Source: Marsupella aquatica
Lineage: Eukaryota > Plantae > Marchantiophyta
DNA length: 64,000 bases
Assembly (NCBI GenBank): GCA_973895155.1
Contig: OZ316893.1
Location: 24,727,520 to 24,791,519 of the forward strand
Direction of reading: 5' to 3'
This document shows, piece after piece, positions 1-64,000 of this stretch. Made by a program: the position numbers and the translations under genes. How positions within the stretch are numbered: the first letter of the stretch is position 1; every line of letters starts with the position of its first letter. The notes beneath the pieces were generated by a model. The model searched no databases, had not been told where the DNA came from, and saw only the letters and a program-made list of their open reading frames with translations.

Positions 1-2
1 CT

Positions 3-1050
3 TTGGTGGCTGCATTGCGCAAATTTGAGGATCTTGGGCAGCACAATGGCCAACCAATAGCCCCAATCTTGAGCGCAGCAATTCCATGGACTCCTGCTCC
101 GGATGGCCTTACATTGCTTGAGCTTTTTGGTGGCATTTCTACAGGCCTGGAAGCTCTCCTACAGTCTGGCATGGTGGTGAAGCAGTACATCTATGTGCAT
201 ATTGATCCAGGTGCAAAGCAAGTGGCTGAATCCCGTCTGCTGGAATTTTCAGAGCAATTTCCTTAGCAGTTTCCACACAATGCATGGAAGTCTGCATTTT
301 CTTTCTTTCCTCCAGATATCCAGCTTGTCCAGCACCGGCACTTAACCCTTTTTGGCTCCCTTGATTTGATCATAGCTGGTTGGGAATGCCAAGGGTTTTC
401 AGTTGTTGGTCACGGTGCTGGACTGCATGATTCTCGTTCTGGCCTTTTCACAGCATTGGTTCAGATTCTCACCTGGGCTCAATCCCTTTATCCTGCTGTT
501 GATTATATCATTGAGAATACTCCATCTCAGTTTGACCAGCGCCCATAGGTCAAAGAGGATTTCAGTGTGGTCCAGCACTACTTGGGACCACCCCTTCTCA
601 TTGATGCAGTGCACTGTGGTTCTTATGCACATCGTCTTCGTAACTTTTGGACTAACCTTGCACCACCTTCCTTGTTGGAGTTAGCTCTTCATCACACATC
701 CAGGGACACTAACCTCATAGTGGACCAGATTTTGGATCCTGACAGTTCTTGCCAACCGGTTACACGGCAAGAGCCAGCACCTTGGTATCCAGCTAATACC
801 ATTGGACAACCCCGTGCTGCTTGGCCTACATTTGTGTCCTTTCCAGGTGTACATGCTTTTCAGGGTGATGGTCCTGGCCTGGTTTATCGACATTCTACCG
901 GTACATGGGATGAACCTAGTCCTGAGGAGAGAGAACGGGCTATGGGCTTCCAACCCGGTACTACAGGTCACACCAAAATCACCAGGCTAGCCAGGAATGC
1001 TTTACTTGGCAGGGTAATGGATCTTAATGCTCTCACTTGGCTTCTGGTCA
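3..1050 (+). pseudogene. DNMT3-like C5 cytosine DNA methyltransferase domain of the gypsy polyprotein (two premature TAG stops)
   Basis: One frame (ORFs at 3, 366, 567) gives motif I LELFGGISTG, motif IV DLIIAGWECQGFS, motif VI YIIENT, motif VIII AHRLRNFWTNL and motifs IX/X EERERAMGF..RLARNALLGRVMD. TAG stops at 264-266 and 546-548. Confidence 0.88.
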
Positions 1051-1389
1051 CTTGCATCCTTTTTCAGATGTACATTCATCCAGCATCAAGAGTTCCAGCC
1101 CTACCACTCCATGGTGCTGCTACATGGCATCCAGACCAGGTGCACTTACCTCTGTCCAACACTCACCACTTCAGTCCAAGTGTTGGGGGGGAGGAGGTCC
1201 CTTGTAATGTGGTTGACATTATTTCTGAGTTTCATGGTGTGGATCAGACCAGAGCAACAGATACAGCAGGCCTTGGAGAGGCCTCATCACCTTATCAGCA
1301 GCATGCTAGCAGCTTGGACAGTGGAGAGTCTGGCACTTCTGGCTCTTCAAGCACGAGTACATCAGGTCCTATTCCTAGTGTTGCCAACT

Positions 1390-2800
1390 ACACATTCATC
1401 ATGGGCAACCACTTGAGTAAAAGACAGAAGGACCAGCTGCTGAATTTGCTCCTCAAGCATGAGAATGTGTTTGCTTTCTCTATGAAGGACTTGGGTAAGT
1501 GCAAGACTATGCAGTTCTCCATTGAGTTGGCTGATGAAACACCTATCTTCAGGCGGAGACACCGTTTGAGTAAGCATGAGTGGCAGCTGGTGGATAAGAG
1601 ATGCCAAGAGCTCTATGAAGCTGGTCTTATTCAGCCCTCTACATCAGATTTTGCAGCAGCTATAGTGATGCCAACAAAGAAGGATTCCAGTGGATTGTGG
1701 ACAGAGAAGCGCATGTGTGGGGACTACAGGCCATTGAACCTGGTCACACCCCAGGACAGGTACCCCATGCCACGGCCAGAGGAGCTATTTGACAGCATTG
1801 GAGACTCAAACATCTTCACTCTTGTGGATCTAAGGCAAGGCTTTAACCAGATGTTGCTGCTTGCAAAGGACCGCAAGAAAATAGCTTTCCATGGTAGTAA
1901 CCAACTATGGGAGTGGTTGGTGATGCCATTTGGCTTGAAGAATGCGCCCATATTCTTTCAAAGAGTCATGGACCAGGTTCTTCAAGGTGCTGAGTTCTGA
2001 AATGCTACATTGATGATGTGTTGGTCCACAGCAAAGGATTTGACCAGCATCTACTTGACCTGGAGGAGCTATTCATGAGGCTTAAGAAGGTGAACCTAAA
2101 GATACACCCCAAGAAGTGTGAATTTGCTGTCAGATCAGTAGTATACCTTGGGCATTGCATTCTTCCAAATGGAACCATGGCTCACTGGGCCAAGGTGGTA
2201 TCCATCTTGGAAATGCCCACTCCGACTGATGTTCACACTCTTAGGAGCTTTATTGGGTTGTGCAATTACTACCGGATCTACATCAAAGATTTTAGTACCA
2301 TTGCACATCCATTGTACTCTTTGTTGAAAAAGAATGTGACTTGGACATGGAGTACAGATGCTGAGGCAGCATTTGCAACTTTGAAGGAGAAGCTCTCAGA
2401 ATACCCGGTGCTGAGAAGACCTGATTTCAGCAAGGTCTTTGTGCTACACACAGATTGGAGTGCCCTTGGGATTGGTGCCATTCTGGGCCAGCATGATGAG
2501 GAAGGTAAAGAGTACGTCATTGCCTATGCATCCAGGAGCAACAATCAGGCAGAGAGTCATTATTCTTCTTATGAGGGTGAATGCCTTGCTGTTGTGTGGG
2601 CTGTCATACATTACAGGCCCTACCTCTATGGGACTAGGTTTACTCTCTACACCGACCACCAGCCCTTGAAGTGGTTGATGACTAACGACAAGCTTACTGG
2701 CAAGCTTGCTCGTTGGGCACTCATCCTCCAGGAGTATGACTTTGAGGTAATTCATAGGCCTGGTTTGACACATCAGAATTCTGACACTATGTCCCACAGC
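1390..2800 (+). pseudogene. gypsy reverse transcriptase-RNase H (frameshift near 1995)
   Basis: ORFs 567..2000 and 2018..2956. The YIDD motif is reached by a frameshift at GAGTTCTGAAATGCTACATTGATGAT. Confidence 0.92.
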
Positions 2801-2892
2801 CCTTTGATTACCTCTGATGATTCCTCAGATGCACGGCAAGATTTTGACCAGGTTTCCATCCTGCCTACATTCATGCATCGACCTATCTTGCT

Positions 2893-4377
2893 TTGCTGCC
2901 ATGCTATGTTGTTGACCAACCTGTGGTGGACATATGGGAGGACAGCGACACTCTGAGATTTCTGCAGCATGGGGAGTACCCCACACATGTTACTACTGCC
3001 CAGAGAGACCGAATTCAGCAAAGGTCCAAGCGCTACTTGTGGAAGGGAGATCATCTCGTGCGCTCCTTGCCAGACAAGGAAGTGGTGGTTCCACCCATTC
3101 ATGAGAGGGTTGGCCTTATTCGTAAGGTACATTCTGAGCTTGGTCATTTTGGCGTTAAGAGGACTTACAGCCTCTTGGTCCCTCATTATCATTGGAGAGG
3201 CATGCATGGCCAGGTTCGAGATGTTATTGCCCGGTGTGAGCAGTGTGATAGGGTAAGGACTTCTTTCACGTCTCGGCAACCCACACTTCACCCACTCCCT
3301 ATTCAGGGCATGTTTTATTGTTGGTCATGTGATTTGGCTAGAGAATTACCCCTCACATCTCGGGGTAATCTCTACATCATGATCATGATAGAGCATTTCT
3401 CCAAGTGGATAGAACTTGTGGCATTGCCAGATAAGACCTCCCGTAGCACCAGCCAGGCATTCCTACAACAAGTTCTCAGCCGCTTTGGAGCTTGTGCAGA
3501 ATGTCTCACTGACCAGGGCTCAGAGTTTAGAGGAGAGTTCCAGGAGCTGCTTGATCAGGCCCTCATTGATCATCGCCGGACATCACGAGATCACCCACAG
3601 GCAGATGGCTTGGCAGAGCGCATGGTTCAGACATGCAAGAAGGGCCTCCGGAATATCTGCCTCACCAAAAACAAGGAGGATTGGGACCTGGCCTTACCCT
3701 ACATTGCCATGGGGTATAGGATGTCCAGACATGCATCATTGTCTAACTTTTCTCCCTACTTCTTGTTGTTTGGTCGTCACCCAGTTCCACCTTCTGCTAT
3801 TGCTGCTCACATGCTTCAGGTGGTGGACTTGGATTCAGCTGTGACTTGGTCTGATGTGATCTCTGAGAGGGCTGCCCTATTTAGGAGGGTTATGCCCATG
3901 GCCATGGAGAATTTGGCCATTGCACAGCACAGGGACACACTGCGTTATGCACACACACGAGGGGGCACTTTTCAGCCCAAGGTCAGGAAGTTTGATGTGG
4001 GAGATTTTGTGTACTTACAGCGGCAAGCTAACGACACCCTGGACACCTCTACCAGTCATACTATTCTCAGGGTTAAAGCTATTCGACCGTCTGGAGTGCT
4101 AGAGTTACAAGGGGCAGATGGGCGCACAATTGCTGACAATGCCAAGAATTGCGCCCCTTGTCATCTGCCTAACCTAGATCCCACCATTGTGACTTCTACT
4201 TGGATTCCACCTGTGGACTACCCTTGCAAGGTGTGTTTGCGAATTGATGATGCTGACCAGATGCTGCTGTGTGACAATTGCAATGGAGGATACCATCTTT
4301 TCTGCCTTCGGCCTGAACTTACCCAGGTGCCAGAAGGGTTATGGTTTTGCCCTTCTTGTGCTCCACGTGCTACCTGA
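2893..4377 (+). CDS. gypsy integrase with C-terminal PHD finger (4225-4359)
   Basis: HSELGH..CEQC zinc motif and DDE (SCDLA, LTDQGSEF, GLAERMVQ). C4HC3 finger CKVC..MLLCDNCNGGYHLFC..VPEGLWFCPSC. Confidence 0.92.
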   Translation: MLPCYVVDQPVVDIWEDSDTLRFLQHGEYPTHVTTAQRDRIQQRSKRYLWKGDHLVRSLPDKEVVVPPIHERVGLIRKVHSELGHFGVKRTYSLLVPHYHWRGMHGQVRDVIARCEQCDRVRTSFTSRQPTLHPLPIQGMFYCWSCDLARELPLTSRGNLYIMIMIEHFSKWIELVALPDKTSRSTSQAFLQQVLSRFGACAECLTDQGSEFRGEFQELLDQALIDHRRTSRDHPQADGLAERMVQTCKKGLRNICLTKNKEDWDLALPYIAMGYRMSRHASLSNFSPYFLLFGRHPVPPSAIAAHMLQVVDLDSAVTWSDVISERAALFRRVMPMAMENLAIAQHRDTLRYAHTRGGTFQPKVRKFDVGDFVYLQRQANDTLDTSTSHTILRVKAIRPSGVLELQGADGRTIADNAKNCAPCHLPNLDPTIVTSTWIPPVDYPCKVCLRIDDADQMLLCDNCNGGYHLFCLRPELTQVPEGLWFCPSCAPRAT

Positions 4378-4415
4378 ATTTTCTTCAGCCCTCCTTTTGG
4401 CTGTGGTCTGGGGGG

Positions 4416-5127
4416 ATACAGAGGTTTACACCTCCACTACGTACATACCACTTCATTTGCTTTTTCTTGGCACTTGTGAATGTGATTGGACTTTTTCTAT
4501 GCATGTTGGTTGCTAGCAGCTTGCACATATGCCTTGCCAGTGACTTGTATGTTTTCAATACACTATGGCTACGATACTATATGTCACGACAGCTGTCATG
4601 CCGAGGGACAGTGCCTCTTATGCACATTGGCATGTCCCTCGCCTGCCCGCTAGGTATGTAGTTAGGGCTAGTGTACTACCTGAGTTAGCGACATGTTCTT
4701 GTAGCAAGTCTGGGCCGTTCTTGAAGCAAATGTGCTTGTTAGTGTGACGCCAGGACTTTGCTTGCTTAGGGCATGTCTTTCTTTGTGGGTTTTCAGTTCT
4801 TCTTGAATCGATGTCGACAGAGCTCAGACAGTGCTCGTCGGTTCCGTACACGGGATTCACACAGTGATTCGTTAGATGCTCCCGGCCGATCTTGGCATCC
4901 CGCCGGTTTTCGATTCGATTTCAATACACTTGTTTCTATCACGCCTTTTATATACAGAGGTTTACACCTCCACTACGTACATACCACTTCATTTGCTTTT
5001 TCTTGGCACTTGTGAATGTGATTGGACTTTTTCTATGCATGTTGGTTGCTAGCAGCTTGCACATATGCCTTGCCGGTGACTTGTATGTTTTTGATACACT
5101 ATGGCTACGATACTATATGTCACGACA
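4416..5127 (+). repeat. 176-bp direct repeat (4416-4591 and 4952-5127); putative 3' LTR 4594-5127
   Basis: Near-identical copies ATACAGAGGTTTACACC...TATGTCACGACA. The putative LTR starts TGTCATG and ends CACGACA. Confidence 0.8.
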
Positions 5128-5530
5128 AAACCAAAATCAAGCCCCTACCCTAAACCCTAACCCAAACTTCTCAATTACAACCTTACCCAAACCCCTACCT
5201 TAGACCCTAACTTAAAGCCCTCTATTAAAACCATGTCCCCAAACTGAAATATGTATAGAGCAAAAAATATGAAATCAGTGAAAAGTCAAACCCAACCCTT
5301 ACATTAAAACCTAAACCCAAATTAACCCCTTCAATTGAAACACAACCCTCCCTAAACTAAACCCTTTCTAAATCCAAACCCCAAATTAAAACTCAAACCC
5401 TTTGTTAAATTAGAACCCAATTAAGATTCAAAAACAAAAACACAAAGCCCAACTACAACCTAAAATCCTCTTCTTCAAACTAATTGGCCATTCACAAATC
5501 CATGTTGAATTAAAAGGGTTTAAATAGGCC
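5128..5530. repeat. degenerate telomere-like C/A-rich tract
   Basis: CCCTAAACCCTAACCC, AACCCT and AAACCC motifs with strong strand bias. Confidence 0.55.
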
Positions 5531-5937
5531 ATACCCTTGTAAAGCCGTTTAAACACCTGGGATAGTTTCCCACCCTAAACCAAGATCACCTGCCTCGCAA
5601 ATTGCTTCACAAATTAGAGATACATTTTGCGAACCTCCCGGTCGGGTTCGCAACATCTTCGCAAATACAGAGGCCGAGAGCAATTTTGGGCGTTTCTGCG
5701 GGTTGCGATGGATTAGCGAGGGTATGTTCTTCACAAAAGTATCGCAAGTTGCGAGACCGTTTGCGAAGGTAATAGGGTGGCAGTTTGTGATGCGAATGTG
5801 ATCGCAAAGAGGTGTTTTTTGAAATGCGTAAGTATCGGCGGGAGCTCGCGTCGAGCTCATTCCTTGTTTGATCGGGAGAGCGAGAGGAGAAGGGGCCGCG
5901 GGGAGAAGATTGAGAGAGACCTGAGAGGGATTGAGCT

Positions 5938-7990
5938 ATGGCTACCGGTGGGAGTGGAGAGCACGGTGGGAGTGGAGGACATGGTGCTGGTGGTAGTGGC
6001 AATGGGGCAAATCAGGAGAAGCAACATAATGCATGGAGCGACTTAGTAGCCCAACATCTCAGTGCTGCACAGTTGGGTGAAGTAAATTTGAATACTCCAG
6101 CAGGGCTTGCCTCCTTGAGTGCCATTTTAGGCCAGGTTTTGCAAACAGGAATTGTGGCAGGGCAAGCTACTAGAGACGAGGAAGAGAGGGTCGCAGCTGA
6201 GGAGAAGGCTAGAGAGAAAAGAAGGAAGAGGGAGGAGAGGGCTAAGTTGGGAGTTGCCTCTCCTCAAGCCATAGAAAAACAGAAGAGAAGAGAGGAGAGG
6301 GATGCAATTTGAAAACAACGAGATGAGCAACGTCAGAAAGAGGATGCAAGGAAAAAGCTTCCATTCATTGCCTTGGAGACAACTGGGACTCCAACTAAGC
6401 TAGCCTATGCAGGGGCTAAGAGCACCATCAAACAGATCATCACAAGCAATTTCTCACGAGGCATGCAATGGGGAAAGGTTGAGAAGGCAGAGCGAAAGAG
6501 AGTGATGAATCAGATCAAGGATGCATTTCGTAATGGAGCTGACATAGATGAGCAATGGTTGGCAGACAAAATTTCTAATTCCATGTCTCAAATGAGATAC
6601 CATGATAGGATGAAGATTAGAGCCCACCTGAGAGACTTGAGATCGTACAGGAATTTGCGCAGGCCCCTCCAATTCACTGAGGACATCTGGAATGCATTTT
6701 ACAAGATTGAGGTGCAAATCAAAGCAGCTCGCGAGTTGGAACAGTGGAAGGATACACTAGCTCGATCCCTGAAAGCAAAGGAGACCGGGAAGCTCCCCCT
6801 TGACCATGACCTGAAGGGACTTGAGCAAAAAATAGCTGATGTGCAAAAGGTGGTCGACGAAGAAGGAAGACCACCCAAACGTTTCATGGATGCAGCCAAG
6901 CGAGTGAAAGCCACCCCCAATCCAGTCCACAAGCTGGGTCAAGGCGGGCTCCTCGGTCTCAAGGCCCACTTTGTGAGTGTCTCCTCTCCTCCCTAAGCTC
7001 TTTCCTCCTTACTTTCTCAGTTGAGGTAATGCAAGTGAATGGAATGTCATGAATGTCCATGCTCTCATGTGCTTGCTTGTGCACTATTTTAGGTCACGAT
7101 TGACACTTAGAAATTTGCACATATTTAAAAACCTCTCGGGATCACAGTTTGAAATCCCATTGCGATGCGTATCCATTTGCAAGAGCCTCGCAAACTCTAT
7201 TATGCACTTTTTTCTTTTTGGATTTTCTGATGCTGTTGCGAAGGTACGCGCATCGCAAAAGCCATCGCAATGCCTTCGCAAAAATTAGGGCTTTGCATTT
7301 TGTGAACACATCAGCTTCGCAAATGTGAATTTGAGTTGTTTTCAAAGTAGTTTAACTTTTCTAGGCCTAAGGCCTCTTGCATTGTGAATTTTGGTTTAGC
7401 CTATGGGTTTAATTTTTGGTTTTATGGTGCATGGCAGTACCGAAAATATAAGAGGAAGATATCCAAGAAACATATTGAGATAGGGATGGAGCATGGGAGA
7501 AAGTACCTCTTTCAGATGGTGGATGCCGAGTTGGCTATTGTAAGTATCTAGGTGTTCAAGGTTTAATTAATTGTGATGCCAACATTGTGGATGACCCTTT
7601 TTAATTTGTAGAAACTGATTAAGTGTACGGATGTAGGATTTGGATGAGCCTGAGGGGTCGGGTGCTGACGCAAGTAGTAGTGATGATGAGGATGAGGGGG
7701 CTACTCCTCTTACCAGTGGTTCTAGGGAGAGGGGCAGTAGCCGGGAGGTAGGTTCATCCCATCGCGGTAGTGGTAGTAGTTGTGCATCGTCAAGACAGGT
7801 TGATGATGAGGGGGAGCAGGAGGGAGGTGACGAGGAGGAGGATGGGCATGAGGAGGAGGAGGAGCAAGAGGAGCAGCAGCGCCAAAAGGCACCACGCACC
7901 CGTCAGCACCAGGCTGTACATCCACAGAAGGATAAGGGCAAGAAGCCGGCAAAGAAGCCGACAAAGCGGGGTCGGAAGAGTCCATTTTAG
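5938..7990 (+). pseudogene. CACTA accessory (TnpA/Ptta-like) spliced gene, premature TGA at 6310
   Basis: ORFs 5938..6312 and 6373..6996 are in frame across one TGA. HKLGQGGL motif before a GTGAGT donor (~6973). Further exons ~7438-7539 and ~7638-7990 (acidic/basic tail). Confidence 0.55.
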
Positions 7991-9518
7991 TTAGCTTGTA
8001 GAATCTCATGACCGGGCTCATGAGATACATGTCACTGACTAGCCGTGTTGGAGCTTAGCTAGGATAGCATATGTTGAGTAGGGTGACTTGGCATCAGATA
8101 TGCCACCCCTCTTGTGTATTGGGTTCCTTAATTCAAGCTCTAACATTTTGGTATATCCACCTATATACTTGCATGGATCTTATAAAAAACATTTGCCTTC
8201 CACATTGGGTCCACTGCCAAGAGAAATCCCTCGCAAAACATTGATTGAAAGTGAGTCGTGTTCCCATGAAAGTGCAAACCCATTGCGAACGTGGATAACT
8301 AGGAAATACTGAAATGACTCGGATCGCTATTATAGAACCAAGTAACATCACAAGTTGCGAAGTCAAACGGTTCACAACTTCTGGCCTAAACCAACTCACA
8401 AGTTCCGATCCAATTTAGATCGGAAGTCCCCATCAAATTTATTTCGCATAAGAGTGATCTTATAAGGCTCGCTAGTTGCCAACCCCACGACATCGCAAAT
8501 ATTGAACTCATTCCCATCACAAACACGTAGCGAACCTTCCAGCTTCACAAAAACCAACGTCAGTAACAAAGGACCGTGCGGCATAATGCGAAGCGTCTGC
8601 AACAATTTTGAACTCGCAAGTGTTCGACAAGTTGCGAGGGAATTCGGTTGGGAAATTGTCATGGTGTTGCGATGGCGTTGCGATGGTCCGCGTGCGAAGG
8701 TTTTAACTTCACAATTTGGGATGGTGTAGCGATGCGTGTTAGTTCGCAAGTTCCGGAATTCTGTTTATCGGGCCTTTGTTGATTGCGATGTGTATGGGTT
8801 CGCAAAAGGGGCCGATAGTGTAGTAGTGTCTAAAAGAAAATGAAGCCATTTTTTTTGTCTCTGCAAGAAGTAGTGCAAGGCTGTCGTCCTTCCATGTAAT
8901 TGTGTCATGTTTTTGCCGGTGTTTGGATGGGGAATATTCTATTTTGCAAATGAATAGTGACAGGGCACTCAAGGAGGTAGTGTAATCTTCATTGAGTCAT
9001 TTCTGAAAAAACTGGTGTCATAAATACCAATGACTACAAGTAGGGTCATTAAATCTGTCATATGGGCTGTCACACAAGTCAAATGACTGGAGTTGTGGTC
9101 ATTTGAGGGGTCCTGTGACGGAGTCCCGCCACGGTAAGTCACCATTAGTGTCACCAGCAAGACACTTGTAAATAAATAAGCCCATAGATGCGAGTTTTTT
9201 TTAATGTTCTTTAAGTTTGTAAAGTTTTTTAATGCATCTCGGGATAGTCGGAGACCCCAACAGTTTTGTCTAGACCCGGGTTAATTATGGGGCGAGCGAG
9301 CCCTGCATAGGGCCGCGAGCCGCCAGGGAGCTACTAGGTGCGAGGGCGCGAGCTGCGGGTGGAGGGGGAAATTAAAACCCCCTTAGAGGGCTCCGCGAGT
9401 GATCGGGCAGGGGGGCCGCGAGCCCGCGAGGACGCGAGCTGCGAGGAAGGGGGACTCCCGCGAGTCGGGTGTTGTGCGCATAAACATCGCTACACAATAG
9501 AGTTTTGGTGGGGAGACA

Positions 9519-9802
9519 CCCACAGGCCACGGCTTGTAGCCAATTCATCTTGGTTGCATGGGTAGTCACCCACAGCCCACGGCCTGTGGCTGATTCATCT
9601 TGGTTGGGTGGGTTGGCACCCACAGCCCACGGCCTGTGGCCTCTTGCAGTTTGGTTGCGTGGGTAGTCACCCACAGCCCACGGCCTGTGGCTGATTCATC
9701 TTGGTTGTGTGGGTTGGCACCCACAGCCCACGGCCTGTGGCCTCTTGCAGTTTGGTTGCATGGGTAGTCACCCACAGCCCACGGCCTGTGGCTGATTCAT
9801 CT
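9519..9802. repeat. tandem repeat, ~101-bp period built from CACCCACAGCCCACGGCCTGTGG subunits
   Basis: Units start at about 9566, 9667 and 9768. Confidence 0.9.
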
Positions 9803-10660
9803 TCAAGAATAATCGAACAACGATTGATGCCAATCAAACACACAATCTTGTCTGACGCGATCACACACTTATGTCAAGCCAAACGCACCTTGCACCTCAA
9901 GGAGGTGATCAAGGCCAAGGAGGGGACCATTCATGAGAAGGTTAAGCTTCTCCAAGCAGCTCACGTAGAGATCTCCAACTTGAAGGGAGCCTTGTCCACC
10001 AAGGCCAAGGAAGCAGAAGAGGTGGGAGCGTTGAGACAAGCATTGGCCAAAGAGAAGCAGAATTCTGGAGAAGTGGTGGAGTGGAGAAACCAGGTGGGAG
10101 CACTACGGAGTCAGGTGGCCGCCTTTGAGACACGAGCGATGAGGAGTGAGGCCTTGAGTCTGGGGAAACGGAAGAGCCCCGACACACCTAGCTCCACACT
10201 TTCCCCGGATTTGATCTCCCAGGCTATTGAGATGGTGGTGAAGGAGGTTAGTGGGAAGTATGGGCCCTTGTTGGATGGAGTCAAGAAGAGTCAGGAGAAG
10301 AGCAAGGGCTTGGAGAAGAAGCTCTGGGAGGTACGGAAATCATTACGGGAGGCTCAGGTCAGTACGGGGATGCCACCCAGGTCTGTCACCCCCGGGACTC
10401 CCATGGCCACAGAGCAAGTTCTACCGTTGGAGTTGCGGTCCGGAGAAGAGGCTACCCTATGGAAAGACACCATTGGTGAGGGGTACATCAAGGCGTGGCA
10501 GGCCTTGGCCACTTTGAGGAAGCAAGGGAGCGGCAGCACGAAGAGTACCCCGGTAAAGAAGAAGAAAAGTGAGGTGGCACTCACTCCCGTGAGTGATGAA
10601 GAGGAGGCCCACTCACGGGGCACAAGCCGGGGCACCGAGAGTGAAGAAGAGGAGGAATAG
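9701..10660 (+). CDS. uninterrupted coiled-coil/charged ORF inside the solo-LTR-like element
   Basis: 319-codon open frame with E/K/A/L-rich heptads (VKLLQAAHVEISNLKGALSTKAKEAEEVGALRQALAKEK), a KKKK NLS-like motif and an acidic tail. Confidence 0.5.
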   Translation: MVVWVGTHSPRPVASCSLVAWVVTHSPRPVADSSSRIIEQRLMPIKHTILSDAITHLCQAKRTLHLKEVIKAKEGTIHEKVKLLQAAHVEISNLKGALSTKAKEAEEVGALRQALAKEKQNSGEVVEWRNQVGALRSQVAAFETRAMRSEALSLGKRKSPDTPSSTLSPDLISQAIEMVVKEVSGKYGPLLDGVKKSQEKSKGLEKKLWEVRKSLREAQVSTGMPPRSVTPGTPMATEQVLPLELRSGEEATLWKDTIGEGYIKAWQALATLRKQGSGSTKSTPVKKKKSEVALTPVSDEEEAHSRGTSRGTESEEEEE

Positions 10661-10673
10661 ATAGTCGTACGGA

Positions 10674-11001
10674 CTCGGGGGGGTCACTTCCACGGAAGTG
10701 ACACATCACGTGCGACGAAGTATAGGCCCATTTAAATGGGTGTGACGGAAGACTTCAAAAGTTTGGTGGAAGAACACATAGGGCATGTTTTATTGATTGG
10801 TCGACTTTAAAGAACACATAGGCCTATTTAATTGCAAAAAATACTTTCTATAAAGTTTTTAGGGGTTTTTTAATAAAAAATGACAAAATTTTAAGAAAGA
10901 AAGGGCTTTGCGAAAAAATATTTTTCACTTTAAAGTTAGGGGGGTCAAACCCTAAAACGTCGCACGCGATGTATGACCCTCCATATAGTGACCCCCCCGA
11001 G
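10674..11001. mobile_element. MITE, copy 1 (8-bp TSD CGTACGGA)
   Basis: TIRs CTCGGGGGGGTCACT / AGTGACCCCCCCGAG. TSD at 10666-10673 and 11002-11009. Second copy at 19892-20217. Confidence 0.92.
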
Positions 11002-14000
11002 CGTACGGATGTGGTTGTACGGCCTCTGGATTTCCAACTTTTTGTGAGGGGTCACTCACGGGCTTGTTGGAAAGAGCTCGCGGAGCTGATTCCAACAAGA
11101 GGCGGCGCTCCTCAAACGGAGCCAGGATGAGCAAGTTATGGCCCGGCAAAATTGTGTTTTCGCGATACGGAAACGACCATAACTCAGGCGTTCGATGTCC
11201 GTTGCGAGTGCGGCTGAGTGATTCGAGATCAGGAGGAGAAGGGCTATCCAAGAGTGAGCTCAAAAGTACAATTGATAGGGCACCTAGTTTCGGCCATTGT
11301 GGGGTGCCTTGCAATTTCAGGGTTCACTGTGTATAGTTGGGGCGCCATCGAAGGCACCGTCGGCCCCTTGTTTAGGGTTTAGGGTTTTAGCAGCATGTGT
11401 GTGCCGCATGCCTTTTTAGTTTAGGGATTTCTTAGTGCAGGGTTTTAGCGGCGCCGCTAGGGTAGCCGCCATCGTTGTGACCCCATGAGGGGTGCTTTGG
11501 TGTGGTTTTTTCGGTATGTAGGGGGAGAGCCCCGGAGTAGTAAGGGGGGGGAACTCAGCGTAGTACTTGGATGCTTTGGAGTAGCTTTTGTGAGTAGCGC
11601 ACCGATTAGGAGAAGTTCAAGCCAGAGTAGTGAGGTGGAGAACGTAGCACTTGTCCCCGGGAGGCAGGAGTTGGGCAGACGGCAGGAGGCCGGGTTGTCC
11701 TTGCATGTGTTACGAGAAACACCAAGAGATATGGATTTGGCTTGAGGTTCCAATATTTTGTGTGTCACTTGTTGTTGCTTGTGTTGTTTGTTTTCCTCCC
11801 CTAGTGCGTGTGGTCGGTGTCGTTGTGGAAACATTTGCCCTTGTCACTAGTGTTCAAATCTTATTGTAAATGTTGGTATGCTTGCCCAAGAGAGGAGGGG
11901 GGTGGTGACAGCACTCACCCGGTGGGCATGAGTTGTAGATGGTAGGACCAGTCCCTTGGACTTGATCAAAAACGGAGAGACCAGTCGGTAGACTTGATCA
12001 AAAAGTACACTTCCGGGAGTGGAATCAAACATACTCATCCTTAGGTGTGGAAATCCTCCAAATAGCGTCCCTCCATGACCCCGTAATACGATACCAACGG
12101 TTTAAGCAAGGAAAAGTACGGTTTGCACGTATTAATCGTTGGATAGGCAAGTGACAGGTCCCTTGTGTAATCATTAAGCAAAAGCACAAATGACCAGTTT
12201 GGGGCTGGAGGTGGGCCCTAGAGTCCTATGTGGCACCACATAGAGCTGGCAACCTGCCCACCAAGTACAGGACACTCTACATACTATTCTCTGTGCACCA
12301 CTTGCAACATAAACACTATGGAATATGGGGGTTCTCTTTTTTGAGGTACTTGTCCTTCATTGGGCTATTGGTGAACAATGCTAGGTCATTTGTGCCAATT
12401 ACCTCATGTAATGTCATTATGGCTATGATATGGGAGGTCATACATATCAAATCACCAAAAATGGGGTCATTACAGGTGTCCCTCATGCTGTCATTGAGGA
12501 AAAAGGTTAAAATGACCAAATTGGGGCTAGGGCTATAGGTAGGCCCTAGGGTGCCATGGGGCTCTACATACACCTGATAAATGGTTTGTCTATTGCAATG
12601 ACAAAAAATGGGTTCATTGACGTTGTCACATTGCAAGTCATGGACATCATATGACTGCATATGTGACCATTTTGAGAGGTCCTATTAAGTTTTTGTTACC
12701 CAACAACTAGTCGTATCTTTACTCGCCCGCCGTACATTTGGGTCATTTAGGTGGGGCCCTCTTTAATTGGGATATACCATAACCTTCATTGGGTTATTTG
12801 CAAACCAATAATAATTCATTAGTTGCCACACAAATGTGATTTCCACAATTAGTCTAACCATAGTTAAGAGTTAATTCATAACAATATCCATGGCTTATGG
12901 TGGTAATATATAATACCAAATTGGTTGCACGTAGGGAGTTGCAAGTTGGGCGAGAAGTTGGGAGGACATAGTTACATTTAGGTACCAAAGGTAATGATGG
13001 GTGCATTGGGTGGAGTCTAACTGTGGTCATACTCAGGTGTCCAAGGAAGGCATATGAGGCCCTGGCAAGGCCACAAAGGGCTCAACTTTTGTGACCAAAG
13101 CTTTCTGGTCACAACCGTATTTAGTTATGGTCTTAAAGTGGATTTAGTGTGAACCATATGTTGAGGTTGAGGTTATGAGGCAGCATGGTGAACTTGAAGT
13201 TGGAGTTTAACCCTAAAGACTTAATCAGAGCATCTTCCAAGGTTACTATGTCCCCAAAGTTACTATGCGCAACGGGACCTTTGGGGAAGAGCACAAGTCG
13301 TGAAATGTAGGGTTTTTGTGGTTGATCTGCGCGTTTTCTTCAGAGGTGTAGTGGCGGTGGGCAATGTGCATGGAGTGCGGGGCGCATTGAGGTCAGTCAC
13401 GCAAAGTTTAGGCAGCTGCCGTGGAGCGCACACTCCATTCCTTCCCACATTGTATTGGGGTGCTGTGCGCGGTCGGGGGAGTAGGAAACCTTAGGGTTAG
13501 CCAGTAGGATGCGGGAGCTACAACCTCGGAGGAGCTCCGATCCATTGCAATGTCGCGCAGCATTGCGAAGCATTGGGCGTTGCACCTATAAGTCTCAAAA
13601 AGTTGCGAAGGCCGACGATGATGATAAGCACATTGTTGTGAGGACACATTACATTACGAAGGAGCTGCGGGAGGTTACCTCAACAAAGGGCGACGAGCTA
13701 TGACCGGTGATAACCTGCGGGTGATAAGCTGCGAGGAGTGGGAGGATACATTGGGAAGGAGGTGCGAGCTGTGACCGGGGATAAACTCCCGATAGTATTG
13801 GAGCTGCGGGAGGTCACAACAGGCAAGAGGTCACATTGGTGGAGCTACAGGAGGTCACATTGGTAGGAGCTGCGGGAGCTATGGGAGGTTACATCGGGAG
13901 CTGCGGGAAGAGCTACGGGAGCTGCAAGAGGTTACATCAGGGAGGAGTTGCAGGAGCTGTGGTCGGTGAGGAGCTTTTGGTCGAAAAAGAGCTGGAGTTA

Positions 14001-15666
14001 GGTTTGTGTGCTTCTCTGTCTCTCTCTCTGACTGCTCGAGTTTTGCAAATAAGGGTTTGGTTGCCAAAGTAAATTAGGAAATGCCATTTTTCCTGTCTGT
14101 CTGTTGATTTCCGACAGTCCTTATCAATTGTTCGATTGTTCACGTTGGTCCCTGTCTTGTTTGTTGGGTTCTAGCATTGCCTAAACAGATCCCCCTAGTT
14201 CCTGTACAGTTTGAGGTTGTTCATCCCATAGCCACTGTCAAGTCTGCGCCTAGACTTGCTCAATATTTCAAGTCCATGACTGTTTTTGTTATGCAGCGGA
14301 ATGTAGCCTCTCAAAATAAATCATTCACACAACTCTGACCAAATTAGCAGTTCAAACTGCCACTCGTCTCCCTGGTTCAACCCAATGCACATCAATTGAT
14401 CAAATCCTCTGCCAGTATGTAGAGCACAATCATACATTTGATGAGGCCCCATATTTTGAGAATTGTTGAAGGCAGCCCTTGGTTCGGGGTTTAGTAGGGA
14501 ATGAAGATATAAGAGTCGGTTATTGAAGTTTGGTGATCGAGCCCAATGTCTCAAGAAGAGCTTAAACTGTCGCTGGTATTTTATAGTATTCCAAACGGTT
14601 GGTTCGCTTTGTCATTGACCTCACGGTATACCTGTTTTGAAGTTCGGGCCAAGCGCGAGTAGAATTTTCCCACCACTTAGACTCTATCTACATATATGCG
14701 GAGGTTCTCAACCTCGTACACATAGGCACCTGCAGAGCACTAAGCTAACAAACAATACTGGATGATTGTGTAACTCAGGTCTCACTGATTCTCTCTGGCT
14801 AAGTATCATTCTCCGTTTCCATGTCTCCAGTCCACATCCCATTTGGTGAACCATGTAACAGATGGCAATGCTTTCGACCTATGCCTTAGACCCCAGTGTT
14901 AATATACAAGAGGTCTAAGTTGAGTGACGCATTGAAGTAGAATCACCGACTGTTAATCCTCGCTGAGAGGGACCTGCCCTTGACAGTACCATAGCCCAGA
15001 CCTAGTGAAGACCCACTGAATGACAAAAATCTGCGTATGTTGGATCTCTGTTGCGTTCTACTTTCTTTCACAGATTTTCTTGTTTTCTGTCCTCTGTGTT
15101 CAGCTTGCGGGCGGGTTTTGTCATGATTTGATTGGGTCATTGTTTTGAAGTCGTAGCCGTCCAGGTCAAAAGCTGGTCTATAAAAAATGAATTCATGGAG
15201 CTTAGGTTGCTGCTGTATATAAAGCCCAGCAGGATCCAGAACTGGAAAACTGTCCCAGCTTACTACTTGAATCTGAAATTCAAGTTAAAAAGACATGAAC
15301 TATTTGCTCTTAATTGCTATGTACCATCTGACATTATATATGATGAATGTACTTAAACAATTCACTCTCATTGTGTCAGACAGTTCTCTCCATCGCGTCC
15401 TATTAATAGCACATTGTTGCATAATTAGAAAGTTCATTGCACTTCTGACTTTCTTATGTGCAGCGAATGGAGCTTAAAACATGAGAATCAAGCGTTGGCA
15501 ACTGACAGCCGTTGCTAAAAGTTTGTTGTTGAGTGAATAGACTGCCTTGATCAGATAACAGTCTAGGATGGTTTAAACGACCTCACAAGGAGAAAGCTTG
15601 TTGAGAGTACAGTAACTAAGTACGGTTCTATAACAGATGTGTCCAGCACCTTAAGACGTAGAAGGC

Positions 15667-18402
15667 TTGGGACCTTTGGGGAAGTGTGTGTCACCTTTAA
15701 TTATGATTAGTCCACAGCAGACCGGTTTCATTCCCGGTCGACATATTTTGGAGAATATCTCGCTTACTTGGTTGGCAAGCGACTGGATTGAATATACGCA
15801 GACCCCATCTCTCTTTTGGAAACTTGACTTTGAGAAAGCTTTTGATAGGGTTGACCATCTTTACATCTGGGAGACTATGAACCTTCTAGGTCTTAGTTCA
15901 CATTTCATCCTCTTGGTACGGTCCCTATTAAGCAACTCTTGCTCTAAAGTTCTTGTCAACGGTCTTTGGTCTGCTGATATTCACATGTGCAGAGGAGTCC
16001 GGCAGGGGTGCCCCCTCTCCCCTCTTCTATTTGCTATCTCTACTCAGCCCCTAATGGATTTCTGCCAGGCAGAGATTGTTGCTGGTCGTTTGCAGGTACT
16101 CAAAATCTCCCCTTCATTCACCCTCTGTTTTAGGTTGTTTGCTGACGATCTGGGCCTCTTTATCCTTGCTGATGTGATAGCTTTTGAGCAAGCCACAAGC
16201 ACTATTACCTGCTATATCAACCATCATTCCCTTGGCACTTGAAGAGATCCCTGGCTGGCTACAGGACACTGGCTGTACAATCAGCCCTGCTGGCACTGTG
16301 CAGAGATATTTGGGTGGACCTTTTGGATCCAATCTTACTGAGAAGCAACTACATTTCTTTTGCTTAGACCAGATTAGTGCACGTCTTGCATCCTGGTCCA
16401 CTCGCTTTCTTTCCTTCACAGGTCGTCTACTGTTAATCAAGCATGTGCTTCAGGCCATCCCGGTCTATCACATGATGTTCCTACTCTCTCCCGTTGCTTT
16501 GACTAAAAAGCTGATTGCTTTAAACCGAATTTTTCTGTGGGGTTCAAACCCGCTGGGTGGAAGACGCATCCCACTTGTGGCTTGGGATAAGATGACTCGA
16601 CCCAAATCTGACGGAGGACTTGGCCCGAAGGACTTCAAGAGTCACTCTGATGCCCTTCTGTGTAAGTGGTTTACTGGCGCTCTGGACCATCCTGAATCTG
16701 AATGGGCTTGCATGTTTGCGGAAAACCTTCGACTTACCAAATGGCGGAACTACAAGGCTATACGTCGAAGCTCTTACTCTATGGCTGATAAGTTGCTACT
16801 CTGTACCCCTCGTAGCTTTGGGAGACTTACGTATACGAATCAGTTGTGGAGTGCCTGGGAGAGAATGAGATCAAATTTGATTTTTTGTCCTACTGAGGCT
16901 GATCATATCCCTGGCCACTGGGGATTTGAAGATACTATCCGTTGTCTACAAGGGTTCTACAATTTACCTGAGATCAATATTGTGCTGCTAACAAGAATGT
17001 TTGGTTCTCTGGGTATTAGGAGAATTTGGGACTTCTGGTCTACAATTGATGGCGCTTGCCTGGAAAAATGTTGAATTATGTATACATCGTCTGAGAGGCC
17101 TTACACTTCCCACCAGGACTTTATGCCTCTCTCTTGTCGGTGTGATCCATGGCTCTCCCTGTGAGGGAGATGCTATTGCTTCTCGTACCTGCATGTGGCG
17201 CTGGTTGGATCGGGAGGAGAGAATGAATCGTTTTGACTTAACAAATGCACGTGCTTATGAGTTGCTTCGCCCAAAAGGCACTGACTCCGCCCGGCTGAAC
17301 CGGATCTGGGGGGAAAATCTACCGGATGAGGATTGGAATAGAGTGTGGAACACTGTGTGGACTTCTGACCTCTCTACCCGTGCTAAGGTCTTTCTGTGGC
17401 GGATTATTGTGCAAGGCTTGTTCTCTGGCTGTTCTCTCTACGGATTGGCAAGTCGGATGGCTGTTGTGGCTTATGTGCTGGGACAATTGAAACTATTCCT
17501 CACATTTTCTTTTCATGTCGTCATGCTTGTTGCTGTTGGCTGGAGGTCCACGGATGGATGGAGGATGCACTCTACGATGGATCACCAAGTTTATTCACTC
17601 TAATTTTTTCCGCTGCAGGGAAACTGCCTATTCACTCTCTTTGGATTTACACGGTTTACCAGATTCTATGGTGCATTTGGCTAACCCGTAATGCTCAAAC
17701 TTTTGACAGAACTCGTCACAGAATCTTTGATCAATTGCTGGTGATTTCTGAGATTCTGGACCACTTGAATGCGGTTATCACATCCACTTTGGTGCTGTCT
17801 ACCTCTCTTTTAAGTCACAAACACCGACGCCTCTCAGATGCTAAGGGACTGATAGAGACAGAACGCATCTGCATTCTAAGGAGTGGGGTTAGGAGGATTG
17901 AATCCATCCTAGATGGCGGTGCTGCAGGAGGGCACCCGACGCTTTGATCCTTTTTTTAGGCCAATGAAGCTCTTAGCTAATAGTTTACTTAGCTGCCTTT
18001 GTATCCTTGATCATAGGCCTACTTTATATCTTTAGGATTAGGAATTTTTGCTCTTATGCCTGCCCTAGATCTTATTACGGTATTCCGAGCTGCTTGACTA
18101 CCCCCCCTTTTTTTACCCTTGCAGGCTTGGTTGACTGATAAGCCTTAGGACCATACTTCTGACAAGACATCCGTCTCCTGGCACTGGCACTATTTTGATT
18201 CTGCTTTGCCCTTGAGTTGATTAGATACAACTGTCTGAGTGCCAGTGAACACTTGATTCGTACTAGTTTTCAACATCTGTGGGATCTGATGTCCTTGACT
18301 TTATTGGACTCTTATTTGCCCTTTGTGGCTTCTGCTGCCTTTTGGCCTGCTGGTTCCCCCCATCCGTGGGGTTCACGCGGAATAAAAGTAAAAACAAAAA
18401 AA
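15667..18402 (+). mobile_element. 5'-truncated L1/Tx1-type LINE (RT + zf-RVT), frameshifted
   Basis: QTGFIPGR, KLDFEKAFDRV, GVRQGCPLSPLLF, FADD and YLGGP motifs, plus CCHC CGLC..ETIPHIFFSC. Ends in AATAAA and an A-rich tail at 18381-18402. Confidence 0.9.
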
Positions 18403-19809
18403 CTATACTCCTCAACAGAATGGTGTTTTTAAGAGGCTCAATTGAACACTATTGGAACGCTCGAGGAGTATGTTGAGCCAATCATGCTTACCACATGAAT
18501 TTTGGGCAGAAGCTATCAATACTGCAGCTTATTTGGTAAATTTCTCTCCATCTAGTGCCATGGGAATCAAGACGTCATTTGAAATAAGGTACGGGGGTCA
18601 AGTGGATTATTCACATCTAAGGGTTTTTGGATGTGATGCTTATGTGCTTACACCTTCTCAGCTTCGGTCTAAGTTGAAGTCCAAGTCGAGGCAGTGCATT
18701 TTCCTTGGATATTAGAAATGTGTAAAAGGTTATAGGTTATGGGATCCAGTAACCTCTAAGTTAATTGTCAGTAGAGATATTTCCTTTAATGAATCCAGAT
18801 CATCAAAGGAGGGGGAGAGTTCTTAGGGCTCCCATATTGACAAGGAAAAATCCCCTATCCCGGACCCGGTTGGGGGGGAGATAAGTCATGATGATGTTCA
18901 TGATAGGAGAGAAAAAGATGCTTTGGGTATGAAGCTAGTTCTTGTGATGGAACAAGAGGAGCAGATTGATGTTGGTGTACCTCAAATTCAGCCAACAGCA
19001 GCAGAAGATCAGCCTGAATCATCTACTAGAAGAACTTCCAATCGTTCTACTAGAACTCATACCAGGTATGGACAATAGGCAGATTCATCTAAACTAGATG
19101 ATGTTAACATTGCGCTTGACGATGATCATATAACTTTGATCTTGGAAGAAGGAGAGCCTTCTTCGTATCATGAGGCAAGTGCTTCAAAGCAAAAGCAACA
19201 ATGGACTGCAACAATGCAAACGGAGATGCAGTCACTGAAGGACAACAAGACTTGGGAGTTGGTCAAGCTTCCTAAAGGCCAACAAGTGGATTTACAAGCT
19301 GAAGGATCAATCCATAGGAGGTGGATCAAAGGTCTACAAGGCTAGGTTGGTAGCCAAGGGATTCACACAAGAAAAAAGTGTGGATTACAATAAGGTCTTC
19401 TCACCAATTGCTAAGTACTCTACAATACGGCTATTGTGTGTACTTGTTGTTTTATTTGGTTTGCTGCTAGAGCAGATGGATGTTGTCATAACTTTCCTCT
19501 ATGACACCTTGGAAGAGATGATCTTCATGATACAGCCACTAGGTTTTGTGAAGAAAGGACAAAAGGATTTGGGCAGATTATTGAGATCCTTGTACAGGTG
19601 GATCAAGGCAGTGGAATAAGCGGTTTGACGATTGGATCCGTGCACAGGGTTTTCACAGGATTGTGTTTGATCCTTGTGTGTATCTTAAACCGGTGAAGAA
19701 TGTTGTGCTTGGTTTTATTATTTTAGTAAGTCTTTATGTGGATGACATGCTTATTGCGGCCAATGATAGATTTGAGATTGTTAAGCTCAAGACACTGCTT
19801 AGTGCAGAG

Positions 19810-20489
19810 TGTTAGGTATTGCTCTTAGTCTTGTGACTCATGAGCTAACCATAGTTAGACTAACTCGGGTTAGGACTTATCTAAGGTTAGCCTTAGGGGG
19901 TCACTATATAAAGGGCCATACATCGCGTGCGACGTTTTAGGGTTTGACCCCCTAACTTATAAGTGAAAAATATTTTTTTGCAAAGCCCTTTCTTTCTTTA
20001 AATTTTGTCATTTTTTACTAAAAAACCCCTAAAAACTTTAAAGAAAGTATTTTTTGCAATTAAATAGGCCTATGTGTTCTTTAAAGTTGACCAGTCAATA
20101 AAACATGCCCTATGTGTTCTTCCACCAAACTTTGGAAGTCTTCCGCCACACCCATTTAAATGGGCCTATACTTCGTTGCATGTGATGTGCCACTTCCGTG
20201 GAAGTGACCCCCCCGAGAGGTTAGCAATAGTTCTGTTGTGTATATAGCCAGGGCTGGTGCCAGACCCTGGAGGGACTAAAGGTTCATTGTTACAGAGCTA
20301 GTCGAGAGATAGGAAGAGCTTGCATTGTGGATGCTTGGTATGGCCGGTCGGCCTAGAGTGCAGTAAAGCTCTTGTGTGTTCCCGTGGACGTAGCCTCATG
20401 TGGAGGTGAACCACGTATCTCTCTGTGTCGACTCTTGTGAGTTGGATGGTTCATGGGCTTGCCGTTGCGATTGTCGTCTATGCTCAACA
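19810..20489 (+). mobile_element. solo LTR of a related copia inserted in the RT (5-bp TSD CAGAG)
   Basis: CAGAG|TGTTAGG...CTCAACA|CAGAG. Clearly similar to the LTR at 21592 (CTTAGTCTTGTGACTC..CTAACCATAGTTA). Confidence 0.88.
19892..20217. mobile_element. MITE, copy 2 (inverted relative to copy 1; 8-bp TSD AGGTTAGC)
   Basis: Near-identical reverse complement of 10674-11001. TSD at 19884-19891 and 20218-20225. Confidence 0.92.
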
Positions 20490-22790
20490 CAGAGTTTAAG
20501 ATGAAGGACTTAGGGTCAGCTAAGAGGATTTTGGGTATGGAGATCACTAGGGATTTGGAGGCTGGTAAGCTATGGTTGACGGAGAAGAAGGTAATTGCAA
20601 GGTTCAACATGGGGGATAGCAAGCCAGTAAGTACCCTGTTGGCTCCACACTTCAAGTTGTCATCAGCTTTCTGTCCTATAGATGAGACAGAGAAGAGGCT
20701 AATTTCAAAGGTTCCTTATGACAAGGCAGTGGGGAGTCTCATGTATTTGATGACTTGCACTAGACCTGATCTTGCCATGACTATGGGCAAGGTGAGCAGG
20801 TACATGTCAAATCTAGGGACGGTACCCTAGGAAGTAGTTAAGTGGATTTTTTGGTACTTGAAGGGTACCGTGGATCATGGTCCTTTGTTTGATGCACATG
20901 TTGATAATGCGAGATCATTGATGGGATATGTAGATGTTGACTATGCACAGAATCTGGATCGGAGGAGGTCTACAACTGGGTATGTGTTCACACTTGGCTG
21001 TGGATGCATAAGTTGGAGATCTACTTTGCATAAGTGTATTGCTCAGTCTACTACAGAAGCTGAGTATGTTGCAGCAGAGGAAGCAACGAAGGAAGCTATT
21101 TGGTTGGATAGACTGATCACTGAGATGGGAATGCCACAAGGGAATGTAAAGCTCCATTATGATAGTCAGAGTGCCCTTCACCTTGTTGTGAACCAAATGA
21201 TGGACAGCAGAGTGAAGCACATGGATACTAGGTACCATTTATCAGGCAGGGTGTGTTTGATAATCAGTTTGAGCTAGTCAAGATTGACGGTAAACTCAAC
21301 TAGGCTAACGCATTTACCAAGGTGATTTCTTGGAGAGTTTTTCAAGACACCATGCTACTTTGTAGGTTTTGCAGTTGAAGTGCAAGTAGAATTACTTAGC
21401 AGTTTTTGTGACTTATTGTATATAGATTCTTCGATCCTGGTAGACTACGGCTTAATTACAGTTTACCCTTAATTAACCCATGGTGATTTTTAGGGGGAAA
21501 CCTATTTAGGTGATTGTCTAGAATTTCCCGTTGAGGATATCATATGGTAACAATTAATCCAGTTCCCAAGACTAGAGTCAAGAAGGAGTTTTGTTGAGTA
21601 TTGTTCTTAGTCTTGTGACTCTAAAACTAACCATAGTTAAGCTAACTCAAGTGATGATTTAGCTTAGGTTAGCAATGATGCACGATGTATATAACCAAGG
21701 CTGATGCCAACCCCTGGTGGATCTTCAGTTCATTGTTAGAGTGGACAAGAGAGAAGTAAAAGTCTCTTGCTTTCCCATGAACGTAGTCTCAATCGTGAGA
21801 TGAATCATATACTCGACTACTTTGTATGATATTCACATGTGTATGGTGTCTCAAAATGGATAAGAATTATCCCTAACAATTTTAAGATTTGTGGCCAATC
21901 CACGCAAGTTTGTCTTGTCCAGCAGGGCTTTATGCTAAACATCCCGGTCCATCCGAGCTCTACGTTCATAAAAAAGAACTCAATAATTGAAGATACAAAT
22001 CTAATTCAAAAGATAAAAATATTATTTTAATGTTTGTTTTTAAATTAAAAAATATTTTTCTCTTAAAATTGTTTAGAAAATAGAATGATACATGACCCAT
22101 AAGGAAGCCAAGAGCTCCTTCTTTGAATAAAATAATTTCAAGTCTAATATTTGAGTACCAAGCCGGGGCACGACTTTAGTATGTGGGCAAAGACAATAGA
22201 CTCCAGTCTTTAAACAATGTTATTAAATAAAGCGTTGAATACGAAAAAAAAGTCATTGTGAAGTGAAATCAGGGTAGAGCAATGTTGCAAGTGTATTTTG
22301 AAATAACATGGGCAGAAATTGAGCTCTCTATTTACATAGCACCAAATTCACAAGGTGAGTAAGTTAATTCTCCGTTTCGTTCTATCTGTGTAGAGCAGAG
22401 ACCACTGCAATTGGAACACAATTTGGAACACATCGAAGGTTGGACGAGACGGATCAGAGTCTGTTTTTAAGACCATTCGATGTTGTGGATGAAGTGCCCT
22501 TATTCAGCGGACACTACCGAAAGCCCAATTTCCAGACAGTCCCTGCTGTATTTTCCTACTTCACGCCCTCGGGGAGCTGAAGGTGGAATGCACGGCGATA
22601 TTTTGGTGGAGGATATGTTCAGATCTGCGGTGGTCTGTCTGCTGCTGCATTCACGATTTCATCGGAAAGGGTTTGGCTTTTCTATGACTGAAGTAGTGTT
22701 CCTTTCAGCTGTTTCACTGTACAAAACTGTTGCTATCTGCCTCTGCATGTGAGTAGATTTGGCTGTGCAGGATGGCGAGTATTTATCTAT

Positions 22791-25700
22791 TCATTCTGTC
22801 GTGATGCTCTCTATAGCCTCCACGAAAGTGAGTAGATCATGTCGGATGTATTCGGGCATCTTGTTCGCTACTTCCTGCGAGTCATGAAATTTAGTCAGAG
22901 AGCTGATTCACACTCAACAGTCGGCTGAAGCAAGAACTAGAGACAGGAGAGTAACCCACTTGCGGTGGACCTCTGTGCAAAAAGTAAGGCAAGGTTCTGA
23001 CTTCCTGCAAGTGGGCCACTTCTGACTCCCACGAATTGGGGAAAATATGATGGCCACTGTAATTGATCTGAAACGCTTTAATTCTGTTCAGGGCCAAATG
23101 GGATTGGTGGACGGGATTGGTACCTAACGACTCAACAGTTAAATGCTGAAGACGGAAGGAGGTGAGAAGTTTCTCACCACAGCCGTTTTCATAGTGTCAT
23201 CGGTTGCCGTCGCTGTCGACTGCGAGTCCAGCAGTTGTAAGGACAGCAAGCGAAGTGAGTACCCTTGCATCGGCCAATTTTCAGGCATTTCCACCGACGC
23301 TTTGAATTTGCCTGGTTTGGAAATAGATATCACCGGGCTCTCCAACGTGTATTCCACCGAGTACCTACCAAGATATGAACGTTTAAAAATTCACTCCCTT
23401 TGCAGCATTCTAATACATTAAAATGAGATTTATTGGCGGTGGGCAAAGGCTTAAAGATGTTCTGTGCGCACTGAACCTTGTGAGCGGTCACACGGAGGAA
23501 GCCCCATCTCGTATTTGGCAAAAGGAATAAATTCCAATCTTTAAAAGCACAACTGCTGTCGAAGCGAAAGGACTGAGACCAGGAACATTGCATCTACCGG
23601 GGAAGGGATGATACAAAATGAAACCCACAAAGCCCTGAACTCAAAACGCCTTTCAAATTGGGACTTCACTGCAGCCAGCTGGGCTTGTTGGGCAGTAAAT
23701 AATATAAATAGTTACATACCTCGGGTTGCTTGCCGCATTGCTCACAGCAGCGACTTTGAATGTATGGATCGTGAGGCGCTGGTGCACCGCTCTGACTAGG
23801 AAAGCCAATTGCGGTCCAAATTCAGCGAGCGTCCCTTCCTTCACTGATTCCGGGGAAGTAGAGGTGACCCTGCACGCATTTCAAGAGGAAATGAAAAGGC
23901 AGACTAGTAGAAAATAGCGGACTCTCGGCAAAGAGGTAGCACTAGGCTGCAGTTCTATCAGGAATAGGATAAAGAACGCACATTAGGATAAAGATACGCA
24001 GACCAAAAGTACATCTGTGAGATTTATGCCCACTTGCAGGCACGACGAATACCTTTTCTCTTGCGCTGCAGACAAAAGATCATCAATGGACACAGATTCA
24101 GGAGCAAGCTGCAGACGGAACAACCACCCGATTCACAATAATCAAAGAACCGGGCATATGGATTATTCTCATCTGATATAAACTATCAAGGTAGTGCGCA
24201 AGCATTGCGAACAAAAACGAGACCTAACCACGCATGGGCTGACCAGTAATTAATACTTAGCAGGCTGGTAAAAGGCAGTGAGAATGCTAGCCTTGGCCTG
24301 TTCAATCTCCATCGTCTCCTGATTGATTTTAATGTAAAGATTGTGCTCCCAGCTCGGATCGCTCTCTTGCTCCGGTACATTACGATCATCAACATTGGGA
24401 ACATAAGTTGTCAGTCGAAGCTCAATACTTCCGTTCTCCATGGACACCACTGACACATCACTTGAACGCTCCATATGCTTCCTCGATTGAAGGAACCTGC
24501 GGATATGATATGAGTAAGCACCTTGTACATTACTATGTAGCACGAAGCTAAATAACAAAAAGTACCAAACCGGGAGACAGGATCCGAAAGGCGGCAGACC
24601 CAATACTTTGTACAGGCAGAATATTTAGGAGCACTAGAAAGGAAACCACCTACTATGCTCTCTTAGAATCCCGTCTAGAAATCATCAAAAAGTGTTCGCC
24701 TTCCTTCAGTCTCGTGGAAAATTCTGGTCAATCGCTTTTCGACTAACAGAACTCATAATCAGCGCAAGCATATCATCATAATCTTACATTTTTGGAGGAC
24801 TACATCAACGGCTCAACCTACCTGGAAGTGACAGCGATGAGGAGTCGCATACACTCTTCTTCTCTGTCAATTTGGCTGGCTTGTGCCTGCAGCTCCTCGA
24901 TCTGGAATTCCAGCCATCAGTAAACGTGCACATGTGCGATGCGGCAGAGAATTGAATTGATTTGAAACTCCACTACCCATCAAGTGAGGCAAGATACGGG
25001 GGGCAAACATGCCCGATTTTGATATGAAACAAGCCAACTAGAGAACAAGGGGAGCGCAAAGACGATCTTAAAAAGCCTTAAGCTGCGTGGCACATACCTC
25101 GAGATTATATTGTTCAATTCTGCTCTCCATCGCAGCTTCTGCTTCAATATACTCTTTTTCGTTCTGTCTAAGTGTTTCCTCCTGAGACAAGATAATAATA
25201 TGAGACTGCAACACCAACCATGGTCACGGCACACAGAAGATGGAATCCAGTCGTAGTTTTTTTAAGGACCTCACCAGGTGTCGGATGGTTGATTCGAGAT
25301 CTTGTACATTCTCCGATTGCTTGTGTAGCACAGACAAGCTTTCATTTGTTTCCTGCAGAACATTATTGCCCCCAACAAGCATTTTTCTGGTGGAATAAGT
25401 TCTCAATTACGATTCATAGCTAAGCAACCAAATGGAGGTATTGCCATGACCGCACAGAAACGAGCTACTGTGGAAAAAACGAGATCTGGGAACTACATCA
25501 ATAACTACTTACATTGTCATGGCAAGCCAAGGCCCCTTCTTCTTCGGCCCGCTTGTCCACCTAAAGAAGGCAGTTTATGGAAAGTTATCATCTCGCTGGA
25601 TAAAATCAGAAATAGAAAGCCATGAAGTCTATTAGACATGCACAAAAGTGTGGTCAATGAGACAATGAGACACTCATCACAACATTGCCCTTTTCCTATC

Positions 25701-27679
25701 TTCTTTCTCTTTTTGAGTTCCTTCAGCTCTGTGTTAGACTTGTCAGCCCATCGACTATTGTCAGCACACAACTAAAAGTGTCTAGGGAAGTCTGATTGGC
25801 ATAAGCGAACCCCGAATTGTCGATGTGGGGAGCCAGTTGGACTCCATCAACATGACCATCACCAAATGCCCAACTATCTGACGGATGCGAATCATTAAAC
25901 AAGATGTCAACAGAACTCGCCAGTAGGTTCGTGCAGAAGTCGGGCTCACCTCCAACTCGAAGGCATCGAGGCAACCCGATGTATTCCTAAGATCTATCTC
26001 GAGGCCATTAACATCTGCATCATAGAAGCCATAGAAGATTAACCCGTCCGGTGTATTGAAAGTCAGTGAGCAACAACAGCACGACTTCTACACTTGATAG
26101 TTCAAAAACATTTTCCTGCATACTTGCATCTTACCACTTGCTATGGTCCTGATCAGGCACTCGATCTCCAAAATTATTTCGGCATTTGCAATTTTCAGCG
26201 CCTTCAATTCATCTCCCGTAGTGTCTGCGTCTACCGCTGCACATCCCACAGCTTACGTCAAGCTTTCTCCGGCGACCGTCGATTTTGACTGGAATAGACG
26301 GCATTGAACGCTGCATTACAACGTTCTAATCATGTTTGTTCAGATGCCATACGCCGCGAGAGCACAAAAAGCCTGGTATATGTAATAAATTGAGCGAATG
26401 TGCTCAACCCACATTGAGCATTCAAGCCTTATTGGAGATGAGGATGCAGGAAACAAACCACTCTCATTTTTCAACCAACTTTCATAGTCACTAGATTCTT
26501 CTCCAATTTTCCAATCAGCGAGCCGCTTCAGGATCCCTTCTTTGACTGTAAGCTCGATGGATTCGGCTTCCAGCGTGGAAAATAATTTCTGACGAACAAT
26601 TCCAGAAATCACATCAGACTCCCGTTGTTTTTCGACCGACAAAAACAGAATTCAGATGAGGGTCCAGTTCAACTCAAATTCAGTGGGTCTGAGTAAATTG
26701 AACACTGACAGAACTAAATGAAGGGACACAAATGACACAAGCAAAGAGGAGTTGTTGGGAATGACTGGGAAACTAACTCTTCCGCATGAAAAATGTACGA
26801 CTCACCTTCAACTGCTTGACACTTATATCAAACCCCTCGGCCTCGGCCTTCGCCACTTTCTGAAATGGATGCGAAAAGTCGCTCACGGAGGTATCCACCG
26901 ACGCCAAACTCCTGTACAGGTGCTGCAGTAGCTAAGATGACTGGTCCCTCTTTCCGACAATTCCTCAGATTATCGATCAGAAACAATTTACAAGTAGCAA
27001 CCAAGGAAGAACTCCAGTTGGCAGTTGCTGGCCGATGAAGTTGACCAAAAGGTAATCCAGAAGTGACTTCCCTTCCAAGACAATTAAGGCGCAAACTAAC
27101 TGTTTACACATTGGTGTAAAATGAGACTCTGTGATGCAACTATTAGACAGACTCAATGAAACAACCCATGGAAATGTGCCGTAAATATTTTCTAACTTTC
27201 CAATTGCATTAACATTAACAAATGTAATCACACGTATGGCTTCTCGGGCGAGCTTTTAATCGAAGCTCGCTTCCGCGGTGCTCCCGAACGCGCAATTTGA
27301 GGGAATTTGCATCCGCGGCAACAACAGCGGACTGCGCCATATTCTCGAAGCATAAAATGGAAAAATTGAACGCGCCATTGGTCAATCAGGCACTCAATCG
27401 TCGAAGGCAGACAGGGCGGTATGTTTCTTGTACTCACTGGCGGATGCGCTCCGCTTCTTGCCGAAGCTCGGCAATGGAGCAATCATTCGGTAAACCCGAC
27501 AAAAAGGAACCATCGGCAGCAATAGAAGGCGCGCCAGAGGCCTCTATAACATCGTTGCCCTCGGATGGCAGAGGCTGAGGCAGAGCGCCCTCCGTTGCTC
27601 TTGCAAGAGCAGTTTGGGAGGGTATGGTGACGGAAACATCTTCAAAGTCGAGGCGTTTCACAGAGGAATCCCTCTCCAT
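22791..27679 (-). CDS. multi-exon kinetochore ZWINT1/Sos7-like protein (coiled coil + tandem RWD-like; Arabidopsis At3g23910 family)
   Basis: Spliced exons give VSMENGSIELRLTTYVP..EHNLYIKINQETMEIEQAK-LAPESVSIDDLL, LAFLVRAVHQRL, ASVEMPENWPMQGYSLRLLSL and IRHDLLTFVEAIESI*, matching the recalled plant family. Exon borders approximate. Confidence 0.7.
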
Positions 27680-28203
27680 TGTTGCCAATTCTCGGAGACT
27701 CAGTCGGCCAGTCAGTCAGACAATCAATCACTCCATCACTCCGTCACCAGCCAGTCTAAACTATCTTTTCACGAACGCGAGCAAAAACCTCATCATCCAC
27801 CATCATCGACACATCCGTTCAGCTCTCCTACAACTCCGAGGCTCCGAACGAACGACGGCACGCCTGAGAATCAAATTCGCCATTGTGAACGACCTTTTTT
27901 CCATCTCGACAGAGACGAAATCTCCAGCAATTCGAGTGGCGTCAATTTCGGTGTCGCCCAGACCCAGCCACAATCCTTTCGACCTCGATCCGGCTTTCAT
28001 GGAGCACTACACTTCGCGAGGACCCCGATCTGCAAACCGTTCGTTCTTCCCGCTCTCGCTGCTCTCGTCGTCGTTTGAAAATTGGTGCTGCGTTTCTTTC
28101 GAGTGAAAGTTCAGATTTGGGGCACAGTCTGGAGCAGTCCCTCTACCTTGGAGAAAGTATAAGTAAAGAAATGTGAGAGAAGTGATCATCTGTTCTTGGT
28201 GAT

Positions 28204-28276
28204 GCCGCCCTAGCTCAGTTGGTAGAGCGCAAGGCTCTTAACCTTGTGGTCGGGGGTTCGAGCCCCCCGGGCGGCG
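28204..28276 (+). tRNA. tRNA-Lys(CUU)
   Basis: Acceptor stem GCCGCCC/GGGCGGC, D arm TAGCTCAGTTGGTAGAGC, anticodon arm CAAGG-CTCTTAA-CCTTG, T loop GGTTCGAGCC. Confidence 0.96.
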
Positions 28277-28321
28277 CTCTCGTGACGCTATAGACGTACT
28301 CTCCTGTGTCAGACATTCAGT

Positions 28322-28620
28322 ATGTAATTTTTATAGGTTTCAGCCTCAACCAGAGTTAGTGTAAACTACTACTGTACCTTCTTCGCCCGGTCACATTTGG
28401 ATGTAATTTTATAGGTTTCAGACTCAACCCAGAGTTAGTCTAAACTACTACTGTATTTTCCCCCCCGATCACATTTGGATGTAATTTTTATAGGTTTCAG
28501 ACCCAACCAGAGTTAGTCTAAACTACTACTGTACGTTCTTCCCCCATCACATTTGGATGTAATTTTTATAGGTTTCTGACTGAACCAGAGTTAGTCTAAA
28601 CTACTACTGTACCTTCTTAC
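28322..28620. repeat. ~78-bp tandem repeat x4
   Basis: ATGTAATTTTTATAGGTTTCAG..CCAGAGTTAGTCTAAACTACTACTGTA units at about 28322, 28401, 28479 and 28557. Confidence 0.9.
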
Positions 28621-28624
28621 CCCC

Positions 28625-28922
28625 AACACAGCTCCGTGGATATATGATAGAAAATGGAAATTTCTAAATTCTGTGACATAAAATATATCTGACTTGAACA
28701 CAAAATACTTTTAACATAACCCCTTAAACACACTCCCATGGAGATGTGCTTGGAAATATAAATTTTTGGGTTCAGTGACAAAAAATACATTTGAACTTGA
28801 ATGCAAAAAAGTTTTAACACAACCCCAACACATTCCCATGGAGATCTGATTGGAAATAGAAATTGTTGGGTTCTGTGACAAAAAATATATCTGAACTTGA
28901 ACACAAAATTGTTTTAACACAA
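28625..28922. repeat. diverged ~100-bp tandem repeat x3
   Basis: Recurring AACACA..CCCATGGAGAT..TTGGAAAT..TTCTGTGACAAAAAAT..GAACTTGAA. Confidence 0.65.
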
Positions 28923-30174
28923 CGCCCCGACTTAGTGGTTTGAATATTGAGGTTGTCTTCATGGTGGATGTAAGTTGTGTTTTGACCCTACACTGGTTTA
29001 CATTGGACACAAACAGTAAAAAATTCAAAAATCATGCTACTACAGCAATATTCAAACACACAGCCCATTTTCAAACACACTGTCCTGCAAGTATAGAAAA
29101 TGAAAACATATAGTCAAAACTCAAATACAACTTACTGATACATCCCATTTCTTTGTTATTTTTCCTTTCTGTTTTGGTTGTGGATAACTTAAACTCCCAA
29201 TGTTTATGGGAATGTTGTTATGTACGGCCAAAATGCTGAGAAGGGGCCATGGAAACCATAGAGGGTGCAAGAGAACAAAAAGTTCACCTACTTTCATTTT
29301 GGAACCCTTTTACTCATTTTTGAAATAAGAACACCATTTCAGCCATGTATCACCTTTTGACATGAGCAAACAACATTACTGAATACAAATAAAATGGACA
29401 GCTCAGATTTCAGCCGAGACCAAGTTGATGGCCAGAAGAGGTTCAATTTGTTTTATCTTCCGTCTTCCATATGGGAAAAACCCATTTGTTAATCTCATTG
29501 AGAGCTGTCTTTAGGACCATAGACTGGTCACAAAACTGGACAGATGAGATTTCAGAGCTGACAGATGGCTTGCACAGGGATTACCATTGTACAGTGAGCA
29601 CTTTGGGTCACCAGGACCCAAATCCTACATCTAGGCCATTTTGTGAAGGGATGTTCTTCTAGCCTTGGTAGATTCATAAATAGTTAGTGGCATATCTTGT
29701 TGATTAATTCAACCGCTACTCAAAGACAGCATGCACAAGTGCAACATCCAACAAACATACAAGTAGTTGGCACAAAAAGCACGTGGTTCACCTCACCAGA
29801 GCCTATATCCACGGCAACATACAAATGTTGAATTAAACTCTAAACCTGTTGTCATCGTGAGTCTCCACACAGTAAACTCTTTCTATCTTCTAGATAGCTT
29901 TGTAACAATGAGCTCTAAGTTCCATTCACTAACTAAGTTTTGTTGGTGAATATTGTAGTGGCACATCTAATCTTAATTTAGTACTTGACTACTATTAGAC
30001 TTAGTGATTTAAAACATAGGAGTAAATGCCCACCACTTATGACTTTTTTCCACTAAAAACTTATCGTCCTAAAGATAGGGCTCTAGACCAAAAGTCTTTT
30101 GAAATGACCTTCAACAAACACAATCAGTGACTGATGCGCCAGGGATTAGAAGTGTTTGGACCATGTCTGCACGT

Positions 30175-30496
30175 GGTCCAAAAACTCCCCATCAGCATTT
30201 ACTTAGGACCCTCTGCTTGCCATGTAGGATCAGAAAACACCATATCTGAAATAGGCCCTCAAAGTTCTTACAAACCCAACTGCGGTCATTTCCACTCAGT
30301 ATAAGGTCTAGATTTCATCTCAGCAAGGACAAAAAGAAGGTCCAAAAACTCCCCATCAGCATTTACTTAGGACCCTATGCTTGCCGTGTAGGATCAGAAA
30401 ACACCATATCGATATAGGCCCTCAAAGTTCTTACAAACCCAACTGCGGTCATTTACACTCAGTATAAGGTCTAGATTTCATCTCAGCAAGGACAAA
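30175..30496. repeat. ~164-bp tandem duplication
   Basis: GGTCCAAAAACTCCCCATCAGC...CTCAGCAAGGACAAAA occurs twice. Confidence 0.9.
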
Positions 30497-32113
30497 ACGA
30501 AGACCATTGCCCTCATGTTTTGCAAAACAACCCTAATGCACATCATTATTATGTTAACAACAATATTCTGAAAGGAATGTTCACAAGATGTTCTACGATA
30601 CAACTGGAAGGAATGTTCACAAGATGTTCTACGATACAACTGGATGGGAAGTGGATGGTTGTACCCATCACGGCTTTTCTGGGATTTGACACACAATGTA
30701 TGTTGTGTAATAATGTGTATGCACATGACACCCTAAAAAATCAATAAAATGATCAACAAGAAGAAAAATGAACACAGACATGAAGATCTGGAAGCTTTTT
30801 GCCTTAGAAATTCAACATAATTGTTATTAGGAGGAACAGTGAACACACTGGTGGGAAGCTGAGAAAGGGGACAAACCCCATATAGAACCATATTAAGGTA
30901 TCCAATGTTGAAAAACCTATACAAGAATCTTCTGACCTAACCAGCAAAGGAGTATTCTCACCTTGATTGTCTCATCGTTATCATGTCAAGGGCAGCCATT
31001 GGCAAACAATGCCTACTGTGGCAGCTAGTGAGGGCAGCGCGATAACACAACTGGCCTGATTACCAATTTATGTAGAGAGATGAGAAAATTATTGCCCATT
31101 CATGTTTGATCATTAATCATTCATATTTGCCCACATCCCTGTTTCTGTCCATACTTTTCATTATCCCATTAGAGTCTGAGTGTAGAAGCTTCATTCTTGA
31201 TAGTTTCCCCAATAGAAGTTTGCGGTCACTTGATTTTGCGAGTTAACACAATTAATCTGGGAATTTGTGGTTATTTGGTTTTGCAAGGTTACACAATTAA
31301 GCTGGGAATTTGTGGTAACCAGGTCGGGCGCTCACCAGAGGACTCACCCTACATCTCAACTGTCTCATTTAGGGGAAAATTCTATTGTCATCGGCGAGTT
31401 CGTGTACAGTTTCAGATGCCTAGTCTTTTTGTCGACAAACACTTCTGCTCCACGAGTGAGATATGCGAAAAACACAAGACGAACACTTCATAATTCATCC
31501 AGAAACTGAAAAACCCCGTTCGCCAAGTTGCACGAATTGATTCCAGACATGGCTGACGTTCAATCCTACATCAAGTCAAATTATCAGCTACAACACCACA
31601 CCCAACTGAGTATTGTGACCGGGTCAAATCAATTATTAGCTGCAGCCGGTTTTGGGTTGCTCGCATGTATACAAGCACACTTTTGATTGTGGGCGAGTCC
31701 TCATGTACCTCCGACAAGTTGCTATTCTTGTTTCCAAGAAAAAACGTCTGAAAATGCAAAGCTATATAATACCAGCATCCCTACGAAAACAGGAGAAAGT
31801 GCAGATATCCTCAACCGCCAGTGATACCAAAAGTATCAGGTCACAGAAGGGCAAGTGACAGGTTAGGAGTACCCGGAAAATCCCAGTTGAGGTAGTATAT
31901 TACTTGTCACTTGAAAAAGTTTCCCTGGACTGATAAACTATCTTGATGACATCTATTAACCCCGATTGCTGTCCTGCAATAGTTGAGGAAGAAAATAGCC
32001 CATCAACTACTGTTTGTTGTAATGCATACTGAGTAAGAGTAAGGTTTTGCAACCGTGTCAAGTGAGTCCATGTTTTGGACACCCAGTCAAATGTTCGGTC
32101 AGTGTGCAGCTAT

Positions 32114-34688
32114 TTAAGCTGGGATTAAAGAAGGTTCGCGGGATTCCTCTACCGATGGGTGCTGGACCTCCCAGCTTGTCAGCTCTCCTTCAACAAAATC
32201 GTAATACCATCCATGAAGTCCTAACTTTCCAGCTTCAAAACTCTCCTTTATCCAGGGAAATGTCAGCAAGTTGGCGAGTGACCCATTAACGGCTTCCTGT
32301 TTCAGATATAGGCAGATAAGTAAGCACGGTTTCAACTATCTAATTTCATGCAACAGAACAGAGATGAAAACGAACGGGGAAGGACGAGAGGAGAAGGGAG
32401 GGGGGGAGTTCGTTGTTGAGAACACTCACCCTAGAAACATGGCATTGGAGTATCTAAAAGAGCTTATGTAATTATGCGAAAGTATATTACAAAGAAGTTC
32501 ACAACTTCAGGAAACAAACTAACATCTTCTGAGGAGGACATGAGGACTTGCCTGCTCGCAGAATTTACACTGGTCATTAAATGATCTGCCCTCCATTTGC
32601 ACCAAAGTATGAGTCTTGGCTGGTATCGCACAACTCATCCACCGCCCGATGAAGTCACTGCAAAACGACTCGGCTCAGAGAAGTTTAGAAGAGTGGATAA
32701 CCACAGTACATTCTTCTTTCACTGGAACCCAAAAGTCATTCTTACAAAAATAGAAAGAAGGAAACTGGACAACACGTTGAATTTAAAAACAACAACGTTG
32801 AAGCGAATGCAACATACTCTTCCTTAGAAAAGTATATCACAATGACACGACTGGATTGAAATCCAATCCTAGCACATACCTTTCAAACTCAGTGGCCTTG
32901 CGAGACATCAAAGCCTTAATACCTCCACAATTTCGGTGCCCAATAACAATGATATGCTCCACCTGGCGTGCAAGAAAGAAAAAGCTTTAGTCTCGGACGA
33001 AAACAACCAACCAACCACCAATCACCGGAGCAGATGTCAATAAGATCCTCGAGGACCAAGAAGAAATAACAGTTACCTTTAAAGCTGTCACGGCAAATTC
33101 AAGAGCAGCACTCGTCCCATGTAAACCAACCTGCACATTGGGCAATCGTTCAACGATATTTATAAAATTCCTGTGAAAAGTCTATGTACTATCCAAAACA
33201 AGACTTCATCAATATTAACATCCACCCATCCATCCCAATTTCGAATAAGTCCGTAGAGCACATTTAGCTACTACAATTGCTGAAGGACTTCAACTTCCAA
33301 CAGCTTGGATTTCTGATCATCTAGCACAAATCAAGTCTTTCCTGAAAACTCTATTTTGTAGGTTAGTTCAGCATTCTACCAACTAACAGAAACTCTGAGA
33401 TCGTCAGGGAATCTAGCTGTGACGATCGATTTCACATTTGCTGAGTATTGAGGAGGCTAAGGTGCGCCACTATTGCAAGGATCACGAAAGTTGGAGTCAA
33501 GGACGCCACTCAATCCACCATTTACATACCCTGTCCTTCTCGCAAGGAGGAACCAAATTGGCCACATTGCGAACAGTAAAAACTTCCCCAGGATCCAACC
33601 CCATAAGCATTGTTGGACAAACTCGAGAATCAGCACAAGCGATCACCATCACCTGGACCAACAGAGAAACCCACATACATGACGGCCATGACTTAACACC
33701 CTGGGAAATACAATAAACAGCCGAAGAAACAAGAAGAACGTATATTCTATAGAAGGGAGACCAACCAGATTGAATTGTATCACGCTGACGAAACCGTTTC
33801 AGGAAAGGTCAAGCAAGAAGTTAAGCAGGTCTGGGAGATAAAAACATTAGTATAGCACTTTGGAAAGACGTTTCTAAGTGGACAACCAACAGTTATTACA
33901 ATTCTCAACCGGTGACTCGCGTATGCATTGAGAAAATGGTGAATGTTTGTACAAAACCATGTAATGAAGGAAACAATAAGCCATGCAGCTGGAGGGCATC
34001 GAACTCGAGACAGATTCAAGCCAATGACTAGCATGGAAATCACAAAAGTGCCCGGTATATACCTTCGGTTGCTGGCCCTCGGCAAGCTGCGAGAAAAGGC
34101 TGGTTTCCTTGCTGTATCCACCAATTCAATACACCAGAACGAAATGAGCCTCAACATTTCAGTACTCCTGGAACGACGAGACAGGAGACCCATTCTCAAC
34201 AGATGAAATAAAATCACAGGCGATCAGATTAGGGTATGGGGATGAAGAACTCACAGAAACCGCTCCTCTTTGAATTTGACAAAACCCTGCTTCAATCTGT
34301 TGAGGACATCAGCACTAGTCGTTTGGCTCAGAGAATTTTTGTTAACCTTCTGAGGCTCAGAAACATCGTAGTCACCCTGGAGGGCAGCTCCAAACGCCCT
34401 GCTGCTTTCCCCACGGGGAGTAGCCTCCGTAGAAACATCACCCCGATCTCCTTTCTCGTCAATCAAACTGACCTTCTTCACCATACTAAAGGGTGGATAT
34501 TTCACAGAACAAGAAGAAGAACCGGCCGATGACCGCGACACTGCACAGCGTAAAGCAGGCACCATGGGTGCTACGGCTTTGGGCCATTTAACCCCACCGC
34601 CGGTCAGGGTCTCTGAAGGACGTCCATGCTGCGTGAAACCTCTGAAGAACGAAGAGGACAAGACGCTCAATTCAGCAACCTGCAGCAT
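32114..34688 (-). CDS. BCA: beta-carbonic anhydrase, probably plastid-targeted (multi-exon)
   Basis: Exons [51 protein letters not shown] and [24 protein letters not shown]. Ser/Arg-rich N-terminus. Confidence 0.93.
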
Positions 34689-34911
34689 ACTTCTCGAACG
34701 AGGAGAACACCACAGCTCGAGCAGGTCCCCTCCAGCAGCAATGTTCCAAACGCTCTTCCTTCTCAGAGATCTCCACAACCATATCGACGCCGTAGCACTC
34801 TGCGTTCACCCCGGGAGCTCGTCGCTCTTCTTAAACTCCTCCTCCACAAGGCATTCTCCAATCCTCCGCCCTCCAAGCTCAATGCGTGTGGATCATCAAT
34901 CACAGACACAC

Positions 34912-34958
34912 ATCCATCCTATCCTATCCTATCCTATCCTATCCTATCCTATCCATCC
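34912..34958. repeat. (ATCCT)n microsatellite
   Basis: Directly visible. Confidence 0.9.
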
Positions 34959-35139
34959 TGCTCTCAATTCCTGCTCTCAATTCCTGCTCGGTCGCATCGA
35001 ACTCCACCTTCGGATGTTCCCAAGCTCTTGTTTATTCGATGCGCATTCGTCCTCTATCCGTCGGACCCACCTCGATATCCGTTCCCTATGAGCACCATCC
35101 CCGCACAGCACTCCAGCTCCACCGCCGTCTCGTTTTACG

Positions 35140-35650
35140 TCGCAAAAAGTGCACCAAGCACATGATCAATACAAACCAAGAGGTATTTGCCTTTTTTCCC
35201 CTTAAGCCACCACTAGCCAGATAAAAGGGGGGAAGTGCCCATTAAACTACCACTAGCCACATAAAAGGGGGAAGTGTCCATTAAACCACCACCAGCCATA
35301 TAAAAGAGGGAAGTGTCCATGATATATATATATATATCCCCCTTAAACTACCACTAGCCATATAAAAGGGGGAAACGTCCAGTACTTCTCCCTTTTTCAC
35401 CCTTACTCTCATTCTTCTCCTCCCCCCCCCCCCAATCTTATTAGGTTGCAAAAAGTGCACCAAGAACATGATAAATACAAACCAAGAGGTATTTCTTCTC
35501 TTTTTTGGCCTTAAACCACCACTAGCCATATGAAAGGGGAAGTGTCAAGTAATTCTCCCTTTTTCACTTTACTCTCATTATTCTCCTCTTCTTTGCCATC
35601 TTATTAGGTGGCAAAAATTGCACCAAGAACATGATAAATACAAACCAATA
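35140..35650. repeat. clustered short repeats, probable non-autonomous TE
   Basis: TTAAACCACCACTAGCCATATAAAAGGGGGAAGTG about x5 and GCAAAAAGTGCACCAAG..ACAAACCAA x3. Confidence 0.7.
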
Positions 35651-36481
35651 GGTGATTTATGACGGACCCCCACGGGAATTTCCTTCCAAAATCCCTAGAA
35701 GCATGTGCAGCCACATCAACATTATTGGTCACAAACAAGAATGGTTCATTACGCTAAAAGCACCAAACAAGACTGTGTGTGTTTGAAACAAGTCAAAGAA
35801 ACTCTTCAACTAGTGTAGCATTTACCAAGGTAATGTAAGAAACCATTCGGTTACTATGGAAAAAAGAACACCAAGAGAACATAAGAAACCCTTTGACTAC
35901 TATGGATAAAGGAATACCAAGTAAACATAAGAAACCCTTTTGACTACTATGGATAAAGGAATACCAAATGAATGTAATTAAGAACCCCTTTGGCCTATAT
36001 AGCATTTTGCATGGACTCTATGGACATAGGAGTACCAAGGGAACGTTTTGCATGCACTTCTTCCATGAATATTTACTTGTTTTTTCCTCTCATCTCCATA
36101 TTCAAATTTATTCCAATATGCAACTCTTCATGTGTTCCCGCATGTGTTCTAACTTAGTTGTTGAATAACATCAAACTTACATAACCAAGGGGTACGCAAA
36201 CTAGTTTATTTTTGCTGCAAACCACCACTAACCAGGGGGAAGTGTCCAATACTTATCCCTTTTTCACTTTCCTATCATTCTTCTCCTCTCCCCTTTCATG
36301 TCTCTCATTCTTCTCCTCTCCCTTTCCATGTGTCCACAAATTATGGAAAGGATACTATTTGTGGTGAAACCTGGTGTAACCAGGCTTTTGTCATGGCTCG
36401 TGGTGATGTAAATGTTTAAACCAAAAGCTGACCCATCCAACACAGGAAAGATGGTCAACCCCGGAGCATACACCTCTGATG

Positions 36482-36983
36482 GGTAGCCCACTAGGGGGGA
36501 CAATACCCAGGGATCCAGCAGGGACCCTGATCAGGAGGGAGAGAGGGTTGGACCAAGGCCCAAAGCATACCAGCTAGGGCCGAGGAGGAACCAGGACTCC
36601 CACCACTACACTCACACTCACACTCACCCTCCACAACCCTTGCATGTGGAGGGGGGATTGAACGTGGGACCTCTTGGTTCTAGGCTCATCCCCTAGCCAA
36701 CTGGCCACAGCCAGTTGGTTCCAAAGAGGTATTTGTTGGCTTTGGTCAGTTGGCCTGGGGATAAGCCTAGAACCGAGAGGTCCCAGGTTCAATCATCCCT
36801 CCACACCAAAGTGGTGTAAAGGATGTGTGTGTGTGTGTGTGTATATTTGTGAGTGGGGTGTATTGGTGGGAATCCTGGTTTCTCGTCAGCCCCTGGCTAG
36901 CTTGTTTTGGAGCCGGTTCAACCCCCCCTCCTTTACTGGGTCCCTGTTGGATCCTTGGGTATTGTCGCCCCTTGCGAGCTACT
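36482..36983. repeat. ~500-bp imperfect inverted repeat with tRNA-like A/B boxes on both arms
   Basis: GACAATACCCAGGGATCCAGCAGGGACCC pairs with GGGTCCCTGTTGGATCCTTGGGTATTGTC. Inner arms pair around ~36730. Confidence 0.8.
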
Positions 36984-37329
36984 CTACAGTGGTGGGAAGA
37001 CCCTATCCTTGTATTGTCGAGAGTATTGAGACTCCCTATTAGGGATTTGGAATCATGAGGAGGAGTGAATGTGCAACTGATGCTTGATGGGACCCAAAAA
37101 TGAAAAGTGTTACTTGATAGGATCCCTGAGTCATCCAGACCCTTGATTGATCAACCTTGATGGACCTTGAATCAACATACACAAAACCTTAGAGTCCTAT
37201 TAAGTAATCTTTTCTTTTTTGTGTCATCAAGCAAATGCCTCATGTTTAGAGCTGATATTTGGTCATTGTAAGGAAACCCTAAACTCTTCAACCACACTTG
37301 CCCTCTGAAAACTTAGGTAACCAGTAACT

Positions 37330-37830
37330 CTCATAAGTTAGTAAGTTTTTTGTTGAAATCATGGATGTACAAAGCTGCAATTGAAGGCATGTAAGCTTTG
37401 CGCCCAACATGTGTTACAAATTGACCATAGTTCAGATTGACTATAATTGGTTTGGCCTCACTATGGTTATTTAACCCTTGATAGTCTATGATAAGATGCA
37501 CTGATTTAGGCCCGCACATCTTACTCCCCCTAAGTTGGGGGATTTAGGTCATTCTTCACATGTACTCCCTTCCAAAGAATTTCCACAAACCAAGACATTC
37601 TCCCAAAAGTCATCAGAAAATCACCGCCCTTGATCCAAGAGATTGTGGAACACATTGTCCACAAGCTTCATGAACATGGCTAGGGCATTTACTAGGCGGA
37701 AAGGCATCACCAAAAACTCGTAGGATTTAAACCGGATCCTAATCATGGCCATACTCGTGAACTTTATCCACCCGTTTATCCACCCAGACTTGGTAATCCA
37801 TCCTAACAAACATACAAATAATCTATTAAA
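37330..37830 (-). pseudogene. gypsy RT fragments
   Basis: YEFLVMPFRLVNALAMFMKLVDNVF and IIDYQGLN. Confidence 0.6.
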
Positions 37831-40210
37831 CTTGAGGGTCTCAATCCAAGGGAGGTCCCATAAAGTTTTCAAGTAATAAACACCCTAAAACTTAAGAAAA
37901 TGAAGTAGTTTTTTTACTATACTCCTAACTTTATGGAATATTCTAGGAATATTTTCACATTTGGTACTTAAAAAACCCCTATAGTTTTATAATTCTCAAA
38001 ATTGGATATCTTATATGTCTCTATTCAAAAGATGTCTTATAATTCAGACAAACTCTTATTGGTTTGATCGATGGGGACACCAGCAAGGACAGATTTTATT
38101 ACATCAGCAGACAACAAAGTTTTTCTAATCACTCGCAGCAGAAAATTAGGTGTCACCAAACTAGAGGTTTGAAGTATGATTTGAACATGGTTTGGTATCG
38201 GGCCCCTTGGCCTGACTAGGGTTCCATTGGTTTGCTTGGGCGCGCTGCTCCTCTTGTTCCACAGCTTGGGCAGTTTTTGCTCCCTTGCCTGGTTTTGATG
38301 GGTCCCCGCGCCCCTATTTCTGGTATAAAAACAGAAAACAAAAGCAAAACCTATTAGCAAAAAGCCAAAAAACTCGTAAAATTACATCAAACATTCAAAG
38401 ATGTGGGCTTTGTCTTTCACAAAAACAACTACTGTACTAAGATGTTACTAGCATCAAATCTTGAATGCCAAAACAAATTCTAGTCCACTTGATTCAATCG
38501 CCATGTCAACTACTTTGCCAAATGGCAAGCAAAGCAACACTAGGTCTCAACTCTAAGTTTATGCTGACATTCTGTTTGGGGCCGGTTTGGGGAAAAAGAG
38601 ACACATCTATTGGGATTGTTTTGTAGCACGAAAAAGAAAACTGAAAGGAAATCAATCACATATGAAAGGTTTTGTGCAAAGTGAAATATTGTTTACAGAG
38701 TGTGTATGCCCAGAAAGACAGGCCAGAGATTGACCCGCTCCATAGGGAATAAGTTATGGTTCACCTCTGTCTCATAGCATGTCTCATTTTCCCTTCATTC
38801 TCGATCAACTGCCACCTCAAGTGCAGTAGCCATCACCACGTCAGGCACAAAGCTCACATGCCTTCAGCCGCATGGCTTTTCAGAGTTACATCGTCCTGGA
38901 TTTCTGGATATTCGCCTAAAGTTGCCAAAACGTTACGGGTCAAGTCTTGAACCAGCATGTTTTCCTTTCGATAACCAAAGATCGATTTCCATAACTTTTA
39001 CAGGAGTTTCTATAGTATATGAGTTATAGGAGGACCTTATCTTGTTAAAGGCCGGGCTTTGGGATACCCTATTAGTGCCCAGAATTCTCAAGTAAAAGGA
39101 CCGCTGTATTTAGGAGTATCTGAATATTCAGGAGTCTTCTCTGAAAAGTCCAACCCTTACAAGTCTTTGAGTCAAGGTAATTGCACAACAAAATGTGACA
39201 AGATGGCATGTACCATGCATAACAACATGGCTCGGACTATGAATAACACTAGGTGATTTTGAACAGAATAATTGGGGATATCTGTATGCAGTGGACAGTA
39301 TCCAATGTACTACGAATCACAGAGTGATTTGCCCAAAATAATTGGGTTTATACAGTATGGAATTACATAGTACATGCATCATCTAGTATATTGTCACATT
39401 TTGATGCACAATTCCGGGACCTGGGTCTCTATGAAGAGAAAATACAAATAGGATGGACCATCTTTCATGGACAAAATAGCCACAAATCCTGCAAATATCT
39501 TTCATTGTAAGTCCTCATTTGGAAAATACACACTACAAAAAACTGGTAGAATTTCGAGTGGGCAGTACAGGGGTACAATTTTAGCATAAGAATGAGTCAA
39601 CATCAGACTCTTGTACTCCTTTCTAGGATGATGAAAAAAATCAGGCCTATATAAGTGAAATCTTACGCGATGGTTAGGATTGAACTGCCTACGCACATCG
39701 TTTCCTTCTCGTATTACTTTGCTGCCCAACTGCAAAGGCGCAAAGGCTATAAATTGCTTCACTCTCTCCCTTTCACTGCCTTCTTACAACTCTCTATTTG
39801 CGCAACTGTAGTTATATTTCTCTGCAAGGGTATTGCAGTCTCTCAACTATAAATTAACGACTGCACTTCTCTAGTATTGACAAGAATCTCTGCCAATGTA
39901 TTGGCTCATCCAGTTGGACGAAGACAAATCCCGATGAAGCTGCGTATCCAAAACTGTTTTGTGGTTGTCACTCACGGAAGTAAAAGATATTTATTGCAAT
40001 TCTCCACGCCCTTCTCCAAATTTACCCGGAAAAAAACACAGATGTACAGAACCTTGATCAGTCTCGTTCCAACCACTACACGTAGGTTACAAATCGCCCA
40101 AGACTATTCAAGGGTGGCCATTCTTCATCATAGGCCAGCTCCGTCCTAAAAAAAGGCCACAACCTTTTTTGAAGTAGGCAATCTAACAACAAACCGAACC
40201 ACAAACAAGC

Positions 40211-43200
40211 TCAATTCATGTACTCGTCTCGTCCAGCTCCTTTACTGACACTTGATTGTTGCGAATTAGGCGACGATGGTTGTGGTGACTGTGCCGACGA
40301 AGGTCTCTGCGAAAGTGCTTTCAGCTCATTCATGAGATCTGCAAAACTTGGTCTCAATTTCGTATCACTGCAATCCAACATTCAAAGTCAGTGGAAGTGG
40401 TATGCACATTTAATTTTTGTTTTGTTTTGTTTTTTCAGTGAAAAAGCACCTAAATCGAAAAGCACTTTAGAAAAGAGTTCAACATACGTTCGCCAACAGG
40501 CTTGGATGATAGCGGCAATAGCAGGGTCGATGTGGTCCGGAATTGCTAATCTTCTATGTTGGAAGCCAACGGCACCTACAACCTGACAAATTGTCCAGGG
40601 CAGATGCAAATCAGGTGAAAGTAATGCAATCAGTTTATTGTCGGATTTTTTCGAGAAATCTACTGAGTATGAACGACAGCCACATTCTCTCCAAACCGCC
40701 CCATATAGCTCGACATATACGTCCTATCATGTAGCCCGTCAATGACATTACACATATCAAATTTAGTATCGATTGCAACTCAGTGTGGGTTCCATTACAG
40801 TGGTCCAAACAGCATTTGACTAATCACCACTTCGGGTTTGGCAAAAATGATCTCAAATAAAAGGTTGGTTGATATATATATTTGCGTCTACATTAATGCG
40901 TCAAGATGATTTTGACCTCGTTCAGAAGTAGTGTGGACCAGACTAAATTAGACGTCGACCTAATACTTGCACAATTCTGAATTGGTGTGGACATGATTAG
41001 ATATTGTGGACAGCGTAGCACGCAGTCAAACATCCGTTGTCAGGACATCAGTCATCTAGTCCTGCAAACTTCCTAAGGGCAAACTCATACCTGAATTGGA
41101 TTCATTCCATTCCAGGGAACTTGGAGAGTAGCAAGTTCCCATAAGATAACTCCGAAACTATAGACATCCGATCTGGCAAGTTACAACAGCATTTGAAGTC
41201 AGGAACATCACAACCATAATCTTCATAAATGGCTAGTTTCCCAAGACCGTCCTGAACAAGTCATTAGATGTTGAAGACTTCAGAGAACCCTGAAATACTT
41301 AACGGTACTACACTCTTAATGAAAGTATCAAAAGTAAAACTCAACAACCGAATCGAAAGCTTTGCTGTCAAAAAACTGTCATCAATTACTTTTCATCAGA
41401 GGGCTCATTCCGCAGAACCTCCGGTGCCATCCACTCTGGCTGCACAAATTGGACAAAGGCAAGCTTTTAACCAACCCGCATTTTATCAATGTTACCGCGA
41501 AGAAGTTAGCAAAGGGCCATGCTGCACTATTAAGTTTTCTGCCTCTAACAGGCTGCCCTCCTGTACAACTATATTTCAGAACAAGAGTATAAAGGAACAA
41601 ACCATTTATCCTTCCGCAGCAAGGGTTGTGCAACATGAAAGTGTAGAGATGACTTATAATAGCTCAAGTTTGTAAATCGAATTAATCAATGACCATGTAT
41701 CTCATAAGATAATACGAAGTATAAGAAAAGAGCTTACTGTTCCTGCACTGGACTTCGATGATAAGAAAGTACTGTGCTTCTGTCTTGAAAGACCAAAATC
41801 GGCGACCTGCAAGAAATGCCATTGATGGTTGGCCCCCACGTTTGAAAGAGTTCATTGTGTCAGCTGGGCATAGGCTTTGGGTCTCAACTTAAGTGACCAA
41901 CAATCCTCTCAGCAGTTCTGCAAGCTACGTTCCTGTAGAGCATGTGGTTCTTAAACTGGGTTTCTTCCGGTACGAGATCAATCATCGTGGACGACACAGC
42001 CTTAAATAGATGGACATTCCCCTTTACATATTTTTCCTGGGAGAAAAATTGTCGCCTCCAAGGCGTGAAGCTCAACTATCTAGACAATTGAAGAATGAGA
42101 TCCATATTGCAGTAAATGCAATAAACCAATGTAGCATTCCTTTGATAGCAAAGCGAGGGGATGAAAGTGATTATTTTCGAAGTCAATTGATCCAACACCT
42201 CCACATGGAAACTAAGAAGGAAGTACCGGAGGCTAAAGTTTACCAACCTTAACCGTCCAGTTTTTGTCCACAAGAAGATTTGGAGATTTCAGGTCCCTAT
42301 GTACTACAGGCGGTGAACAGCGGTGCAGATAGTTCATGCCCTTAGCCTATCAACAACTCACAACATTCAAGTTAGTCTCCCTTTCAGCAAAACCTTTCTT
42401 GTCAACAACATGCTGCTCCTACACAATGAAAAGACCTAAACTGGTGTTTCTAGCCATGCCCCAAAGTCCGATCCACAATAGCGACCAGAACGTCTTGCAA
42501 GTGCATTCACTCCCCACAGCCACATACCACGTCCGTAGCCATGCGAATTCGCCTGCGATCATCCAGCTCTCTATTTGGTCGATGAAGTAGTCTATACAGA
42601 CTTCCTCTGTATTGCAAGAAAACTGAAAGTGAGGATCCATAGTAAAGACAATAGAGATAAACCAAATATAAGGAATGTGAAGTAACACCAACCAACACGA
42701 GAAACAGGATATTCTCTGGCACGAGAGTCCACGACCTGATGGAATTCTGAGTTGCAAGAAGTTCATGGTTGTGCAAGATAAAATGTCATCACAAGTTCCC
42801 CTGGCTGGAGGAAAATCACAAACAAAAACAAGGAGAGCAAAAGCATTTGTTACAACGGAGCATTAGCCCACCCCATCAGAAAAGTAAGAGGCCACCGGAA
42901 ATTTTACCTGGGGCAAAATTCAGTTATGATTGACAGATTTGGAGGTTTTGTGACAGCTCCCATGAATAAAACAATGTTCGGATGACGCAACCGGCGCATG
43001 AGTGCCACCTTCAAGAGTCAACACAACTTCACAACGTCAACTAAAACATGTCCGTACCCAATTACCTTCATGACGAAAGTACTTGGAGCCCTTTTCTTTT
43101 TTAACATGACTAGTTCAGCACTTTAATCAGATATCTGATAGATCAGCCATGAATGACCGAGTGACGCAGACTGAATCCACCACCAGTCACATAGATTCGA

Positions 43201-46200
43201 GAACCTCATCCAAAGATCGAGCTTACATACCTCACTCTTAAACTCCTCCAAGGCCTCCGTTTTCAGGTCCTGATCAAGAAACACTTTGACAGCAACATCC
43301 TGAACAGAGGTAGACGAAAATTAATGCCCACCTGACCATACAACCTGGCTTCTAAGGAAGTGCCTTGAACCTATAAGATGGTCACGACTTCAAACTGTCT
43401 ATATGTGTGCTCAATTGTGAAGAGGATAAGCAGACACGCCAGTCTAAACAAACGCACACAAACGTGTCACAAATAAATTTCTCAATAATAAGGGAAAGAA
43501 CATCTATACTGCTTGACATTGAATTATTGTGATACGTATTCCCTTACTGGGTTTTAACATGGAGGTAGAATAACCTCGCACCCCAGATAAATCAGTGGAT
43601 GAACGACAGATGACAAACGTAGCAACGAAAACAGATGCATCAAAGTAGTCAAACTTACCGAGCCCTTACAATCTGCACGATAGACTTTCCCGTAGGACCC
43701 TGTAAGAATGCAAATAACCTTTTTCAGTACACTCATACCCCGACCCCATTAGTATGCTTATGATGAGTTAATGACTCCGGTATGAGGGTCGCAAATCACG
43801 TGACAAAGTTGAAAATGGTATGATCGGAACAGTAGGACAATTTTGTAGGCATCAGAAGCTCGAAGAGCTAACCAAAGAAAACAGAAAACTTGAATCTCCA
43901 AACTGCTCACCTTGTCCAATCCGTTCACCCATGACCACATCCTCCCAAGCAATCTCACAGTCACTGGACTGAGAAGCGATCTGGTCAAGCATCCTACTAG
44001 GGCCATCTTGTTTCCCAGAGTCATCTGATCCAGTATTTCGCCTGCCTTCTCTTGCCCAGGCTCTCTCATAATTCTGATCAGCCTCTTCTCGCGGAGAATC
44101 TAAATTCCGTGACGCACGGCCGGACGGAACCCTTTGAAATTGATCTTTCACGTCCGAAGTCTTTGTTGCATTTTCTAAAAAGAAGTTCCCCTCATCGACT
44201 TGTGTCAACCGAATTTTCGGATCTGCTTGGCTTGTCAAACCTCGTCTGTCCAGAAGATTAACTACCCCGTACTTCTCTCTATCAACATCGTACCCTCTTG
44301 CTTTATTACTCGCCCCTTGGGAGCTCCCCGCCTGGAAAAAGTCGAGCCCTTCATGGATCGGCATATCCCCACCATTCATTCTTGTTGGTGAGCCAAAATT
44401 ACGAATTGGGTCAGAATGTTTTTGCCTCTGTGGACTCTCTCCAGCACTGTATCCATCTCTATTTTTTGGCTCACCTCTGGTCCAATGCAGGACTGAGACG
44501 TTACTGCCAGCAAACGGGTTCATTCGCTCAAATTGGAGTGGAGATGGTATTACAGTTGGCGGAGGGGCAAGTCTCTTGTCGGGAGTCATTCTCGTGCCAG
44601 GATTGACGAGAAGGTCTATCATCCACTCCCTGCCAGTTGAACAATATGAGACATGTCATTTGGAACTCGTAAACCAACGAAACGATAGCCTGACAAACAG
44701 TAAGAATTCCGGAGCATGAACAAACTCACGACACGAGCACTTACTTCTCATCGCTACACTTCACAACCACTGATGCGTCATTATCTTTGCCACAGAAGGC
44801 ACTTCCCCGAACAAGGCGGCATGGCAAACCGACGCTATCAGCCAGAACCTGAAAGCAAAGGTCCCACCAATTTTTTAGGTTTAGGTGTCGCGGGTGTCGT
44901 GGTGTCACTATCATGCAACTCAAACTTAACAGCCTGTCAAAGTAGGGACGTTTATCCACACCTTGAAAAGGAGTGCACGATGTCGAGATAGCCCAACCCT
45001 AAGGACCCCAATGGGGAGAATAATGGAGCCTAGCACCTGCATCAGCTTATTGCTAGCTGTTTTCCACTCCTTTTCTAGCACCTCATCCGATCTCAGAGGA
45101 CCGCCCATGACATTTGCAACCATTTTGGCCAGTTCACTTGCCATGTCCAGCACGTCTGTGGATTCATATGCGAGGCCGACTGCCTTATCTTCAAGCTCAT
45201 TCAATGTAGGGTCCATGTTTCTATCAACTAAGACTACTTCAAAAGTGGCCTCAGTGTACGACACCGCCCGCAGGTTTTCTAATGGAGGCATCCGGCCTAG
45301 CTCGTTTGAATCTGTGCACATGCTCCACACATAAGGGCTCATGCCCCAGACTTCATAAAATCCGTCCTCGACACGGTCATCGTAACCCAAACAGCTGCTC
45401 ACCTGTTAAGACGAAACCACCACTCATTGAGAATCGCACTCTATTCCATCATGAAGCAAAGGCGTCCGTCCAAAGAATCATGACATCAAGGAGACTCGAG
45501 AGAACTTACCCAGTAGCGGTAGGCTGTCGCTTCCGTTTTAGTCATGCCAGCCAGCTGTTTGGCAATCCCCTTCGGACCCCGAACATTAGCTAAATCTGGG
45601 TCATCAACAGCTGCCGCCTCGGCGGCAACTCGCAAGGCCAAAGCCAACTGGAGCTGAAAATCTTCCTCAGCTTGCTGAAAATTCAGACCAGGTCCAATAC
45701 CAGCAGTCCACATGTTATCCACAAAACATCGTTCACTGGGGCTGCCAACTGAAGAAGCATCTGGAGCTGTTGCCGAACCTGGGGCACTTCCACTGGAAGA
45801 TCTAGAGAGGGACTTAGTGCAGATTCTCATCTGTGGTACGACTGAGGAATTCCCCATGATCTCCTTCACAACCTCCTGCAAGCCAGAGCTATCACAAGAC
45901 CCACTTTCTCCTCCCGCATGATGCTTTGAGGGAACAACCGGAGGTAAAGACGATCCATCTCCCTCCCCTCTATCTCCTTCCACGCCATCATTGGGTACGT
46001 ACACGGGGAAAGTTTGAGAATGTTCGATGGGGCGCCCAGTACTGATTGGCTGAATTGGGCCTCTTCGAGCATGGTCACTACCCAACTCTTCCCAAGGACT
46101 TTTGTGTGGTTCTGAATTCACCTGTGTGAAATCCCCTTGCCGTTGGCCCGTTCCAATCGTAAGTTTGCGCAACAGTTGCTGCACAGAGGCCCGCCCAACC

Positions 46201-47787
46201 CTCTGGGAAGAACAAATGCACAATATATGAGAAACGCCGACACCTGTAATCGTTAATGAGAAGACCCGCTGAAAACTCTCGACAAGTCATCCTACAAACA
46301 AGGATGCATTCGCAGCATTGACTGCTTAGAAAGAACTTCTACTAGCAGATAGGTCTTGCCCCTATCTAACCGTAAAACTAGCAGCTCAAGAAACCTCAAA
46401 ATGGACCGGAACATTGAGCTGATGTTCACCAGAAAGTTGCTGCTGCTATCAGCATTTGACTTCGCATCAGGGAGACTATCCTCCCCCTGGCTTTCTGCTT
46501 CGAGGTGTACTCGTCTCCAACTCAGCATGTTCTTACCGTCATCAGAACCAGTTGGAGTGATTTTTTCTTTATCACTTTCAATTAAAATACCTTCATCCGA
46601 CTGACTCCGTCTTATTGGTGTAGTCTTCACAGTTGGTAGAGAACTGACATCAAAGGAGAATGATACAATTCCTATTATTTTGTGATTGCTGTCCACGATG
46701 GGTGTGTCTGTCACCACGGTGCTTATGATCACCCCATCTTTGCGAAGAGCTGGATAAGGTCCTGACCATGACTCTCCATGACTTACTCTTCCAATGACCT
46801 CTATTAAGTCCTTCTCAAGATTCTTAGGGGAAAGCAGCTGAACAACGTTTTGACCAAGGACCTCCTCCGCTTTCCATATGTAGATGGATTCCGCGGCTCG
46901 ATTCCTACACATGCAAACAAGATTTTATACCGGTCCTCCCAATCATTAATAAAGCTCATCTTGCCCACGCTCTGACGTACAATCAAATCACACCAAAGGA
47001 AAGCCAGCGGTCCGGATTAAAATGCAGAAAACTTCGACTTCCCATTCACAGAATTGTGGACCCGATTTCTAAATTTCAAATGGGTGAGACATGCACGTTC
47101 GTATCTATGCCATGAGATTCAAGGAAAATGGCTGATTGATCGAGGAAAGAAATCACACCAACGAGTGATGTTCCCTCGGAGATCTGTGCAAATAACAGCT
47201 TGTCCAATCGACTGAATGAGCAGCACTTCACTAACGGTCATGCTCCTTTTCGAGCCGGTCGCAGAGGTTGGCAAATTGGCAAAGTCCCAGTGAGAACGAG
47301 CTCCTTTCTCTGCCGCTTCCTGTGCTAGAAGTAGTGCACTCTCTTCCTGGTCAATCACACCACCTCTCATCTCTGTCTTGTCCACCGCCCCCACCATTTT
47401 CAGCCGCTCCGAATGTGCCCTCTGCATCGTCTTGGGAGCACCACTCCCTTGTTCAGGAACATCAGAAGGAGAACCTCGTTGCTCCATAGCTTCTAGGTCC
47501 GCCTGCTGATGTCTCTGCATGTGCTTGTCACTGACGCAACGCCGAATCCATGGATCTTGTCCAGTAATCGAGTTGTCGGGGGTGAGGAGAGTCCCACTAC
47601 CATACCCTCCTAGACTACTGCTCTGCTGCTGAGCATCCCTACTTTCTAATCCACACATCCGCCGCTCATGAGCGCCACACGGAGCGTCTTCTCTCGCCTG
47701 TAAAGAACACGAAAGGTCTGAGATTGCATTTTCCTGATACGCATTACCAAGCCTGGAGCTCGGAACAGGTAATAACGGCTCCACCAT
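40211..47787 (-). CDS. ARK: B3 Raf-like MAPKKK with PAS and EDR1 domains (ARK/ANR/CTR1L type), multi-exon
   Basis: PAS: [42 protein letters not shown]1: [46 protein letters not shown]. Kinase: [38 protein letters not shown]. Stop at 40211. Start ATG inferred. Confidence 0.9.
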
Positions 47788-49431
47788 ATCCACATTACTC
47801 GTCCCGTGCACCTCGTTCCTGCTCAATGCTTAGCGTTCTACAACACAAGAAGCTATGAACATGACGATGATGACGATGATGTCCCCAGGACGAATTCACT
47901 AAAGGCTGTGACAACGAACCACCCTGTATCCAGCCCACCACGGAATCCGCTTTAGCATGAGGTCCACTCCCTTTTACACGAAGCAGAAATGCGCACCCAA
48001 AGAAAAGAATTCTAGAATTCAATCCCCCCGGTACAACCAAGAAGCATATCGACATGGTGCTAGATTTTACGTCGCAATTCTCAGCCTCCGAGCTGCTTAA
48101 CTAGAAAGATCTTCATCATCACGTAACAGAGTACAAGGCACGACAACCAGGCACACGAAGCTACTTAACAAAGATAGCTATCCATATGCTTCACAAACAT
48201 ACCTATGTACAGCAAGTTTCAGACAAAAGGAGTGCTCCGAGTCATTCTTCAGTGGACGGGAGGCGAAACGAAAAATCTACCTCTGCGTGGATGCTGCGGG
48301 CTCTACCATATTCTGGACAAAGCCATACTCCACCGCTGAGTGTACATAGGCGGCCCGCCCGTAATCGCCACAGAAAACCATCATCCAGTCAGCCTCGGAC
48401 ACAAACCTCCTCCATCCCCTTCGTACAGACAGTCGGGGCCGCCCGCCCCGCCCCGCCCCGCCCCGCCGCTCCCCTCCCCTCCCCTATGCGCCCGACCTTG
48501 GAATCCGGATCCAACAAAAGCCCCGCCCAGATCTGTTGTGCATAACAAAAGCTCCAGAAAAGGAATTCTCACCAACGATCTCACTCCCGAGGATCGACCG
48601 CATTCATCCCGTTTCCGTGCCTGGCCTTCGCACTACCGCGACAAGACGACCACCGCCAACCTTCTGTCTTCCTCCACGCAGGCATGATGACTTCCTCCAT
48701 AGGTCTTCCTCCAAGCCCGCCTGCTTCCTACCTACAGTACACTATTATTATTCTCACCTCATCTCCTACTCTCCTCCCATCTCGTCTCTCATCCTTTCGT
48801 GCTTTCTGCGTCATTTCTTTCTCCTCTCATGCTCCAGCAGTCCAGCTTCTCTCTCTCTCTCGACAACGACGACGACGTCGACACTTGCACGCCATCAAAT
48901 CTTCGTCACCGTCTCCTCCGTTGCGCCTACGATCCTAGGCTACTTTCTCCACCGGCCCTTTCTCTCGCTTCTGTCGAAAACAAATCCGCCACAACTGGAC
49001 TTTCTGCCCGTCCTGAGCCAGCACCATAGACTACGACTCAACATCGAGCGAATTCCTTTTTTCGTCCGCGAGCTTTTCCGTGCACCATAGCTTTTCCGTG
49101 CACCATAGCTTCTCCGTCTCTCAGGGTATCATTCTGAGGTCTCCCCCATCGCCAATTGCAGCTGCCAACTCGCAGATGACGCCTCCCCGAGGAACGGCAC
49201 CACCATGGTTGTCCAGAGAAGACGGCACAGCACAGCACAGCACAGCACAACACTCCAGATTTAATAATACCTCGTGCGCCTCCTCCGCTGACCGCTAGCG
49301 ACGCTGCTAAGCTTTGATGATAATAATTATGATAATAATTATTACTAGGAACAAGAACGGCTGCAGCATACGGTCCAGGACTGCCCATGGAGACGCTACT
49401 CGCTCGCATCCACACAAATGAACAAATTAAC

Positions 49432-50085
49432 CAGCCCTCCTAATAATTCCAAATAAGGCACCACCTAACCTGCCCATGTATGTGCGCCCTGCTAAATCCT
49501 AATAATGTCAAATAAGGGGCACCACTGTTTACTAACCTGCCCATGCATGTCCTTGAGGTTTGCACAAACCAGCCCTCCTAAAGATTCCAAATAAGGGGCA
49601 CCACCGTGTTTACTAACCTGCCCATGCATGTCCTTGAGGTTTGCACAAACCAGTTCTCCTAATGATTCCAAATAGGGGGCACCACCGTGTTTACTAACCT
49701 CCCCAGGCATATCCTTGAGGTTTGCAGAAACCTGCCCTCCTAATAATTCTAAATAAGGGGCACCACTGTTTACTAACCTGCCCATGCATGTCCTTGAGGT
49801 TCGGACAAACCTGCCCTCCTAATAATTCCAAATAAGGGGCACCACTGTTTACTAACCTGTCCATGTCCTTCAGGTTTGCACAAGCCAGCCCTCCTAACAT
49901 GCAATTCCAAATAAGGGGCACCACCGTGTTCAGTAACCTGCCCATGTCCTTGGGGTTTAACCTGTCTTCCAAACTATTTTAATCATAATCCCCAATGTCC
50001 TTGAGGTTTAACCTATCTTCCAAACTATTTTAATCATAGTCCCCAATGTCCTTGAGGTTTAACCTATGGTCCAAACTATTTTATT
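49432..50085. repeat. ~80-bp minisatellite (6-7 units) followed by ~50-bp units
   Basis: CCTAATAATTCCAAATAAGGGGCACCACTGTTTACTAACCTGCCCATGCATGTCCTTGAGGTT repeated. Confidence 0.92.
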
Positions 50086-52970
50086 ATTACAGTTTTAGCT
50101 TATAAATAGATGGTGTAAATATTTAGCTCTTAAATAGACTTGGATTGCGTACTACTGGCTATAGTTATAATTTAGGAAATTGGGTAGTCTTATCATTAAT
50201 GGAGCTCATATTTATTTGTAGCAGGTTTTGCACGAATTTATATTAGGCTTGTCCAGGGTTTAGAGAAAGATTCTCGTATTTGAACAATGTGAAACATGGC
50301 CATCAATGAAAGTTTCTGTTAGGCATATTGTTTGTTTCATGAAAGTCAACAATACAATCGATTGGAGCCCTGCATGTAAAAACAAAGTTCTTGGAAGGTG
50401 GACATTTCTTGACCTTATGCAATGCCAATCTCGGCTAGAAAAGTTGATCTTTCTTGATGGCCTTGGGACAAGGAATGCGTGATACACAGGAACTGTGTGT
50501 ATTGTCTTCTTTATGAAGTACAACGGCCTCCCTCTATCATTATCATATTAATTTGGGCTGTCTAGTTTAGTCCATATATGTGCCTGTGTGTTGCACGCTG
50601 CAAGGAGGGCCGGCCCATAGTGAGTTGGGCGGGACATTTATGGGGCCGAGGGACGTACATATGTGCCAGGGGTGCACATTTTTTCCATCATCAATCAAGA
50701 AAAACAGCTAATCAAATCCAACGGTTGTAGATCTTTCCCGCCCAGGATCTTTTTTGTATTTGAACCAAGGACTAAAAAAACGGGATTCCTTATTATAGTT
50801 GTAAATGCATGCCACAATGTTAGACAATCAACTGGGATGGACCATTTTCAAACATTACTGAACATCAACATTATATTTATTTGAATGGACACACTTTCTA
50901 CTTCCATCCAAATTGTGTGTTCCATGATATGGTCCGTCCATTGATGCCCATATTAGTAAAACCCGTGGGTCAATCTTGGCCATGATCAGGGGGGTTGGGT
51001 CTTGCATGTGGGCTGTAGATGTGGTCAGCCCTAACCTGACTTAATTTCAGTTATTATTGTGGTATGCCTTCGGTTAGAAGTCAGCCAATTTTGCCGCTCC
51101 CCCTCCCCCATCCGCCCCTGTGAAAAAATAATTCTGGCATACAATATTAGTTGAAATTAGAAACAATGGCAAATTAGTGAATCTCCAAAATGACTTCTCA
51201 CTTCTCACACCACTTGAGAGCATATTTGCGTGCTCGAAGTACCATGCCTTTCTTAGAATGCTTTAAATAGCTGCCACTTGTGCAAACAGATAATTCTATG
51301 TTTTGCTGACGCTTGTTATGCACTGCATTTCGGTGGATATGCATGCACTCACCATCCAGCACACCATCATAGGCCTTGTGTACCAGCTAGTACCTTGGAC
51401 CTTGGGCTCATCCCTTGCCACATTATGAGTTTTATACAAAAATTAAGGGCAGACACTATTTAATCGAAGAAAATGATGCTGTAAGTTGGTGACCATATAT
51501 GCGACCATGCCACCCCATGGACAGTGACACTTTTTACACCTTCCCTCATTAATAAACTTCTCATTATTTTCCAAAAAGTTCTCAGCAGCAAAGTTTTACC
51601 TTCAATGTTTCCCTTGATATCCAAAGGAATTGGCTTGGACCCTAGCCCTCAGCTTATTTAACATTGGAAGGGTATTTCAAATTAGTCATTACTGGTAACA
51701 AAAGAAATGTGTGAGTAAATGGAAATAAGAAGCCGTACATAGGGGAGGGAGACTCTCGTAAGTTCATGGGTAAGTTCTATCAATTAACATACAAGGGGGG
51801 TCCACGGGGCTTGGAAAGATCCTTGCAACCAGTCTGATCATATGTCTAGTAGTTTAGTGAAAACTTAAGAGAGTAATGCTTAAAAGTTTACTTCATCACA
51901 AGGTATCCACAATCTGCACTTCAAAAAAGGTTTTTTTGGGGTTAACTTTGACATGATTCAGTATCTCCCCCAATATTTACTGGAATCTGATTTTATAGCA
52001 TTTGTTTGAAAAGGCTTGGAAAGATCTTTCCAGTGAGTCGAACACGGTAAACTTTTATCTAATTGAGAGATTATGGTTTCATTTCAGTGCTACGTTTTAT
52101 TCATCCATGCAGTATGTACTATATATGAGTAGAAAAGAGAGTTTTGCTACAGTCTATCAAGGTTTCAAAAGTACATCCCAGCATTTTAGCAAACATGGAT
52201 GTCCATCCCAGCCTCAATTTCTTTTAACAACAACTTGTTGGAGTGCTTAAAAAGTCCACACTTTTGTATTTTATATTTAAAATCCACACTTTCCCTTTTA
52301 TATTATTCACAGTCACATGATTGATCACAAGGCTTCACTCAAGCACTTTGGACCAAGTACTTTGCTATACCCAAGAAGGTGAGCATTTATACAAACTAGC
52401 CCCAATGGCCCAGCTTTGCTCAGGCTAATTGTTTCCTTCTCCACCTGTTGCCTCACCCCTAAACTTGCCGCCACCCTAGAGTCACGGTGTAGAGGCTTCA
52501 CTCTATACCATAGGCTCTAGACTATAGCTATCAATAGCAAATAACTAGTTGGATGAAAGGTGCTACCCGAGTAACAATTCATGCAGGTTTATAATTGTAG
52601 TCATCCAAGTATCTTGTCAAACATGGTAGTCTATGAGAGCTTTGGCTTGTGAGATTGCTTGGACATTAAGGAGAAAGGCACCATGGCAAATGCCTGTTAC
52701 ATGGTGAGTAAAATCTCTTTGGATGACATATTTATCCACTAAATAAAGTTTGCAAGCCAAATTAAACTCACAATATAACAATAATGGATATTGCAAGTTC
52801 TTACATAAAAGTCACAGGGAATTCAGCTCTTGAAAGGATTGGTGTGTAGGAGATCTCCAAGCGGGTCTCCCATATAGCATGCTCATCCTGGAACATGCTT
52901 TACTTTTTGTCTTGTAGTGATATTAAGTGGACAAAATTAAAGAGTAAAACTAGAATACATATTAAATGTG

Positions 52971-53168
52971 AATGAAATCAAATAATATAAATAAAGTACA
53001 TACAATAAAAGCACATAGTGACCAATGAAAAGTACAATTTCATTACACAAAGTTGCTACTAGTTGTGCACAATGAAATCAAATAATATAAATAAAGCACA
53101 TGCTATAAAAGCACATTGACCAATGGAAAGTACAATTCTATTACACAAAGATCCTACGAGTTGTGCAC
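52971..53168. repeat. ~100-bp tandem duplication
   Basis: AATGAAATCAAATAATATAAATAAAG...TTGTGCAC occurs twice. Confidence 0.85.
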
Positions 53169-55994
53169 GTATTTCAGTGTGTCTTATTAATGACTCTTAT
53201 TCAATAAAAACCATAAACTTAGGAAAAAAAGCCACAAGGGGAGCTTAAGACAGGATGTGCTGACATTTCTTAGAATCATTCCTCTCACTCATGAGTATAC
53301 TTAAAAGCGGTAGAAAAGAAACCCTTAGTTTCTCTCTAGGACTTAACAATGTTTACAGATTAAGGGGGCTGCCAAAATAAATTCAAAACACTATAGAATA
53401 TCAAAAATTTAATGGGGTCCAAAAATGAATTAAAAGTCTATGTGATACAAAGGATGCCCTTGTTAAGGTACATTCAAATAAAAATTCATGATACACAAAT
53501 ATGAATAAGACAAAACATGAGAGTTTGATTCACCATATAGCAGCTTCAAAATATCCCACTAAGAGATCACCCAGGAGAGGAGGTGTTACAATACATTAAA
53601 CATTACCCAATGTTTTTTCTCAATTGAGTCCCATGCCTTGTAAAAGTTGTTCAGATTTACTATATTGCATTCTCTTTTACTCAAAATATATACTTTGCCA
53701 GTGTTCTAGTTTACTTAGTTTGTGCACTCCATAATGGACTTGGGGGGACAACTTTTCTGGAATAATTAACATCACATGCAGAATACTCAAAATTAAAATT
53801 GGTCTTGGCAAAGGTTTGCTCCAACATATCCAGTTTGCAATCACACTAGCTCATTATTTACACTAAAAGTCATTATTTACTCTTCCATTGTCTGGGCCAG
53901 CGATGATTCAGTTTGACTTTGACTAATAGTGGTGTCAGTATGTCATAGAAGAAAGGTGCACATAATCATTTGCCTCTTACATAGCCTTATAAACATGTTC
54001 CATTCAAGCCGTCCTCAATGAATTCAGTGTGGATAGTGTGGATACATCCGCCAATCATTCATGTCAATTAGCAGTGTTCCATTTCTCTTTTTCCTTACCC
54101 ACTCCCACCCCATTTGTCCCTTTTTTCTGCCCTTCCCTTTAATTTCCCGAAGCTAGGTAGCACCATAAAAAGTCTCAGCTTAAACAGACTTGAGACAACA
54201 AAGTTATCGTGAAAATCCCCAGTAGCACAGAAACAGCATCAAGAAAACAGAAAAAGAACATTTGATAAAACTTAAGATACCGTCAGTTCCATTTACACAT
54301 CGTCACTGTTAATCATCAACATCTGATTGTATCCAATTGATGACTTATTTGTATGGTTATCTGTTTACCCTCTTGCCTGTTGTAAGAAACATTTTGTAGG
54401 GTTCTCTGGTCCATCCATTTCTGGTGGTCTCAAGTCAAATACAAATGTTTGTACTTGTGTAACTATTATTGCAAACATAGACAACCCAATTTTAGACGGA
54501 AAATGCTCACATGGCCACATGTGGAACCAGGGAATTTGGAAGGCACTTCTCTTGAGGGTCCGGAATTACTAGGTTGGCACCTGTTGCCACTGCGGTTGAG
54601 GGACTAAATCAGGCTAGCTTGGAATCATCCTCCTGTGCCTTCCTCTCACCGTGTTGTCATGAAGTAGATAAGGAACAACCTGGCAGCCCAATAACTACAA
54701 TATTTTGTAATTGGAAGAACTTTAGAGGGATTGTCGCTGTTGTCATGGAGTACTCACAAGACATGGTCCACTGCTTTTCCTAATTTTACAATAATTCTGG
54801 CAACTTGTAAGGGCAATTTGATTTTTCATTTGGAAAGGCTTTGGAACAGCGTTTGTTCCAGTGTGAATTTTGGCCAAAAAACTGCCTCTTCAAAAACCTT
54901 TTGCCACTTGTGACTTTCAGCTAAATTTTTTGGGCTCCCACTACCCGGGCCCAGGGCCTACTAGCCAAAATTGGAAGGTTCCGCTTAGAACATAACGATT
55001 TAGAATTAACTCAGGAAATGTGGGTAAAGATATTCCTAGCATCTCCTCCTAGACATAAGGCAACATTTTGTGAATGAAGAAAATGTTTATATTTACATTG
55101 CTTGGACAGAACTGGCCCACCATCAACTTAAACGTTTGACAAAATGCTGGTGTACCAACACATCCCAGATGGACAGGAGGAAACCCTTTTTGGTCCAAAA
55201 AATCCATACTTGTCAAGGTTCATGAGTGTGGTCCATCCAAGAATTACTTTGGCTTTGGACACTCTCAGTGCACTATGTGGTAACTGCAAAGACACGGTAT
55301 AGTGCATTTATGGATAAGAGTGTATGGTTTACATCTCTAGTGATGAATCCTACTCTAAATTGTACATCCTTGCCCAAAATATAATCTCCTACCCCAATAA
55401 GTGCAATTTGTACTCTTCGGAAAATTGTCATGCAGTTACAATAAGCAGTAGTTGATGAAATTGTGCACTACATGTACACTTATCAAGGGTTTTTACTAAC
55501 ATAGTTGTAGTGTAGCCAGAGGTATTTTGGCCTTTTTGCACTTACAAAATTGCACAATAATTGCAAAAAAAGTGCAAACTCCACGGAGAAAAGGGAAGGT
55601 AGGGACGCCTTGCATTTAGCCAGGGTTTCAGTTATGGAGTGTGCACTTATATAGATACGGCTGTATTAGTACAGAATACGCACCGTAACACTATACGGCT
55701 GGGCTCTAGAAGAGTCTCTGTGACGAAACAGACGAAAGGAAATCTCTTCCTGCAGATTGTTGAGCGCAACATTTTCAGACGTAGTTGAATGTTCGTTTGA
55801 TCCCCGTGATCAAGCAGAATAGGATTGTTGCGGCGACTCGAATGCAATTGTGTTGAGTCAAGTGGAAACTGAGCGCAAGTCGATTGAAACAGTCTTGAAT
55901 GGGAGTGAATCAGTTGAGTCGAACGTGAATAGGACTTGAATTGATCTGATTGGATTTGGATTGGAATTTGGGTGCGGGTTGGACGACGACGGAG

Positions 55995-58900
55995 ATGGCC
56001 AGCAAGGTGGCGGTTCTGGCAGTAATTAGGGCTGCGAGACCTGTCTTCAGATCGGCCCAGGACCGCGTCGCATTCGCTGTGCACGCCTCTTTTCTAGCTG
56101 CGGGCTATTCTCTCACGGCCGTGGGATCCGCAGCGGCTTCTTCGTCTCCTTCCGCTTCAGAATCTCCGCCTTCAGGTTCGTTGCCTCAATCCCTTGCTGT
56201 TGTGTTTAATACTCGTGAGACGCAATAATTTCTCGAATTAATTGCCTTCCTGCATCATTGTGGCAAGTTGGTGAAGAAGGGTTCTCAGGATCGTCAGAGG
56301 AGAACAGTCTGTGGGGTTTTGACCTAATTCTGTCTATGCCTTGCTTTGCACCTCTTTGTCATGAATCGTGTCTATAAATCCAATGACTGATGCAAACAGT
56401 GTCAAAATGATCTGAGAAGGACAGCCTAGGGGTTTTTGACTGTCTTTAAGATGCAGCAGCCTTATGTTTTCATGAGGGAGGAAGTAAACTTGGTTGGAAT
56501 TGATAGATAGAACAGGTTAGGGTTTTCTTTTCACCTGAATTGCGCAATATCCTAACTATCTCCCTTACATGTGGCAGAAGAAAACGAGGTTGGAAATGAG
56601 GGGTGGAATGAATTGGAAGGTGTTTATGCTTTCCAGTACTCGGGAGGGAATCAGCCGGGGTTGTGTAAATCGCTGATCGTGAAGTGCACTGTTATGGGAG
56701 ACTTGCTTATGGTGGACGCGGCCCCCTTACCCGACGCAGATTCACCAGCAAATCTAGAAATCAAGTAAGTGTTCTGGAAATTCGCCTTCGACTATTCTTT
56801 CTGTACGAGAAAATGAAAGAAGAAATGAATTAGAAATTGAAAGAATTAAGGGTCAAGCGAGAACTGCAGCGTTATGGGTAGGTAGCAGACTATCAGCTTG
56901 CAAGGGTGTAGAGACACAAGGGGCATTCTGTCTAGACCCGTCTGCACGAGAGATTTTCTGAATGGTTTTCATTGTCCATAAGATTGAAACTGGCTACAGG
57001 ACTAAAAGCAAGTGTTTAAAATCCCTCCGGACGAAAAAGCTGGTGAACTGGTTAAGAAAATAACGGAATACATGTACAGGGAATTAAGTTAACTTCCATA
57101 TGAATTTGAGGCCGATTTAGTGAACGACGGTTAGTGTTTTCAGGTGGCATCAATGGCCATCTGATGAAAGGGTATTTTTAACATTGAGAAAATTTCTTGT
57201 CTTGTCAGCATGTGACTTTGAGAATGTGCTACCAGGAGATTGACCTCAAATCTCACTTCTGTTGTGGCAGGGTTACGGATTATGCCGTCGATAGCACAGC
57301 TACGAATTATGCAGAAAAGTACTCTAATTTGGAAGGACTGGTCCAGCTTGTGAATTCTTCACTTATCTCGAAGGTGTCGCCCTCGGCTCCTGCGACTACC
57401 TCTGACAACACGAGGGCACCAGCAGCGTGAGTAACTTCTTTCTGAAGCACTTGATTAGCTCTGATGGTAATGCAATTTTATAAAGATGGATGAATATTGT
57501 TGTCGTCCTTTTTTGAATGGTTTCTCCTGAGATTTATCACGAAGGCGTAACTGTCTGCGGGGAAGTCATATCACGCAAGGGCCTGGGTCTCCTGACTATT
57601 GTGGATGAGCTCTGACTTTACTTGCTCATATGGTCTGAGGATCTGAAATTTTGCCGCAACTTTTATTGCTTTCTACGCAGGTCTGGGCAGAACCCACGCG
57701 AGAGGGAGGCAAGGCAGCCAAGAATAAGTATTTTAGAGGACCCACCCCGCTCCTCGCGGTATGTTAACCAATATTTGCTTGATTGGCTGTGATCAAAATA
57801 AGCTGAACTGTTTCTATTTTCTATACTTTTACGCGTTCGTGCTTTGGCAACCATCTTCTCTCCTGCAACGGTATCACAATTGTCACAATCCAGTTAGACT
57901 GTGCACTGTACCTTCAAGTTTTTCAATCTTAAGCTGTATATCTGGCTTTTGGGATATGCAGGTTTGGGTACCCTGAAGTTCCTGTTTATGGTGGTGACGA
58001 TCTCTTGCCAGGACCCGGTGCTGGCATATTCGCTCCGAGGTTTGTTCTCGTCCCTTTTTGGTGTGGTTTAAGTTAAGCTAGATTCCCCAGTTTCTTCTCG
58101 TTGTTCTTGTTTGGTCCGTGTATAGCTTGTGGACTTTTAATGAACTAGGTCGTATCCGTTGTAGGCAATAAAGCTTTTCCCGTGGCTACTGCTCGAGATT
58201 TGTCAATGTTTGATGCATGGTTTTTGGAGGGCTACTTCTTAGATGTCATCTTGGACAAAGGGTGACGGTTAGCCTCTTGTCGTCATTTTGCAGACGAGAC
58301 ATTGGTGTTGGAGGTGGTTCGATGCTTGTTGGTGAGCATCCATTTGTTTGTGCTTTCTGTCTGATATGAATGTGTGCCAGCTATATTGACCTCGTTTGAC
58401 CATTTACGCGCAGTTACAAGTTTTGGTTTGTATGTGGGAAAGATTGACCAGGAAAAGTCTCTGATCTCCAAGTGGTAGTTTTTGTGCCTTTGTTGTGCTT
58501 TTGATGGAGTAGCACTTAGGGATACTGGTACCCTTTCAGGTCCTTTACTAATTTGGACTTGTGAATCAAACATGACGTCCTGTGATGTGGTGTTCATTTC
58601 GATAACTTGAGAGAGTTGGATTTTGGAAAAGCCGATTCACATCAGGTTTCTTGCAAGTCTGCCTCCATTGAAAGTTTGAATTTTCTCTTGGTGAACAGGT
58701 CCTGGAGATCCACGATGGGGACGTATAGGGGTCGGTCCCCAGCCTGGAACAATCCCTGGAGGTCCCAATCCACCGTATGTTACTGAAGACTCGCTCTGGT
58801 TCAATTCTTGTTCAGGGTTGCATTATCATGGAGATTTCTTGGAAAGTTTTCTCAATACTCAGGTCAAGTTGTCATGTGTCATAAATGATGTCACTTGGCA

Positions 58901-59244
58901 AAGTATTTGCTCCTATCCCTATCTCGTTGGTTTTTTTACTTCTAAACCGTGGAACGATTTTGTGAATTCGCAGTGGTGTACCTCCAGGTGCTAGGTTTGA
59001 TCCATTTGGGCCTCCCGGTGTACCAGGCTTTGAACCTAATCGCTTTACAAGGTAAGGTCCACTTAAAGCAACTTTTCTGAAGTCAAATGGACAGATCTAT
59101 AGGGCACCGATGTAGTGCATGTTATTTGGCATAGGATGGTGTTAATATGAGGTTCTCATAAACTTCATTGCTTTCGGTATGTACAGGGACCCGCGCCGGC
59201 CTCCTGGGGGACATCCTGATCTTGAGCACTTCTCTCCTTTTTAA
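55995..59244 (+). CDS. PI31: proteasome inhibitor PI31 (PSMF1/PTRE1-like), multi-exon
   Basis: MASKVAVLAVIRAARPVFRSAQDRVAFAVHASFLAAGYSL, EVGNEGWNELEGVYAFQY, GGDDLLPGPGAG, GVPPGARFDPFGPPGVPGFEP, HPDLEHFSPF*. Confidence 0.92.
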
Positions 59245-59912
59245 GGGCTTGTGGTTGATTGTGGATCCTGAAATCTTGGAATTTTATGACATCACATTTT
59301 TCACCAGGGCAAGGTGCGCGGCTAAAGCACATCACGGCACAATCCACAGAGAGAAGTGAAGCTCAAGAATGGTTTAGGACTTACTTACTTAGGCAACAGT
59401 CTTGTGTACATTTTGAGTACAGCTTGTTGAGATTCAAGCGGTGACAGTCCTTGGTAGATATATGTAAATTACAGGAAGTACTTTTAGAAATAAATCTTAG
59501 TATAGAGTAATACCTCGTGTATTTGTTTAGCGGTTTCGTGTCAAGTCAACCTGGGATAATGTGGCCTAAATGAGTGGAGGTTGAGACTATTGGTGTTTCA
59601 GTTCATGTAGCCTTCACAATTTTACAATACAAATTGCCAAAGATGCCCCTTGGATATTTCGGTCAGTTGCATGATGAAGGGAAATTCCATGCATGATCTG
59701 GAGTCGAACACCTGTGATCCGGTTCTCCTGGGCCTCTGGAACATGGACCTGCTCTGCCAGGTGGCAAACTATTACCTGTGGACATCTCGGGTTCCCTCTA
59801 TTTTCCGTAAACGTTGCTCTTCATTCGCTTTGAACTCTAAATTTTAGTTCCAGAATGCTATCCCACTGAAAAGTGTACCCTGGTTTGTTATCCTGGTTTG
59901 CTATTTATGATA

Positions 59913-60060
59913 CTTCTGTTTATACTTTTTCTTTTGGCCATTTCTATAACATGAGGTACTGTCAAGAAAAGTTGGAACTAGACAAGACTTTTGTTTATAC
60001 TTTTTCTTTTGGCCATTTCTATAACATGAGTACTGTCAAGAAAAGTTGGAAGTAGACAAG
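59913..60060. repeat. ~74-bp tandem duplication
   Basis: TGTTTATACTTTTTCTTTTGGCCATTTCTATAACATGAG..AAAGTTGGAA occurs twice. Confidence 0.9.
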
Positions 60061-62450
60061 TTGATGGAAAGTTGGACATGGTAGACCAGAGTGGATCAAT
60101 GATGACAAATGTATAGAACTAGTCCAGAGTACTGGTCCTGAGTACCCCTTGGTTGAGAGTGAATAGGGGAGAGGACAATAAAAGTCTCACTAAAGTATAT
60201 TCCCTATTCACATGATTAATGAAATTACTAAAATTTTATCTTGCCTGTCATCATTTTAATAATCATATATAAGGTATTATCTTGTTTCTATGCACATCCC
60301 TGTTTCTTGACAAAAAGCATGTATGATTATCATTTGACATATATCATACTCATGAATTTTCTCATTGACATGATGAACCATAGAGTTATGGTCTTGAGAC
60401 TTCACTCTAGAAACCTAGGCCCAACTCTAGCTTATAGTCTGAGCTTTATAAGTAAGATGACCAAACTCTGGAGATGTGATCTCCAATAAGTATCCACCTG
60501 CCCTGAAATTATAAACAAGCCCACCCATTTTTCTTTTGCAAGGTATACGAACCCCCTGTCTCCCCACATTCCCAGAAGTCAATGAACAATTATACACTCT
60601 TAAAATCAAGGTTACTGGAAGGTATACCTTACAATCTCATACCCAGAAAACCATGATTGTTAACTATTTTCCAGACCATACATATGTACTAAATGACAAT
60701 ATGGACAGGGATTCCAGACTGAACTCTGCTCCCAGAATGCTAAGAAAAGCTTCCCAACTATCACCATAAACTTTATCCACTTTACCATTGGTCAGCTTTT
60801 CTTCACCATTTGGTCACAGCTGTTCGAGCCTAGTAACCCTAGTAACCTTGTGCTCAAACTGTCCTCATTAGGGCCTTTTATTCACTTTACCATCGGTCAG
60901 GTTTTTTTCACTTTCTGGTCATGGTTGTTCCAGCCTAGTAACCCTAATAACCATGTGCCCAAACCGTCCTCAGTAGGGGTCCCAAAGCTGACAATTTGAT
61001 GGACCTTAAATCCCTAGTTACGGGCTAGGGACACCAAAAGTTATGGACCATCAAATTCATAGTCAATAACTTTTTGCCATAAGGATTGGTGGTATGCCAC
61101 TTACCATTAGTCACTCTATAGAGGCCGGTGAAAGAAAAACCAAAAAAACTTTTACATAACCTGACATAACCTGATGAAAAAGATATGACCATTCTTTAGT
61201 AAGTAATTAGTTGGGATTACATATTTCATTTGAATATTATTGGATAAATCTATGTTGTTTATCCGGATATTCAATCCACACACACTCCCTTTCCAAAGTA
61301 AACTAATAAACCTACAACTACACCCAAATTAATAAATTTGGTACAAAAGATTTGTAGTTAGTCCAAAACTATTAGCTAAAGTCCCAAATTTTGGAGGTAG
61401 GGCTGAATGCCATCACTTTGAGACTCCCTATTAGGGCATGTCATAGCACTCTTAAGCTAGGTCTCATGGCAGCACTTTTTTAAGGATTTCTTTTTTTAGC
61501 CAAGAGTGGCAAATGTAAAGTGTGTGAGGGAGAAGATGCTCCAAAGATTCCCTATTTAATTATTTTCCTGACCATCAAATTTCCCTAGATTTAAGGTTGA
61601 CCATTAGATTCTGGCTAATGGGGTCTGGGATTAGGTGAAACACTGGCTAATGAGCCAGCAAAATAGTAGCGAATTTTCGCCAAAAGTGACTAAGGAGTTT
61701 TGGGAAGGTGGAATCTAGCCAATTTTTGCCACTAAAAAAAACAGTCTCATGGCCCTATTAGGGCATGTCATAGCACTCTTAAGCTCTAAGTCTCATGGCT
61801 GAAAGTTTTGGGACTTTAGCACATACCATAAGAAAACTGAGACATTGCAAACGGGACCGAAGCTCTGGAGGAGTAAGTCAGAAAGGACGTTCGATAGTTA
61901 GAATGATCAACAATCCGGAAATTGAATTTGACTCACCACCTGTAGTCTCTGACCCGACTCAGCGCAATGCCAATGTCTCAGCTCAATTCTCCATCTTCTA
62001 AGGTAGCTGCCAGACCGACTGAGAGAACAACGAGAGCGGACACGAGCAAAATCGAAACAATTCTACGGAGAGCAATATTCATTGTGTTGCATGAATATTT
62101 GAATCGTGCAAGACACGAATCATTTGTACAGAAAAATTAAATGTTTCTGTGGACAATGAATCACAATAACATGTGTATCCAGTTAAATATTCTAAGGATA
62201 AAAAATAAGTGTGGGAGTGATACTCTGTTGCGAAGCATTTCCCCCTGCTTGACATTTGAGAGGCCGTCTAGAACTTCTTTTTTTGACCGATCACCTTGAC
62301 TGTAAACTCATCACAAGAGAAAAGAGACATTCTGACAGATATTACAAGTTGTTATATAGTTACAAATACTTGTGACAGAAAGGGCCCTGCTCCAGCCGGC
62401 GAAAGGGAACACGAATGGTCATGAAAATGGCTCGAACAAGGAATCCTAAA

Positions 62451-63760
62451 TCAAACTACGAGTAATTCCGGTTTCAATGAAGTGTCGTCAAGTAGAACTC
62501 CCCATTGGAGCTGGGCCTGACCTTCAAGCTCATCTGTGTCTCGGACAATGACTCGGTTTGGAAGAATGATTGCTGCTATGGGCAAATCATCCATGCCTCC
62601 ACTTTCGTCGATTATGAGCCTCAGACCGTCCACATGCAGAGCACCGTGGTGACCACTTACTAGCAATACCCTCTTTTCAGCCAATTCCTGCGGACATCAT
62701 TCACGCAAAGGAATTAGCAAGCTAATATGCCATGCAAGGAACTCCAGCCCAAGAAGTCAATCAACACCAAGACCTAGCAACTGACGTATTTCATGCCTAC
62801 GTCATCAGATATCATTCGGTATTTAATCCCAGAAGTTTAGCCCCACAAATTCCAGCTTTAGTTCCAGTTGACTACTCATTTGGCATTTCAAATATCAGAG
62901 ACAGCATTGGGGTCAATTTGAGAAATACCGGGCAAAGTCATGAACCAAAATGCACATATCGTTAGATATTGTGATGAAATTTCAAGTAATCTTACTTGAA
63001 ATGTGGGACAGGACAGTGGAGTGATTGAGAACAAGGCGCAAAGTAATGAGCTGATGTTGGGAGTCATGGACACTAAAATGCACCAAACCTTGGATAATGT
63101 AGTGGATCTTGCAGAGAAATAACTCCAATTAACCTTAGCAACGACGAGAAGGCCAAATAGAATATTCTACTGGCTTACGATCACATTTCTGCTGAGTTCA
63201 CACACGTCCAGAATTTCTAATTTCGGGTTTGTGACTTCTTTGAAACTGAATTCATTCGAACGAAGGTATTCTACTGATATAGCTAAGCTGTACTCATCCA
63301 AAAATATCTGCCAACCCGTGTGACACAGCTTAAGGGATAGAAGCATAATCCTAAATTAAGCCATTGAATTACAAAGACCGAGTTTGAACTCAGGGTGAAG
63401 CAGGATCTGTCATCTCACAAGATGACAATGAATACCTGCATTGACGTTAAAGGGCACATAATGGGAGACGCGGAATTGAACTACAGTAGCTCTACGGTAA
63501 AAGGGGGTTGATGTCCACAATTCAGGTGACTGTCCTTGTACGCCAGGGAACTACACATCGAAACATGAGTTCGTGGAGCTAACCTTAGGAATGTCCCACA
63601 CATTCTTTCTGCCATACAGTGTCTCCAATCGAGGTATTGTTGCATCTTTCCGTTTTAGATCCGCAATCTGGTCCTCTATAGGCTTTCCCTTCTCTATCCC
63701 AGCATGTACTGCTATCAATTTGCTGTAACTTGTTTCAAAAGTGCCAGTCTCTTCTCCATC
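62451..63760 (-). CDS. RLPH2: Rhizobiales-like metallophosphoesterase (RLPH2-type), last two exons (63760-63584, 62687-62451); 5' part probably beyond window
   Basis: [63 protein letters not shown]. Confidence 0.85.
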
Positions 63761-64000
63761 CTGCAGCATTAGAGTACAATGTGATTACCAGACCAATGAC
63801 ATATAGTTTTAGCTCTCCAATCATGCTAGGTGTCATGCTAATGAGGCCAGTACTTACCATCTCTCAGAACTTCGAAAATTGTAACAAGAATTAAATGTGC
63901 GGCATCTCTTAAGATTTTAAAATTGTGACAAAGACTAATGAATGCGCTATCTCTCAAGATGCTAGAAATTGTAACAGTTATTACAAAATGAGAAGGTTTT

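What the first reader, a model, noticed from the sequence alone, without database searches (positions are those of the whole stretch)
3..2000. Land-plant gypsy retrotransposon carrying its own DNMT3-like cytosine methyltransferase in frame with RT
Seen: one frame runs from C5-MTase motifs I, IV, VI, VIII, IX and X through a Ser/Gly-rich linker into RT, broken only by two TAG stops. No protease motif lies between MTase and RT, where gypsy elements normally have it, so the order would be (gag-PR)-MTase-RT-RH-INT. Known: AHRLRNFWTNL and ERERAMGF..RLARNALLGR resemble DNMT3 (AHRARYFWGNL; EMERVFGF..RLARQRLLGRS). Cytosine-MTase retrotransposons were reported in dinoflagellates and charophyte algae (de Mendoza et al. 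2018). I do not recall them as a characterised land-plant class. Inference: the element may methylate its own cDNA or new insertions to evade or exploit host silencing.
Basis: partly seen in the sequence, partly recalled or inferred. Interest (0 to 1): 0.92.

Follow-up and report, generated by a model that had tools for sequence, protein, structure and literature searches.

The report
Liverwort retrotransposon carrying DNMT3-like methyltransferase
This is a broken copy of an abundant jumping gene, likely from a leafy liverwort, whose polyprotein carries a DNMT3-type DNA methyltransferase domain (a kind so far described in an alga) that likely methylates its own new DNA copies, and whose shuffled end repeats suggest it likely inserts by cutting inside its own terminal repeat.

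Summary
Observation confirmed. A DNMT3-type C5-methyltransferase (MT) runs in frame into RT, broken by two stops, followed by RNase H, integrase and a PHD finger. The host is a leafy liverwort by inference. The MT is a fixed family trait: dN/dS 0.07-0.12, catalytic residues near-invariant, and MT and RT trees agree. The kind is known: Gypsy-DNMT3 of Klebsormidium (de Mendoza 2018) has the same B-A-B repeats, and a Klebsormidium protein shows the same gag-PR-MT order. The family reaches Marchantia, Calypogeia, Sphagnum, Closterium and, in a second domain order, chlorophytes; ten searches found no land-plant or chlorophyte description. This scan noted the kind before on other genomes (3 notes). 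Added here is the replication anatomy: the true LTR reads B-GC-A, between a polypurine tract and a Tf1-like self-priming site; the insertion ends lie at a palindrome inside it; targets get 4-bp duplications; the A|B joint is error-prone. The provirus is therefore likely a permuted product of cutting inside the LTR. MT activity is untested, and old copies decay as if methylated, so escape from silencing is not supported.

The parts
3..86 (+). end of the spacer between protease (upstream of the window) and MT
   Evidence: relatives have the protease ending about 250 nt before the MT
87..1082 (+). DNMT3-type C5 cytosine methyltransferase domain; motif I 120-137, IV 378-395 (Cys 387-389), VI 513-518, VIII 627-641, IX 927-947, X 993-1016 (motif names recalled); stops at 264 and 546
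1083..1499 (+). Ser/Gly-rich linker, in frame, less constrained (dN/dS 0.16-0.30 in 7 of 8 pairs, one saturated)
1500..2155 (+). reverse transcriptase, frameshifted at about 1995-2000 just before YIDD
2348..2737 (+). RNase H; a second frameshift follows at about 2870
3094..3990 (+). DDE integrase (H2C2 zinc finger 3094-3261, core 3316-3597)
4225..4377 (+). C-terminal PHD finger and stop codon
   Evidence: Pfam PF00628 E 7.6e-12; best solved matches WSTF, CHD4, KDM5, ATXR5, BAZ2B
4405..4415 (+). polypurine tract directly before repeat B
   Evidence: same G-run before B in 15 of 15 relatives and in a distant element
4416..4591 (+). repeat B, first copy, ends CACGACA
   Evidence: 98.3% identical to 4952-5127
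4585..4600 (+). near-palindrome CACGACA-GC-TGTCATG: internal copy of both insertion ends (inferred integrase att site)
   Evidence: 2-nt spacing kept in 15 of 15 relatives; same core in distant L137
4594..4951 (+). repeat A (a second copy forms the element's 5' end, outside the window)
   Evidence: variable loose ends before 4594 and a conserved non-B continuation after 4951 in contigs
4794..4808 (+). stretch inside A complementary to the sequence that follows the 5' copy of A: predicted self-priming partner and transcript start
4952..5127 (+). repeat B, second copy; 3' end of the element
   Evidence: variable loose ends behind 5127 in two runs
5128..8828 (.). flank: remainder of a CACTA-like element into which this copy appears inserted (CACTA end at 8828)
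   Evidence: repeated in runs X1 and X6; no Pfam hit in its ORFs

Best explanation
This is the 3' part of a dead copy of an abundant Gypsy-DNMT3 retrotransposon, likely from a leafy liverwort, whose polyprotein holds a long-conserved DNMT3-type domain that likely methylates the element's own cDNA, and whose provirus is likely made by integrase cutting at a palindrome inside the LTR. Shown: order gag-PR-MT-RT-RH-INT-PHD, repeat layout A-coding-B-GC-A-B, TG...CA ends, 4-bp target duplications, purifying selection on the MT. Inferred: (1) the RNA starts inside A and primes itself by pairing its 5' end with the site right after A, as in Tf1 (about 80%); (2) reverse transcription gives an ordinary cDNA with LTRs B-GC-A; (3) integrase takes both ends from the palindrome in the left LTR, and the two natural cDNA ends are joined (A|B joint) by repair, before insertion as a circle or after it; recombination between the two B copies, or use of a one-LTR form, gives the single-B copies (about 65%); (4) the protease frees the MT in the particle, where it adds 5mC to the new cDNA (about 50%); (5) the PHD finger steers insertion by reading unmodified H3 tails (about 45%).
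For: Family trait: 70 of 80 loci picked by the MT have RT or RNase H downstream, 8 run out of contig, 2 (one insertion seen twice) lack it; contigs of 4 runs cover MT and RT alike and one bridges 738-1600. Constraint: MT dN/dS 0.07-0.12 in 8 of 8 window-locus pairs (8 of 80 loci used; dS 2.2-3.2); catalytic Cys 252 of 253, Glu 253 of 253, the two motif-VIII Arg 249 and 246 of 253. Co-inheritance: 20 of 22 well-supported RT splits recur in the MT tree (57 shared rows). Repeats: plus 7 full-length B-A-B insertions. Target duplication of 4 bp perfect in 7 of 12 full-length insertions, 3 of 4 in two, 2 of 4 in two, none in one. Self-priming: perfect complement of 10 nt or more in 16 of 35 5' copies against 0 of 24 internal A copies (duplicates included); stem 94% paired against 36-61% when slid; z -4.4; the liverwort family (13 nt) and distant L137 (13 nt) keep the stem with other letters. 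Joint: short losses at A|B in 6 of 15 copies, none in the palindrome spacing; joint state and single-B form are scattered on the copy tree.
Against: No activity data: the Klebsormidium enzyme gave no methylation in yeast (called inconclusive; PMC5890265 passage). Motif IV has Glu in place of the usual Pro before the Cys in 156 of 253 domains, the window's clade included. CpG depletion of the coding region (O/E 0.25) is matched by a copia fragment without an MT in the same window (0.23), so it is no sign of self-methylation. A symmetric two-LTR-circle model predicts a mirror form (A-B-A-coding-B); it was seen in 0 of 22 correctly placed 5' ends (about 20 distinct insertions), so an unexplained asymmetry must be assumed. 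Within-family covariation of the stem is weak (2 of 15 pairs; 26 of 500 shuffles as well paired). B2 is nearest its own B1 in only 8 of 15 copies. The copy tree is poorly resolved (2 of 20 branches starred). The window's own 5' end and target duplication lie outside the window.
Confidence: 0.7

Rival explanations
1. The MT is kept for binding, not catalysis: it binds cDNA, RNA or SAM, or acts as a scaffold in the particle.
For: Pro-to-Glu change in motif IV in 156 of 253; no activity of the Klebsormidium domain in yeast; no self-methylation signature.
Against: Cys, Glu-Asn and both Arg are near-invariant at 33-45% overall identity; 84 of 253 keep Pro-Cys; related SymbioDIRS-Dnmt3 domains methylate CG in yeast.
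Confidence: 0.2
2. The MT is active but works on host chromatin (flanks of new insertions, other repeats) together with the PHD finger, as a writer-reader pair like DNMT3 with its ADD domain, rather than on free cDNA.
For: PHD of the BAZ/KDM5-PHD1/ATXR5 type on the integrase (their H3 preference is recalled); this copy sits in another transposon; flanks of three full-length relatives have CpG O/E 0.11-0.32.
Against: No genome-wide baseline for those flanks; complete A-type polyproteins without a PHD exist (P0009, P0028, P0260); the MT lies at two different places in the polyprotein.
Confidence: 0.2
3. The B-A-B layout is templated from an RNA that spans the whole of B-A-B, as proposed for DIRS/PAT split repeats, with no end-joining step.
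For: The layout is that of DIRS elements (PMC5890265); it would explain the missing mirror form; the joint is exact in 9 of 15 copies.
Against: The A end coincides with the primer site and the B start with the polypurine tract, the two places that define cDNA ends; joint deletions are scattered over lineages; a DDE integrase and 4-bp duplications are present, no tyrosine recombinase.
Confidence: 0.25
4. One-off capture of a host DNMT3 or of a phage or bacterial methyltransferase by this copy, or an assembly chimera.
For: None found.
Against: Same fusion in dozens of loci and named genomes; best viral match 28% over about 210 residues (56 loci); among 6 prokaryote-genome loci the only full-length match is itself a gypsy element; no host DNMT3 among the 153 hits.
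Confidence: 0.01

Closest known systems
KnitGypsy-Dnmt3 / 'Gypsy-DNMT3' of Klebsormidium nitens (de Mendoza et al. 2018, PMC5890265; abstract, passages and sections 9, 11, 15 read; Fig. 4c and supplementary figures not visible)
   Same: Unrearranged, intronless DNMT3-type domain in the pol ORF of a gypsy element; DIRS-like A-coding-B-A-B repeats; Ka/Ks under 0.2. K. nitens protein GAQ93235.1 has zinc knuckle-protease-MT order and 36% identity over 327 residues.
   Different: Land-plant host, high copy and recent; integrase-terminal PHD (not stated in the text seen); Glu-Cys motif IV against Pro-Cys; not sister to the Klebsormidium protein in the MT tree; self-priming site, internal palindrome and 4-bp duplications are not described in the text seen.
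Tf1/sushi and Tcn1 chromoviruses (Neumann et al. 2019, PMC6317226; passages read)
   Same: Self-priming instead of a tRNA primer; gypsy domain order; Tcn1 occurs in mosses and club-mosses.
   Different: PHD instead of a chromodomain, an MT insert, and no full LTR at either end; RT placement against reference clades not tested.
SymbioDIRS-Dnmt3 and PAT-like DIRS elements (PMC5890265)
   Same: Split repeats and a DNMT3 domain in pol; CG methylation shown for SymbioDIRS-Dnmt3.
   Different: They integrate by tyrosine recombinase; this element has a DDE integrase and duplicates 4 bp.
PHD-bearing Chlamydomonas gypsy elements (Gypsy-7a_cRei, PMC9940879 section 13 read; REM1 paper not held)
   Same: PHD finger in a green-lineage gypsy polyprotein, proposed to bias insertion.
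   Different: No methyltransferase listed; near-complete LTRs at both ends.

Membership tests
Gypsy-DNMT3 (KnitGypsy-Dnmt3 kind) | DNMT3-related, unrearranged C5-MT domain in the pol ORF with RT | tested here: met
Gypsy-DNMT3 (KnitGypsy-Dnmt3 kind) | gypsy domain set (PR, RT, RH, DDE integrase), intronless | tested here: met
Gypsy-DNMT3 (KnitGypsy-Dnmt3 kind) | DIRS-like repeats A-coding-B-A-B | tested here: met
   B-A-B in the window; 5' A-only end from contig loose ends and 7 full-length relatives
Gypsy-DNMT3 (KnitGypsy-Dnmt3 kind) | purifying selection on the MT (Ka/Ks under 0.2) and conserved key residues | tested here: met
   0.07-0.12 between lineages (0.10-0.48 among close decayed copies, like RT at 0.16-0.61); residues; motif-IV Pro replaced
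Gypsy-DNMT3 (KnitGypsy-Dnmt3 kind) | MT shares one origin with the Klebsormidium element's MT, apart from host DNMT3 | tested here: inconclusive
   36% identity and same order, but deep nodes unresolved and no host DNMT3 in the tree
Gypsy-DNMT3 (KnitGypsy-Dnmt3 kind) | methyltransferase activity | not testable with these tools
   not shown for the algal type member either
canonical Ty3/gypsy LTR element | two full direct LTRs at the two ends | tested here: not met
   5' end is A alone, 3' end is B-A-B or B
canonical Ty3/gypsy LTR element | TG...CA ends, polypurine tract, 4-6 bp target duplication | tested here: met
Tcn1 / Tf1-sushi chromoviruses | self-priming primer site | tested here: met
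   predicted pairing; no bench test
Tcn1 / Tf1-sushi chromoviruses | chromodomain at the integrase end | tested here: not met
   PHD finger instead
Tcn1 / Tf1-sushi chromoviruses | RT groups with the clade | not tested
   no reference RT set held
DIRS/PAT | tyrosine recombinase, no DDE integrase | tested here: not met
   rve integrase and 4-bp duplications
Troyka | CG...CG ends, 3-bp duplication, animals only (PMC12440569, parts 1-3 of 5 read) | tested here: not met
host plant DNMT3/DRM gene | multi-exon cellular gene without retroelement domains; DRM motifs permuted | tested here: not met
   MpDNMT3b is Mp5g09290, whereas the Marchantia relative found here is Mp_8g17980

The most novel reading that the evidence does not exclude
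A green-lineage-wide class of DDE-integrase retrotransposons that integrates at a site inside its LTR, leaving a circularly permuted provirus, and carries DNMT3 to tell its two copies of that site apart: methylation of the CpG in CACGACA (present in 12 of 15 internal copies and in the window despite CpG O/E of 0.25-0.4 in the coding region) would mark the two LTRs on opposite strands, so that only the left site is cut. This would explain the missing mirror form and give transposon DNMT3 a job in integration rather than in silencing. The permuted-integration part alone is about 0.65 likely; the methylation switch is speculation.
Probability: 0.12. Interest if true: 0.92.

Novelty: new variant of a known kind. 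Interest (0 to 1): 0.62.

Why it matters
Why retrotransposons carry their own cytosine methyltransferase is an open question (PMC5890265, Discussion read). The known cases are in organisms with little genetics. This family is large (611 clusters at 50% identity with E under 1e-30), abundant and young in a liverwort, and present in Marchantia polymorpha, which has methylomes and methyltransferase mutants, so the question becomes testable with existing data. The end structure points to a way of integrating that differs from the textbook LTR route. Finders that need two full LTRs would miss these elements (inference from the method in PMC6317226), and their MT domains are filed as host DNA methyltransferases in protein databases, which can inflate DNMT counts.

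Tried and rejected
No genome is held for the window, so copy number and MT-less copies could not be counted genome-wide. Troyka, recalled as having split repeats, does not fit. Recent horizontal transfer between liverwort and Sphagnum-type elements: not supported, dS 2.2-3.2 or saturated; old transfer is not excluded. The two bryophyte MT clades held together were rejected by an AU test (p 0.0035, 12 rows against 23), but the groups were named after seeing a tree, the simple model was used and unnamed rows may be bryophyte too, so this is only a hint. CpG depletion as a sign of self-methylation: not discriminating. Symmetric two-LTR-circle integration: mirror form not found. Expression: no RNA holder listed, which is no evidence either way. 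ESM Atlas gave only generic C5-methylase clusters. P0010 was labelled order A by a weak RT hit but falls among order B; treated as uncertain. The REM1 paper is not held. The search of earlier findings by sequence gave nothing. No complex prediction was run.

Full report
Observation. The window opens inside a retroelement polyprotein. Frame +3 runs 665 codons from 3 to 1997 with two TAG stops, far beyond chance (0 of 1000 shuffles). Pfam finds a C5 DNA methylase, RT, RNase H, integrase and a PHD finger in that order. The MT is DNMT3-like by sequence and by predicted fold, with motifs in the unrearranged order. This copy is dead: two stops, two frameshifts and a lost motif-II acid. The first stop and both frameshifts are not shared by most contigs that cover them in four runs (the second stop is not in the rows shown). 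The two B repeats differ at 3 of 176 sites, all consistent with CpG decay, so the insertion is young and was likely methylated afterwards.

Host. An exon of the PAS-EDR1 Raf-like kinase gene in the window is 80% identical to a Calypogeia fissa protein, 55% to Marchantia and 43-48% to Riccia and Sphagnum where widely covered (15 hits). A leafy liverwort is the likely host. Near-identical element DNA is in runs with three coded organism labels at shares of 0.25-0.55; 6,221 contigs of one run lie on the first 6 kb, so the family is abundant, though no copy number can be given.

Family. Searches with the MT returned 85 long and 68 shorter relatives and 611 clusters at E under 1e-30; 111 of the best 150 carry another retroelement domain. 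Two orders occur: A, gag-PR-MT-RT-RH-INT (39 of 154 proteins; Marchantia, Calypogeia, Sphagnum, Closterium) and B, RT-RH-MT-INT-PHD (89 of 154; Haematococcus, Chromochloris, Monoraphidium); 26 are too short to tell. A Klebsormidium nitens protein has order A and 36% identity. Order A is one clade in the RT tree (8 rows), order B one clade in the MT tree, and 20 of 22 well-supported RT splits recur in the MT tree. The window's MT clade (100/100) holds a Calypogeia protein and a family of 80 metagenome loci that is Sphagnum-type (a named S. magellanicum protein is 85-94% identical to L003 in PR and MT against 55-57% to the window's MT). A second bryophyte clade holds Marchantia, Calypogeia and Sphagnum proteins. 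Between the window and 8 of the 80 loci the MT has dN/dS 0.07-0.12 at near-saturated dS. No close viral or bacterial donor was found.

End structure. Downstream of the PHD the window shows a polypurine tract, B (4416-4591), GC, A (4594-4951), B (4952-5127). Contigs show variable flanks before 4594 and after 5127, the B-GC-A junction, and a conserved non-B continuation after A: the element is A-coding-B-GC-A-B. Seven full-length relatives of 8.6-10 kb or more confirm this; 15 distinct insertions end in B-A-B and 9 in B alone. Ends are TGTCATG and CACGACA, and 7 of 12 full-length insertions have a perfect 4-bp duplication. No tRNA-type site follows A. Instead the next 11-13 nt pair with a stretch inside A; the liverwort family and the distant element L137 (41% MT identity) keep this stem with other letters, and L137 also keeps the tract and the palindrome core. 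Self-priming of this kind is known for Tf1/sushi and Tcn1 elements (PMC6317226 passages; the primer-cleavage detail is recalled).

Mechanism. The tract fixes the cDNA's left end at the start of B and the primer site fixes its right end at the end of A, so the working LTR is B-GC-A and the A|B joint is the meeting of the two cDNA ends (inference). That joint has short losses in 6 of 15 copies while the palindrome keeps its spacing in all 15, and joint state and single-B form are not clustered on the copy tree (poorly resolved). The simplest reading is that integrase cuts inside the left LTR and repair joins the natural ends. Against a symmetric circle, the mirror form was never seen (0 of 22 5' ends). 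The MT most likely acts on cDNA in the particle, as proposed for SymbioDIRS-Dnmt3 (PMC5890265 Discussion), but nothing here shows activity: motif IV is Glu-Cys in 156 of 253, the algal domain was inactive in yeast, CpG loss is no stronger than in a copia neighbour, and repeat pairs of old relatives differ at 38% of CG, 39% of CHG and 13% of CHH sites, the pattern expected of host silencing.

Known and new. The kind is KnitGypsy-Dnmt3 (PMC5890265, sections 9, 11, 15 and passages read). Later papers mention it only as 'streptophytes' (PMC12344493 and bioRxiv 10.64898/2026.05.21.726589, passages read). Ten searches found no description in land plants or chlorophytes and none of the end mechanism. 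Limits: subscription papers, Repbase, figures (Fig. 4c gives the Klebsormidium domain map), the supplementary figures of PMC5890265 and PMC12344493 and bioRxiv supplements were not visible and may already show some of this. Passages only were read of PMC10952607, PMC6673714, bioRxiv 2021.11.30.470311 and 2021.02.12.428880. Three earlier notes of this scan report the same kind in other genomes, two of them mosses; they are not independent support.

Verdict. Real, family-wide and constrained; a new variant of a known kind. Interest 0.62.

Noticed in passing
L137:3-6632: A contig filed in a cyanobacterial genome bin is a near-intact eukaryotic element of this family (gag-PR-MT, one TAG, RT-RH-INT-PHD), so probably contamination. 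The TAG is followed by CAATCA, which fits the recalled UAG-CAR-YYA leaky-stop signal, and P0004-P0006 end at the same place: in that clade the MT would be made at gag levels.
   Followed up: partly
proteins P0044, P0045, P0070, P0074, P0081: Chlorophyte elements carry the same MT between RNase H and integrase; some add a G-patch or Tudor-like domain. Not found in print in the searches run. Their end repeats could not be examined.
   Followed up: partly
protein P0011 (Marchantia Mp_8g17980 / MARPO_0055s0073): A gag-PR-MT retroelement protein is labelled DNA (cytosine-5)-methyltransferase in UniRef.
   Followed up: partly
window 5128-8828: CACTA-like element with ORF remnants at 5935-6993 and a CACTA end at 8828; no Pfam hit.
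   Followed up: partly
window 9695-10657 (+): 321-codon coiled-coil-like ORF after a 50-bp-period repeat (9504-9803); no Pfam hit, probably transposon-derived.
   Followed up: no
window 15655-17944 (+) and 19239-21274 (+): Decayed LINE-like element (RVT_1 hit) and copia-like RT/RNase H fragments (by recalled motifs); 10674-10996 and 19896-20217 are a 95% inverted pair.
   Followed up: no
window 40400-47830 (-): Host gene for a PAS + EDR1 Raf-like kinase, used to place the host.
   Followed up: partly
window 34254-34805 (-): Exon that looks like the start of a beta-carbonic anhydrase (recalled motif; no Pfam hit on this piece).
   Followed up: no
window 36471-36994: About 520-bp imperfect self-inverted element (70% identity), possibly a MITE or foldback.
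   Followed up: no

Follow-up and report, generated by a model that had tools for sequence, protein, structure and literature searches.

A broken Gypsy-DNMT3 retrotransposon copy in Marsupella aquatica, with a PHD finger on its integrase and split direct repeats

The window, a stretch of 64,000 nucleotides from Marsupella aquatica, holds near its start a copy of a Ty3/gypsy element whose Pol combines a DNMT3-like cytosine methyltransferase with an integrase ending in a PHD finger, all encoded on the plus strand. The C5 cytosine methyltransferase domain (93–1052) is found on one piece by the Pfam profile DNA_methylase (PF00145, E=2.4e-07). With its in-frame stops at 264 and 546 read as X, it matches DNMT3A best in the PDB (E=7e-9), followed by DNMT3C and DNMT3B and, far more weakly, HhaI, and it is 71% identical to its counterpart in P0107, a relative with an open frame; the earlier proposal, made from the sequence alone, that a DNA methyltransferase belongs to the same element is thereby confirmed. 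The reverse transcriptase and RNase H follow at 1404–2806 (Pfam RVT_1 and RT_RNaseH; tblastn), with a stop and a frame change near 1998 in the tblastn alignment, and the DDE integrase, with HHCC zinc finger, core and C-terminal part, occupies 2878–4200 (Pfam Integrase_H2C2 and rve; tblastn), in a frame other than that of RNase H, so that a frame change lies in between. A stop-free frame of 509 residues (2848–4374, stop codon 4375–4377) contains Integrase_H2C2, rve and, as last domain, the PHD finger at the C-terminus of Pol (4216–4359, core 4225–4359). The copy is broken by these stops and frame changes, and gag and protease lie upstream of base 1, beyond the window.

Downstream of the repeats that close the element, a CACTA-like flanking repeat (5128–8829, no strand assigned) is marked by TTGCGA/TCGCAA clusters and by a CACTA-type end on the minus strand near 8829, and its part from 5200 to 6000 is covered by multiple contigs. 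No transposase was recognised in it, and its open reading frames gave no Pfam or Atlas match, or no usable one in the case of the frame at 6313–6993. The window also holds an intron-split EDR1/CTR1-PAS kinase gene and pieces of plant-type LINE and copia elements. The CG/GC ratio of the element is 0.16–0.34, compared with 0.38–0.62 in the other repeats of the window; this CpG depletion fits self-methylation but also methylation by the host, and is not counted as evidence.

The translation of 4225–4359 is a complete C4HC3 finger (CKVC-x11-CDNC-x4-HLFC-x12-WFCPSC) that spans the whole Pfam profile (1–47 of 47; E=7.6e-12, 45.5 bits against a cut-off of 24). The sequence-only reading had described such a finger at the end of the integrase, with an LLCD strand and a Gly two residues before the zinc-binding His (GGYH), and had ascribed to it the look of a no-Trp reader of the unmodified H3 tail. 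The finger, its position and both motifs are as described, and the look agrees with the PDB matches, the residues equivalent to those of KDM5B and the motif counts among relatives, all of them properties of sequence. The acidic residue said to precede Cys1 exists as an Asp at Cys1-3, but it lies at 4216–4218, outside 4225–4359, and Cys1-4, the equivalent of KDM5B D308, is Val. In the PDB the finger matches those of WSTF, CHD4, Lid, ATXR5 and BAZ2B first, with KDM5 PHD1, MOZ, DPF and UHRF1 behind them, and there is no ING or BPTF finger among the best 60 of 88 matches. The five displayed matches and most of the best 60 we take to be cage-less fingers (WSTF, CHD4, Lid/KDM5 PHD1, ATXR5, BAZ2), the typing being partly presumed.

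KDM5B PHD1 is reported to bind H3 Ala1 via L325, P347, G349 and W351, Arg2 via D328, Thr3 via E321, and Lys4 via D308, Y310 and L326 (PMC4225485). Mapped by spacing, seven of these nine residues are kept in the window (L325, L326, D328, P347, G349, W351 and Y310), while E321 is replaced by Ala and D308 by Val, each with an Asp next door; the finger thus appears to possess the Ala1 pocket (Leu, Pro, Gly, Trp) and the Arg2-binding Asp of KDM5 PHD1-type readers. Among 120 non-redundant representatives with a parsable finger, the Asp after Cys3 is present in 111, the Trp in 113, the Pro in 94 and the Gly of the Ala1 pocket in 87. The position two before the His is Gly in 104, as in the window, and Trp in one, and 103 combine the core Leu, Asp and Trp with a non-aromatic residue there. 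An acidic residue stands at Cys1-3 in 69 of the 120, compared with a background of 10%, and at Cys1-4 in 20. An aromatic-cage H3K4me3 reader was rejected, since the Trp two before the zinc His is missing from the window and all but absent from its relatives. The PHD-nW-DD subtype with its two Asp (xCDxCDx; PMC10570056) was rejected as well: the second position after Cys4 is not acidic in the window (CDNCN), and is Asp in 10 and Glu in 4 of the representatives, 14 of 120 in total. Compared with the window, the PHD has a pN of 0.15 (65 loci), the integrase 0.14, the reverse transcriptase 0.13, the methyltransferase 0.21–0.26 and the linker 0.30; pN is given because synonymous sites (0.58–0.95) are saturated, which makes dN/dS unusable for the PHD. 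The PHD is therefore as conserved as the integrase core. An AlphaFold model of the integrase C-terminal part with the PHD, built on an alignment of eight rows, was poor (mean pLDDT 45.9) and was set aside. Judged by its residues, the finger probably binds the unmodified H3 tail.

Protein relatives number 94 for a query made of the integrase C-terminal part and PHD, 89 for the methyltransferase, at least 150 representatives for the integrase core, and the best 120 of 2,540 were used for reverse transcriptase and RNase H. The named ones are from Marchantia, Klebsormidium, Coleochaete, Closterium, Pleodorina, Haematococcus, Monoraphidium, Tetraselmis, Cymbomonas and Pseudoscourfieldia; the Marchantia relatives include methyltransferase-bearing pieces, among which there is no PHD, and a search of viral contigs gave no relative. 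Catalytic residues are retained almost throughout the 179 full methyltransferase domains (Cys in 174, Glu in 175, the two Arg in 175 each). Two domain orders occur in the clade, either reverse transcriptase, RNase H, methyltransferase, integrase and PHD, mostly in chlorophyte-type members, or, as in the window, with the methyltransferase before the reverse transcriptase. The closest loci (best 80 of 452, 71–84% identity) read gag, protease, methyltransferase, reverse transcriptase, RNase H, integrase and PHD wherever the contig reaches, save for deletions and nested insertions. Close relatives carry this set in one frame, P0107 being open from methyltransferase to PHD, and in sister subfamilies ORF1 stops after the methyltransferase and ORF2 begins before the reverse transcriptase, with recurring lengths of 1,033–1,137 residues (P0184/P0004, P0222/P0012, P0226/P0162 and P0182/P0113, paired by equal length of the source sequence).

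In an integrase tree of 151 rows (FastTree only, with 90 of 241 chlorophyte-type rows dropped at random and an outgroup that does not fall on one side), the window groups with the PHD-bearing P0327 of Klebsormidium nitens, Closterium and Coleochaete in a clade of 47 rows (SH-like support 95), and K. nitens P0333, which has integrase and methyltransferase, falls within a wider clade of 73 rows. By its integrase clade and its A-coding-B-A-B repeats, the element belongs to Gypsy-DNMT3, a lineage reported for Klebsormidium in 2018 that also reaches Marchantia, Coleochaete, Closterium and chlorophytes. The order protease, reverse transcriptase, RNase H, integrase, the TG...CA ends and the target duplication of 4 bp, within the 4–6 bp typical of the group, are those of Ty3/gypsy elements; two complete terminal LTRs are not present, as the 5' end consists of A only and the 3' end of B-A-B or B. 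Assignment to the chromoviruses was rejected, because the integrase ends in a PHD and has no Chromo match; to the DIRS/PAT tyrosine-recombinase elements, because a rve-type DDE integrase and 4-bp duplications are found instead; and to Troyka (CG...CG termini, 3-bp duplications, animals only), because the family has TG...CA ends, 4-bp duplications and plant and algal members.

The repeats of the window are arranged as B-A-B on the plus strand. B1 (4416–4591) is probably the outer part of U3, ends in GACA and is 98% identical to B2 (4952–5127), which forms the 3' end of the element and likewise ends in GACA; A2 (4594–4951) between them would comprise the inner U3 together with R-U5, and the second A copy is the 5' end of the element, outside the window. 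In all four runs of the window's own family the flanks vary before 4594 and behind 5127. B1 and A2 meet in a palindrome, GACA-GC-TGTC (4588–4597, no strand assigned), the candidate pair of integrase attachment sites, whose spacer of 2 nt is GC in 11 of 34 loci and AC, GT or AT, the deamination products of GC, in 21. A G run resembling a polypurine tract (4410–4415) directly abuts B1; it recurs at this place in related loci, and in runs X1 and X4 loose ends occur before the start of B. Of 79 loci anchored on the PHD, nine of which duplicate another, 42 are B-A-B, 30 have a single B, five of these being truncated or decayed loci that continue into A, and 7 are unclear. The 5' end is A alone in all 25 loci in which it is visible. 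Target duplications of 4 bp, scored at 22 loci of both forms including one duplicate pair, are exact in 11, carry one mismatch in 6 and are absent in 5.

Directly behind the 5' A stand 12 nt complementary to a site 118–146 nt before the end of A, with at least 10 of 12 positions matching in 18 of 19 loci (control means 8.0–8.6, control maxima 9–11; three further loci lack the anchor motif), and the stem has a z of -4.4 in L075. Self-priming of this kind is described for Tf1/Sushi and Tcn1 (PMC6317226). For the window's family, these 12 nt, seen in three of four runs, are the exact complement of 4795–4806 on the plus strand, the putative self-primer and transcript start; its 12-mer differs from that of the other family at two paired positions, with the pairing still exact. 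Under standard LTR replication, the LTR is bounded by the purine tract and the primer site. Here the purine tract and the self-primer flank exactly B-GC-A, which would make B-GC-A the LTR and place the attachment ends inside it; since the TG...CA ends and the 4-bp duplications arise at the palindrome within this presumed LTR, the cut of the integrase probably falls within the LTR, with a circle as the likely substrate. The element RNA would thus prime itself, reverse transcription would yield an LTR of the form B-GC-A, and the integrase would cleave the internal palindrome of a copy that is probably circular or joined at its ends. Cleavage of both strands behind CA would leave the usual 2-nt overhangs. 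A-coding-B would then come from a one-LTR circle or from cutting between two sites, and A-coding-B-A-B from a circle with two LTRs. The mirror product A-B-A-coding-B, which a symmetric two-LTR circle predicts, is absent from all 25 loci with a visible 5' A, and this mechanism leaves its absence unexplained. An alternative, in whose favour that absence counts, is replication of the kind used by PAT/Ngaro DIRS elements, which have the identical order A-coding-B-A-B: the internal B-A junction would serve for template repair, and purine tract and self-primer would define no conventional LTR. This route nevertheless seems unlikely given the TG...CA ends, the 4-bp duplications, the DDE integrase and the exact bordering of B-GC-A by purine tract and self-primer, and under either route the internal palindrome must be cut by the integrase.

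The window copy adjoins the CACTA-like repeat, and the placement of the element in a TE nest, as read earlier, holds for this copy; it does not extend to the family as a rule, since TE domains flank 5 related loci and host-gene domains 6, one of them 408 bp away (a survey of 64 flanks over 6 kb, using the 150 longest among 226 frames free of stops, which would miss decayed TEs). Flank repeat cover in an all-against-all BLAST is flat, from 0.17 to 0.12 with distance (last bin left out, duplicate pair L039/L045 included), and CG/GC is likewise flat at about 0.25–0.3. CWG/GWC rises from 0.34 (0.25–0.46) within the nearest kb to about 1.1 at more than 4 kb (31 flanks), a gradient that would suit an element inserting into CHG-methylated DNA and also spreading that followed insertion. 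No strong target-site motif was found among the insertion ends, and a Phygy-like NCGN preference was rejected (central CG in 1 of 48 ends).

Among the representatives collected with the integrase core (at least 150), a query that contains neither accessory domain, a C-terminal PHD is present in 130, absent from 2 and unscorable in 18, and the methyltransferase is present in 77, absent from two long ones and unscorable in 71. Both domains are thus near-fixed and common by descent in the clade. Both domains can be scored in 83 tree rows: 70 carry the pair, 10 the methyltransferase alone (among them P0179, whose finger persists in diverged form), 3 the PHD alone, and no row lacks both. A survey of co-occurrence, as had been suggested, therefore finds the two together across the clade, and also finds each lost without the other: the tree shows 3 changes for one domain and 4 for the other, none joint, although seven events are too few for significance. 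The median distance between the domains is 1,070 residues in the order of the window and 520 in the chlorophyte-type order, where the methyltransferase stands a median of 82 residues before the integrase (112 proteins). Methyltransferase identity follows integrase identity (rho 0.53, 122 proteins), and beyond the part shared with the integrase the divergence of PHD and methyltransferase is barely correlated (partial rank correlation 0.09, 122 proteins). In P0337 and P0340, unrelated gypsy elements outside the clade, a PHD occurs alongside a Dam adenine methylase.

The ADD domain of DNMT3 acts through allosteric contact with the adjacent catalytic domain. The sequence-only reading had proposed that the element reassembles DNMT3-like logic, with the PHD reading H3K4me0 and the methyltransferase acting jointly with it on the insertion site or its surroundings. 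Such joint action would suit the retention of both domains by 70 of the 83 elements that could be scored, which range from chlorophytes to land plants, the chlorophyte-type order, in which the short distance to the integrase could allow the methyltransferase to stay fused, the possibility that one pre-integration complex carries both domains, and the CWG depletion beside insertions. A reader adjacent to the catalytic domain and retained with it is, however, not what the clade displays: the domains are some 1,070 residues apart in the window's order or on separate ORFs in sister subfamilies, the domain order offers no adjacent catalytic domain for an ADD-style contact, the losses are separate, the partial correlation is close to nil, and the PHD also pairs with Dam. 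Reader–writer coupling of the DNMT3 kind is consequently not borne out and appears improbable, and the simplest reading of PHD and methyltransferase is that of two independently useful accessories. In another rival account the finger is no histone reader at all but a protein- or DNA-binding or folding module of an integrase that inserts without chromatin preference. In a survey of 123 human PHD constructs, H3 tails were bound by just 31, of which 10 preferred K4me0 (PMC6979384), and the finger of BAZ1A, paralog of the best PDB match WSTF/BAZ1B, binds DNA and not histone peptides (PMC5636791); the missing second Asp, the lack of a strong target motif and the genes in the flanks point the same way. 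We nonetheless regard this as unlikely, because the conserved residues are precisely the equivalents of the KDM5B residues that bind H3 Ala1 and Arg2, and because the PHD occupies the same position as the chromodomain of chromoviruses.

The account favoured here, with somewhat better than even confidence, is that of a broken Gypsy-DNMT3 copy whose integrase PHD likely binds the unmodified H3 tail and thereby biases insertion to silent chromatin; the methyltransferase likely acts on its own, with the DNA copy of the element as its probable substrate. After processing of the polyprotein the PHD would stay on the integrase and the methyltransferase would not; the finger would thus likely serve to steer insertion and not to aim the enzyme. 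Against this account stand the low share of H3 binders among human PHDs, the DNA-binding BAZ1A finger, the missing second Asp and the departures from KDM5B at D308 and E321, as well as the mixed flanks with their flat CG/GC and the missing A-B-A-coding-B form. In addition, the isolated K. nitens methyltransferase produced no methylation in yeast, a result its authors judged inconclusive (PMC5890265). More tentatively, one may envisage an LTR clade spanning the green lineage in which the attachment sites have moved to the middle of the LTR, with Tf1-like self-priming, a B-GC-A LTR and cleavage of the internal palindrome of a circular copy, in which the PHD directs integration to H3K4-unmethylated nucleosomes and the DNMT3-type enzyme pre-methylates the copy, an adenine-methylase-like domain having been added in chlorophyte members. 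If true, this would be the first LTR lineage to be guided by a PHD, to methylate itself and to integrate from a circle, and one that land plants carry in high copy number.

The element type (2018) and the combination of a reader with a DNMT in one LTR element (a 2026 preprint, with a chromodomain) are already published. For the PHD in Gypsy-DNMT3 elements, their land-plant members and the priming and junction anatomy, no paper was found in a search that did not extend to figures, most subscription journals, theses or Repbase. PHD-integrases had been taken as known from non-seed-plant gypsy lineages; no source for this was found, and "PHD" does not occur in the main text of PMC6317226. Fusions of PHD fingers with TEs are described as common (10.1101/2021.11.30.470311, PMC6673714, PMC8557442) and the idea that PHD fingers of retrotransposons target integration has been put forward (PMC6673714, PMC8557442), but no published test of it was found in the literature searched. 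The clade provides a case that is small, conserved and open to testing, with chromatin maps available for the genomes of Marchantia and Klebsormidium. Land plants still harbour retrotransposons that carry a methyltransferase, contrary to the wording of a 2019 review, which denies transposon methylases to land plants such as tracheophytes (PMC6338049); they are mentioned for streptophytes elsewhere (PMC12344493). Many Marchantia gene models are pieces of such retrotransposons. The repeat anatomy supplies a concrete mechanism for split direct repeats with a DDE integrase, and elements of this form presumably also escape finders that look for two LTRs. The main interest lies in testable PHD targeting and in internal attachment sites, not in reader–writer coupling.

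The nearest known system is KnitGypsy-Dnmt3 of K. nitens (de Mendoza et al., 2018; PMC5890265), which shares the DNMT3-related domain in a Gypsy Pol the DIRS-like A-coding-B-A-B repeats and the integrase clade, with P0327 and P0333 as K. nitens homologs. Its text, by contrast, makes no mention of a PHD, of members in land plants or chlorophytes, of self-priming, of target duplications or of the fit of split repeats to an integrase; "PHD" does not occur in the main text and three supplementary files, although Fig. 4c could still draw one. The EpiLTRs/DAM-LTRs likewise unite a chromatin reader and one or more DNA methyltransferases in one LTR retrotransposon (chromodomain, DNMT and Dam in single elements) and are called distinct from Gypsy-DNMT3 by their authors (10.64898/2026.05.21.726589); their reader is a chromodomain and their DNMT is sister to DNMT4, whereas the window has a PHD and a DNMT3-like enzyme. 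Chromoviruses (MAGGY, Tf1/Sushi, Tcn1) also carry a reader at the integrase C-terminus, and Tf1/Sushi and Tcn1 share the self-priming, but they have a chromodomain in place of the PHD, two terminal LTRs in place of split permuted repeats, and no methyltransferase. With the no-Trp fingers of KDM5 PHD1, BAZ2A/B, ATXR5 and WSTF/BAZ1B the window's PHD has the fold and the Ala1/Arg2-binding residues in common; it differs in lacking a second Asp after Cys4 and in an N-terminal Asp that is one position nearer to Cys1 than D308 of KDM5B. The catalytic domain is homologous to that of animal DNMT3A/3B, which are built as PWWP-ADD-catalytic, whereas the methyltransferase of the window has no neighbouring ADD or PWWP and the PHD sits on the integrase. 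Finally, the integrase of foamy virus acts on the palindromic junction of 2-LTR circles (PMC1180852), as proposed here for the element, but there the junction is formed from the ends of ordinary LTR DNA, while in the window it is permanently encoded within the repeat.

In one clade of related proteins (P0297, P0306, P0309, P0310, P0317 and P0318), with Closterium among its sources, a short basic tail has taken the place of the PHD finger and the methyltransferase is kept, so that the clade provides a natural control for the proposed steering of insertion by the PHD finger at the integrase C-terminus. The PHD-bearing subclade of the related protein P0335 also includes P0441, which is without a methyltransferase, and P0335 itself carries a degenerate methyltransferase upstream of the RT (residues 172-242), the catalytic motif of which is apparently missing. 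Outside the Gypsy-DNMT3 clade, the gypsy polyproteins P0337 and P0340 have Dam upstream of the RT, and their PHD is placed N-terminal of the integrase, not C-terminal.

In the Marchantia cluster of P0170, many of the gene models, Mp_4g09160 among them, are gag-protease-methyltransferase ORFs of the Gypsy-DNMT3 family; of the 15 models listed for the cluster, 4 are located on chromosome V. The family member P0147 carries the label of an uncultured cyanobacterial protein in public databases, a label that probably stems from mis-binned plant DNA.

Elsewhere in the window, a CACTA-like repeat (5128-8829) contains telomere-like CCCTAAA runs (5137-5420) and spliced-looking ORFs (5935-7990), the latter with no family match in Pfam or Atlas. 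A tandem array of 50-bp repeats (9500-9803) is followed by a coiled-coil-like ORF of 321 residues (9695-10660), and a 323-bp inverted repeat pairs 10674-10996 with 19896-20217. The window also contains a decayed L1-type LINE of the plant kind (15100-18000), a copia RT fragment (19239-19619) and a hairpin- or MITE-like self-complementary stretch of 524 bp (36471-36994; inverted identity 70%). On the minus strand, 43852-47829 holds a host gene for a Raf-like kinase that combines a PAS with an EDR1/CTR1 domain.

Many chlorophyte-type members, ordered RT-RH-methyltransferase-IN-PHD, extend beyond the PHD in a long C-terminal tail, which exceeds 250 residues in 64 of 112. An example is P0197 (residues 1075-1301), with similar tails in P0017, P0335 and P0414. 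For the domain at the end of the tail, the closest Atlas clusters that bear a name (scores 0.94-0.95) consist of phage-type adenine methylases, with MTS found in 26% and N6_Mtase in 36% of members. In P0221, a weak Tudor match precedes the adenine-methylase-like domain on its N-terminal side. The long-tailed members may represent dual-methylase elements separate from the EpiLTRs, the LTR retrotransposons with a chromodomain and DNMT (and Dam) of bioRxiv 10.64898/2026.05.21.726589.
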